Origin: Gammaproteobacteria bacterium
GTDB taxonomy: Bacteria; Pseudomonadota; Gammaproteobacteria; Thiohalomonadales; Thiohalomonadaceae
DNA length: 32,000 nucleotides
Assembly (NCBI GenBank): GCA_041690535.1
Contig: JAWLHA010000048.1
Coordinates: 1-32,000 of the forward strand
Reading direction: 5' to 3'
Shown: one piece after another, positions 1 through 32,000 of the stretch
Numbering within the stretch: position 1 is the stretch's first letter
Layout of the letters: the number at the start of each line of letters is the position of its first letter
The notes under the pieces: model-generated
Seen by the model: only the letters and a program-made list of their open reading frames with translations
Told to the model about the DNA's origin: nothing
Databases searched by the model: none
Position numbers and translations under genes: made by a program

Positions 1-99
1 GCCCTCCCGCGGCATAAGTGCGTCCTTGCACCAATCCATGCGGCCGTCGACCTGCTTTCAAGGACTTACATCGCTCTGGGTAAGTATGCGTTTACCCTG
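1..99. repeat. Window-truncated copy of the 145-bp palindromic MITE-like element that is complete at 3840-3984
   Basis: About 45-99 (cgtcgacctgctttcaaggacttacatcgctctgggtaagtatgcgtttaccctg) aligns at roughly 90% with the right arm at about 3927-3984. The left arm is more diverged and is cut by the window edge. Confidence 0.6.
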
Positions 100-176
100 C
101 AGTTCAGCGGTCAGGTGCATCGGCCCAAGCTCTTGGGTAAGATCGGCCCGGGCAAATGTAGAAGTCAATTATAACC

Positions 177-938
177 ATGAGTCGACTTGTTGCACTGTTG
201 TTTGATGTGGACGGCACCCTGGCCGACACCGAAAAGGACGGCCACCGGGTCGCTTTCAACCGGGCCTTTGCCGAGGCGGGGCTGGATTGGGAGTGGTCCG
301 AAGCGCTGTACGGGGAACTCCTGGCGGTGACGGGCGGTAAGGAGCGGATCCGCTATTACCTGGAGCGCTTCAATACCAGGTTCGAAGAACCGGAGGATCT
401 CGACGGCTTCGTGGCTGGGCTGCATGCCGCCAAGACACGATTTTTCACGGAGCTGCTCGCCGAGGGCCACATCCCGCTGCGTCCGGGGGTGAAGCGCCTC
501 ATTGAGGAAGCCCGGGCCGAGGGGATGCGCCTGGCCGTGGCCACCACCACCACCCCCGCCAACGTGGAGGCGCTGCTTACCCACGCCCTGGCTCCCGATG
601 CCATGTCCTGGTTCGAGGTGATTGCCGCAGGGGATGTTGTGCCCGCGAAGAAGCCCGCACCGGATATTTACGAGTACGCGATGGACAAGATGGGGTTGCG
701 GCCCGAACAGTGCGTCGCCTTTGAGGACTCTCAGAACGGCATCCGCGCCTCCCTGGGGGCCGGGCTCAAGACCATCGTGGCGGTGAGCAGCTACACCGTG
801 GAGGAGGACTTCAGCGGCGCCGCCGTCGTTCTCAATCACTGGGGTGAACCTGACCGCCCCTTCACCGTTCTCGAAGGAGATGCGGGGGAGAGCCGTTACC
901 TGAACATGGAACTGGTGCAGCAGCTGCACGGCGCCTGA
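177..938 (+). CDS. cbbY: HAD-superfamily phosphatase, CbbY-like
   Basis: 253-aa ORF. The N-terminal HAD motif I is FDVDGTLADTE, followed by HRVAFNRAF and TGGKERI, as in CbbY-type proteins. Motif III is FEDSQNG. Confidence 0.8.
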   Translation: MSRLVALLFDVDGTLADTEKDGHRVAFNRAFAEAGLDWEWSEALYGELLAVTGGKERIRYYLERFNTRFEEPEDLDGFVAGLHAAKTRFFTELLAEGHIPLRPGVKRLIEEARAEGMRLAVATTTTPANVEALLTHALAPDAMSWFEVIAAGDVVPAKKPAPDIYEYAMDKMGLRPEQCVAFEDSQNGIRASLGAGLKTIVAVSSYTVEEDFSGAAVVLNHWGEPDRPFTVLEGDAGESRYLNMELVQQLHGA

Positions 939-946
939 GCCGACCG

Positions 947-2110
947 ATGGTGCACCTCGCGCGCCGTGCTGCGGAGATCGAGCCGTTCCAGGTGATGGAG
1001 CTGCTGGCCCGTGCCCGCCAGCTGGAGGCGGCGGGCCGCTCCATCGTCCACATGGAGATCGGTGAGCCGGACTTTCCCACCCCCGAACCGGTCATGGAGG
1101 CGGCCCAGCAGGCCCTGCGCGAAGGCCGCACCCAATACACCCCGGCCCTGGGCCTTCCCGCCCTGCGCGAGGCGATTGCCGACCACTACCGCCGGCACCA
1201 TGGCGTCACCGTGGAGGCCGACCGGATCATTGTCACCCCCGGAGCCTCCGGGGCCCTGCTGTTGGCCCTTGGCGTGTTGTTGGATGCGGGGGAAGAGGTG
1301 CTGGTGGCCGATCCGGGTTATCCCTGCAACCGCCACTTTGCCCGCTTCGTCGAGGCGAGCGCACGCGCCGTTCCGGTGGGGCCGGAGACCGGCTACCAGC
1401 TGAACGCCGAACTGGTGGCTCGCCACTGGGGCGAGAGGACGGTTGCCACGCTGTTGGCAAGCCCGGCCAATCCCACCGGGACCGTCGTGAAGAAAACCGA
1501 GCTGGAGGCCATCAGCCGGGCGGTGGCGCAGCGGGGCGGGCAGCTCGTCGTGGATGAGATTTACCAGGGACTGGTCTACGGCACCGAGGTGCCCACGGCC
1601 CTGGCCCTCAGCGAAGATGTCCTCGTCATCAACAGCTTCTCCAAGTACTTCTGCATGACCGGCTGGCGCCTGGGGTGGTTGGTCGTGCCTCGCGATTACC
1701 GCCGCCCGGTGGAGAAGCTGGCCCAGAATCTCTTCATCGCCCCCTCCACCCCCGCGCAGTACGCCGCCCTGGCGGCGTTCAGGCCCGAAACCCTCGCCAT
1801 CCTGGAGGCGCGCCGGGCGGAGTTTCAGCGGCGCCGCGACTATCTCCTGCCGCGGCTGCGTGAGCTGGGCTTCTCCATTCCGGTCACTCCCGAGGGGGCG
1901 TTTTACATCTACGCCGGATGCAGTGGCCTGGGGATGGAGAGCGCAGACCTCGCCTCGGCCCTGCTGGAGGAGGCCGGGGTCGCCGTAACCCCGGGCCACG
2001 ACTTTGGCCACAACGCCCCCGAGCGCCACCTGCGCTTTGCCTACACCACCTCAATGTCGGACCTGGAAGAGGGGGTCGCCCGCATCGGAGCCTTCCTGCG
2101 CCGACGGTAG
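947..2110 (+). CDS. PLP-dependent class I/II aminotransferase (aspartate/aromatic type)
   Basis: 387-aa ORF with the PLP-lysine motif SFSKYFCMTGWRLGW, SPANPTG and the conserved fold-type I layout. It starts 9 nt after the upstream stop. Confidence 0.85.
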   Translation: MVHLARRAAEIEPFQVMELLARARQLEAAGRSIVHMEIGEPDFPTPEPVMEAAQQALREGRTQYTPALGLPALREAIADHYRRHHGVTVEADRIIVTPGASGALLLALGVLLDAGEEVLVADPGYPCNRHFARFVEASARAVPVGPETGYQLNAELVARHWGERTVATLLASPANPTGTVVKKTELEAISRAVAQRGGQLVVDEIYQGLVYGTEVPTALALSEDVLVINSFSKYFCMTGWRLGWLVVPRDYRRPVEKLAQNLFIAPSTPAQYAALAAFRPETLAILEARRAEFQRRRDYLLPRLRELGFSIPVTPEGAFYIYAGCSGLGMESADLASALLEEAGVAVTPGHDFGHNAPERHLRFAYTTSMSDLEEGVARIGAFLRRR

Positions 2111-2174
2111 GGTGGGCGCTCTTTGAGCGTCGCTCAGACTATACTGCCTCTGCAGGATCAGGTGAGGAGCTCCC

Positions 2175-2963
2175 ATGCTGCCCAACTTCCTGGTGATCGG
2201 GGCGCCGCGCGCCGGGACGAGCTGGATCGCGAAAAACCTCAGTGCTCACCCCGAGGTCTTCATCCCCCGACGACAGGCGCTTCACTACTTCGACCGGTAC
2301 TATGACGGCAGCCTTCCCCGTTATGCCCGTAGGTTCAAGGGCTGGAGGGGAGAGAAAGCGGTCGGGGAGGCCACGCCGGCCTACCTCGGCTCGGTTCCGG
2401 TGCCGGGGCGGATCAGGGCGCACCTGCCGCACATCCGTCTGATTGCCTCTCTGCGCAATCCTGTGGAGCGCCTCCATTCGCGCTGCCTGAGCATGGGGGC
2501 CGCGCACCGCGACGAGGCCCGGCTTGGCTGTGAGGAGCGATTGCGCCAAAAGCCCCTCCTGCTGGAGGAGGGCTTCTATGATGAACAGCTGACGCGTTAC
2601 CTGGAGCTGTTTCCGCGGGAAAACCTATTGGTCCTGCTCTATGACGATCTGAAGCGGGAGCCGGCGCAGTTTCTGGAGAGGATCTACCGCTTCATCGGCG
2701 TGAACCCCTCCTTCCGCTCACCCTTTCTGAATGAAACCGTGTGCGCCACGGCCGACCGGCGGCTACGGTCGGGGCGCAATGTTCTGCGCAACCTCGCCAG
2801 GCGGTTGGGTGGGGCGAGTGGAAGGCCTCGCAAGTTGCCGGGACCGGGCAGCCCGCTGAGCGCCGTGACCCGCGCCTGGTTGGCAGAGGAGCTCTACCGG
2901 TCGCACAACCGGCGCCTGGAGGCGCTGATCGGGCGCGACCTCAGCGAATGGGATCGCCCCTGA
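2175..2963 (+). CDS. Sulfotransferase-domain protein
   Basis: 262-aa ORF. The N-terminal PAPS-binding loop is PNFLVIGAPRAGTSW, and there is a downstream RNPVER motif typical of the sulfotransferase family. Confidence 0.8.
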   Translation: MLPNFLVIGAPRAGTSWIAKNLSAHPEVFIPRRQALHYFDRYYDGSLPRYARRFKGWRGEKAVGEATPAYLGSVPVPGRIRAHLPHIRLIASLRNPVERLHSRCLSMGAAHRDEARLGCEERLRQKPLLLEEGFYDEQLTRYLELFPRENLLVLLYDDLKREPAQFLERIYRFIGVNPSFRSPFLNETVCATADRRLRSGRNVLRNLARRLGGASGRPRKLPGPGSPLSAVTRAWLAEELYRSHNRRLEALIGRDLSEWDRP

Positions 2964-2969
2964 ATCGGG

Positions 2970-3755
2970 TCACTTGCGGTAACGCTCCACCCACATGGCG
3001 GTGGCACCGGCCACCGCCGCCGGCATGACGAGGAAGTTCACCAGGGGGATCATGGTAGCCAGGAGCGTGGCACCGCCGAAACCGAGAGCGAGCAGGCGCT
3101 TCTCACCGAGTCGCCGGCGCTGTTCCTTCCCTTGCAGGCCGTGGTTGCCCATGGGGTAATCGGCATACTCCACCGCCATCATCCAGGCGCTGAACAGCGC
3201 CCACAATAGGGGAGCGAACAGATTGACGCCCGGGATGAGAAAGAGCAGGAGCAGGGGAATTGCTCTGACCACGAAATAGCCCAGCTTGCGAATCTCGTCC
3301 AGGACGACGGCCGGGGCCTGCTTGAGCGCATCCGCCAAGCCGGCCTCCGGGGGCCCACCGCCGGTCAGCTGACGCTCCACCGCCTCGGCCAATACCCCGT
3401 TGAAGGGTGCGCCGATCAGATTGGCCACGATGGAGAAGGTGAAGAACACCAGGATGGCCGCCGCCAGGCCGAACAGAAGCCACAAAAGCCAGCTGAGCCA
3501 GGCCAGCCACTCCGGCAGGTCCGGGATCAAGCGGTCGACCAACCCGCCGAACTGGCCCGCCAGTGCCCACAGCAACAGGGCGAACAGGCCCACATTGATG
3601 GCGAGGGGGACGAAGACGAAGCGACGCAGCCCCGGCCTGTTGAGCATTCCGAAGCCGCGCAGCAGGTAACCGGCCCCGGCAAGGGCAGAAACGGGGGCCG
3701 CAATACGAGATTCGAGGGGGGGCGGTGTCGCTCCGCCAGCGGGTACAGAATTCAA
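2970..3755 (-). CDS. cysZ: Sulfate transporter CysZ
   Basis: 261-aa multi-TM ORF with CysZ signature stretches: GLRRFVFVPLAINV, GAPFNGVLAEAVERQLTG, LWALFSAWMMAVEYADYP, AVAGATAMWVE. Confidence 0.9.
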   Translation of the reverse strand: MNSVPAGGATPPPLESRIAAPVSALAGAGYLLRGFGMLNRPGLRRFVFVPLAINVGLFALLLWALAGQFGGLVDRLIPDLPEWLAWLSWLLWLLFGLAAAILVFFTFSIVANLIGAPFNGVLAEAVERQLTGGGPPEAGLADALKQAPAVVLDEIRKLGYFVVRAIPLLLLFLIPGVNLFAPLLWALFSAWMMAVEYADYPMGNHGLQGKEQRRRLGEKRLLALGFGGATLLATMIPLVNFLVMPAAVAGATAMWVERYRK

Positions 3756-3839
3756 CGGTATCTCCTTGGGTTACTGCAGGTACGAGGGGGGACACTCAAC
3801 CATACTCGTGCGCGGAGACGCACACCACTCCTCGCATCC

Positions 3840-3984
3840 CAGGGTGAACGCATACTAACGTCACGGCCGTGCTGTGAGCGACGTAAGTCCTTGAAAGCAG
3901 GTACGCTGTAAATACATCCATGTACGCTCGACGACCTGCTTTCAAGGACTTACGTCGCTCTTGGGTGAGTATGCGTTCACCCTG
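3840..3984. mobile_element. 145-bp palindromic MITE-like element (family 2) with flanking direct repeat
   Basis: Terminal inverted repeats are cagggtgaacgcatact ... agtatgcgttcaccctg. The inner arms are gacgtaagtccttgaaagcaggt / acctgctttcaaggacttacgtc. It is flanked by cctcgcatcc at 3830-3839 and 3985-3994. Confidence 0.7.
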
Positions 3985-4028
3985 CCTCGCATCCTCGCAT
4001 CTCGCATCTGGCCCCTGATACCTCGAAT

Positions 4029-5288
4029 CTATTCTTGCGCAGCAAGAAGTGCCGTGCCGTAGGCCGCCTCGGCATGTTCGGCCCGCACCACCGGGACCCC
4101 CAGGGCCCTCTCCCGGATGCGACGCCAGGGTTCATTGCGGGCCCCGCCGCCGGCGCTCACCACCCGCGTGGGGTAGGGGGCACCCACGGCTTGGAGCCGT
4201 TCATAGGCTTGCCGCTCGATCCTGGCCATCCCCTCCAGCAGACCCTGAAAGAACAGCGCGTCGCTGGCCGGGCGGGGGGTGAGCCTGGGCGCCAGGGCCG
4301 GGTCGTTGACGGGGAAGCGTTCCCCGGGGGCCGACAGGGGGTAGTAATCGAGCCCCGTCGGGGTCTCAGGGTCCAGCTGGAGAGCCAGGGCGTCCATCTG
4401 CGCATCGGTGAAGAACTGTCGCAGGACCGCCCCGCCACTGTTGGAGCCCCCGCCCACCAGCCAGTGCCCTCCATAGGGCTGGCTGTAGATACCGAATTCG
4501 GGGGCGAACACCGGCCGCGTGGCGATCACCTTCGCCACCAGGGTCGAGCCGAGGGAGGTGACCGCCTCCCCCACCTGGCTGGCGCCGGTGGCGATGATGG
4601 CCGCGGTGCTGTCGGTGGTGCCGGCGCGCACCCGAACCCCTTCCAATCCCCACCGCCGGGCCAGCGCCTCGCGGAGCGGTGCCCACGGTGCCCCGGCGGG
4701 CACCACGTTGGGGAGAAGCTCCGGGGCGATGCCCAACTGCCGTAGCCAGGGGGGCCAGCGGTCCTGCTCCGGCTCATAACCGAGTTTCAGGGCGTTGTTG
4801 ACGTCGCAGAGGTCGTAGCGGCCGGTCAGCCGCCCGGCGATCCAGTCCGCCTGGGTATGGACGCGACCCACCGTGGCGCCCCCCTCCAGGAGCCAAAGCA
4901 GTTTGGCAAGGCCGGAGGCGGTGCCGTGGGCGGCGCTCTCCCGTGGGGCCACCGCCGCGATCCGCGCCGCCTGAACGACGGCGCGGCCATCGTTGTACAT
5001 CAGGGCGGGGGTGAGGGGGTGCCCCTCCGGGTCGGCCAGAAAGACGGTGCCGGAGGTGCCGTCCACCGCCAGGGCGCGTATGGAGCGGGGCGGGACGCGG
5101 GCGAGCAGCGCCTCCATGACCGCTTCGAACCCCTCCCACCACAGGCCGGGGGCCTGCTGCACCGCAACCCCCTCCCGCTCCGGCGGGGGCAGTGGCGCGG
5201 CCGCTTCCGCCCGCACCTCGCCCGCGGCATCGATCGCGCAGGCCCGGCACCCGGAGGTGCCGAGGTCGACGCCAATGAAGAGGTCCAT
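4029..5288 (-). CDS. FGGY-family carbohydrate kinase (xylulokinase/ribulokinase-like)
   Basis: 419-aa ORF. The N-terminal motif is GVDLGTSGCRA and the C-terminal part is the FGGY type (GGGSNSGG, GGGARN). Confidence 0.85.
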   Translation of the reverse strand: MDLFIGVDLGTSGCRACAIDAAGEVRAEAAAPLPPPEREGVAVQQAPGLWWEGFEAVMEALLARVPPRSIRALAVDGTSGTVFLADPEGHPLTPALMYNDGRAVVQAARIAAVAPRESAAHGTASGLAKLLWLLEGGATVGRVHTQADWIAGRLTGRYDLCDVNNALKLGYEPEQDRWPPWLRQLGIAPELLPNVVPAGAPWAPLREALARRWGLEGVRVRAGTTDSTAAIIATGASQVGEAVTSLGSTLVAKVIATRPVFAPEFGIYSQPYGGHWLVGGGSNSGGAVLRQFFTDAQMDALALQLDPETPTGLDYYPLSAPGERFPVNDPALAPRLTPRPASDALFFQGLLEGMARIERQAYERLQAVGAPYPTRVVSAGGGARNEPWRRIRERALGVPVVRAEHAEAAYGTALLAAQE

Positions 5289-5301
5289 CTCCTAACCGAT
5301 A

Positions 5302-5691
5302 TTACGGCAGGGAAACGGGAATGGGCGGCTGCCAGTCGGGGGCGCGGTGCTCGGCCACCACCGTGGTATAGATGCCGCCGCGCACGTTGAATTTGCCGGT
5401 CACCCGCATAAAGCGCGGCTGGCAGGCGGCAACGAAGTCGTCCAGCATGCGGTTGGTCACCGCCTCGTGAAAGGCGCCCTCTTCACGGAAGGACCAGATG
5501 TACATCTTCAGGGCCTTCAGCTCGATGCACTTCTGGTCGGGGACGTAATCCAGGGTGATGGTGGCGAAGTCCGGCTGCCCGGTCTTGGGGCAGAGGCAGG
5601 TGAACTCCGGGATGTCGATGTGAATGGTATAATCCCGGGCCGGCATCGGGTTTTCGAAGGTCTCAAGTTCCTTGCTGGGCTTGCTAGGCAT
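5302..5691 (-). CDS. queF: NADPH-dependent 7-cyano-7-deazaguanine (preQ0) reductase, type I
   Basis: 129-aa ORF with the catalytic-Cys motif [15 protein letters not shown] and the QueF motif [20 protein letters not shown]. Confidence 0.92.
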
Positions 5692-5792
5692 TGATGTATC
5701 TTTCGTGGTAGCTTTGACGGCCCGAAATTGTAGCCGAAAAGCCGAGCGCGCCGAAGAGCGTTCTAATAAATGAGATCAAGCGTCATTCAGCT

Positions 5793-8700
5793 ATGCGGCT
5801 AAGCAAGATCAAGCTCGCCGGTTTCAAATCCTTTGTCGACCCCACGACGATTCCGTTCCCGACCAATCTGACCGGCATCGTCGGTCCGAACGGCTGCGGC
5901 AAGTCCAACACCATCGATGCCGTGCGCTGGGTCATGGGCGAGAGCTCCGCCAAGAACCTGCGCGGCGACTCCATGGCGGACGTGGTGTTCAACGGCTCCA
6001 CCTCGCGCAAGCCGGTGGGGCAGGCCTCGGTGGAGATGATCTTCGACAACTCCGATGGCGCGGTGACCGGCCAGTACGCCCAGTACAACGAGATCTCCAT
6101 CAAGCGCGTGGTCTCGCGGGACGGCCAATCCTCCTACTTCCTCAATGGTACCCGCTGCCGCCGGCGCGACATTACCGACATCTTTCTCGGCACTGGCCTG
6201 GGGCCGCGCAGCTACGCCATCATCGAGCAGGGGACCATCTCCCGCATCATCGAGGCGCGTCCCGAAGAGCTGCGCACCTTCCTGGAGGAGGCGGCCGGGA
6301 TCTCCAAGTACAAGGAGCGCCGCCGCGAGACCGAAACCCGCATGCGGCACACCCGCGATAACCTCGACCGCCTCAACGACCTGCGCGAGGAGCTGGACAA
6401 GCAGCTCGCCCATCTCCAGCGCCAGGCCCGCACCGCCGAGCGCTACAAGGAATTGAAGCAGGAGGAGCGGGTGGTCAAGGGGCAACTCCAGGCCTTGCGC
6501 TGGAAGGCCCTCCATGAAGAGGCCCAGCTGCAGGAGGGGCGCATCCACGAGCAGGAGACCGGGCTGGAGGCGCAGATCGCCCGCCAGCGCGCCGCCGAGG
6601 CGGAGATCGAGCGCAAGCGCGAAGAGCACGTGGAGGCCACCGAGACCTTCAACACCGTCCAGGGCGAGTTCTACGGCATCGGCGCGGACATCGCCCGGCT
6701 GGAGCAGTCCATTCACCACGTCAAGGACCGCCGCCAGCACCAGCAGCGCGACCTCGCCCAGGTGGAGAAGGGGTGGAATGAGGCGCAGGAGCATCTGGAG
6801 GCCGACCGGCGCAAGATTGAGGAGCTGCGGGCCGGCCTGGAGGCGCAGGAGCCCGAGTATGCGGGGCTGTCCGAGGAGTCGGAGCTGACCCAGGCCGCCT
6901 TGGCGGAGGCCGAGCAGGCCATGCACGAGTGGCAGCTCCAGTGGGAGGAGTTCAACCAGCGTGCCGCCGAGCCCTCCCAGACCGCCCAGGTGGAGCGGGC
7001 GCGTATTCAGCAGCTGGAGCAGCAGGGGGCGCAACTGCAGCAGCGCATGCAGCGCATCGAACAGGAGCTGCAAAACCTCTCCACGGATAACCTGGAGACC
7101 GACGTAGCCCTGCTCGGGGAAGAGCTGGCGGAGTCCGAGCTGCGCTCGGCCGCGTTGCAGGAGCAGCTGGCCTCGGCCCTGGAGCAGATCACCCTGCAGC
7201 GGGAGCGCAGCCATCAGGACGCCCAGTTCCTGGATCAGGTGCGCACCCGCCTGCAGAGCGCGCGCGGCCGTCATGCCTCCCTGGAGGCACTGCAGCAGGC
7301 TGCTCTTGGCAAGGCTGGCGGCGCAGTCAAGGCGTGGCTCGCTCAGCAGGGGCTGGAGGGGGCGGTGCGCCTGGCCCAGGGCATCGAGGTGGAGAGCGGC
7401 TGGGAGCGGGCCGTGGAGTGCGCCCTCGGTGTGCACCTGGAAGCGGTTTGCGTGGACGGCATCGATCCGATCCTCGGCGCCCTGGGCAACCTGAAGCACG
7501 GTTCGCTTGCCTTGTTCGAGACCACTGCCCGTGCGACCGCCGATGCCGGCGGGGAGCGCCTGTTGGGGAAGGTGCGTTCCCAATGGGCCCTGGAGAATCT
7601 GCTTGCGGGCATTTACACTGCCGAGACCCTGGAGCAGGCGCTGGCGATGCGGGCCCGGCTGGCCCCTCACGAGTCGGTGATCACCCGTGACGGAGTGTGG
7701 GTTGGTCCCAACTGGCTGCGTGTGGCTCGGGATGCCGACGAGAAGGCGGGCGTGCTGCAGCGCGAGCAGGAGCTGAAGGAGCTCGCCCGCGAGATTGAAC
7801 TGCTGGAGGCGGAGGCGGAGGAGGTACAGGCCCGGGTGGAAGAGGGGCGGCAGGGACAACGGCTGCTGGAGGAGGAGCGTGAGGCCAGCCAACAGCAATT
7901 CAATGAGGCCCACCGCCGCCACGGTGAGCTGCGTTCGCAACTCACCGGCAAGCAGACCCGCCTCGAACAGATCGGCAAGCGGCGCGAGCAGCTGCAGGGT
8001 GAGCTCGAGGAGCTGGAGCAGCACATGGCCACGGCGGAGGCCGAGGTGGCCACCGCCCGGGGGCGGCTGCACGAGGCCCTTGGCATGATGGAAGAGCTTG
8101 CCGGGCAGCGGGAGGAACTCTCCCTGCGTCGCGATGAGCTGCGGGAGCGGCTCGAGCAAGCGAAGCAGGGGGCGCGCGGCAAGCGGGAACAGGCCCACGC
8201 CATTGCCCTGCGCATCCAGACCATGCGCACCGAGCTGGAGGGTACCGAGCAGGGGCTTGGGCGCATGGAGCAGCAGCTCATTCAGCTGGCAGAACGGCGG
8301 GAGGAGCTGATCATGTCGCTCTCGGAGGGGGATGAGCCGCTGACGCGCATGAGCGATGAGCTCGAAGGTTTCCTCATGCGGCGCATGGAGGTGGAGGAGC
8401 GTCTCGCCGAGGCCAGACGCCGGGTGGAGAACATCGACCACGACCTCCGTCAGCTGGACATCGAGCGGGCCAAGGCCGAGCGGTCCGCCCAGGAGGTGCG
8501 CAGCGCCCTCGAGCGGTTGCGCATGAGCTGGCAGGAGTTGAAGGTGCGCCGCCAGACCCTGCAGGAGCAGATCGTCGATGCCGGCTTCGAGGTCCAGGTG
8601 CTCCTTGCCGATCTGCCGGTGGAGGCGGAGGCACGCACGTGGGAGCAGCGGCAGGAGGAGATCGGCCAGCGCATCCAGCGGCTCGGTCCCATCAACCTGG

Positions 8701-9296
8701 CCGCCATCGACGAATACGCCCAGCAGTCCGAGCGCAAGACCTACCTGGATGCCCAGCACGTGGACCTCACTGAGGCGCTGGAGACCCTGGAGAATGCCAT
8801 CCGCAAGATTGACCGGGAGACCCGCACCCGCTTCAAGGAGACCTTCGACAAGGTCAACAAGGGGCTGCAGGAGAAGTTCCCCCGCCTGTTCGGCGGTGGC
8901 CACGCCTACCTGGAGCTCACCGGCGAAGACCTGCTGGATACCGGGGTGACTGTCATGGCCCGCCCCCCCGGCAAGCGCAACAGCACCATCCACCTGCTCT
9001 CCGGCGGGGAGAAGGCGCTCACCGCCGTGGCGCTGGTGTTCGCCATTTTCGAACTCAACCCCTCGCCGTTCTGCATGCTCGACGAGGTGGACGCCCCCTT
9101 GGATGAGGCCAACGTGGGCCGCTTCTGCAACCTGGTGCGGGAGATGTCCGAGCGGGTACAGTTCATCTTCATCACCCACAACAAGGCCACCATGGAGCTG
9201 GCCTCGACCCTCACCGGCGTCACCATGCACGAGCCGGGCGTCTCCCGCATCGTGGCGGTGGACGTGGACGAGGCGATCGAGCTGGCCGCGATTTAG
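5793..9296 (+). CDS. smc: Chromosome segregation protein SMC
   Basis: 1167-aa ORF with Walker A GPNGCGKSN, long Q/E/R-rich coiled coils, a central hinge, the signature LSGGEKALTA and Walker B FCMLDEVDAPLD. Confidence 0.97.
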   Translation: MRLSKIKLAGFKSFVDPTTIPFPTNLTGIVGPNGCGKSNTIDAVRWVMGESSAKNLRGDSMADVVFNGSTSRKPVGQASVEMIFDNSDGAVTGQYAQYNEISIKRVVSRDGQSSYFLNGTRCRRRDITDIFLGTGLGPRSYAIIEQGTISRIIEARPEELRTFLEEAAGISKYKERRRETETRMRHTRDNLDRLNDLREELDKQLAHLQRQARTAERYKELKQEERVVKGQLQALRWKALHEEAQLQEGRIHEQETGLEAQIARQRAAEAEIERKREEHVEATETFNTVQGEFYGIGADIARLEQSIHHVKDRRQHQQRDLAQVEKGWNEAQEHLEADRRKIEELRAGLEAQEPEYAGLSEESELTQAALAEAEQAMHEWQLQWEEFNQRAAEPSQTAQVERARIQQLEQQGAQLQQRMQRIEQELQNLSTDNLETDVALLGEELAESELRSAALQEQLASALEQITLQRERSHQDAQFLDQVRTRLQSARGRHASLEALQQAALGKAGGAVKAWLAQQGLEGAVRLAQGIEVESGWERAVECALGVHLEAVCVDGIDPILGALGNLKHGSLALFETTARATADAGGERLLGKVRSQWALENLLAGIYTAETLEQALAMRARLAPHESVITRDGVWVGPNWLRVARDADEKAGVLQREQELKELAREIELLEAEAEEVQARVEEGRQGQRLLEEEREASQQQFNEAHRRHGELRSQLTGKQTRLEQIGKRREQLQGELEELEQHMATAEAEVATARGRLHEALGMMEELAGQREELSLRRDELRERLEQAKQGARGKREQAHAIALRIQTMRTELEGTEQGLGRMEQQLIQLAERREELIMSLSEGDEPLTRMSDELEGFLMRRMEVEERLAEARRRVENIDHDLRQLDIERAKAERSAQEVRSALERLRMSWQELKVRRQTLQEQIVDAGFEVQVLLADLPVEAEARTWEQRQEEIGQRIQRLGPINLAAIDEYAQQSERKTYLDAQHVDLTEALETLENAIRKIDRETRTRFKETFDKVNKGLQEKFPRLFGGGHAYLELTGEDLLDTGVTVMARPPGKRNSTIHLLSGGEKALTAVALVFAIFELNPSPFCMLDEVDAPLDEANVGRFCNLVREMSERVQFIFITHNKATMELASTLTGVTMHEPGVSRIVAVDVDEAIELAAI

Positions 9297-9310
9297 TAAA
9301 GGGGAGTTCC

Positions 9311-10027
9311 GTGGACGATCTGCGTCTCATCCTGGTGCTCATCGGCCTTGCGGTCCTGGTGGCCATCTATCTTGTTGGCAGGAACCGGGGCAGCCGCCGC
9401 GAAAGCGAGCTCCCGGTTCTGGAAGAGGCGGTGCACATTCCGGGATCCGCGGTAAGAGCCGAGGCCGACCTGGAGCCGTTCAGCGCCGATCGCGATGCGC
9501 CGGTGGGGGAGGAGCAGCTCGATGCCGTCTCCGGTCTGCGTGCCAGGGATGAAGCGCCCCTCGAACTCCCCGACGAACCGCTCAAGGGTGACGCGGCAAT
9601 CCCGGCGCGGGAGCCGGAGGTGGTGGCTGTCACGGTGATGACAACCCGCGGCCCCTTCAACGGGGAGGCGATACTGGCGCAGCTCGAAGCCCTGGGGGCA
9701 CGGCACGGACGCATGGACATTTTTCACTGCTACGGCGCAGGGGCGAGCGGTTTGGAGCCCCTGTACAGCGTTGCGAACGTGGTGGAGCCGGGCACGTTCG
9801 ATCCCGCCGCCATGGCCATCCTGCAGACCCCCGGCCTGGCACTTTTCGCCCAAGTGAACCATGCCGAGGAGCGCACCGAGGTGGTCGACCGGCTGCTTGC
9901 TGCGGCCCATCGTTTGGCCGACGCACTTGGCGGGGAGGTGTGTGATGCCGCACGCCAACCCCTCGATGAAGGGAAAACGGAGCGGCTGCGCAGGGGGGCA
10001 AGCGCCACCGCAGCTCAAGGGATCTGA
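9311..10027 (+). CDS. zipA: Cell division protein ZipA
   Basis: 238-aa ORF with a GTG start. It has one N-terminal TM helix, an acidic/proline linker and a C-terminal ZipA FtsZ-binding-type domain. It occupies the conserved position between smc and ligA. Confidence 0.85.
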   Translation: MDDLRLILVLIGLAVLVAIYLVGRNRGSRRESELPVLEEAVHIPGSAVRAEADLEPFSADRDAPVGEEQLDAVSGLRARDEAPLELPDEPLKGDAAIPAREPEVVAVTVMTTRGPFNGEAILAQLEALGARHGRMDIFHCYGAGASGLEPLYSVANVVEPGTFDPAAMAILQTPGLALFAQVNHAEERTEVVDRLLAAAHRLADALGGEVCDAARQPLDEGKTERLRRGASATAAQGI

Positions 10028-12067
<2,040 letters not shown>

Positions 12068-12086
12068 TGCGGACCCGCATGGTGGG

Positions 12087-12132
12087 CAGCACGCAGCGCG
12101 CGCCGCTCGCGAGCGTCCCCCGGGGCGTGCTG
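12087..12132. terminator. Intergenic GC hairpin between convergent ligA and the SDR gene
   Basis: cagcacgc (12087-12094) pairs with gcgtgctg (12125-12132). An inner palindrome cgctcgcgagcg is present. There is no clear T-tract. Confidence 0.4.
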
Positions 12133-12144
12133 TTGAGCCGGCAG

Positions 12145-13077
12145 CTATCCATTAGGGTGAGCTTTCCAGTTCAGTGACTCACTAATGCCCAGCCGGTATG
12201 GCGTTGCTTTCAGGCCGAATGCGGATTCGATCTTGCTGCTGTCAAAACGATAGTCGAAGTCCAACTGATACATCATCTCTTCGTTTTCCCGAAGCACGGG
12301 CACGAAAATACCCATTATTCTTATCATCCAGCGCGGCGCTACCCACAGTTTGTAAGGCTGTTCGGCCAGTTCACACGCCAGGCGGACGAAGGCCGCTCCA
12401 GTCAATAGCTCGTTGGTGGTCGGCAGGTGCCAGGTCTGGCCAAACGCCTCTTTCGAACGCCCAAGCACAGCCACTGCACGGCCCGCATCCGGTGTGAAGG
12501 TGAAGGTGTGAATCGCATGGGGATTGCCTATCCATCGCGGCGCTTTCCCGGCCTTGATGCGCTCGAACACCAACGCATGAGGCAAGCTGTTCACCGCTCC
12601 AGGCCCGTAGAAATCCGCCGAACGCACGATCATTGCCTCCAGATTGCCGTTACCCATTTCGTCGAGCAGCATCGATGCAATCTTTGCCCGGACTTCGCCC
12701 TTCTTGCTGATCGGGTTATACGGTGTTGTCTCCGTCATTGCGCCGTCTACTCGTCCATACGCATAGACGTTATCGAAGAAGACGAGGCGAGCGCCATGCC
12801 GCTTGCAGGCATCAATTACATTGCGCATCACACGTGGCCATTGCTCCTGCCAGACAGATGCGTTGTACTTCAGGCCTGCCACGAGATAAACAACTTCGCT
12901 CCCCGAAACCGCGCTGGCCGTGGCCTTGGCATCCAACAGGTCGGCGGAAACGACCTCATCGTTCGGATTAACCCGGCGAGGATTCCGGCTTACCTGTCGG
13001 ATGGCAGGAGAAGTGGGAGCCAGCGCCCGGGATAGCTCTTGGGCAATCACGCCGTTGGCGCCGAGTATTGTATGCAT
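12145..13077 (-). CDS. NAD(P)-binding atypical SDR / NmrA-epimerase-like oxidoreductase
   Basis: The ORF track extends to 13194, but that extension runs into the MITE at 13157-13365. The ATG at 13077 gives MHTILGANGVIAQEL, a Rossmann GxxGxxA motif. GC is lower than in the flanking core genes. Confidence 0.8.
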   Translation of the reverse strand: MHTILGANGVIAQELSRALAPTSPAIRQVSRNPRRVNPNDEVVSADLLDAKATASAVSGSEVVYLVAGLKYNASVWQEQWPRVMRNVIDACKRHGARLVFFDNVYAYGRVDGAMTETTPYNPISKKGEVRAKIASMLLDEMGNGNLEAMIVRSADFYGPGAVNSLPHALVFERIKAGKAPRWIGNPHAIHTFTFTPDAGRAVAVLGRSKEAFGQTWHLPTTNELLTGAAFVRLACELAEQPYKLWVAPRWMIRIMGIFVPVLRENEEMMYQLDFDYRFDSSKIESAFGLKATPYRLGISESLNWKAHPNG

Positions 13078-13156
13078 TGTTGTCACGTCCCGAGATTGTG
13101 TTTTAATGTTGCCGAAGGGCTCTCTCGCCCCGTCTGCGGCCAAGCGTACAAAAGAA

Positions 13157-13365
13157 GTAACTACTCGCCCCCCGACTGCCTCCCGCTTATGCAAATAGTA
13201 AGATTAGGAAGCAGACTCACCGCACTCGATCCTCGCTCCTTGTCCTGTTCGTCATTCCCGCGAAGGCGGGAATCCATAAGGCACCCAGCCCAATACCCTT
13301 GGCCTCTGAAGTCCAGCACTGGATTCCCGCCTTCGCGGGAATGACGGACGGGTGTGAGTAGTTAC
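13157..13365 (+). mobile_element. 209-bp MITE (family 1, copy A) with 8-bp target site duplication
   Basis: Terminal inverted repeats are gtaactactcgc ... gtgagtagttac. Internal long inverted arms are gtcattcccgcgaaggcgggaatcc / ggattcccgccttcgcgggaatgac. The direct repeat caaaagaa flanks it at 13149-13156 and 13366-13373. Confidence 0.85.
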
Positions 13366-13598
13366 CAAAAGAACCTTAACTTCTCGGCGTTGGCTGCAGC
13401 AAATCCTTATGTCTTCTGCCATGGAATCTCACTGGATTTGATGTGCCACCCACTGTGGCCCGCGTGAACGAATTCCCTCTGGCGCGGTCAGACGCTCCTC
13501 TTCGCCCGCAGCAAGTCGCTGACCACAGAAAGGACAGTGGGTTACTCCCACAGCGGTAGACCAGATCGTGTCGCCCGCGTTTTCGAGGACAGGGATGT

Positions 13599-13677
13599 CC
13601 TGATGCCAAGCTCTGCCAAGGAAGGGCGCAACGCAACCTGACATCGGATGGCGCGCAGTCTTATGCGACGTTTAGTC
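13599..13677 (-). repeat. Degenerate attC-like repeat ending the cassette array
   Basis: The minus strand reads GACTAAACGTCGC...GTCAGGTTGCGTTGCGCCCTTCCTTGGCAGAGCTTGGC. This is homologous to the attC at 16638-16705, but the 3' GTTRRRY box is replaced by ATCAGG. It overlaps the rhodanese stop codon. Confidence 0.5.
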
Positions 13678-14064
13678 GCAGCCACAGCCTGCCGCCTTCC
13701 CACTAGACCCCGAGCCCTCCGTCTCATGTCCATCCCTTTTCCACCAATCCAGACCGCCGATGAGCTCTTTGACTCGAAAACCGATCCTTGTCATATTCAG
13801 GGCGCCCTTGGTTGAGGCGTTGCAACCGATTCCATCGCAGTAGGTGACAACCAGCGCCGTTCGATCAAGACTTGCAGTTGTTTCCTCGTTCATCGTTCTA
13901 TGGGGAATATTGATTGCCCCCGGGATGTGCTCTTTCTGATACGCCTCCGGTGAACGGGAATCGATGACGATTACGTTCTCCCCAGACTCCAAGGCAACCT
14001 TCAAGTCCCAAGAATCTGTCTCAAAGGCGAGCTTGTTTTCGTAGTGTCTCATTTGTTCGTCCAT
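13672..14064 (-). CDS. Rhodanese-like domain protein (cassette 5)
   Basis: The rhodanese fold motifs are VIDSRSPEAYQKEHIPGAINIP and the active-site loop YCDGIGCNAS. The C-terminus is Cys-rich (AAGCGCD). The ATG at 14064 is preferred over the track's GTG at 14079. Confidence 0.85.
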   Translation of the reverse strand: MDEQMRHYENKLAFETDSWDLKVALESGENVIVIDSRSPEAYQKEHIPGAINIPHRTMNEETTASLDRTALVVTYCDGIGCNASTKGALNMTRIGFRVKELIGGLDWWKRDGHETEGSGSSGKAAGCGCD

Positions 14065-14086
14065 GGATCTGTGTCTCACCTACTTT

Positions 14087-14145
14087 GCATAACATCGAAG
14101 CATTTATCTGCTGTGCGCAGCATGGCAGACAAATGCCTGTTGAAC
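14087..14145 (-). repeat. attC site (59 bp) of cassette 4
   Basis: The minus strand reads GTTCAAC-N45-GTTATGC. The inner stem is GCATTTGTCTGC / GCAGATAAATGC. R'' fits RYYYAAC and R' nearly fits GTTRRRY. The next cassette's ATG lies 23 nt downstream of R'. Confidence 0.65.
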
Positions 14146-14274
14146 CAAGCCGCTCATCCAGTTGGCACACTGTATCAATAGGGAAATGGTTTCTGAGAGG
14201 CAGGCAGTGGATGGCGTCTGGGGCAAAATGGACTCACGGCTAGCTCCTTGCGTGCTGCGTCACTGCCTTATTCT

Positions 14275-14748
14275 TTAATCGTTTGTGGATTTAGCACCAA
14301 CTTTCCATACCCCAATCACTGCCGCTGCTATTGTAAGCAAAACGTTTACTGCCCCAAAGATTGACTCCTGCATATACGCGGCCTTGTACTCTGGAAGGAG
14401 TTGGCCTTGTGCAAGAGAAAGAACAGCTATTTCTGTTGCCGAGGTTACGGCGGGCACAACGAAGAAATGTGCGTTAATAACGACCAGCATGATGAGCAGT
14501 AGCTTGAGCTGGAAAAATCTCTGTTTCAAACCATAACGTTTGTAGCCCATCCAAGCGCCGGTAATGGCAAGTAACCACATGCCGGAAAGTGTGAGGACGT
14601 TGGTGCCGGTGCTAATGATTTTTCGCCCAAAGGCGATGTTCTCCAGGCTGGCATCTTCGATAAGGGCAGAGATGACTATGAAAGTGAGAATGCTCCCCAG
14701 AAAAATTACTAGACCGCCAAGATGGACCAACTTTATTCCGCGATTCAT
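14275..14748 (-). CDS. Integral membrane protein, DUF2269-like (cassette 4)
   Basis: 157-aa ORF with four predicted TM helices. The RBS GGGGGAG precedes the ATG. The family assignment is by recollection of the DUF2269 pattern only. Confidence 0.7.
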   Translation of the reverse strand: MNRGIKLVHLGGLVIFLGSILTFIVISALIEDASLENIAFGRKIISTGTNVLTLSGMWLLAITGAWMGYKRYGLKQRFFQLKLLLIMLVVINAHFFVVPAVTSATEIAVLSLAQGQLLPEYKAAYMQESIFGAVNVLLTIAAAVIGVWKVGAKSTND

Positions 14749-14767
14749 TTCTCCCCCTTGTTGAGAC

Positions 14768-14830
14768 GACTAACGCCTATTACAGCCGAGGAAGGCCCCA
14801 TCGCGGCCTGACTTCGGCTGGAGCGGCTTC
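14768..14830 (-). repeat. attC-family repeat lacking its own R'' box (ORF-less cassette remnant)
   Basis: The minus strand reads GAAGCCGCTCCAGCCGAAGTCAGGCCGCGATGGGGCCTTCCTCGGCTGTAATAGGCGTTAGTC. It is homologous to 16638-16692 and ends in the R' box GTTAGTC. It begins directly after the R' of the preceding attC. Confidence 0.6.
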
Positions 14831-14889
14831 GTCCAACGCTAGCGCTCATCCGCGCGGCTTTTTGCGTCGGCTGTAGCGCCTTGTTGGGC
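14831..14889 (-). repeat. attC site (59 bp) of cassette 3
   Basis: The minus strand reads GCCCAAC-N45-GTTGGAC. R'' is the exact complement of the GTTGGGC that opens this cassette at 15358-15364. It has GCGCT/AGCGC L-box pairing and a CCG(A)CGC/GCGCGG stem with a bulged A. The ORF's TAG stop lies inside it. Confidence 0.75.
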
Positions 14890-15339
14890 GCCACTGCTGG
14901 AAAGAAGCCGCGGGCGGGACAGAACCGCTTCCAGCTCTTCTCTGGCACAGAACGGCCAAACGTCGAAATCTCCAGCTTCGAGGAACTGCTCCCATCGCTT
15001 TTTCTTCATCCGTTCCCACCAACCGAAGGTGAGCAGATTCACAGGCCAATTCACGATTTGGATGAACGAGTATTCAGGCCACAGATACTCTTGGTTTGAA
15101 TGCAAAAAGGCGACCCATCGTGCTATTTCCTTCCGCCCCGCGGAACCGCGACCCAGGTCACCCTCCACATAATGGGTCCGGAGGTCATCATAGAGTTGCC
15201 ACGCCATCTCCTTTACAGCAACGGCCCCCCTATCACGCCAATCTACATCCACTTCGTCCAGATCGTCGTTCGTGATGCGCCCCGAAACATACTGACGAAG
15301 CGCCTCCGCAAGGCAATTTCTTGACTCCCTATCAATCAC
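14839..15339 (-). CDS. Hypothetical protein (cassette 3)
   Basis: The ORF track starts at a TTG that lies inside the attC R' box. The GTG at 15339 is preceded by AAGGAGGAG at good spacing. No family was recognised. The protein is Trp-rich (WPEYSF, WPVNLLTFGWWERM). Confidence 0.7.
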   Translation of the reverse strand: MIDRESRNCLAEALRQYVSGRITNDDLDEVDVDWRDRGAVAVKEMAWQLYDDLRTHYVEGDLGRGSAGRKEIARWVAFLHSNQEYLWPEYSFIQIVNWPVNLLTFGWWERMKKKRWEQFLEAGDFDVWPFCAREELEAVLSRPRLLSSSGAQQGATADAKSRADER

Positions 15340-15357
15340 AGCACGCTCCTCCTTGCC

Positions 15358-15462
15358 GCCCAACGCGCGGCGCAGGCGACCGCAAAAGCGGCCCAGCCAC
15401 TGCTTGAAAGTACGCCAAAACCCGCGCCGCTTTTGCGGGTCGCCTGGAGCCGATGGTTAGCC
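15358..15462 (-). repeat. attC site (105 bp) of cassette 2
   Basis: The minus strand reads GGCTAAC-CATCG-GCTCCAG ... CTGCGCC-GCGC-GTTGGGC. A 20-bp stem CAGGCGACC(C)GCAAAAGCGGC / GCCGCTTTTGCGGTCGCCTG carries one extrahelical C. R' fits GTTRRRY exactly. Confidence 0.8.
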
Positions 15463-15465
15463 ACA

Positions 15466-15960
15466 CTACTCGGCGTAAAGGCGTTCATTGCGACCCTTAC
15501 TGGCTTTTAAGATGCGAACAAATGATGCTGATCGATCTGGTGAATGACAGACTTCGTGAAGGAGCGTGAGATCATGGTTCTTGTAATAGACCATTTCCCA
15601 GCCGCACCCCTGCTGATTGAAGCGCTGTTCCGCTTCATAATCCCAAGCATTGCCGCCAGTTGAAAATAACAGGAAGTCGTAGTTGCCGGCCGTGCCAAGC
15701 TCGTTTTCCGACTTTACTTTGGCATAATCGGTGTATGAGTAGGTTCTTCCAATATCGAAACCGACCATACCAGCCAACGCTCGATACCGTTCAATGTTTT
15801 TGTCGTCTGTCACTAGCGTGTAGACAGCGCCTGTGTACTTTGAATCAGCGCCAGCACTAGCCGTGCCCCCCGACGAGGCTGTAGTGGATTGTTGGTTTAC
15901 GCTATCGCCACAGCCCGACAGAGCCAACACTGCGATGCAAAACAGGATTGTGTTATTCAT
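15466..15960 (-). CDS. Lipoprotein, unknown function (cassette 2)
   Basis: 164-aa ORF. Its signal peptide ends in the lipobox LALSGC. The RBS GGAGAAAAG precedes the ATG. Confidence 0.8.
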   Translation of the reverse strand: MNNTILFCIAVLALSGCGDSVNQQSTTASSGGTASAGADSKYTGAVYTLVTDDKNIERYRALAGMVGFDIGRTYSYTDYAKVKSENELGTAGNYDFLLFSTGGNAWDYEAEQRFNQQGCGWEMVYYKNHDLTLLHEVCHSPDRSASFVRILKASKGRNERLYAE

Positions 15961-15979
15961 CTTTTCTCCAGAGCACCGG

Positions 15980-16640
15980 GTAGGTCAGGGCCTTACGGCC
16001 CGTTCCCCCCTAAGAACCGTACGTGCGAGTTTCCCCGCATACGGCTCAAGCCCTTCGTAAGCCGGGGCCAGCCGACTCAGCCGCTCACTTCCCGTATACT
16101 ACGCACAAACAAAGGCCTTCTGAAGCGGAGTCTTGGTTAGGGGCGGAAAAGGGGTCGGTGGCGGAAAAGGGGTCGGTGACAAACGGTAATCCAAACAATT
16201 CGCATTTGTCACCGACCCCTTAATTACCGATAAGACACCCCAACAGCATCTAGCCACCTCGCGGTGACCCACCTGGCTACGGCCTTCCCATGCCAGGAGC
16301 CCATCGGGGCTTCCCGAGTTCTACGACGTATCTCTTCCTGCATGCCACGGCCTGAGGACTCCGCCGGATCTCCACACCCTCGCCAAGGCGGGTGCTTCTG
16401 TGTTGCCTTCGGTGCACGTTAAAACCCTCGGCATCCGGATTGAGCTTTCCGAAGCTGTGCCAGCACTTCAGGGTGCGCGACCACCCCTACGGCCTACAGG
16501 ATTCTCTGTCCACGCTTAACCTGCTTTGTTCGTGATTCCACACTCCGCCACAGGTCCAAGACTCGATACGGGTGGTTGGCTAGTCCTTACCCGACGGGGA
16601 CTTTCACCCCGCAAGATACGCCGAGCTTTGCTCGGCGCGA
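15980..16640 (-). mobile_element. ORF-less group II intron (class C-like) inserted at the R' end of an attC
   Basis: On the minus strand there is a 5' hairpin CCGAGCAAAGCUCGG, the domain I motif GGGUGAAAGUCCC, a canonical 34-nt domain V, and a domain VI with a GUAA loop, a bulged A and a ...ACCUAC 3' end. No ORF of 60 aa or more lies in domain IV. The 5' end reads (A)UCGCG rather than GUGYG, so the boundaries are good to about 5 nt. Confidence 0.85.
16014..16047 (-). ncRNA. Group II intron domain V (catalytic hairpin)
   Basis: The minus strand reads GAGCCGUAUGCGGGGAAACUCGCACGUACGGUUC. It has the AGC catalytic triad, the 2-nt bulge and a GAAA tetraloop, and is 34 nt long, as in the consensus. 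Confidence 0.92.
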
Positions 16641-16705
16641 TAACGCCAAGCTCAGCCGTGGAAGGCCGCATCGCGGCCTGACGTCACTGGAGCGACGTGT
16701 TAAGC
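16638..16705 (-). repeat. attC site (68 bp) of cassette 1, carrying the intron at its R' box
   Basis: The minus strand reads GCTTAAC-ACGTC-GCTCCAG...GTCAGGCCGCGATGCGGCCTTCC...CTGAGCTTGGC-GTTATCG. R'' overlaps the TAA stop and is the exact complement of GTTAAGC at the cassette start (17436-17442). Confidence 0.8.
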
Positions 16706-17416
16706 GGTCGATTCACGTTCATACGCCTTTATTGCATCGATCACAAATTCCAACTTCGCCATAGGAATTCTGGCCCTTCGGGTACTATCATCAGAACCAT
16801 TTGCCGATAACTCCTGGGCACCAGGGAAATCTTTAATGGCATCTTCAGTTGACTTCGTTTTCGACCATATGGTTAGCGTGTACCGCCCACCGGTTCTAGT
16901 ACTTAATGCCAATCGGTAGTCCCCAATGCCGAACCTAACCGCACGTTCGTTCTTTGTGACATGGTGGTCTATGTTTAGCTCTTCTAGGTACGGCACAACT
17001 TCTGTATAGATTCGCTGAGAGCTCTTCGTGTTCTGTGCGTCTTCGGCCGCTTTCACATCTTGATCGTCTGCAACTTCTATCTCTTGTGCATCTGGATGAT
17101 AGACACGAACAAAATCAGAGACAGCGTCAACTAAGGTCTCGTTTCCATCCCAAAAGTACTCGCCATCGAGGCGCGAGTTATCCAGGATCGTGTGAAGCAT
17201 CTGCTCTACCGCCGTCGCATCAAGGCCAGTCCAGGCCCTGATGATCGATATCTTGACTGGGCTCACGGTGCCCAACAATTCACGCTCCCTTCGCTCCGGA
17301 TGGTCAGTAGTAATCCCGATCTTCTTTATCGGCGGAAAGGAAGCGTCCCCGTCGAACTTCTGCAACTTCGCAGAGAAAAGCGGTGCAGCAATGTACAAAG
17401 TGTTCTGTGCGTTCAT
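16700..17416 (-). CDS. T5orf172/MUG113 (GIY-YIG superfamily)-like N-terminal domain protein with an unknown C-terminal domain (cassette 1)
   Basis: 238-aa ORF. The stretch IKKIGITTDHPERRERELLG...AVEQMLHTILDNSRLDGEYFW matches the T5orf172 pattern (KIGxT..RR..EL...E..LH......GEWF). The C-terminal ~110 aa was not recognised. Confidence 0.7.
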   Translation of the reverse strand: MNAQNTLYIAAPLFSAKLQKFDGDASFPPIKKIGITTDHPERRERELLGTVSPVKISIIRAWTGLDATAVEQMLHTILDNSRLDGEYFWDGNETLVDAVSDFVRVYHPDAQEIEVADDQDVKAAEDAQNTKSSQRIYTEVVPYLEELNIDHHVTKNERAVRFGIGDYRLALSTRTGGRYTLTIWSKTKSTEDAIKDFPGAQELSANGSDDSTRRARIPMAKLEFVIDAIKAYERESTA

Positions 17417-17435
17417 ATTCTCCTCTCACCAGAGC

Positions 17436-17550
17436 GCTTAACAGTTGATTAGACCGACCATCCATTAACCGGAACATTCCGGTATCGGGCCATAACTTCC
17501 GCCAGACTGCCACAAATTTCCATTATTGGACATGCTGAATACTTCCATTA
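17436..17550 (-). other. Array-proximal junction, possibly an attI-like site
   Basis: The minus strand ends CTAATCAAC-T-GTTAAGC, a simple-site-like L/R box pair. It is preceded by three direct TAATGGA repeats (17461-17467, 17519-17525, 17544-17550) and the 16-bp palindrome ACCGGAACATTCCGGT (17468-17483). No integrase gene is adjacent. Confidence 0.3.
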
Positions 17551-17958
17551 ATCGACATCCGGCGCATCCCCGAGAATCCGGTCGGTGAGGCCGAGGTCGG
17601 CGGCAACGGCATACGGGACGATCCAGGCGCGGCGCGTGGTGTCCCAGGTACCTCCGGCGGCCTTCACCGTCGCGCGCAGCGCGGTTTCGTCGTAAGCAAT
17701 CCGCACGTGCACCCGCTGATTGGGGCGGGGAAAGAGGCGCCGCTCCTGCGGCGTGCGGGTCGCCCTGGGGCCTTCATCGATGATGAGTTCCACGGTGGTG
17801 AACCGGCGATCACTCTCTGCGTCGTGGCGGTATCGGACAATAAGAAGGCGGTCGCCGAAGCGGCGCTGTAGACGCTTGGTGCCCGGCTGGCCGGGGCGGA
17901 GCGGTTTGATAACATCCATGTGCATACCTCTCGGATTCCTTTCCAGGGATAGTGTCAT
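17548..17958 (-). CDS. Hypothetical protein. The C-terminal motif resembles the small domain GxWDxxxxxWxVP found in phage/plasmid proteins.
   Basis: 136-aa high-GC ORF. The more likely start is the ATG at 17919 (MDVIKPL), preceded by GAGAGG. The C-terminus reads AAGGTWDTTRRAWIVPY. Confidence 0.6.
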   Translation of the reverse strand: MTLSLERNPRGMHMDVIKPLRPGQPGTKRLQRRFGDRLLIVRYRHDAESDRRFTTVELIIDEGPRATRTPQERRLFPRPNQRVHVRIAYDETALRATVKAAGGTWDTTRRAWIVPYAVAADLGLTDRILGDAPDVD

Positions 17959-18365
17959 GCGTGGCCCCGTTCCTCGGCCACTCTGCGGAGATCCGCGATC
18001 CTTCGGCGCGATGCTTCATCCACCCAGACCCGCAGGGACTGGATGCGCTGACCGATGATGATGCGGCGCAGTTCGTCCTGCTTGTGGGGCGGGTGGTGTT
18101 TGGGGCGGGTCCCGGGCGCATCGGCCGCCTGAAACGGCTTGATGATAGCGCGGAGACGGCGGGGGAAGGAAGCGTAAGGGGATAAGGAGATGCCTCAGTG
18201 GTCCGGCGAGCGCGCTGCGCCTCGCGGTAGCGGGGGATGGCGCCATCGTCCGTGTCTGCCCCGGGCAGCCGGTGTCCTGCGCGGGGCGCCCAAGTAGCCC
18301 GCTGTCGGAGTCGGGGAGAGCCGCCAGGCGGGCCTTCCCCTCCGCATGATGGGCAGGCGGTTGCC

Positions 18366-19418
18366 CTACGCAGGTCCGGGATTTGGCAGAAGTGGTTGCC
18401 GGGACGGCACCTGTGAAGGGACGAGGTGCACGGCGTAGAGGAGGGCGAGCATCAGCAGCGCCGCGCCACCGTTGTGGGCCACGGCGAGGAGCAGGGGGAA
18501 TTGCAGCAGGACGTTTGCAACGCCGATGATGAATTGGGCGGTCACGGTCAGGGCGACCCAGGCACCGGCACGGCGATAACTGCCCCCCGCTTTCAGCAGG
18601 CGCAGGGCCAGCAGGGCGGCGAGCAGGGCGGTCAGGAGCGCGCCAAGCCGGTGGGTCACATGAATCGCGGTGCGTGCCGCGGCATGCAAGGTGCCGCCCT
18701 CGAAATCCTGAGCGGTCGGGGGAAGCTCCGGTTGCAGCGCGGCCCCGAAGTCCATCTCCGGCCACCAACGCCCCTGGCACTGTGGAAAATCGGGGCAAAA
18801 CGGGGCTGCATAGTTGGCGCTGGTCCAGCCGCCGAGGGCGACTTGGCAGGCGGCAACGATGAGGGTGATCCTGGCGAGGCGGCTCACGCCGGGCGAGGTG
18901 ATGGGCGAGATGCGGGGCCTCTGTCCCAGCCACATCCAGAACAGGAGGGCGGTGGTGGCGAACCCACCCAACAGGTGGGCGGTTACCACCATGGGTTGGA
19001 GCTTGAGGGTCACCGTCCACATGCCGAGCAGCGCCTGGAAGATCACAAGGAGCAGCAGCGCACCGCTGAGGCGCCGCATGGAACGGGTCGAGCCCTGGCG
19101 GCGCGCGAGGACAAAGAGCAAGAGGATAAGAAGCCCGAGGCCGCCGGCCCCGTAGCGGTGCACCATCTCCTTCCACGCCTTGGCATGCTCGAGGGGGCGC
19201 TCCGGGTAGAGTTCGGTGGAGGCGGGGACGACCACCTTTCCGTAACAGCCCGGCCAGTCCGGGCAGCCGAGCCCGGCATCCGAAAGCCGAACGTAGGCCC
19301 CGAGCATCACCACAACGAGGGCGAGCAACAGCGCGCCACTTGTCAGCCAGAAAAAGATCCCCCGGGTTTGGGGAGGTTTTTGATTACTCACGCCAACCTC
19401 TTCAGAAGAACGGCACAT
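18366..19418 (-). CDS. ctaA: Heme A synthase (COX15/CtaA family)
   Basis: 350-aa ORF with 8 TM helices. It has the CtaA motifs GAYVRLSDAGLGCPDWPGC, HRYGAG and HVTHRLGA, plus a second Cys pair CPDFPQC. The start could instead be the GTG at 19391. Confidence 0.9.
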   Translation of the reverse strand: MCRSSEEVGVSNQKPPQTRGIFFWLTSGALLLALVVVMLGAYVRLSDAGLGCPDWPGCYGKVVVPASTELYPERPLEHAKAWKEMVHRYGAGGLGLLILLLFVLARRQGSTRSMRRLSGALLLLVIFQALLGMWTVTLKLQPMVVTAHLLGGFATTALLFWMWLGQRPRISPITSPGVSRLARITLIVAACQVALGGWTSANYAAPFCPDFPQCQGRWWPEMDFGAALQPELPPTAQDFEGGTLHAAARTAIHVTHRLGALLTALLAALLALRLLKAGGSYRRAGAWVALTVTAQFIIGVANVLLQFPLLLAVAHNGGAALLMLALLYAVHLVPSQVPSRQPLLPNPGPA

Positions 19419-19453
19419 CCTTATGAACCATAGTGCATGTTATCTCGCATTTC

Positions 19454-19687
19454 GTAACTACTCACCCGCATCCGTCATTCCCGCGAAGCCTGCCCCCGAG
19501 AGCTTTAATCGGGGGGCGGGAATCCAGTGCTGGACTTCAGAGGGCCAAGCGTATTGGGCTGGGCGCCTTATGGATTCCCGCCTTCGCGGGAATGACGAAC
19601 AGTACAAGTAGCGAGGATTGAGTGCGGTGAACCTGCGACCGCATCCTAATTCCATAAGCGGGAAGCAGTCGGAGAGCGAGTAGTTAC
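19454..19687 (-). mobile_element. 234-bp MITE (family 1, copy B, inverted relative to copy A) with 8-bp target site duplication
   Basis: Its reverse complement aligns with 13157-13365 over the full length. It has the same gtaactactc termini. The direct repeat cgcatttc flanks it at 19446-19453 and 19688-19695. It carries a 26-bp internal insertion (19489-19514) that is absent from copy A. Confidence 0.85.
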
Positions 19688-19961
19688 CGCATTTCTTACC
19701 TGGGCCCCGAGACCTCGCGGGTTACCGGCGAGGGACCGCCGCTTTCACATCACTGCGATGTGCAGGCGGTTTCGCCGCGCGCAATCTCACCAACAGGGGC
19801 AAGTGTTTTTCTCTACGAAGTTGACGGTGGGCCTTCTGTTACACCGAGGAGGCGGACGGGCGTCGGGCGCCCCTGCCGCTTATGGGCGGCATTGCCTGGG
19901 AGAGGCGTGGTCAGGTCCCGCCGCTCAGGCGGCAGCGCCGCCCGGCGTCTTCCGACTCTTC

Positions 19962-20156
19962 TCAGGCGCGGGGGATCTCCCCTGATTGCAGGGGGATGAG
20001 CTCGCATCCCGGAAAAAGGGGCGTCAGCCGCGCCTTTGCCTGGTTGGCGTCGGTGGCTGCGATCGACGCATACGCCCGGCCGATGCTCCTTCCCTTGATC
20101 TCGAACTCGAACAGAAAGTCGGTCGCCGAGACATGAATCCGTGATTCCTGCTGCAT
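19962..20156 (-). CDS. Small hypothetical protein (64 aa)
   Basis: A strong RBS, AGGAGGTGCGCC, precedes the ATG. No family was recognised. Confidence 0.5.
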   Translation of the reverse strand: MQQESRIHVSATDFLFEFEIKGRSIGRAYASIAATDANQAKARLTPLFPGCELIPLQSGEIPRA

Positions 20157-20375
20157 GGCGCACCTCCTGCTGTGAAGCCTGAGCAGAAATTGAGTATTTC
20201 GCTTATGAAAATTATTACCCTCATGGAACGGTGTGCAAGTTCCTCAAGGCCGATCGCTGGTAGTGCTATCGATGGTGTGCGATAGGTCCCGCTTCCTTGC
20301 CACGGCAGGTACATGGGCTAAATAAGGGGGATCTGCGGTTTTCGCCACATGAGGGGTGCCCTCGAGGAGACGGGG

Positions 20376-21956
20376 ATGATTGCGAAAGCGCTTTGCTCCG
20401 CAGTGCTGGTGGGGCTGCTGCCCTGGAGCGCCGGTGCGCAGCCGCCCACTTCGACCGATCTCGCGGGCGAGAGCGTCGAGGCGCCGCCGCTACCTCCGAG
20501 CGGGGAGCGGCGGGAGCGTTCCGATCGGGCGATTACCGATGCGGTGGTGGCCGAGATTGGGGCGGACCCCGCCGTTGCGCTGGACCACATCGAGGTGGAG
20601 ACCGACGGCGGCATTGTTCGGTTGCAGGGTACCGTGAGCAACCTCCTCGCCAGGGACAGGGCCACGGAACTTGCCGAGGCGGTGAAAGGGGTCCGTGCGG
20701 TGGTCAATTACATCGAAGTGCGCCCGTCGGAGCCTCGCAGCGATCGTGCGCTCCACCAGGATATCGCCGCGGCGCTGGATGCCCACCCCGCGGTGGAGGC
20801 AAGCGATATTGACGTTGAGGCGGAGGACGGCATCGTCACGCTGACCGGTACCGTTGGGGCGTGGCTCGAAATGCAGGCGGCCCTCCGTGTGGCCAAGAGC
20901 GTACGCGGCGTGCGCGGGGTGAGAAACCGTATGGGCTTCGATTTCGACGAGCAGCTTTCGGAAGCGGAGATCGAATCCCGGGTCGGCTCGGCGCTGCGTT
21001 GGGATGCCCTGGTCGATGACAGCCAGATTGAGGTGCAGGCGGAAGGCCATCGGGTGACGCTCTCGGGGGTGGTGGGCAGTGCGGCGGAGAAGCGCCGGGC
21101 CATGAAGAGTGCCGGGATCCCGGGCGTCGAGGAGGTGGATGTTGCCGCCCTGGAGGTCGATCCGGCCGTGGCAAATGGTGGCGTGCGCCATGACAGCCCT
21201 CCGGGGCAGCGTGATGCCGAGCTGCGGCAGGCGGTGTTGGCTGTACTGCGGGCTGACCCGCGTGTGGATGCCGAAGGCCTTCAGGTGGAGGTCGCCGAAG
21301 GGGTGGTGGTGCTCCGGGGGGAGGTGGCGACTGTGGACGCGAAATTGGCCGCCGGCAGTGGCGCCCGAACCACGTTGGGAGTGGTTGCGGTGGACAATCG
21401 CTTGAAGGTCGAGCCCCGGGAGGAGATCACCCAGGCGCGCCTCGAGCAGGCGCTGGAAGCGGCGATTGACCGAAGCCCCTATCTCGAACCCTATGACATT
21501 CATGTGGTGGTGGCGGAGGGGATTGCCTTCCTCACCGGCATCGTGAGCTCCTCGTTCGAGAAAGCGGAGGCCCACAGGATCGCCGCCAGCGTGCGAGGGA
21601 TCCGCAGTGTGCAAAACATGTTGAGTGTCCTCGACGAGAGTGGGCCCCCGGGGTTTGATCCCTATGTGGACGAGTATGCCCTGTTCGATTACGACTGGTA
21701 CAAATACGAGCCCCCAACCACGGCGCGGTCTGACGCCGAGATCCGGCAGGACATCGAAAACCAACTTTTCTGGAGTCCATTGGTGGACGGCCAACGGGTC
21801 GGGGTCGAGGTGCACGATGGCGTCGCCTACCTGCGCGGGACGGTGAGTTCATGGGCTGCGCGGCAAGCCGCGGCGGAGAATGCCTTCGAGGGCGGCGCGG
21901 TGTGGGTGGAGAACGATCTCGTCATCGACACCGGCCGCGGGGAGGAGGGGTCCTGA
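20376..21956 (+). CDS. Secreted protein with six tandem BON domains (OsmY-like)
   Basis: The ATG at 20376 is preceded by GAGGAG. The signal peptide is MIAKALCSAVLVGLLPWSAGAQP. There are six repeats of the BON pattern (D..I...V...L..dp.v....i.V.v..G.V.L.G.V.s......A...a..v.GV..V.N.l.V). Confidence 0.88.
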   Translation: MIAKALCSAVLVGLLPWSAGAQPPTSTDLAGESVEAPPLPPSGERRERSDRAITDAVVAEIGADPAVALDHIEVETDGGIVRLQGTVSNLLARDRATELAEAVKGVRAVVNYIEVRPSEPRSDRALHQDIAAALDAHPAVEASDIDVEAEDGIVTLTGTVGAWLEMQAALRVAKSVRGVRGVRNRMGFDFDEQLSEAEIESRVGSALRWDALVDDSQIEVQAEGHRVTLSGVVGSAAEKRRAMKSAGIPGVEEVDVAALEVDPAVANGGVRHDSPPGQRDAELRQAVLAVLRADPRVDAEGLQVEVAEGVVVLRGEVATVDAKLAAGSGARTTLGVVAVDNRLKVEPREEITQARLEQALEAAIDRSPYLEPYDIHVVVAEGIAFLTGIVSSSFEKAEAHRIAASVRGIRSVQNMLSVLDESGPPGFDPYVDEYALFDYDWYKYEPPTTARSDAEIRQDIENQLFWSPLVDGQRVGVEVHDGVAYLRGTVSSWAARQAAAENAFEGGAVWVENDLVIDTGRGEEGS

Positions 21957-21978
21957 ACTGGCTGAGCATGGCAGCGAT

Positions 21979-23091
21979 TCAGAGTGCCGCCGTGCCCGCC
22001 GAGCGCCGCAATCGTGCGGCCTCCTGCAGATGTGCGATGAGCTCGGCGGCGCGGTGGGTGGCGGTATGCTCCGCAAGCACCCGCTGCCTGCCGCGCTCGC
22101 CGACCGCCTGGCGCGCCGTATCGCTCATGTCCCGGAGGTGGCCAAGACACTCCTCGGGCGAACGCGCCACCAGAATTTCCTCGCCAGGGGTGAAGACCGA
22201 ATCCAATCCCTCCCATGGATCGCTGATGATTGGCGTTCCACAGGCGGCCGCTTCGAACAGCCGTACGCTTGGCGAATACCCCAGGCGCACCATTTCCGCT
22301 CGGGTGGCATTCAGGGTGAAGCGCTGCCTGTTGTAGAAGCTGCGGTGCTCGCTGGGCGGAAGGTGGTCGATGCGGTCAACGTTTTCGGCCCACTCGATCC
22401 CCGACGGGTACATGGGCCCGGCAACGATGAAGCGTCTCTCGGGACAGGCCCGGGCGGGTGTGTTGAGCAGGGATTCGAGCACCGGTTGCCGATCCTCGGC
22501 GTAGGTACCGAGATAGCCCAGGTCCCACAGGCGCTCCGTGGGCTCGGGGTAATAGGCGGAGGGATCCACTGAACAGTAGAGCGGCCGTGCGCAGGGCGAT
22601 CCGTAGCGCCGCTCGATCAGTTCCAGGGTGGGCCCGCCGGTGAAGGAGAGGTAGAGGTCGTACTGCCCGATCTGCGCTGCCGTGAGGTAATCGGTGCCGC
22701 CCCGCGCCAGGTTGGCAAGGGTGACCGGTGTGTCGATGTCGTAGAAGGCCCGCACCCCCCGCGCCTCCCCCAGCACCCATTGGGCGGCCAGTGCACCCTC
22801 GGGGACGTAGGAGCCCAGGATCACCGCGTCGGCCTGGCGGAGGTTTGCTCCATAGGTATCCCGTAGTTCTTCGAGACTCTCGTACAGCTCGGTCCGGCCC
22901 CATGGGGGCGTGAGCAAATCGCGGTTCTCCCTGTACCAGGGTTTGTCCCGCTCGAGAAACAGGACGCGGTGCCCCTGTTCGCAGAGTTCACGCACCAACG
23001 CGCGGTAGGTGGTGGCGTGTCCGTTCCCCCAGGAGGAGGTGATGGTGAGCCCTACAATGACGATGTCCATCGGTTCCGACATGGGTGGCAA
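21979..23091 (-). CDS. CgeB/DUF3880-like glycosyltransferase (paralog 1)
   Basis: 370-aa ORF. The N-terminus is SSWGNGHATTYRAL. The C-terminal motif SPSVRLFEAAACGTPIISDPWEGLDSVFTPGEEILVAR is shared with 27335-28432 and 28447-29562. Confidence 0.8.
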   Translation of the reverse strand: MPPMSEPMDIVIVGLTITSSWGNGHATTYRALVRELCEQGHRVLFLERDKPWYRENRDLLTPPWGRTELYESLEELRDTYGANLRQADAVILGSYVPEGALAAQWVLGEARGVRAFYDIDTPVTLANLARGGTDYLTAAQIGQYDLYLSFTGGPTLELIERRYGSPCARPLYCSVDPSAYYPEPTERLWDLGYLGTYAEDRQPVLESLLNTPARACPERRFIVAGPMYPSGIEWAENVDRIDHLPPSEHRSFYNRQRFTLNATRAEMVRLGYSPSVRLFEAAACGTPIISDPWEGLDSVFTPGEEILVARSPEECLGHLRDMSDTARQAVGERGRQRVLAEHTATHRAAELIAHLQEAARLRRSAGTAAL

Positions 23092-23106
23092 CTCCCGCGG
23101 GTTATC

Positions 23107-24198
23107 TCAGGGTGCGAGGCGGGCGGCGGGCCGGTCCAGAAGGCGCCGGTAAGCGCCCCAGTAAGCCCTGGCCATTGCTTCGGCCTTGAAGGCCGCGGCC
23201 CGTCCACAGGCCGCCTCAGCAAGTCTGCTACGCCGCCTGGGGCGGTCGATGAGGGCATTGATGGTGCCGGCGAGCGCTGTGCTGTCGTCTGGCGGCACAA
23301 AGGTCGCCGCGCCGTCCCACAACTCCCGAAAGCTCGGGATGTCCCCCAGCACCAACGGACAGCCGGACTGCGCCGCCTCCAGAACGGAGAGGCCGAAGGG
23401 CTCGTAATAGGCGGGAAAGGCGTAAATTCCCGCCTTCGCGAAAAGCCCCACGAGGAGGTCCGGGGCAAGCTGGCCATGACAGCGCACCTGTTCCAGATCC
23501 ACCTGCCCCCCATCGGGATGATGCGCCTCGCCCACCACGTGCACCGGCCATCGAATTCCCGCTGCCGCAGCCGCCACGGTGTGCACGTTCTTGGCCTTGT
23601 CCCACAGCCTTCCCACGGTGAGGACAAACTCCTGCTTGGGGGCCGGTCTGAAGCCTCCGCAGGTGCCGTTGTGGATCACCTGGGTGGTCCGGAGGGGGCC
23701 ATAGAGCCGATGCAACTGGCCCATCATGAAGTGGGAGGGTGCCACCACCAGGTCGGCGGCGTGGAGACCTGCCCGAATCTTTTTTTCATAATTGCGATAG
23801 GCTGCAGGGGCCCGCTGTCGGTGCACCGCCTGCCACCACGACAGCACGCAGGAGTGTCCAACCACCACCACCGGCGCGCGCCAGGGAAGGGCGCCGTGGG
23901 CATAACTGTTCAGGTGGATCAGCTCCGGCCGGTGCCGCGCCTCCAGCCCCAACAGCCATTCCCCCGCACGTTGCACATCGGCCCAGGGGTCCTGCATCCA
24001 TTCGAGCCGGTAGCGGCTCTCTTCCACCTCTACCCGCATGCCCCGCACCTGTTGGCGCTGGGTCCGTGAGAGGCGGCCGCCCATGGTCGCAAGTACCACT
24101 TCCGCCTCGCCAAGCGCAGAGGCCAGGGTCAGGGCGTAGTGCCAGACACCGCCCACGGTGTCTGCCGTCATCAGGATGCGCGTGCCCTTGCGGTTCAA
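23107..24198 (-). CDS. Glycosyltransferase family 4 (GT-B, group 1)
   Basis: 363-aa ORF with a TTG start preceded by AAGGA. It has GGVWHY near the N-terminus and the EX7E-type motif YEPFGLSVLEAAQSGCPLV. Confidence 0.85.
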   Translation of the reverse strand: MNRKGTRILMTADTVGGVWHYALTLASALGEAEVVLATMGGRLSRTQRQQVRGMRVEVEESRYRLEWMQDPWADVQRAGEWLLGLEARHRPELIHLNSYAHGALPWRAPVVVVGHSCVLSWWQAVHRQRAPAAYRNYEKKIRAGLHAADLVVAPSHFMMGQLHRLYGPLRTTQVIHNGTCGGFRPAPKQEFVLTVGRLWDKAKNVHTVAAAAAGIRWPVHVVGEAHHPDGGQVDLEQVRCHGQLAPDLLVGLFAKAGIYAFPAYYEPFGLSVLEAAQSGCPLVLGDIPSFRELWDGAATFVPPDDSTALAGTINALIDRPRRRSRLAEAACGRAAAFKAEAMARAYWGAYRRLLDRPAARLAP

Positions 24199-24334
24199 TG
24201 GTCATCCTTAGTGGAATTGTTGGCAGGCAGCAGCATCATCCGTGCCACCCTGGAATCATAGCCGGACGGGTGTGGAGTCACTGCTTCGGCGCGAGATATC
24301 GGGGGCAAGGGCAGAAGAATTTTCAACAAGGCGT

Positions 24335-24358
24335 GTAAAAGCTGCAGGCCTGCAGCTT
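24335..24358 (-). terminator. Palindrome plus T-tract (putative intrinsic terminator) inside the tail of the ferritin-like ORF
   Basis: aagctgcaggcctgcagctt (24339-24358) is a perfect 20-bp palindrome. On the minus strand it is followed by TTTTAC. Confidence 0.4.
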
Positions 24359-24360
24359 GC

Positions 24361-24385
24361 GTAGGGTGGATGCGCGCAGCGCATC
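24361..24385. repeat. Single REP-like unit related to the arms of the 27233-27302 palindrome
   Basis: gtagggtggatgcgcgcagcgcatc compares with gtagggtggataagcgcagcgcatccacc. Confidence 0.5.
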
Positions 24386-25333
24386 GAGACTCTCTGACAG
24401 CGAGGTGCGGGGATCGGTGACCACCTTCAGTACGCCTTCACTGGTCACCCCGGCCACATCGGCCGAAGGCGTAACGGAGGTGGGGTCGCCCCCGAGGTCC
24501 ACCATGGCGTTGCGCAGCATTTGAAAGTGGGCGAGTTCTTCATGGTGAAAATGGATCAGTTCGTCCCGCGAAGGGCCGCCGGCCCAGCTGCCCTCGGCAT
24601 CGAACTTGTCCAGCAGCCCCTCATACAGCCGCGTCCCGGTGCGTTCGAACGCCAGGTTCTCGCCCAGCTTATCCAGGAAGATGATGGGGTCCTTCCCCTT
24701 GAGCGCCTGCATTCCGGTCTTGATCGCCCCCTTGAGAGAGCTTGGCGCGGGGGCCGAGCCGATGGACGGTGCTTCGCCCGCATACTCCTTGCGGGTAGCG
24801 GAGGCGAATTTTGGCCAGGGATTCGCGCAGGTCCTTGTTCATGCGCGCACAGGCGTGCTGGAAGCGGATCGCCTCGGACTCGATCCCGTTCATCAGAATC
24901 ACCCGGACCCGCGTGAAGGCATCATCATCCAGCTTGCTGAAAGGGGGCGGACCATCTCTTTCCAGGTGAATTTCTGGTCGCCGATGGGAACGCCTTTCTC
25001 CTTGATGATGTCCAGTGCCATGTCGCTGCCTCCTTGCAGTTTGGAAGGGAGTTGGAGAAGGGCATCCGTGCCCTTCTCCAACCGCCGCGCCCGGCCCGTG
25101 AGCCTTGCGCGGTTCCCCGAATCGAGCCACCACAGGCTCGGCTCGGGGGCGGAGCGTCCGTGCCCCGCAAGTGCGACCCTCTGCACTGATGGTGGGGGAT
25201 ACCCCGACACGTCCCCTGCGACGATATTAGTCCGCCATGGAAGCAGCGTCGAAAAGTTTTGCGACCCCTGCTGTCTCCCGTGCCTTGGACTGCTAATTGT
25301 TCTAGCGAGGGGGTCGTCGAAGAGGTAACGGAG

Positions 25334-25609
25334 ATGGGTCGGGAAGCCCGCTTCACACTCAGAAAGTGTTACGTCGGCGAGGATTTGGCAGATAACCCGC
25401 CAATGCGCCTGCAGCTATCGGTCACTTACCAGATGGACGGCGCTGAGGAGCAACGAACCTTTCTCCAGAGTGAAATAGAGCAGGCGCGGCTGTTCGTAGA
25501 GAAGTGCCGGAGCGACGGGTTGTCTGCCGAGCAGATCAGCGAACTGGAACACTGCTTGCGGGCGTTCGAGGCGGGAGAGTCGCGTCCCTTGTGGCAAGAG
25601 TTCACCTGA
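25334..25609 (+). CDS. Hypothetical protein (91 aa)
   Basis: The ATG at 25334 lies downstream of AGAGGTAACGGAG. The ORF is oriented opposite to the surrounding operon. No family was recognised. Confidence 0.5.
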   Translation: MGREARFTLRKCYVGEDLADNPPMRLQLSVTYQMDGAEEQRTFLQSEIEQARLFVEKCRSDGLSAEQISELEHCLRAFEAGESRPLWQEFT

Positions 25610-25627
25610 GGTTGACCAGGAGGCTGT

Positions 25628-25846
25628 ATGGCAAACGATCCGTTTGGCGAACCCGGTCGGGGACGGCCTGAAAGCGGGACTGGCGGTGTGCTCCAGCTCA
25701 TTGGCGGGACGGCGCTCATTCTGCTTGGGCTCAAACGCAGGACACGGTTGCGCCTACCCGCGGCGCTCGGCGGAGCCGCGATAGTGTATCGCGGCGCACA
25801 ACGCTATCGAAGGTACCTGCAGGAGGCCGCAAGGGCGGAGAAGTGA
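25628..25846 (+). CDS. Small membrane protein, DUF2892/YgaP-TM-like
   Basis: A strong RBS, AGGAGGCTGT, precedes the ATG. The sequence LIGGTALILLGLKRRTRLRLPAALGGAAIVYRGAQRY resembles the two-helix GL.RRS...LA..GG.L.YRG motif. Confidence 0.6.
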   Translation: MANDPFGEPGRGRPESGTGGVLQLIGGTALILLGLKRRTRLRLPAALGGAAIVYRGAQRYRRYLQEAARAEK

Positions 25847-25869
25847 TTGGGCCCGTGGCTCGAAACCTG

Positions 25870-25892
25870 CGGCGGGGCATTACGCCCCGCCG
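25870..25892. terminator. GC hairpin between convergent genes
   Basis: cggcggggc (25870-25878) pairs with gccccgccg (25884-25892) around a 5-nt loop. There is no T-tract. Confidence 0.4.
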
Positions 25893-25905
25893 GGCCCGAT
25901 GAAGG

Positions 25906-27147
25906 TCAAGGCTCCAGGGTTATCTTGATGCACCCCGCCTGCTTGTCGCGAAACATCGCATAGCGCCCGGCGCATCCTCCAGCTTCAGGCGGTGGCTGAT
26001 CACGAAGGTGGGATCGATGTCTCTGTGTTCGATTCGCTCGAGGAGCATCGGCATATAGCGCGGCACGTGGGTCTGGCCCATCTTGAAGGTCAGTCCCTTT
26101 GCAAAGGCCGCTCCCATGGGGAACTTGTCGATCACCCCGCCGTAGACGCCCGGGATGGAGACCGTTCCCCCTTTGCCACAGGTGTAGATGGCTTCCCGCA
26201 GCACCGTGGCCCGGTCGGTCTCGAGCATGAGCGATTGCTTGAGTTTGTCGTACTGCGCTGTAATACCGTGTCCGTGGGCCTCCATTCCCACTGCGTCGAT
26301 ACAGGCGTCGGGACCGCGTCCCCCCGTCATCTCCTTGAGGGTCTCCGATACCTTGTGCTCCCTTGTGCTCATTGCGGTTGAGGATCTCTATGCCGCCGTC
26401 GCCATGCTCCTTCGCCATGGCCAGCCGATCGGGAAGGCTGTCGATGGCGATCACCCGCTCGGCACCGAGCATCAGCGCGCTCTGCATGGCGAACTGTCCC
26501 ACAGGGCCCGCCCCCCACACCGCGACCACATCGCCCGGCGCGATCCCGCAGGCCTCCGCCGCCTGGTAACCGGTGGGGAGGATGTCCGACAGGAACAGCA
26601 CTTGCTCATCGTCCAGGCCGACATCGGGGATCTTGATCGAGCCCGTGTCGGCGAAAGGCACCCGAAGGTACTCCGCCTGCCCCCCGGCGTAGCCGCCGAG
26701 CATGCGGGTGTAGCCAAACAGACCGGCGGGCGAGTCACCGTAGAGTTGCTCTGGCATCCAGGCATCTTGCGGGCCCGGCTTGTCCGGTCATTATTCGTTC
26801 CGCCATCGTGGGTCCCTCTTCGTAGCGTTACGCTGACTGCCGTCAGTGATGTGGCGAGCGTGCGGACCGCCGACCCGTCGGTGGCGCAGGCTGTGCCCCG
26901 GACGGTTATGGACGCGCCCGTCGAGCACACAGGGAGGTGTTTGCTGCAGTCTTGGCCTTGGCATGCCCCGGATTCCGCTGGCGCTCCATCCGGGCTACAA
27001 GGTTCCATCCCCAACTGCCTGTATTGACCCCCGCCGCAATTTTCCTGTGGCCCCGATTCCGCTAATGTGATCTCTCTATAGGTTGTTCACTCTGGAGCAC
27101 CGAACAGGCGAATCCACCCAGTCCTGCCATTGCTGTTTGCGTTCCAT
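25906..27147 (-). pseudogene. Zn-dependent alcohol/formaldehyde dehydrogenase-like gene, disrupted by multiple frameshifts
   Basis: The C-terminal two thirds can be reconstructed across three frames: [22 protein letters not shown]...VWGAGPVGQ...[12 protein letters not shown], then a shift at the 10-bp tandem duplication 26351-26370 to [27 protein letters not shown]...[15 protein letters not shown], then a shift near 25962 to [18 protein letters not shown]. An in-frame TGA lies ~30 nt upstream of 26757. The N-terminal part (26790-27147) is not readable in any single frame, so the 5' limit is uncertain. Confidence 0.7.
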
Positions 27148-27232
27148 GACATACCTCCACTCAGCGAGTGTCGACATGGTTTACACCCCCAAGGCTAGCC
27201 CAGCTTCCTTAGCGGTTACCGGTGCGCAGAGA

Positions 27233-27302
27233 TGTAGGGTGGATAAGCGCAGCGCATCCACCATTCGGACCCGGTGGATGCGCTGCGCTTATCCACCCTA
27301 CA
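27233..27302. repeat. REP/BIME-like perfect palindrome (two inverted 30-nt REP units)
   Basis: tgtagggtggataagcgcagcgcatccacc - attcggaccc - ggtggatgcgctgcgcttatccaccctaca. The motif GATGCGCTGCGCTTATCC..CCTAC resembles enterobacterial REP units. It lies 33 nt downstream of the stop of 27335-28432. Confidence 0.7.
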
Positions 27303-27334
27303 TTATTGTTCGGTGCTCGGGTGACCTGTGCGAC

Positions 27335-28432
27335 TCAGGTGCCGCTCAACACCGCCCTGTGGGCGCCTGTAAGGACCCCTTCCACCTGGGCGGCGCGCTG
27401 GTCGTAGGTGTGGTGGGCGAGGACGCGAAGGCGTGCACACTCACCGAGGCTGCGGGCCCGCTTCGGGCTCAGGGCAAGGAGGTGGCCGATCACCTCGTCA
27501 CCGTCCCTCGCCACCAGGATCTCGCTGTCGGGCTCGAAGAAGACATCGATCCCCTCCCAGGCATCGGTGATGATGCAGGCCCCGGCGCCGGCGGCCTCGA
27601 AGACCCGGGTGGCGGGCGAGAAGCCGTTGTGCGCCATGCTGTCGCGACTGATGTTGAGTACCGCGCGGGTGCTGCAGTTGAAGGCGTTGTGATCGGCAGT
27701 GTAGACGTGGCCCACATATTTCACGTTTTCGGGCATCGGCTTGTCGTGCCAGCCGTTGCCGCCGAGCAGAAAGCTCTCGTGCGGCAGGCACTCGGCGGCA
27801 CGGAGAAAGAACGATTCCACGCGCCGTTCCCGATCGGGCAGGCGGTTGCCGAGGAAACCGAGGCTGGCGTGAAAACGCCCCTCAGCCGAAACGGGGTAGT
27901 GGGTGTCGGGGTCCAGGGCGTTGTAGATCGGGACGCAGCGGCGCGCCCCCAGCCGCTCGAAGGCCGCCACCACCGGGTCTCCGCCCCCGTAGGTGAGCAC
28001 GAAGTCGTACTCGGGCAAAGTGGCCCGCAACGGATCGTTCCGGTCCTCATTCAGGCGTTGCAGTGTGGCCGGCGCATCCACATCCCAGTAAATGGCCAGG
28101 GTGCCGGGACGCACCGTCGCGGGCACGGCCCTCTCGAGCAGGGCGTCGTACACGCCGATGCCGCTGGCCTTGACCACCACATCGGCGCCGCTGGCCTGCT
28201 CCAGCATGCGCAGAGCAGCGGCGTCGTCATCACCGGGATAGACCACCACCCTGGCCCAATCGGGGTCCGGCATGTCGCGGTGCTGTTGGCGCTCGTAGGC
28301 GTCGGGCTCGTAGAAGGTGATGCGGTGGCCCCGCCGGGCCAGCGCCTTGAGGAGCCCTCGGTAGTAGGTGGCCGCGCCGTTCCAGTAGGCGGAAACCAGG
28401 CTGGAGCCGAAAAAGGCGATGTCGAGTCTCAT
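27335..28432 (-). CDS. CgeB/DUF3880-like glycosyltransferase (paralog 2)
   Basis: 365-aa ORF. The N-terminus is SAYWNGAATYYRGL. The C-terminal motif is SPATRVFEAAGAGACIITDAWEGIDVFFEPDSEILVAR. Confidence 0.8.
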   Translation of the reverse strand: MRLDIAFFGSSLVSAYWNGAATYYRGLLKALARRGHRITFYEPDAYERQQHRDMPDPDWARVVVYPGDDDAAALRMLEQASGADVVVKASGIGVYDALLERAVPATVRPGTLAIYWDVDAPATLQRLNEDRNDPLRATLPEYDFVLTYGGGDPVVAAFERLGARRCVPIYNALDPDTHYPVSAEGRFHASLGFLGNRLPDRERRVESFFLRAAECLPHESFLLGGNGWHDKPMPENVKYVGHVYTADHNAFNCSTRAVLNISRDSMAHNGFSPATRVFEAAGAGACIITDAWEGIDVFFEPDSEILVARDGDEVIGHLLALSPKRARSLGECARLRVLAHHTYDQRAAQVEGVLTGAHRAVLSGT

Positions 28433-28446
28433 GGGTAGCGTGTCCT

Positions 28447-29562
28447 TCAGTTGTGATACACCGACGGCAGACCCAGCTGGCGGCAGATGGCCAGCAGCTC
28501 ATCCACCCGGTGGGCGCAGGTGTGGCGTTTGAGGATGGTCTCGTGGCCGCTCAGGGCCAGCTCGGCGGCCATCTCCGGGTCATTGAGCAGGTCGCGGATC
28601 TGCCGTTTCACCTCCCGGCCGTTGCGGGCGACAAGGTAGTCGCGGCCGGGCCGGAACAACCCCTCGATATCCTCCCACGGGGCGCAGATGAGCGGGATGC
28701 CGCAGGCCAGCGCCTCGAAGGGGCGGATGGTGGGAATGCCAGGCAAGGCCTCCACGTAAGGCCGCCGGGGGACATGCACGGTGCAGCGGAAGCGACTGAA
28801 GACTTCGGGGACCTCAAAGTTGGGCAGCCATCCGGCGTACTCGATCCCCCGGTACTCCAGCGCCTCCCTCGCTTCGCGGGGGTAGCGCACCCCATAGACA
28901 CGCCCCTTGAGCTTCAGCTCCAGAATGGGATCGAAGACGAACTCGAACAGCTCGGAAGTGCGCTCTTCGTCACCCCAGTTGCCCACCCAAACCAGATCGC
29001 CCCAGTCACGGGTGTGGCCGTCGAGGGGGCGGAACACGCGGGTGTCCGCCGCCTCGTGCCAGGTCCAGGCCCGCTGTATCCACCCCTTGGCCAGGTAGAG
29101 GTCGCGGATGACCTCGCCAAAGGCGAGCACCCCGTCGTAGTGCGAGAGATCGTAGGCGGCGATGCTCTGGCGCTCGGTGAGGGAGCGGTGGTGGGTGTCG
29201 TGGAACAGCAGCCGGTAGCCATTGTGCCCGGCCCGGTGGCGTCCCACCCGGGCGACCAGTTCGTGGTCACTCCATTCGTGGATGATGACCAGATCCGCCC
29301 CCTCGAGAACCCGGTCCAGATCCAGCTCTGCCAACCGGTAGGCGTGGCTCTCCAGCCCAGGATAGACGCGCCGGAATTTCTCCAGGGAAGCCGGGCCGCC
29401 GGGCTCCTCCAGCAGGTTGACCAGGCTCCAGGCCTGCTCCGGCTCGTACACCGCCACCTCATGGCCGCGGGACCGCAGCTCGGTGACGACCCCCCGCAGG
29501 AAGTGGGCGTTGCCGTGGTTCCAGTCGGACCGCAGCGAATGGTAGAAGAGGACGAGTCGCAT
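28447..29562 (-). CDS. CgeB/DUF3880-like glycosyltransferase (paralog 3, more divergent)
   Basis: 371-aa ORF. The N-terminus is SDWNHGNAHFLRGV. The C-terminal motif is IRPFEALACGIPLICAPWEDIEGLFRPGRDYLVAR. Confidence 0.75.
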   Translation of the reverse strand: MRLVLFYHSLRSDWNHGNAHFLRGVVTELRSRGHEVAVYEPEQAWSLVNLLEEPGGPASLEKFRRVYPGLESHAYRLAELDLDRVLEGADLVIIHEWSDHELVARVGRHRAGHNGYRLLFHDTHHRSLTERQSIAAYDLSHYDGVLAFGEVIRDLYLAKGWIQRAWTWHEAADTRVFRPLDGHTRDWGDLVWVGNWGDEERTSELFEFVFDPILELKLKGRVYGVRYPREAREALEYRGIEYAGWLPNFEVPEVFSRFRCTVHVPRRPYVEALPGIPTIRPFEALACGIPLICAPWEDIEGLFRPGRDYLVARNGREVKRQIRDLLNDPEMAAELALSGHETILKRHTCAHRVDELLAICRQLGLPSVYHN

Positions 29563-29566
29563 GGGA

Positions 29567-30856
29567 TTACCCGCCCTTGCCGGGGGTGGGGAGAATTTCC
29601 AGCTGGGGCAGCGGCAGAGGGTGCTCCTCCTGGATGTCGCTGAAGCGGTCGAACAGCGAGAGGTAGTGTTCGTGGGCCCGCTCCCACGCGTGGTCGTCCG
29701 GTGGGCCCCACAAGGCCGTGTAGCTGGACGAGCCGGGGTAGGGGAAGAGGGGGACCGGCTCGTTGGCCCACACCCCTTCGGTGATGAGCTCCTGGCGCCA
29801 ACGGGTCACCGCGTCGCTGTCATCCACCTGGGAGTCGAGCAGGGTGGCCTGCACGAACGGGACGCTGCGCCGAGCGTGAACCAACCGCTCCTTCAACTGC
29901 TCGGCACCCATGCGGCAGTTCTTGTTGAGCAACATTCGCCCCAGCTCGGAGATGCTCTCCACCCCCGCCTCGATGGAGACGCATCCGGCCTCGCCCATCA
30001 GCTCGAGCATCTCGGGTTTCCACAGGTCGATGCGGGTCTGCACGCCGAAGCGGATCTCCCTCTCCCGGAGGGCCTCCAGCAGCTTGCGATCGGGGAGGAA
30101 AATCTCGTCCACGAAGTAGACGTAGCCGGCCCCCTTGGCGATGAGATCGTCCAGCTCTTTCACCACCTTCTCCAACGGCCGCCGGCGGTAGCGATCGCGG
30201 TAGTTCTCCTTGGCACAGAAGGTACAGCTGTAGGGGCAGCCGCGGGAGGCCTCCAGCTCGGCCCCCAGCCCCTTCCGCGGCTCGTCGAAGCGATGGTGGT
30301 GGTGGGGGTGGAGGAATTCACGGGGCCAGTGCAACGCCGGCAGGGCCGCCATGTCCGCCGCCTGGGGCCCCCCCTGGACCACCACCTCCGCGCCGCGGCG
30401 GTAGGCGATGCCCGTGGTCTTCAGCCCCTCGCGGGCAAGACGGGGCAGGACCTCCTCGCACTCGCCGAGCACCACCACGTCCGCCCCGCTCTTGCGCAGG
30501 GCCGCCGCCGGGGTGGTCGAGCCGTGGGGGCCCACCAGGACCACCGTCCCGGCCACCTCCCGCAGTGCGGCGATGGTCTGGCGCGGGACCCGCAGCTCCG
30601 GAGGGGGGCAGCGCCAGAAGAGGTAGCTGGGGGCGGAGGTGACTACGGTGAGGTCGGGCCTGAACTCCGCCAGGCGGGCGCGAATGCCGTCCAGGCCGGT
30701 GGGAAACAGGGTGGCATCGAGCAGCAGTACCTCATGGCCCCGCGCCTCCAGGAGCGCCTTGGCATAGCCGTACTCCAGCGGCAGGTGCGGCTCGCGGCAG
30801 CCGAAGTAGATGCTTCCTTCGAAGGTCCAGTGGGGGTTTACCAGGGCGAATCTCAT
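29567..30856 (-). CDS. B12-binding-domain radical SAM protein
   Basis: 429-aa ORF. The N-terminal part has a cobalamin-binding-like Rossmann region. The radical SAM cluster motif is ASRGCPYSCTFC. It overlaps the upstream gene by 4 nt, which suggests translational coupling. Confidence 0.88.
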   Translation of the reverse strand: MRFALVNPHWTFEGSIYFGCREPHLPLEYGYAKALLEARGHEVLLLDATLFPTGLDGIRARLAEFRPDLTVVTSAPSYLFWRCPPPELRVPRQTIAALREVAGTVVLVGPHGSTTPAAALRKSGADVVVLGECEEVLPRLAREGLKTTGIAYRRGAEVVVQGGPQAADMAALPALHWPREFLHPHHHHRFDEPRKGLGAELEASRGCPYSCTFCAKENYRDRYRRRPLEKVVKELDDLIAKGAGYVYFVDEIFLPDRKLLEALREREIRFGVQTRIDLWKPEMLELMGEAGCVSIEAGVESISELGRMLLNKNCRMGAEQLKERLVHARRSVPFVQATLLDSQVDDSDAVTRWRQELITEGVWANEPVPLFPYPGSSSYTALWGPPDDHAWERAHEHYLSLFDRFSDIQEEHPLPLPQLEILPTPGKGG

Positions 30857-31950
30857 AGGGCCATCCTCCCGGTCGCGTCATCGGATTCGGTGCCGTACTG
30901 GCGGGCCAGCCAGGCGTAGAGGCGGGCCACGCCGTTTTCGGTATCCACGGCGGGGCGCCAGCCGGTCAGGTCACTGAACCGGCGGGTGTCGGAGACGTAG
31001 TAGCGCTGGTCGCTGGTACGCCACTGCTGGAACTGCACCTCGGGCGCGGCACCCTGGAGCTTTTCGATCATCGCCAGCAGCTGCCGCAGGCTCAGGGTGT
31101 TGGCCGGGCCGCCGCCGATGTTGAAGGCCTGGCCGGCGAGCTGGCTCATGCGCGCCTGGGCCATGAGCAGCGCCTCCACCAGATCGTCCACGAACAGCAC
31201 GTCGCGCACTTGGCGGCCATCCCCGTAGATGGTGATGGGCCTGCCCAACAGGGCCTGCTTGAGGAAGTGGGCCACCCACCCCTGGTCCTCGGTGCCGAAC
31301 TGCCGGGGGCCGTAGATGCAGCTCATGCGGAACACCGCCGTGGGCACCTCGAAGGTGTGGGCGTAGTCAAGCACGTACTGGTCGGAGGTGCCCTTGGAGC
31401 AGCCGTAGGGGCTGCGGAACTCCAGTCCCCGCAGCTCACTGATCCCCTGGGCCCGGGTGGTGCTGTCGGCCGGCTCATAGGTGAGGGGGGTCTCCCGCAG
31501 GGGCACATTCTCCAGCCCGCCGTAGACCTTGTTGGTTGAGGTGAAGACCAGCGAGGGCGGGGCATCGCGGCGGCGGATCTCCTCAAGCAGATTGAGGGTG
31601 CCGCGGCTGTTCACCTCGTAATCGTCCACCGGGTTGGCGAGGCTGGTGGTCACCGCCACCTGGGCGGCGAAGTGGTAGACGCGGCCCGCCCGGGCGACCG
31701 CCTCCCGAAGGGCATGCCGGTTGCGAATGTCCGCGAGGCGGAACTCCAGCCCCTTGGGGTGGCGCCCCATCAGCCAGCGCAGATTCTGCTCGGTGCCCGG
31801 GCGCGAGAGGTTGTCCAGCACCAGCACCGGCTCGCCTTCGCACAGCAGTCGGTCAGCCAGATTGGTGCCGATGAATCCGGCACCACCGGTGATCAGCGTC
31901 ACCGGTGCGCCCTTGCGGCGCACGGGGCGACGCTCCAGCGACTTGAGCAT
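30853..31950 (-). CDS. NAD-dependent sugar epimerase/dehydratase (extended SDR, CDP-paratose 2-epimerase-like)
   Basis: It has TGGAGFIGTN and the catalytic YGCSK (YxxxK). The track start is the GTG at 31959, and the ATG at 31950 is an alternative. The frame stays open to the window edge, so the true start is uncertain. Confidence 0.85.
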   Translation of the reverse strand: MLKSLERRPVRRKGAPVTLITGGAGFIGTNLADRLLCEGEPVLVLDNLSRPGTEQNLRWLMGRHPKGLEFRLADIRNRHALREAVARAGRVYHFAAQVAVTTSLANPVDDYEVNSRGTLNLLEEIRRRDAPPSLVFTSTNKVYGGLENVPLRETPLTYEPADSTTRAQGISELRGLEFRSPYGCSKGTSDQYVLDYAHTFEVPTAVFRMSCIYGPRQFGTEDQGWVAHFLKQALLGRPITIYGDGRQVRDVLFVDDLVEALLMAQARMSQLAGQAFNIGGGPANTLSLRQLLAMIEKLQGAAPEVQFQQWRTSDQRYYVSDTRRFSDLTGWRPAVDTENGVARLYAWLARQYGTESDDATGRMAL

Positions 31951-32000
31951 GTCGGCCACGGCCGCCAGCCCCCCCTGCCCCAGCAGGCGGTGAAGCAGCT

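Follow-up and report, generated by a model that had tools for sequence, protein, structure and literature searches.

The window analysed here, 32,000 nucleotides of a gammaproteobacterial contig (JAWLHA010000048.1), carries a minus-strand island (13598-17442) of five cassettes, each with a promoterless open reading frame, with attC sites between them (Table 1). GC content is 0.51-0.57 inside the island versus 0.62-0.72 in the flanks. The chromosomal surroundings are ordinary: smc-zipA-ligA lie to one side, and ctaA to the other. An unrelated MITE-like repeat adjoins the array.

An earlier, sequence-only reading of this DNA proposed a CALIN, a cluster of attC sites without a nearby integrase. 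Integrase-less cassette arrays are a known and ordinary type of element, and the comparisons below indicate that the island is very probably an authentic, but eroding, array of this kind.

Table 1. Coordinates of the array, its attC sites and its intron remnant.
Feature	Position	Strand	Description
Sequence 5' of first cassette junction	17443..17547	-	Low GC, three TCCATTA-type direct repeats
Cassette 1	16644..17441	-	ORF1 16700-17416, 238 aa, T5orf172/MUG113 domain
attC1	16638..16705	-	R'' GCTTAAC, L'' GCTC[C]AG, L' CTGAGC, R' GTTA then intron bases; central stem eroded
IIC intron 5' part	16229..16640	-	First 412 nt, D1-D3 and start of D4; begins UCGCG
Filler	16087..16228	-	24-nt inverted repeat 16167-16190/16198-16221; 18-nt tandem repeat 16135-16170
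IIB-like intron 3' end	15975..16086	-	D5-D6 at 15975-16049; ends CCCGGU
Cassette 2	15364..15974	-	ORF2 15466-15960, 164 aa, lipoprotein-like signal LALSGC
attC2	15358..15462	-	105 nt, R'' GGCTAAC, R' GTTGGGC, long stem, two extra 5'-arm bases
Cassette 3	14837..15363	-	ORF3 14839-15339, 166 aa, GTG start, AGGAGG ribosome-binding site
attC3a	14831..14889	-	59 nt, R'' GCCCAAC, R' GTTGGAC; overlaps 3' end of ORF3
attC3b	14768..14833	-	attC1 homologue without R'', R' GTTAGTC, no ORF; remnant cassette
Cassette 4	14093..14773	-	ORF4 14275-14748, 157-aa membrane protein, DUF2269-like
attC4 candidate	14087..14145	-	59 nt, R'' GTTCAAC, R' GTTATGC, 12-bp stem, atypical spacers
Cassette 5	13667..14092	-	ORF5 13672-14064, 130-aa rhodanese
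attC5	13598..13666	-	Eroded attC1-family copy, R'' GCATAAG, ATCAGGA in place of R'; array end

The attC sites

Two covariance models were applied: R1, a family model from 14 attCs, all from other genomes; and R2, a general model from 27 diverse external attCs, with 93% of cells paired and 35 double-change cells versus 6.6 in shuffles. These models, which both stem from one attC class and neither of which is IntegronFinder's, match four minus-strand sites at 36-75 bits: attC1 (R1 75.1 bits, E 1.5e-22; R2 27.7 bits, E 3.7e-05), attC5 (R1 50.7 bits, E 2.1e-14), attC3b (R1 47.5 bits, E 2.4e-13), and attC3a (R2 35.8 bits, E 3.1e-07, at precisely the span in Table 1). On the plus strand attC1 reaches 18.7 bits. 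The next-best match elsewhere in the 32 kb lies at 9-15 bits, and with R2 nothing in the 32 kb besides attC3a and attC1 exceeds 9.3 bits. Three of the sites (attC1, attC3b, and attC5) form one family, the GTCAGGCCGCGATG-type palindromes, of which R1 finds no copy elsewhere in the 32 kb.

Neither model finds attC2 or attC4, and a loose box-plus-stem template is unspecific (18 matches in the window versus about 17 in shuffles, no enrichment). Support for these two sites is therefore indirect (and weak for attC4), coming from position, stem stability, and complementarity to validated neighbours. The attC2 fold (-30.7 kcal/mol, z -3.06) is equalled by one of 200 shuffles, and its R' complements, base for base, the R'' of attC3a, a validated site. 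The attC4 candidate folds with z -2.41 and scores only 3.2 bits in R2; its R' agrees at 6/7 positions with the complement of attC5 R''. Folding also beats shuffles at attC3a (z -2.28) and attC3b (z -2.80), but not at attC1 (z -0.99) or at attC5, where no stable fold was found (z +1.99). The extra unpaired bases, already remarked upon in the sequence-only reading, are positioned on the minus-strand 5' arm, like those of canonical attC top strands.

Several other details of that reading hold exactly: the five ORFs, which equal the gene calls of a public contig 99.8% identical to the window; the two 59-nt sites; the stop codons within attC (ORF1 TAA in attC1 R''; ORF3 TAG in attC3a); and the complementary heptamers GTTAAGC (17442->17436) with GCTTAAC (16705->16699) and GTTGGGC (15364->15358) with GCCCAAC (14889->14883). 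The RYYYAAC...GTTRRRY boundaries were drawn too generally, strict RYYYAAC occurring at three sites and strict GTTRRRY at three boundaries only. The terminal degenerate site, placed at 13599-13677, actually spans the coordinates of attC5, and the list of palindromes lacked a sixth attC, the R''-less attC3b. Of the six sites, three show damage.

In other genomes, the attC1 family is found beside integron integrases. The complete chromosomal integron of Tepidicella baoligensis (L012) has it 0.5 kb from an intact TIGR02249 integron integrase (488 bits versus a cut-off of 265), divergent as expected, and the first cassette there starts GTTGGGC and has R'' GCCCAAC; family, polarity, and start/R'' complementarity of the first cassette are shared with the array, but the window has no integrase. 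In a Sedimenticolaceae MAG, an attC of the family adjoins a partial intI. Across 15 genomes from different phyla, homology to the family has precise limits, the variable part of R'' and G|TT, and co-oriented arrays of 2-6 attCs occur at five loci (L005, L007, L012, L017, and L018). The family is a genuine integron attC.

Within the window, tblastn with IntI1 gave no match at E<=10, and a six-frame HMM search for integrase gave a best E of 1.8 while recovering its positive controls. Neither an integrase nor a fragment was found in the 13.5 kb left of the array or in the 14.5 kb on its right, confirming that the 32 kb holds no visible tyrosine recombinase; hence the array is classed as a CALIN. 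It shares with the IntegronFinder definition several co-oriented attCs less than 4 kb apart, short promoterless ORFs, and no intI nearby; there is no essential difference, except that half of its sites are eroded or incomplete. As the sequence-only reading proposed, it may be a relic or a satellite of a sedentary chromosomal integron.

Cassettes and cargo

Recombination by an integron integrase would take place at G|TT in the folded bottom strand of attC, which accounts for cassettes 1, 2, 3, and 5 opening with bases complementary to their own R''. Agreement for cassettes 1 to 5 is 7/7, 6/7, 7/7, 4/7, and 6/7. Cassette 1 opens TTAAGC after G17442. Cassette 2 has its first bases, TTA (16643-16641), cut off from the remainder by the intron remnant; with the intron taken out, its start reads GTTA+GCT against GTTAGCC, the complement of its R''. 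Cassette 4 departs from the proposed single-gene scheme: it contains 130 nt of extra non-coding DNA (14146-14274), and its start, GTTAGTC, agrees with the complement of attC4 R'' at just four of seven positions, so that it may be a fused cassette. The count of five ORF cassettes stands, though the attC3b remnant and the chimeric intron remnant had been missed.

The cargo, earlier described as entirely uncharacterised, includes recognisable domains. ORF5 is a rhodanese (PF00581, 60.6 bits; its PspE/GlpE-like NCBIfam matches are all sub-threshold), ORF1 matches PF13455 (32.4 bits) and PF10544 (31.3 bits) and weakly PDC-S57 of PADLOC (E 2.7e-8), and ORF4 resembles DUF2269 (PF10027, 25.9 bits, under the 28-bit cut-off). 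The domain search assigned ORF2 to no family. ORF3 has at least 240 homologues (57-94% identity), a widespread, unannotated cassette-borne family whose members are attC-bounded cassettes in arrays at L141 and L142.

The drop in GC begins in the sequence 5' of the first cassette junction. No sigma-70-like promoter was found on its minus strand, and the stretch may represent either a residual attI or merely the insertion site.

A group II intron remnant within attC1

The gap of about 680 nt between ORF2 and attC1 (15961-16637), which the sequence-only reading left unexplained, matches group II introns in Rfam. It holds most of a 666-nt element, a fused remnant of two introns, inside attC1, whose R' reads GTTATCG because the intron sits in it. 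The 5' part (RF02005, 108.3 bits) is 94% identical to nt 1-412 of a full-length intron (L030), after which homology stops abruptly. It is inserted in the attC1 top strand at CGTTA|, co-oriented with the cassette genes, and a candidate EBS1 (UAACG, 16421->16417) pairs with IBS1 CGUUA. The filler has no match among the related loci compared. The 3' part (RF00029, 67.7 bits, against just 41 bits for the cognate D5-D6 of L030/L023) is 94% identical to L039 and 84% identical to that of E. cloacae pIMI-5, a D1D4-7 type with an HNH-bearing LtrA. Its CCCGGU end abuts the GCTCTGGAGAAAAG-ATG of ORF2, with a boundary (GGT|GCT or |GGTGCT) uncertain by 3 nt; an identical CCCGGT|GCT end is seen at L050. No reverse transcriptase/maturase or remnant of one was found in the element.

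Introns are known from comparable arrays. A Halorhodospira halochloris CALIN carries 5'-truncated group IIB fragments, D5-D6 only, and the TSL2 array holds the IIB1 intron UHB.I2 just past an attC, in cassette orientation (PMC7923331). The present element resembles these in lying in an integrase-less array, in its IIB-like fragment with D5-D6, co-oriented and placed after an attC, and in its non-canonical ...GU end (PMC7923331), but its IIB-like 3' fragment is fused to a 412-nt IIC 5' part, and it has no remnant of an intron-encoded protein. Integron arrays and CALINs also harbour group IIC-attC introns, S.ma.I2 among them, which, like the IIC ribozyme here, have the attC hairpin and a short IBS1 as their target; published examples enter the bottom strand at R'' (TTGT/T) and run against cassette transcription (PMC3001079, PMC7923331), whereas this one, starting UCGCG, occupies R' (CGTTA/) on the top strand and has the orientation of the genes. 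A IIC intron described in 2012, as cited in PMC7923331, likewise lies in the attC top strand and in cassette orientation; the present array keeps only a truncated 5' part.

Alternative explanations

It is scarcely credible that these are ordinary chromosomal genes with palindromes of a generic REP-like or terminator type. The unspecific template scan, the poor folding of attC1 and attC5, and the unrelated MITE-like repeat beside the array would fit such hairpins. Against them stand the strand asymmetry (75 versus 19 bits), the distinct GC content of the island, the lack of further family copies in the 32 kb, and the presence of the family beside integron integrases and in arrays of unrelated phyla, where G|TT marks the limit of homology. 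The same findings, with the ORF3-family cassettes found elsewhere, bear out the CALIN reading.

A less remote, though still doubtful, alternative has a complete integron elsewhere in the genome, of which this array would be a live satellite, its cassettes still excised and reshuffled by IntI in trans. One attC family common to three sites, as in sedentary integrons, agrees with this, as do the four well-folding sites (z -2.3 to -3.1) and the R2 score of attC3a; no exact ORF1 copy is on record for the 99.8%-identical sister assembly, which could reflect cassette turnover. But that assembly has cassettes 2-5 in identical order, the fold of attC1 and attC5 is lost, R' is missing from attC5 and R'' from attC3b, intron DNA interrupts R' of attC1, and no intI was found in the 32 kb. 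It is most improbable that the 666 nt form a working ORF-less intron, spliced out of the cassette transcript with help from a maturase encoded elsewhere. One can recognise D1-D3, D5 with its AGC triad and AC bulge, and D6 with its bulged A; the orientation is sense, EBS1 pairs with the 5' exon, and the sister assembly contig breaks within the 5' part, a hint that its genome holds related copies. Yet the halves belong to different classes (RF02005 type, and D5-D6 as in HNH-bearing introns of D1D4-7 type), the match to the full-length relative ends abruptly at position 412, the ends are UC...GU rather than GU...AY, and the architecture occurs in none of roughly 120 related loci.

History and present state

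The array would have come first. Later a group IIC intron would have retrohomed into the attC1 top strand; the EBS1 pairing puts its point of entry three bases 3' of the integrase crossover. A IIB-like intron would also have inserted at about the same place, and a later deletion would have joined the first 412 nt of the one to the last ~110 nt of the other. We infer this order of events, and the mechanism of fusion, by reconstruction.

With no integrase close by and three of six sites damaged, the array now appears largely frozen. Any movement would need IntI in trans, acting on the better-preserved attC2, attC3a, and attC4. The cassette genes have a ribosome-binding site only, and any expression would be read-through from the upstream co-oriented gene.

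An eroded cassette array without an integrase

The array extends from G17442 to about 13598 and is a genuine CALIN, eroded in part. Its attC sites were scored with two covariance models built from external attCs alone: R1, a family model of 14 sites, run unfiltered over the whole window; and R2, a general model of 27 diverse sites, built after R1 had revealed more co-oriented attCs in external arrays. Both serve as proxies for IntegronFinder's attC model, and both derive from one attC class. In the R2 alignment 93% of cells are paired and 35 show double changes, against 6.6 in shuffles (0 of 500 shuffles were as high), counts that lean towards structure because each sequence was placed in the 3' register that maximised pairing.

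Four of the six sites have the R''-L''...L'-R' architecture by these models. One repeat family recurs at three of the sites (13601-13645, 14771-14815, and 16641-16685), and R1 scores attC1, attC3b, and attC5. R2 finds attC1 again, and places the third site of the sequence-only reading, attC3a, at exactly 14889 to 14831 (35.8 bits, E 3.1e-07); beyond these two, it returns no match above 9.3 bits in the 32 kb. The five minus-strand ORFs proposed in that reading are all present, and match the gene calls of a 99.8%-identical contig (GCA_041687195.1).

Features of the array and its flanks
Feature	Coordinates	Strand	Evidence
TCCATTA-type repeats	17460-17558		three direct repeats
ORF1	16700-17416	minus	T5orf172/MUG113 domain; weak match to PADLOC candidate PDC-S57
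attC1	16705->16638	minus	R1 75.1 bits; R2 27.7 bits
Intron, IIC 5' part	16229-16640	minus	
Intron D1-D4	16604->16348	minus	Rfam RF02005, 108 bits
Intron, IIB-like 3' part	15975-16086	minus	
Intron D5-D6	16049->15975	minus	Rfam RF00029, 67.7 bits
ORF2	15466-15960	minus	no family; lipoprotein-like signal
attC2	15358-15462	minus	
ORF3	14839-15339	minus	no family match
attC3a	14889->14831	minus	R2
attC3b	14833->14768	minus	R1 47.5 bits
ORF4	14275-14748	minus	DUF2269-like, under Pfam cut-off
attC4	14087-14145	minus	
ORF5	13672-14064	minus	rhodanese, 60.6 bits
attC5	13666->13598	minus	R1 50.7 bits
Short ORF	13376-13644	minus	71-86 aa; no family
MITE-like element	13157-13365		
MITE-like element	19515-19687		

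The remaining two, attC2 and attC4, are weaker sites, missed by both models; the length window of R2 may have limited detection of the 105-nt attC2. The case for them as attCs consists of stem stability, position between stop and start codons, and complementarity of each R' to the R'' of the next, validated site: GTTGGGC of attC2 to GCCCAAC (7/7), and GTTATGC of attC4 to GCATAAG (6/7). Against shuffles, attC2 (z -3.06) and attC4 (z -2.41) form stable stems, whereas attC1 (z -0.99) and attC5 (z +1.99) do no better than shuffles. A generic template (AAC...GTT with nine L-box pairs) gave 18 matches against about 17 in shuffles, and was set aside as support for these two sites, attC2 and attC4.

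No integrase accompanies these sites, as had been read from the sequence. A tblastn search of the whole window with IntI1 returned nothing at E<=10; this query was validated by its 60% match to the integrase of the Tepidicella baoligensis integron. An HMM made from the same two proteins gave a best E of 1.8 against six-frame pieces of the window, and detects integrase fragments in five control loci. The Phage_integrase domain is in none of the window's major ORFs. The complete integron, with adjacent intI, attI, and Pc, is thus not what the window holds. The term CALIN calls for two or more attC sites inside 4 kb, with no integrase over the same distance; here four model-supported sites lie in 13598-16705 and the 32 kb holds no integrase, and the array is therefore a CALIN. 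CALINs are common. A sedentary chromosomal integron would have a large array of very similar attCs, and a species-specific intI at a fixed locus; within the 32 kb, three of the six sites belong to one attC family, but that family spans many phyla. The array may be either a relic or an active satellite of an integron elsewhere.

Polarity and order of the cassettes

The minus strand is the attC top strand. The alternative, a plus-strand array with all five ORFs reversed, would make the intron described below a canonical bottom-strand insertion. It is rejected on four lines of evidence: model scores are strand-asymmetric (the attC1 site read on the plus strand falls to 18.7 bits with R1); the extrahelical bases lie on the 5' arm (an extra C in L'' of attC1, and two extra bases in attC2); the leaders of the cassette ORFs are 14-25 nt, with a ribosome-binding site only, too short for promoters; and intI in the T. 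baoligensis integron, which carries the same attC family, is oriented accordingly. No sigma-70-like promoter was found on the minus strand.

With the minus strand as top strand, the order is cassette 1, attC1, intron remnant, cassette 2, attC2, cassette 3, attC3a, attC3b (without R'' or ORF), cassette 4, attC4, cassette 5, and attC5 (without R'). The starts of cassettes 1 to 5 complement their own R'' at 7/7, 6/7 (intron removed), 7/7, 4/7, and 6/7 positions. Between the ORF4 stop and attC4 lies a 130-nt non-coding stretch (14146-14274). This stretch, along with the match of only 4/7, suggests that cassette 4 is two fused cassettes.

A chimeric intron remnant in attC1

The most unusual feature of the array is a chimeric intron remnant. 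The sequence-only reading contained no mention of group II intron domains, yet both D1-D4 and D5-D6 are present on the minus strand. On sequence comparison, the 666-nt element is two intron remnants fused around about 140 nt of filler. Its 5' junction, GGCGTTA|TCGCGCC, lies inside R' of attC1, and plasmid relatives in Thiodictyon and Catenovulum have the same GTTA junction. Element positions 1-412 share 94% identity with the beginning of a full-length 1.93-kb IIC intron (locus L030), and homology ends abruptly at 412. That intron encodes a 462-aa protein, and has co-oriented cassette ORFs on both sides. The last 110 nt or so match D5-D6 of another kind of intron: 84% to that of Enterobacter cloacae pIMI-5, and 94% to locus L039. 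The pIMI-5 intron, of the Rfam D1D4-7 type, codes for an LtrA that contains an HNH domain. By comparison, the cognate D5-D6 regions of L030 and a second full-length relative, L023, score just 41 bits and end in ...GCGAGA. The IIB-like end, CCCGGT|GCT, also occurs upstream of a IIC intron in two other loci (L050 and L057).

No ORF lies between D1-D4 and D5-D6, and the window contains no reverse transcriptase or intron-encoded protein. A blastn-short search with D5 found no match beyond the window itself. The 99.8%-identical assembly is interrupted at window position 16327, inside the 5' part of the element; related intron copies would account for this. A functional group II intron would have cognate D1-D6 and GUGYG...AY ends; this element does not qualify, because its 5' and D5-D6 parts come from different lineages and its ends are UCGCG...GGU.

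The intron lineage and the attC strand

A metagenome scan yielded at least 120 related IIC loci. Among the matches listed, the 5' exon ends in GTTA or GTTG in most, and the intron starts with TCGCG in 56 and GTGCG in 44. A conserved loop, UUUUAACG, pairs with CGUUA, so that CGUUA/UAACG constitutes a short IBS1-EBS1.

According to PMC3001079 and PMC7923331, the bottom strand at R'' (TTGT/T) is where IIC-attC introns insert, so that they face away from the cassette genes; top-strand IIC insertion is reported once, in E. cloacae (PMC7923331). IIB introns in sense orientation, as well as fragments of IIB introns within a CALIN, are also on record (PMC7923331). The window element has the IIC ribozyme at an attC hairpin (RF02005, inside R' of attC1) with the short IBS1-EBS1. 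Unlike the published introns, as those sources describe them, its IIC part lies on the top strand, which it shares with the ORFs, rather than on the bottom strand at R'' and opposite to cassette transcription.

Relatives point mostly the same way. Among the matches listed, 30 introns of the UCGCG type point in the direction of the upstream ORF, 5 point against it, and 15 are ambiguous. In all five listed relatives that carry an integrase fragment, the intron diverges from intI. A rigid one-bulge template decided the strand in 14 of 93 cases: 13 top and 1 bottom. (Strand calls from minimum-free-energy arm lengths are too noisy, given the long variable loops; upstream coding strand and intI orientation are more useful.) One attC family, of GCGCGCGCC type, hosts the intron in its top strand in some metagenomes (L046, L062, L096, and L109) and in its bottom strand in others (L001, L068, and L124), including a Thiodictyon plasmid. 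The window intron is not filed as IIC-attC because it is on the top strand here, its lineage is mostly co-oriented, and both strands are used in one attC type. A tblastn search of plasmids with the L030 intron-encoded protein gave class C proteins of just 38-44% identity.

Full-length members (L030, 1692-3620; L023, 884-2916) seem to have UCGCG...GCGAGA ends, not GUGYG...AY, with boundaries taken from reconstruction of the attC R'. Tandem or nested IIC intron copies occur at five loci (L051, L060, L062, L083, and L086). In two of these, a new copy directly follows the previous 3' end: L086 (...CGCGAGA) and L051 (...CCAGAGT). L062 has three D1 copies adjoining an intI fragment.

The chances are about even that the window intron belongs to a large, environmentally widespread IIC lineage (at least 120 metagenomic loci) that homes mainly into the attC top strand, at CGTTA| inside R' and co-oriented with cassette genes, unlike published IIC-attC introns; and that about half of the members listed have apparently non-canonical termini (5' UCGCG, 3' ...GAGA).

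The attC family and a cassette gene in other genomes

A 21-base family pattern matched 15 loci, and the genomes that carry them belong to widely separated phyla. Their aligned consensus is RYYYAAC-ACGGC-GCTCCAGCCGAC-GTCAGGCCGCGATGCGGCCTTCC-TCGGCTGAGC-TTGGC-GTT. Homology ends exactly at the variable R'' bases and at G|TT, as expected of cassette boundaries. The family is almost invariant across the 15 genomes, which include Deltaproteobacteria, methanotrophs, Halomonas, Ignavibacteriota, Saccharibacteria, and Actinomycetota MAGs.

Integron integrases elsewhere use this attC type. In T. baoligensis (locus L012), a family attC lies 0.5 kb from a divergent integrase (TIGR02249, 488 bits; cut-off 265), whereas the window has none. 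The first cassette there starts with GTTGGGC, and its terminal attC has the R'' GCCCAAC. A family attC and a partial intI are likewise arranged in a Sedimenticolaceae MAG. This T. baoligensis cassette (3289-3660) codes for a 110-aa protein that by eye resembles QacE-like small multidrug resistance proteins.

Homologues of ORF3 number at least 240, come from several phyla, and show 57-94% identity. In two loci (L141 and L142), the homologue is flanked by unrelated attCs, within arrays of small co-oriented ORFs. To judge from these homologues, the ORF3 family is a widespread unannotated cassette-borne protein. An 80%-identical homologue (L140, 2623-3129) lies between tolB and pal, in the Tol-Pal operon of a metagenomic contig.

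Surroundings of the array

GC content is 51-57% over window 13,000-17,500, against 62-72% to either side. The predicted ends of the island are near 17442 and near 13600 or 13370. Housekeeping genes border the array: queF, smc, zipA, ligA, and an epimerase on one side; ctaA, along with a 136-aa ORF, on the other. Exact-protein look-up of ORF1, the 136-aa upstream ORF, and CtaA gave no match.

Two copies of a MITE-like element (about 175 nt, 89% identity, opposite orientation) have 33-nt inverted arms flanking a CATTCCCGCGAAGGCGGGAATCC core, and one adjoins the distal array end. Between this copy and the R'-less attC5 is a short ORF, possibly that of a sixth cassette whose attC has been lost. 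Just upstream of the first cassette junction, the TCCATTA-type repeats (TTCCATTATTGGACAT, TTCCATTAATCGACAT, and ATCCATTAACCGGAAC) overlap the stop codon of the 136-aa ORF; they could be integrase-binding repeats of a former attI.

Implications

The array provides a clean, well-resolved example of decay: R' or R'' is lost, stems cease to pair, and an intron invades and is then itself eroded. The near constancy of one attC family across genomes that range from Proteobacteria to Saccharibacteria and Actinomycetota shows how widely cassettes spread. The apparent top-strand preference of an abundant IIC lineage would alter the expected effects of insertion on cassette expression and integrase recombination, since the intron interrupts R' at a distance of three bases from the crossover. 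If this view of the lineage is right, its introns would be part of cassette operon transcripts, and splicing could remove them, in contrast to bottom-strand introns, which block expression.

Follow-up and report, generated by a model that had tools for sequence, protein, structure and literature searches.

An ORF-less group II intron at an attC site, probably fused from two different introns

In the window, by which we mean the whole 32,000-nt stretch of DNA that was analysed, an array of gene cassettes on the minus strand is interrupted between cassettes 1 and 2 by a long segment that carries no recognisable gene, and the question that this locus raises is what the segment is and how it came to lie there. 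An earlier note on this DNA had read it as a non-autonomous or degenerate derivative of a single group II intron, set at the R' end of an attC site. The array is placed between ctaA and epimerase/ligA, and since no integrase lies nearby we regard it as an attC cluster without an integrase. Cassette 1 (16700..17416, minus strand) encodes a 238-aa protein with a T5orf172/MUG113 domain (Pfam PF13455, 1.4e-7; PF10544, 3.1e-7). Its attC site (16641..16705, minus strand) was read from the sequence and folds as a hairpin; the R'' box GCTTAAC (16705..16699) includes the stop codon of the upstream gene, and the R' box is split by the intron, with GTTA (16644..16641) before it and the closing GC at 15974..15973 behind it. 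The stretch 16641-16685 of this site is homologous to the array sites 14771-14815 and 13601-13645 (family D1). Cassette 2 (15466..15974, minus strand) starts with the 3' exon GCUCUGGAGAAAAG (15974..15961), which holds a GGAG ribosome-binding site, and continues with a lipoprotein-like gene of 164 aa (15960..15466) that appears in the ORF list and is also called on the public contig L001. The intervening segment thus sits where the earlier note had placed it, between GGCGTTA and the start of the next cassette. It shares its strand with the cassette genes that Pfam supports, namely the T5orf172/MUG113 gene directly upstream and a rhodanese gene in a later cassette, and is therefore in the sense orientation. 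Because the integrase crossover point (G^TT) falls 3 nt upstream of it, it formally belongs to cassette 2 and would travel with that cassette.

The minus strand from 16640 to 15975 is a 666-nt group II intron without an ORF, running from 5' UCGCG to CCCGGU 3'. The earlier note had asked for an Rfam scan of the segment, and cmscan, run at the Rfam gathering thresholds, upheld the group II identity with two matches to full models on the minus strand: RF02005 (group-II-D1D4-6) at 16604..16348, with 108.3 bits and an E value of 4.9e-30 against a cut-off of 49 bits, and RF00029 (domain V/VI) at 16049..15975, with 67.7 bits and an E value of 1.8e-11 against a cut-off of 40 bits. The element therefore combines a covariance match over domains I-IV with a domain V and a domain VI that has a bulged A. 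Domain V (16047..16014), described beforehand as a 34-nt element, indeed forms the canonical helix of that length, with a 2-nt bulge, a GAAA loop and an AGC triad. For domain VI (16010..15978) the predicted GUAA loop and unpaired branch A (at 15981, or -7 from the 3' end) were recovered in the fold, but the ACCUAC terminus proposed earlier was not, as the intron in fact finishes with ...ACCUACCCGGU at 15975. The sequence does contain the claimed 5' hairpin CCGAGCAAAGCUCGG and domain I motif GGGUGAAAGUCCC, and the 666 nt as a whole have a folding energy of -296 kcal/mol (z -3.7 relative to shuffled controls). The absence of an ORF also held up: none of the five small ORFs within the intron has a Pfam match, a tblastn search with five intron reverse transcriptases as queries found no reverse transcriptase remnant in the intron, and Rfam found no RF02012 remnant in the window. 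These observations confirm the element as a group II intron without an ORF at the R' end of an attC, and it cannot be autonomous. Group II introns have the consensus termini 5' GUGYG ... AY 3', to which this intron, with UCGCG...GU, does not conform.

Comparison with related copies suggests that the ends of the element are nonetheless those of a genuine intron. We used 92 related copies, drawn from 89 genome loci found by a scan with a 25-nt 5'-hairpin pattern and from a Thiodictyon plasmid match. The 5' junction in the window is GGCGTTA|UCGCG, with intron nucleotide 1 at 16640, and across these copies CGTTA forms the last exon bases in 63 and UCGCG the intron start in 78. The start directly after GGCGTTA, already proposed from the sequence, is supported further by EBS1, the sequence UAACG at 16421..16417 (minus strand), which forms a hairpin loop in the RF02005 alignment and pairs with the last five exon bases, CGUUA. 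This loop is kept across the RF02005 family and covaries with the exon in the copy L067, where the loop is CAACG and the exon CGUUG. Since GTTA also pairs with TAAC at the other end of the attC, it belongs to the exon. The view that UCGCG is a departure from the consensus by decay was rejected, because this start is the family norm and is found in copies with intact proteins as well; the GU terminus is likewise seen in L099- and L113-type copies. At the other end, the position 15975 is supported by the end of the RF00029 alignment, by IIB-type copies that are alike up to CCCGGU and divergent beyond it, and by the branch A that it puts at -7. The intron therefore ends only 14 nt before the lipoprotein ATG, and not 20 nt as first estimated. 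Its removal would leave GTTA|GCTCTGGAGAAAAGATG, comparable to the cassette start in another array (L217), where a homologue of the lipoprotein begins GTTGCCCCTTGGAGAACCAATG directly after its attC. This homologue is 62% identical and does not provide a true empty site, and the identical lipoprotein was found on no other sequence searched. The sequences on both sides show that the two outer junctions are natural and exact.

The 5' part of the element, nucleotides 1-414 (16227..16640, minus strand), covers domains I-III together with the very start of domain IV and belongs by sequence identity to the RF02005 family. Nucleotides 1-412 are 95% identical to L079, a copy in a Thiohalomonas denitrificans MAG that runs on into a reverse transcriptase gene and then off its contig before reaching its 3' end, and two complete relatives, L011 and L039, show 92% identity over approximately the first 355 nt, where the similarity stops. 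The RF02005 score of the window copy (108 bits) lies within the range of ORF-containing copies (100-112 bits); higher scores are reached by a Klebsiella pneumoniae plasmid intron beside umuD and by Halomonas and Peribacillus plasmid introns. About eight family copies are full-length, at near 2005 nt, and L012 and L038 encode intact proteins with RVT_1 and GIIM domains and without an endonuclease domain according to Pfam. The family proteins are about 43% identical to those of RF02005 introns on Bacillaceae plasmids, and among the plasmid matches listed for a family protein query, of which the best identity was again about 43%, no class 1 integron intron was recognisable. Members of the family insert downstream of CGTTA, in most cases where an attC hairpin is present, and most of their sites have G as the first 3' exon base. 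We suspect that RF02005 corresponds to the IIC type, on the basis of the plasmid introns that score alongside it, the published placement of attC introns and general knowledge; the attC introns of Chromatiaceae and Desulfobacterota have been placed in IIC-attC (PMC3001079).

The family has several features of its own. Thirteen of its copies lack an ORF and measure about 760 nt, the ORF-less form being common in the family, and ORF-less and full-length copies are interleaved in a tree of domain I. Family copies use both strands of one attC type, 14 against 7, as judged by gene orientation, Pfam-supported genes and forward or reverse matches within that attC type; minimum-energy folds of the upstream hairpins, whose unpaired bases might have told top from bottom strand, were too mixed and unreliable in outcome and were not used. 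All 13 ORF-less copies keep domain IVa, about 130 nt beyond nucleotide 414 that include the protein start-codon region. The window copy is without domain IVa, the protein-binding start of domain IV, as its homology to the family ends at nucleotide 414.

The 3' part, nucleotides 576-666 (15975..16065, minus strand), comprises the end of domain IV, domain V and domain VI, and here the affinity appears to be different. On RF00029, RF02005 introns score 32.8-45.1 bits and RF02012/RF01999 introns 58.3-69.3 bits, and the window, at 67.7 bits, falls with the latter; the idea of one degenerate intron finds no support in this comparison. Family 3' ends were located by BLAST with a family 3' end, domain V regular expressions having given no match in family loci, and on a profile built from 23 of them the 3' end of the window element scores 13.1 bits, compared with 62.7-88.5 bits for members and 5.4-17.6 bits for IIB-type ends. 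The family's own 3' end reads GAACCGGAUGCGGGAAAACYGCACGUCCGGGUC...CCUAC(S)(S)CGGA and is found in L039 and L011, close relatives that are complete and carry a family-type domain V (GAACCGGAUGCGGGAAAAC...) and the terminus ...CCUACCGCGA. The window-type domain V occurs in 0 of the 89 family genome loci. When metagenomes were scanned for the window's domain V pattern, at least 120 loci were obtained, and among the 14 examined, nine had an RF02012 5' half upstream of the match and none had RF02005. The J4/5 sequence of the window, GGCUUGAGCC, is that of RF02012 introns, and its terminus CUACCCGGU is common to introns that start with UUGCGAC. Within the set of RF02012-type loci, copies of this UUGCGAC lineage (including L099, L112, L189, L192, L193, L205 and L211) lie directly after CGTTA or CGTTG and end in CUACCCGGU or CUACCCGGC, and the start ...CGTTA|UUGCGAC itself was seen in L112, L099, L189, L192 and L205. 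The IIB-type comparison set was retrieved by the window's own domain V pattern, so its similarity to the window is partly circular, and the independent tests of the 3' part are the family-profile and Rfam comparisons only. Judged on these sequences, domains V-VI fall outside the RF02005 family and appear to match the RF02012, IIB-type introns that run from UUGCG to CCCGGU. That RF02012 is IIB-type is itself a likely reading, which draws on the company of models found here, the description of the intron UHB.I2 and general knowledge.

Between the two parts, at the position of domain IV, lie about 160 nt (nucleotides 415-575; 16066..16226, minus strand) that hold no ORF and resemble neither parent type. 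BLAST against 211 loci and against the plasmid collection found no match to this middle segment, and in searches of Rfam and for protein remnants it gave only chance hairpin matches and no remnant of a protein. At 16147..16221 (minus strand) it contains a hairpin with a perfect 19-bp stem (16221..16167; -36 kcal/mol, z -6.1), then a U-tract and then an 18-nt tandem duplication, ACCGACCCCUUUUCCGCC in two copies. The motif GGGGTCGGTGAC occurs three times here, against 0.33 occurrences expected by chance in the whole window. The earlier description of this position as holding a hairpin and no reverse transcriptase or maturase ORF agrees with these results.

We consider it reasonably probable, on sequence comparison, that two different group II introns were fused to give the element, and that it is not a single intron after loss of its ORF. 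According to this interpretation, domains I-III and the beginning of domain IV, which make up the first 414 nt, would come from an RF02005, IIC-type intron, of a family that reverse-splices behind CGTTA where attC hairpins have their 3' foot. The last approximately 90 nt (the end of domain IV and domains V-VI) would stem from an IIB-type RF02012 intron that starts with UUGCG and ends with CCCGGU, a kind whose copies also lie directly after CGTTA. Both introns would have entered the array where attC 1 meets cassette 2 or close by, either one behind the other at a single GTTA^G site or at two separate junctions. A deletion that began in domain IV of the upstream intron and ended in that of its downstream neighbour would then have taken both reverse transcriptase genes, domains V-VI of the first intron and domains I-III of the second, and left the outer junctions exact. 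Given natural outer junctions and a similarity to each parent that stops around domain IV, the simplest account is one deletion that joined two introns. Crowding of this sort is seen in L011, the 92% relative, in which an RF01999 intron lies inside the YADD codons of the reverse transcriptase gene of the outer intron and another RF02005 intron directly follows the 3' end of the outer one. Against a fusion stand the lack of either parent intron in the 32 kb of this genome that the analysis covered, the observation that no tandem two-intron intermediate was seen at the attC 1 site, and a middle segment of 160 nt that the fusion does not account for. Both halves score like intact introns, which suggests either that the deletion was recent or that the hybrid has been maintained by selection on a working form.

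Another history, which we regard as unlikely, is that the element is a non-chimeric derivative of an unsampled IIC-type sub-lineage whose native domain V is of the canonical kind (34 nt, with the AGC triad), and that it arose by simple deletion of the ORF. All six domain positions are present with both junctions exact, domain VI is laid out as in the family (a G-run, the GUAA loop and CCUAC), and ORF-less copies are common in the family. The contig of the closest relative, L079, also ends before the 3' end of its intron, so a sub-lineage with a native IIB-like domain V has room to exist. However, identity falls from 92-95% to background exactly at domain IV, and the complete 92% relatives L011 and L039 have 3' ends of the family type. 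The 3' end of the window scores 13 bits on the profile on which members reach 63-88, its type of domain V is absent from all 89 family loci, and both its terminus and its J4/5 sequence are of the RF02012 type. The proposal of a non-autonomous derivative is therefore retained in part: the element has no ORF and cannot be autonomous, but two halves of different affinity speak against a single degenerate intron.

If the element is instead a hybrid, it might still be a working one that folds, splices accurately and is perhaps mobilised as a unit in trans, with a family reverse transcriptase supplied from elsewhere in the genome. Neither half falls short of intact introns in its Rfam score, EBS1 and IBS1 can still pair, the 3' exon opens with G in agreement with most sites of the family, and the whole element folds better than its shuffled controls; in addition, a contig of the public assembly GCA_041687195.1 begins at intron nucleotide 314, which suggests that further genomic copies of the 5' part exist. 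We nevertheless find this rather improbable, since no second copy of the 666-nt form was found among the 89 genome loci and the at least 120 metagenome loci, domain IVa is missing, and the last base is U where the termini of the family end in GA or AG, which may break a long-range pairing with the domain II/III junction. Our doubts are greater still about a third proposal, in which the relic has been retained as a cis-regulatory spacer, with the hairpin and U-tract attenuating read-through from cassette 1 or the leader modulating translation of the lipoprotein. The perfect stem is followed by UUUU on the sense strand, the intron ends just upstream of GGAG, and published IIC-attC introns lower read-through and supply promoters (PMC3001079). 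On the other hand, a simple scan called neither a terminator nor a sigma-70-type promoter on either strand, the hairpin loop being too long for the terminator rules of that scan, and the uniqueness of the middle segment deprives this proposal of support from conservation. The suggestion that the element supplies a promoter for the downstream cassette consequently finds no backing in the scan. On balance, a relic of deletion is more likely than a working mobile element.

These considerations also bear on mobility and expression. With neither a protein nor domain IVa, the element would not move by itself and would be a poor substrate for a maturase acting in trans, and the loss of family homology at nucleotide 414, together with the lack of a second copy in the loci searched, makes mobilisation in trans less likely than had first been supposed. 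Given its sense orientation, the intron is probably co-transcribed with the cassettes. Any splicing would rest on a scaffold of the IIC type and a catalytic hairpin of the IIB type. If it is not spliced, the transcript would carry a 666-nt structured leader with a strong hairpin and U-tract, placed 14 nt upstream of the lipoprotein start codon.

Among known systems, the most obvious comparison is with IIC-attC introns such as S.ma.I2, E.c.I7 and Kl.pn.I1, which have environmental members in Allochromatium vinosum and Desulfurivibrio alkaliphilus (PMC3001079) and lie antisense to the cassettes, with TTGT/T in the bottom-strand R'' box as their insertion site (PMC3001079, PMC7923331). The window intron resembles them in its apparently IIC-type domains I-III, its place in the GTTRRRY box at the base of an attC hairpin and its short IBS1 pairing; like them it is found in an integrase-less cassette array, and its relatives encode reverse transcriptases without an endonuclease domain. 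Unlike them, it lies in sense at R' after CGTTA/G, has no ORF, starts with UCGCG and has domains V-VI that do not appear to be IIC-type. It thus departs from IIC-attC introns in three tested features, namely the strand, the exact site and a IIC ribozyme throughout, and what remains of the proposed link with that group is the assignment of nucleotides 1-414 to a probable IIC-type family at attC hairpins. UHB.I2, a IIB1 (CL1) intron from soda-lake metagenomes with the termini 5'-UUGCG..GU-3', lies in sense to the cassettes just after an attC (PMC7923331). Compared by description, the window intron shares this orientation and position, and its CCCGGU end and the relatives L112 and L099 fit the UUGCG..GU pattern. 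In the integrase-less array of Halorhodospira halochloris, H.ha.F1 and H.ha.F2, likewise IIB1 (CL1) and beside attC sites, are 5'-truncated fragments that keep domains V-VI and part of the protein ORF (PMC7923331). The window element differs from UHB.I2 and from these fragments in that only its last approximately 90 nt appear to be IIB-type, with a 5' part of another class and no protein-coding remnant.

ORF-less group II introns that use a related protein in trans are known from the Thermosynechococcus elongatus family (PMC2882425; reviewed in PMC4424553). The window element has in common with them a full set of ribozyme domains without an ORF, and ORF-containing relatives in related organisms. 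The T. elongatus introns, however, are deletion derivatives of one intron present in several copies, and the window element, which appears to be a hybrid of two classes, is single-copy in the data searched and without the start of domain IV; both multiple copies and a retained domain IVa, two of the features tested for introns mobilised in this way, are lacking. Nested and tandem group II introns reduced by deletion have been described as twintrons and in Methanosarcina arrays (PMC4424553), and our locus would share with these the repeated homing to a short target, the nesting and abutment (both seen in L011) and the loss of parts by deletion. In contrast to twintrons, it keeps no two recognisable introns, and what is left is one apparently complete six-domain unit with exact outer junctions.

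The element nevertheless derives from, and works like, the known group II introns associated with attC sites, and it makes for a messier picture than the description of integron introns as antisense, bottom-strand elements of class IIC (PMC3001079). The same CGTTA motif precedes introns of two unrelated ribozyme classes, in some cases at attC sites; both strands of the attC are used; and introns may pile up there and be trimmed by deletions into what look like complete introns. For annotation, this means that a match to a group II model combined with a missing ORF should not be equated with a single non-autonomous intron, and that the two halves of such an element should be classified separately. 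For integron biology, it means that a structured insert of 666 nt in sense orientation would move with cassette 2 and could affect the expression of everything downstream. Finally, if the hybrid does splice, it would be an example from nature of group II classes exchanging domains, with domains V-VI behaving as interchangeable modules in vivo.

Bacterial group II introns that lack an ORF are, by general description, rare. Among the loci of the RF02005 family, the attC-associated introns of inferred class IIC to which nt 1-414 of the window intron (minus strand, 16640-15975) belong, 13 whole introns of ~710-835 nt each are ORF-less (L009, L010, L042, L044, L045, L047, L054, L058, L067, L070, L085, L089 and L090), and their hosts are MAGs of Gammaproteobacteria and Desulfobacterota. 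All 13 retain the start of domain IV, the start codon of the protein and ~130 nt of the ORF, and 3' of this remnant they continue through a short hairpin into native domains V-VI. In the domain I tree, ORF-less and full-length copies are intermixed, as seen for L045 with L038.

In the public assembly GCA_041687195.1, the 5' part of the window intron may be present more than once. Its contig L001 breaks within the intron, with L001:1 corresponding to window position ~16327, or intron nt 314, and from that nucleotide onward it is identical to the window. The break suggests that intron nt 1 to ~310 recur at other positions of the same genome. The locus carrying a 92%-identity relative of this 5' part, L011, holds a twintron (1151-5479) in which an RF01999-type intron (about 2510-4381) lies within the YADD codons of the reverse transcriptase gene of the outer family intron; a second RF02005 intron begins immediately 3' of the outer intron's end (~5030). 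On the Thiodictyon plasmid pTs485 (L002), two decayed family copies (2934-3350 and 4003-5100) lie 1 kb apart, antisense relative to the annotated adjacent genes, and one of them keeps nothing of the protein but its maturase portion, annotated as a 150-aa maturase-domain protein.

In the window, about five minus-strand cassettes occupy 13600-17450, between ctaA and epimerase/ligA, and encode a T5orf172/MUG113-domain protein, a lipoprotein-like protein, a 174-aa unknown, a DUF2269 membrane protein and a rhodanese. The final attC of the array (13601-13645) is degenerate, and no integrase is present anywhere in the window. The array plus ctaA is flanked by two mutually inverted copies of a ~230-bp repeat (13138-13369 and 19450-19706; 79-100% complementary), which contains a palindrome, TTCCCGCGAAGGCGGGAA.

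The short motif CGTTA/CGTTG is common to the IIC-type family and to RF02012 introns of inferred class IIB. RF02012 introns starting UUGCGAC lie directly 3' of CGTTA or CGTTG (L099:1546, L112 (reverse) ~186, L189:3267, L192:2000, L193, L205 and L211), and the one in L112, about 840 nt long, is also ORF-less.

Published IIC-attC introns lie antisense to the cassettes (PMC3001079). Comparison of 5' flanks showed that family introns occupy one Chromatiaceae attC sequence type in both orientations, 14 copies versus 7 on the reverse complement, with one strand used in L009, L012, L034, L035, L059, L069, L085, L087 and others, and the opposite strand in L002, L015, L016, L027, L062 and L081. Because both strands of a single attC type are occupied, the bottom-strand rule stated for attC-homing introns, judged from these flanks, does not hold for the RF02005 attC-associated family.

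Follow-up and report, generated by a model that had tools for sequence, protein, structure and literature searches.

What do the genes between positions 21979 and 32000 of the stretch analysed here (the window, 32,000 nucleotides) make, and do they act together at all? The segment carries six intact genes, all on the minus strand, which an earlier note had described as a tightly packed, uncharacterised operon of glycan type. These genes form the core block of the "rhizo-twelve" cassette, whose defining member is the radical SAM family TIGR04295; the host is an uncultured gammaproteobacterium. "Rhizo-twelve system" is the label given by TIGRFAMs/NCBIfam to TIGR04295 and to the methyltransferase family TIGR04290, and is also a JGI/IMG product name, carried by close homologs of the window radical SAM protein; the set is, therefore, not an unrecognised one, as had been supposed. 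The locus adds a member to this catalogued set, whose product is without assignment in databases. A literature search found no paper on the cassette and no reported product, and no characterised product could be tied to the gene set, as the note had stated. The close packing is real (an ATGA overlap of two genes at 30853-30856, and short intergenic gaps), but the locus consists of two tight blocks lying 3.1 kb apart, rather than a single operon.

Conservation of the cassette

The core was shown to comprise seven genes, encoding a GalE-like SDR, a TyvE-like SDR (SDR_A), a B12-domain radical SAM enzyme (rSAM), a GT4 glycosyltransferase, and three PF13524 paralogs (G12a, G12b, and G12c). Six of the seven are present in the window, and the GalE-like SDR, the first core gene, would lie past its edge. 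Synteny of the core holds across Acidobacteriota, Alpha- and Gammaproteobacteria, Myxococcota, Cyanobacteria, and Nitrospirota. A scan of a genome collection with one genome per species returned at least 553 hits encoding a relative, and the cassette is conserved in hundreds of species. Among 75 fetched loci with enough flanking sequence, GT4, G12a, G12b, and G12c all lie downstream of rSAM in 71 (taken singly, GT4 in 74, G12a in 73, G12b in 72, and G12c in 71). Upstream of rSAM, counted over 74 loci, the GalE-like SDR was found in 73 and SDR_A in 68. Core orthologs, including those of each paralog, are 50-72% identical across phyla, and the window genes are orthologous to counterparts in Nitrosococcus, Bryobacteraceae, Bradyrhizobium, Sorangium, and cyanobacteria.

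This recurrence bears directly on the reading of the genes as chance neighbours, or as an assembly artefact, with no shared function. The set is split in the window by a 3.1-kb pseudogene stretch and its promoter and terminator signals are uninformative, as such a reading would allow; however, of 75 independent loci, drawn from six phyla, 71 contain the same genes, mostly with an identical arrangement, which goes beyond chance and refutes it, and several gene fusions join the modules. We give this reading practically no weight. The co-occurrence test proposed in the earlier note was, thus, strongly positive, and its claim of a real, functionally linked, glycan-type cluster stood.

The TyvE-like epimerase

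SDR_A (30853..32000, minus strand; called as 30853-31959) is a homolog of NDP-hexose C2-epimerases of the CDP-tyvelose-2-epimerase type. It matches PF01370 with 173 bits, and its nearest PDB entries are the CDP-tyvelose 2-epimerases 9rl0 (3e-83) and 1orr (8e-82), in keeping with the CDP-epimerase-like SDR first described. The similarity to both is full-length (279-283 bits), compared to 132 bits for the next SDR. The TNK (Thr-Asn-Lys), YxxxK, and DQGW segments, which hold the catalytic residues defined for TyvE (PMC13098431), are kept in SDR_A. The TaTyvE enzyme converts CDP-Glc to CDP-Man (PMC7851689). SDR_A differs from TyvE (SDR1E, EC 5.1.3.10) in the replacement of VAM by VAV, in having no accompanying 3,6-dideoxyhexose pathway genes, and in the GH-like N-terminal domain to which it is fused in relatives. 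On sequence grounds, SDR_A is predicted to catalyse C2 epimerisation of an NDP-hexose.

The SDR_A reading frame is open as far as base 31998, and its opening residues, LLHRLLGQGGLAAV, are matched in the fused 640-650-aa forms by the tail of the N-terminal GH-like domain. The window edge, therefore, probably truncates the gene, and the GTG at 31959 would not be its start. The cluster runs past the window, as had been noted, and SDR_A likely corresponds to the C-terminal half of a protein of ~645 aa with a GH-like domain at its N-terminus.

The radical SAM enzyme

The marker gene of the cassette, rSAM (29567..30856, minus strand), encodes a class-B radical SAM enzyme that matches TIGR04295 with 689.7 bits, well above the curated cutoff of 400, as well as PF02310 (B12-binding, 39.7 bits) and PF04055 (radical SAM, 56.1 bits). 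Its CPYSCTFC segment supplies the CX3CX2C motif (C207/C211/C214), confirming the cobalamin-domain radical SAM enzyme that had been read from the sequence. A Foldseek search with the AF2 model (pLDDT 89.9) gave TsrM, OxsB, MgmA, AprD4, CysS, and TokK as best matches, with E values of 1e-13 to 7e-18 and TM-scores of 0.62-0.66. These enzymes and rSAM have in common an N-terminal Rossmann-type B12-binding domain, followed by a partial TIM-barrel, and the CX3CX2C motif in the radical SAM domain. However, rSAM is only 13-20% identical to the characterised class-B enzymes and is shorter (429 aa), and the HxH(H)HHRF motif and the extra cysteines C20, C83, and C292, which are invariant in its family, are specific to that family. 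The predicted activity, with putative use of cobalamin, is the tailoring of an unactivated carbon, with C-methylation most likely and rearrangement possible; the C-alkylated or oxidised product suggested in the earlier note is likewise a conjecture. AprD4 is B12-independent and is not a methylase.

The fold also gives room for a different product: a specialised metabolite, such as a glycolipid, an aminoglycoside-like pseudo-oligosaccharide, or a carbocyclic sugar, in which rSAM would catalyse a rearrangement or ring contraction in the manner of OxsB or HpnJ, and not a methylation. The nearest folds include OxsB and AprD4, NCBIfam reports weak similarity to HpnR, HpnJ, and the ladderane-lipid radical SAM family, and class-B enzymes such as GenK and Fom3 act on aminoglycosides and nucleotide-linked compounds. 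Against this, the flanks hold no conserved gene for an aminotransferase, an inositol or 2-deoxy-scyllo-inosose synthase, or an acyltransferase, nor any conserved gene related to lipids, resistance, or export, and the broad distribution and strongly constrained sequences are unlike the patchy occurrence typical of secondary-metabolite clusters. We regard a specialised metabolite as improbable, though hardly negligible.

The glycosyltransferases

The GT4 gene (23107..24198, minus strand; it may start at the ATG at 24171) matches PF00534 (65.5 bits), PF13439 (57.5 bits), and PF13579 (47.2 bits), carries the canonical EX7E motif (YEPFGLSVLEAA), and is 55% identical to its N. wardiae ortholog, all as expected of the GT4 enzyme that had been proposed.

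G12a (28447..29562), G12b (27335..28432), and G12c (21979..23091), all on the minus strand, encode PF13524 (Glyco_trans_1_2, "CgeB-type") GT-B glycosyltransferases of groups a, b, and c, with PF13524 scores of 129, 140, and 143 bits (E values 1e-37 to 1e-42). For G12c, the ATG at 23082 is the most likely start, and the protein is 367 aa long as called in the genome collection (P0121). The three proteins are 63%, 66%, and 64% identical to their N. wardiae orthologs (375 aa for G12a and 369 aa for G12b). Each group, including group a, has its own conserved signature. Because identity is 50-72% between orthologs from different phyla, but only 25-36% among the paralogs themselves, sequence comparison shows G12a, G12b, and G12c to be old paralogs, each a separately conserved orthologous group. 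The PF13524 paralogs of the cassette, four with the G12d found elsewhere, lack the first Glu of EX7E. Of the "CgeB/DUF3880-like" description, the paralogy and the PF13524 domain held, whereas DUF3880 returned no match; the shared FEAxAxG...F.PG motif is approximate only, with G12b reading FEAAGAG and F.PD. The AF2 model of G12c (pLDDT 95.7, pTM 0.92) has a GT-B fold, whose best Foldseek matches (TM ~0.7) are the GT4-type GT-B enzymes ManT (7qsg), SPS (6kih), MshA, and BshA; TreT and GlgM are also among the nearest structures, which are GT4 enzymes acting on soluble acceptors.

The family name raises the possibility that the acceptors of the paralogs are one or more proteins, in line with what has been proposed for CgeB and the Bacillus spore crust, with the SDRs and rSAM supplying an unusual donor sugar. 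The PF13524 matches of 129-143 bits fit this proposal, as do the NCBI/JGI ortholog names ("CgeB family protein", "spore maturation protein CgeB"), and PMC13577073 associates CgeB with CgeA, a glycosylated crust protein. However, the window genes have neither CgeA nor a sporulation context, the host being a non-sporulating gammaproteobacterium with smc-zipA-ligA, and no conserved acceptor-protein candidate or small ORF was found beside the cassette in the flanks. The three or four specialised paralogs sit amid sugar-nucleotide and radical SAM genes, unlike B. subtilis CgeB, and four to five different transferases with a histidine phosphatase and a hydrolase better fit stepwise assembly on a small acceptor. 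Protein glycosylation is, in our estimate, a long shot.

Interruption of the core by pseudogenes

GT4 directly follows rSAM in 56 of 81 loci, in the identical order rSAM-GT4-G12a-G12b-G12c. The window has the same neighbours (TyvE-like SDR, GT4, and the three PF13524 paralogs) in the order rSAM-G12a-G12b // GT4-G12c, and two pseudogenes fill the break between G12b and GT4. The first, a Zn-dependent alcohol/formaldehyde-dehydrogenase-like gene (25909..26787, minus strand), carries two or more frameshifts (near 26380 and 25960) and reaches 62 bits with PF00107 after repair. It spans residues ~110-389 of a 390-aa homolog (locus L009), the N-terminal 109 aa being lost, and does not occur at this junction in the other loci compared. 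The decay that had been ascribed to it is, therefore, real. The second (24326..24838, minus strand) is what truncation has left of a ferritin-like-domain gene. Searched on its own, the fragment matches nothing in Pfam, NCBIfam, or PDB, and it has no homolog in the other 81 loci; it aligns to residues 46-194 of proteins ~250 aa long (in tblastn, 150 aa align to P0241 with 55% identity), some of which reach PF00210 (P0248, 33.5 bits, GA 24.5), so that its earlier ferritin-like label is only weakly supported.

A break after G12b is common to loci L004, L005, L008, and L082; the junction measures ~470 bp in L004 and L005, and in L008 it is occupied by unrelated signalling genes (5.6 kb). The split order occurs in only 3 of the 81 scan loci, all from Gammaproteobacteria, and in L082 besides. 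Since the window order matches these few loci broken at the same junction, we read it as a lineage-specific split of the core, and the two dead genes collected there as filler. Their inclusion in the pathway, as in the earlier note, was rejected, given the variable junction content and the usual adjacency of GT4 and rSAM. This copy of the cassette may be incomplete or decaying, given the interruption of its core.

Accessory genes and cellular location

Full cassettes elsewhere add a TIGR04290 methyltransferase, a histidine phosphatase, G12d, an RmlA/GalU-like nucleotidyltransferase, and a GH-like gene, a module absent from the 22 kb on the sequenced side of the window locus. Fusions of G12c with the TIGR04290 methyltransferase (P0187), of the methyltransferase with the GH-like protein (L014), and of the GH-like domain with SDR_A indicate that the modules belong together.

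A crude hydropathy scan (19-residue Kyte-Doolittle) found no hydrophobic segment of 1.6 or more in the twelve proteins, and clustering of the remaining flanking ORFs revealed no conserved transporter or membrane family. With every protein predicted to be soluble and no exporter among the conserved genes, the product is probably retained in the cytoplasm. The competing view, which we consider unlikely but the least so of the alternatives, is a cell-envelope glycan (LPS core or O-antigen decoration, capsule, or exopolysaccharide), with export and priming encoded elsewhere. Multiple glycosyltransferases with NDP-sugar SDRs are the usual content of surface-polysaccharide loci, 25 of 60 loci have a GT9 (heptosyltransferase-like) gene no more than 10 kb from the cassette, and the GH-like protein bears a weak resemblance to PslG, which serves as a hydrolase in an exopolysaccharide pathway. 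However, the 10-kb flanks contain no conserved gene for a flippase, polymerase, ABC exporter, chain-length regulator, or polyprenyl-phosphate priming transferase, the twelve proteins are without membrane-like segments, and the structural neighbours of G12c use soluble acceptors. Surface-glycan loci vary from strain to strain, unlike this fixed gene set with its 50-72% identity over six phyla.

A proposed pathway

We favour, with somewhat better than even confidence, a cytoplasmic pathway to a defined, tailored oligosaccharide or glycoside as the function of the rhizo-twelve core. An NDP-hexose, supplied in other genomes by the accessory RmlA/GalU-like nucleotidyltransferase, would be epimerised at C2 by SDR_A, from the gluco to the manno configuration, and further modified by the GalE-like SDR. 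GT4 and the non-redundant G12a, G12b, and G12c (and G12d elsewhere) would add one sugar each, jointly building a short, structurally fixed oligosaccharide on an acceptor that would be soluble and possibly phosphorylated. The class-B rSAM would tailor an unactivated carbon, and in full cassettes the TIGR04290 methyltransferase, histidine phosphatase, and GH-A-like hydrolase may finish or recycle the product.

Several observations point away from the cytoplasmic reading: the neighbouring GT9 gene would fit an envelope glycan, the PF13524 namesake CgeB is linked to surface-protein glycosylation, one of the nearest rSAM folds belongs to a non-methylase (AprD4), and the window copy has an interrupted core and no accessory module.

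The mycobacterial MGLP pathway includes GpgP, a histidine phosphatase, and an enzyme of the histidine-phosphatase family is also found in the full rhizo-twelve cassette. The mycobacterial MMP cluster encodes ManT, MeT1, MeT3, and MmpH (PMC9883506). Rhizo-twelve differs from both in its entirely different taxa, its radical SAM enzyme, and its four old PF13524 paralogs without the first EX7E Glu, and there is no sequence-level orthology (G12c and ManT, its best structural match, are 16% identical in the structural alignment). The common logic lies in cytoplasmic GT4-type GT-B transferases, one or more SAM methyltransferases, and a dedicated glycoside hydrolase, with no exporter.

Organization and Conservation of the Rhizo-Twelve Cassette

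Six intact glycan genes were found on the minus strand between 21979 and 32000. The gene for SDR_A, an SDR resembling CDP-tyvelose-2-epimerase (TyvE), occupies 30853-31959, with its frame open to the window edge (PF01370, 173 bits), and lies immediately upstream of the radical SAM (rSAM) gene (29567-30856), to which it is joined by an ATGA overlap. The rSAM protein combines an N-terminal B12-binding domain (PF02310, 39.7 bits vs. GA 32.1) with a radical SAM domain (PF04055, 56.1 bits) bearing the motif CPYSCTFC. Next come G12a (28447-29562), after a gap of 4 nt, and G12b (27335-28432), after 14 nt; GT4 (23107-24198; PF00534, PF13439, and PF13579) and G12c (21979-23091) lie further downstream, 15-24 nt apart. 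G12a, G12b, and G12c are paralogs of the "CgeB-type" family PF13524 (Glyco_trans_1_2), with scores of 129, 140, and 143 bits, respectively, against a GA of 25 (E 1e-37 to 1e-42). Promoter and terminator signals in 21800-27400 were no better than those of shuffled sequence.

The rSAM protein scored 689.7 bits against the NCBIfam model TIGR04295 (cutoff 400), with residues 2-420 aligned to positions 1-422 of 422, and its homologs at 61-71% identity carry the JGI name [quoted passage not shown]. The window protein itself had no record of identical sequence. The system is already catalogued, through TIGR04295 and TIGR04290 in NCBIfam and as the "rhizo-twelve system" in JGI annotation. The earlier note correctly recognized the glycan-type genes, and its inference of a glycan pathway was reasonable. 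It could link the genes to no described product, which still holds, since no product, phenotype, or paper was found; the genes belong, however, to a named and widely conserved system. Searches of 8.3 million full texts returned no paper mentioning the rhizo-twelve system, TIGR04295, or TIGR04290.

Genome scanning, with one genome per species, revealed at least 553 matches that encode a relative. Carriers, among the matches listed, include Acidobacteriota, Alpha- and Gammaproteobacteria, Myxococcota, Cyanobacteria, and Nitrospirota, and Dehalococcoidia, Armatimonadota, Gemmatimonadaceae, and Ramlibacter were also named among the protein matches. The window proteins, together with Nitrosococcus and Bryobacterales neighbors, were mapped by tblastn onto 81 loci. 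GT4 and the three PF13524 paralogs were found together with rSAM in 71 of the 75 loci with at least 5 kb downstream, a recurrence that excludes chance juxtaposition and bears out the grouping of these genes in the earlier note. SDR_A lies upstream in 68 of 74 loci, and a second, GalE-like SDR (~370 aa) precedes SDR_A in 73 of 74 reference loci, as well as in L082, the closest relative with a usable contig (68% identity). The order SDR-SDR_A-rSAM-GT4-G12a-G12b-G12c is kept in 56 of the 81 loci. With core proteins 50-72% identical between six or more phyla, the cassette is one of the more broadly distributed and more strictly conserved orphan glycan pathways. Its solution would give a function to the proteins behind thousands of "CgeB family" and "TIGR04295" annotations, and might expose a new intracellular glycan.

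The order in Nitrosococcus wardiae illustrates a longer arrangement: GalE-like SDR, (GH-like+)SDR_A, rSAM, GT4, and three PF13524 genes, and then a UXS-like SDR, a GH-like protein, a histidine phosphatase, a TIGR04290 methyltransferase (326.7 bits vs. a cutoff of 300), and a GT9-like gene. An accessory module, consisting of the histidine phosphatase, a fourth PF13524 paralog (G12d), an RmlA/GalU-like nucleotidyltransferase, the TIGR04290 methyltransferase, and a GH-A-like "WNEPN" protein, is present within 10 kb in ~40 of 60 loci. The twelve genes of the system name are the core plus this module. G12c is fused to the TIGR04290 methyltransferase in Kastovskya adunca (P0187, 629 aa), and the methyltransferase is fused to the GH-like protein at 17987-19750 of locus L014; a Kofleriaceae protein (P0122, 625 aa) is a double PF13524 protein. 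The modules are tied together by G12c-methyltransferase, methyltransferase-GH, and GH-SDR_A fusions. Among further conserved neighbors, where transporters, regulators, and an acceptor protein were sought, only lineage-specific families emerged, namely a general-stress-type SDR (20 loci), a vWA-like protein (18), and a glycine-zipper membrane protein (15), all three mostly from Acidobacteria.

The Radical SAM Enzyme

The cluster motif CX3CX2C of rSAM was located at C207, C211, and C214. In the predicted structure (pLDDT 89.9), the fold matches those of TsrM, OxsB, MgmA, AprD4, CysS, and TokK, with identity to all of them below 20%. The motif and the N-terminal B12-binding Rossmann domain point to a class-B enzyme. 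AprD4, a non-methylase, is equally close in fold, and no sequence motif is diagnostic of cobalamin binding or methyl transfer; for rSAM, both are putative. The likeness to OxsB and AprD4 would also fit a specialized metabolite, formed through radical SAM rearrangement, which is possible, albeit less well supported than the cytoplasmic assembly line described below.

Alignment of 74 TIGR04295 sequences identified an invariant stretch, H183-x-H185-(H186)-H187-H188-R189-F190, just before the cluster motif. Cysteines C20, C83, and C292 are also invariant, and C314 is conserved in at least 90% of the sequences. The HxH(H)HHRF stretch and the extra cysteines could form a metal site or an auxiliary cluster. 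The cassette thus includes a class-B enzyme whose invariant poly-His motif is unique.

SDR_A and Its Fused Forms

SDR_A was most similar to the CDP-tyvelose 2-epimerases 9rl0 (283 bits) and 1orr (279 bits), with the next SDR at 132 bits. Alignment to 9rl0 revealed that STNKVYG, SPYGCSKG, and EDQGW are kept, and that VAM is replaced by VAV. The protein thus carries the SDR1E features, comprising the catalytic Thr/Tyr/Lys triad, the essential Asn of TNK, and the Gln-Gly-Trp lid loop. The TNK, YxxxK, and DQGW lid residues were shown to be important in TaTyvE (PMC13098431), an enzyme that interconverts CDP-glucose and CDP-mannose (PMC7851689); the TaTyvE papers contain nothing on its genomic context.

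Assignment to a tyvelose/paratose O-antigen pathway was rejected, because the dehydratase, E1, and E3 genes are missing. No 3,6-dideoxyhexose (paratose/tyvelose) genes were found beside SDR_A in the conserved flank families, and the neighboring SDR scored no higher than 42.6 bits with the model for CDP-glucose 4,6-dehydratase (cutoff 278).

The first residues of SDR_A match the end of the GH-like N-domain in the fused forms. Since the frame is also open at the window edge, the true gene probably encodes ~650 aa, and the GalE-like SDR of this organism would fall beyond base 32000. The WNEPN/WNRPN acid-base motif of the fused GH-like N-domain is kept in cyanobacterial and acidobacterial copies (L009, L014) and lost in gammaproteobacterial copies (L001, L005, L006, L008). 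This loss suggests a non-catalytic role for the domain in Gammaproteobacteria.

Glycosyltransferases

The three G12 paralogs are only distantly related to one another within the window (25-36% identity), whereas identities to the respective orthologs are 63-66% for Nitrosococcus and 50-72% for other phyla. Taken with GT4, the range for N. wardiae orthologs is 55-66% (best reciprocal-style assignment). Group-wise consensus sequences, from at least 70 orthologs each, revealed a private signature for each paralog group, and the window proteins fit these signatures. All groups share the core R(L/V/P)FEAxxCG ... WxG..F.PGxE(I/F)LxA ... HT. The first Glu of the EX7E motif, present in GT4 (YEPFGLSVLEAA), is replaced in all four G12 groups, which retain only the second Glu (FEA). 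PF00534 narrowly misses G12a (26.2 vs. a threshold of 26.4) and is absent from G12b and G12c, whereas the GT4 gene has both the EX7E motif and the PF00534 match. The paralogs are old and individually constrained, and their conservation pattern argues for four or five non-redundant transferase steps rather than a polymerase. In all, the system includes four specialized CgeB-type transferases.

The AF2 model of G12c (pLDDT 95.7, pTM 0.92) adopts a GT-B two-Rossmann fold, and its top ~40 Foldseek matches are GT4 and other GT-B enzymes, with TM values of 0.6-0.73. The best matches (E ~1e-14, TM ~0.7) are GT4 enzymes that act on soluble acceptors, including the methylmannose polysaccharide enzyme ManT, sucrose-phosphate synthase, MshA, BshA, tetrahydrobiopterin glucosyltransferase, TreT, and GlgM. 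PF13524 is shared with the CgeB spore-maturation family; the window, however, contains smc-zipA-ligA and no sporulation or crust genes. Protein glycosylation, at which the CgeB name hints, is a possible function that finds less support than stepwise assembly on a soluble acceptor in the cytoplasm.

Proposed Pathway and Product

The gene content is consistent with a cytoplasmic assembly line. After its formation, an NDP-hexose would undergo epimerization at C2, with the second SDR epimerizing another position. Sugars would then be added, stepwise, to a soluble and perhaps phosphorylated acceptor by a set of four or five dedicated GT-B enzymes. The product would be tailored by the class-B radical SAM enzyme and the TIGR04290 methyltransferase, and the GH-like protein might trim or recycle it. 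The histidine phosphatase recalls the logic of the sucrose-P, MshA, and glucosyl-3-phosphoglycerate pathways.

An envelope glycan is another possible product. It would fit the GT9-like gene, located no more than 10 kb from the cassette in 25 of 60 loci, and the weak resemblance of the GH-like protein to PslG. Against this, no membrane-like hydrophobic stretch was found in any of the twelve cassette proteins, and clustering of all unassigned ORFs of the 81 loci yielded no conserved family for a transporter (flippase or exporter), polymerase, priming transferase, or acceptor protein. Cytoplasmic assembly is therefore the better supported reading.

Functionally, the closest analogy to this assembly line is with mycobacterial polymethylated polysaccharides, made from a cluster in which a GT4 enzyme is encoded together with methyltransferases and a hydrolase (PMC9883506); orthology to the cassette is absent, however, and those pathways lack a radical SAM enzyme. 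Tentatively, and with doubt prevailing, the cassette may make an intracellular oligosaccharide or glycoside with a fixed structure, belonging to a class not yet described and C-methylated or rearranged by the radical SAM enzyme, for protection against stress or desiccation. If true, the product would represent the Gram-negative equivalent of the mycobacterial polymethylated polysaccharides, or of compatible solutes derived from phospho-acceptors. Genes of the BON-domain, general-stress SDR, ADH, and ferritin-like types are found repeatedly near the cassette, mostly in a lineage-specific manner, and dry, saline, or nutrient-poor habitats are the source of many carriers. These hints of a stress role are weak and prove nothing.

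The Split Core in the Window

The arrangement rSAM-G12a-G12b // GT4-G12c is shared with L004, L005 (Thiohalomonas), and L008, all from Gammaproteobacteria. L082 encodes an SDR, a 645-aa GH-like-SDR_A fusion, rSAM, G12a, and G12b, and then a break. At the same junction, L008 contains 5.6 kb of unrelated sensor-kinase and response-regulator genes.

The 3.1 kb that separates G12b from GT4 in the window is dead DNA. It contains a Zn-ADH remnant (25909-26787, minus strand), which requires two frame changes and matches PF00107 once repaired. Alignment of this remnant to an intact 390-aa homolog is confined to residues ~110-389, and the N-terminal 109 residues, the part that bears the zinc ligands, are missing. 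A ferritin-like remnant (24326-24838, minus strand) matches residues 46-194 of ~250-aa proteins, with both ends missing. Direct searches of its fragments against Pfam, NCBIfam, and PDB gave no match; its identity was detectable only through intact homologs from a representative search, which themselves reach the Ferritin model weakly (P0248, 33.5 bits vs. GA 24.5). The six glycan genes are free of frame defects over 6.6 kb, indicating that the decay is real and not a sequencing problem.

The earlier note had counted the Zn-ADH and ferritin-like genes, although decayed, as members of the cluster. Both were rejected as pathway members, because they are pseudogenes and, for the ferritin-like gene, because it occurs in no other locus. 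Since unrelated genes fill the same junction in L008, the two remnants represent filler at a lineage-specific breakpoint. Intact Zn-ADH homologs do lie within 10 kb of the cassette elsewhere, as two tandem copies at 304-2798 of the cyanobacterial locus L009 (56-63% identity) and at 2936-3772 of L054 from Bryobacteraceae (63%); a more distant homolog (37%) is located at 16652-17503 of L066, from a second Bryobacteraceae genome. This recurrence may reflect a common stress-island setting rather than a common pathway. A 116-aa ORF of ordinary amino-acid composition lies between the two remnants on the opposite strand (25259-25609, plus); it matched no Pfam family, and none of the 81 loci contained a relative.

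None of the accessory genes (TIGR04290 methyltransferase, histidine phosphatase, G12d, nucleotidyltransferase, GH-like) was detected across the window (tblastn, E 1e-3). The module may be elsewhere in this genome, given that it falls within 10 kb of the core in only part of the reference loci. The window copy is distinguished by its minority split order, the two pseudogenes in the split, and the lack of an accessory module in view. It demonstrates that a break in the core after G12b can occur and that variation extends to the SDR_A fusion and the accessory module; otherwise, it adds little beyond one more rearranged gammaproteobacterial example. Interest is moderate, and rests with the orphan system overall rather than with this copy.

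Remainder of the Window

The window has a G+C content of ~66%, and outside the cassette it is ordinary chromosome, including smc-zipA-ligA. ZipA is a gammaproteobacterial protein, and its presence in this gene group identifies the organism as a gammaproteobacterium. The genes before smc (177-5288) encode a HAD hydrolase, a class I/II aminotransferase, a sulfotransferase, a CysZ-type sulfate transporter, and an FGGY sugar kinase, and showed no link to the cassette in the other loci. A 535-aa BON protein with an N-terminal hydrophobic leader and six BON domains (20349-21956, plus strand; PF04972, 278 bits) is encoded convergently with G12c, the two stops being 22 nt apart. In at least one Acidobacteria locus (L020), the cassette is likewise bordered by BON-domain genes.

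An island of low G+C content at ~12000-18000 (51-58%, vs. 63-70% elsewhere) was probably acquired horizontally. It contains an SDR (12145-13194), a rhodanese (13672-14079), a DUF2269 membrane protein, several family-less ORFs, and a T5orf172/MUG113-domain ORF (16700-17416, minus strand) that weakly matches the PADLOC candidate defence family PDC-S57. The island also harbors a group II intron RNA (15975-16604, minus strand), recognized by Rfam RF02005 (domains 1-4; 16348-16604, 108 bits) and RF00029 (domains 5-6; 15975-16049, 68 bits). The spacing of only ~300 nt between the two matches leaves no room for an intron-encoded reverse transcriptase, and the intron is thus ORF-less or degenerate. 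Within its domain-4 region, a 19-nt repeat, ggcggaaaaggggtcggtg, occurs twice in tandem at 16143-16180 (plus strand), followed by an inverted copy, caccgacccctt.
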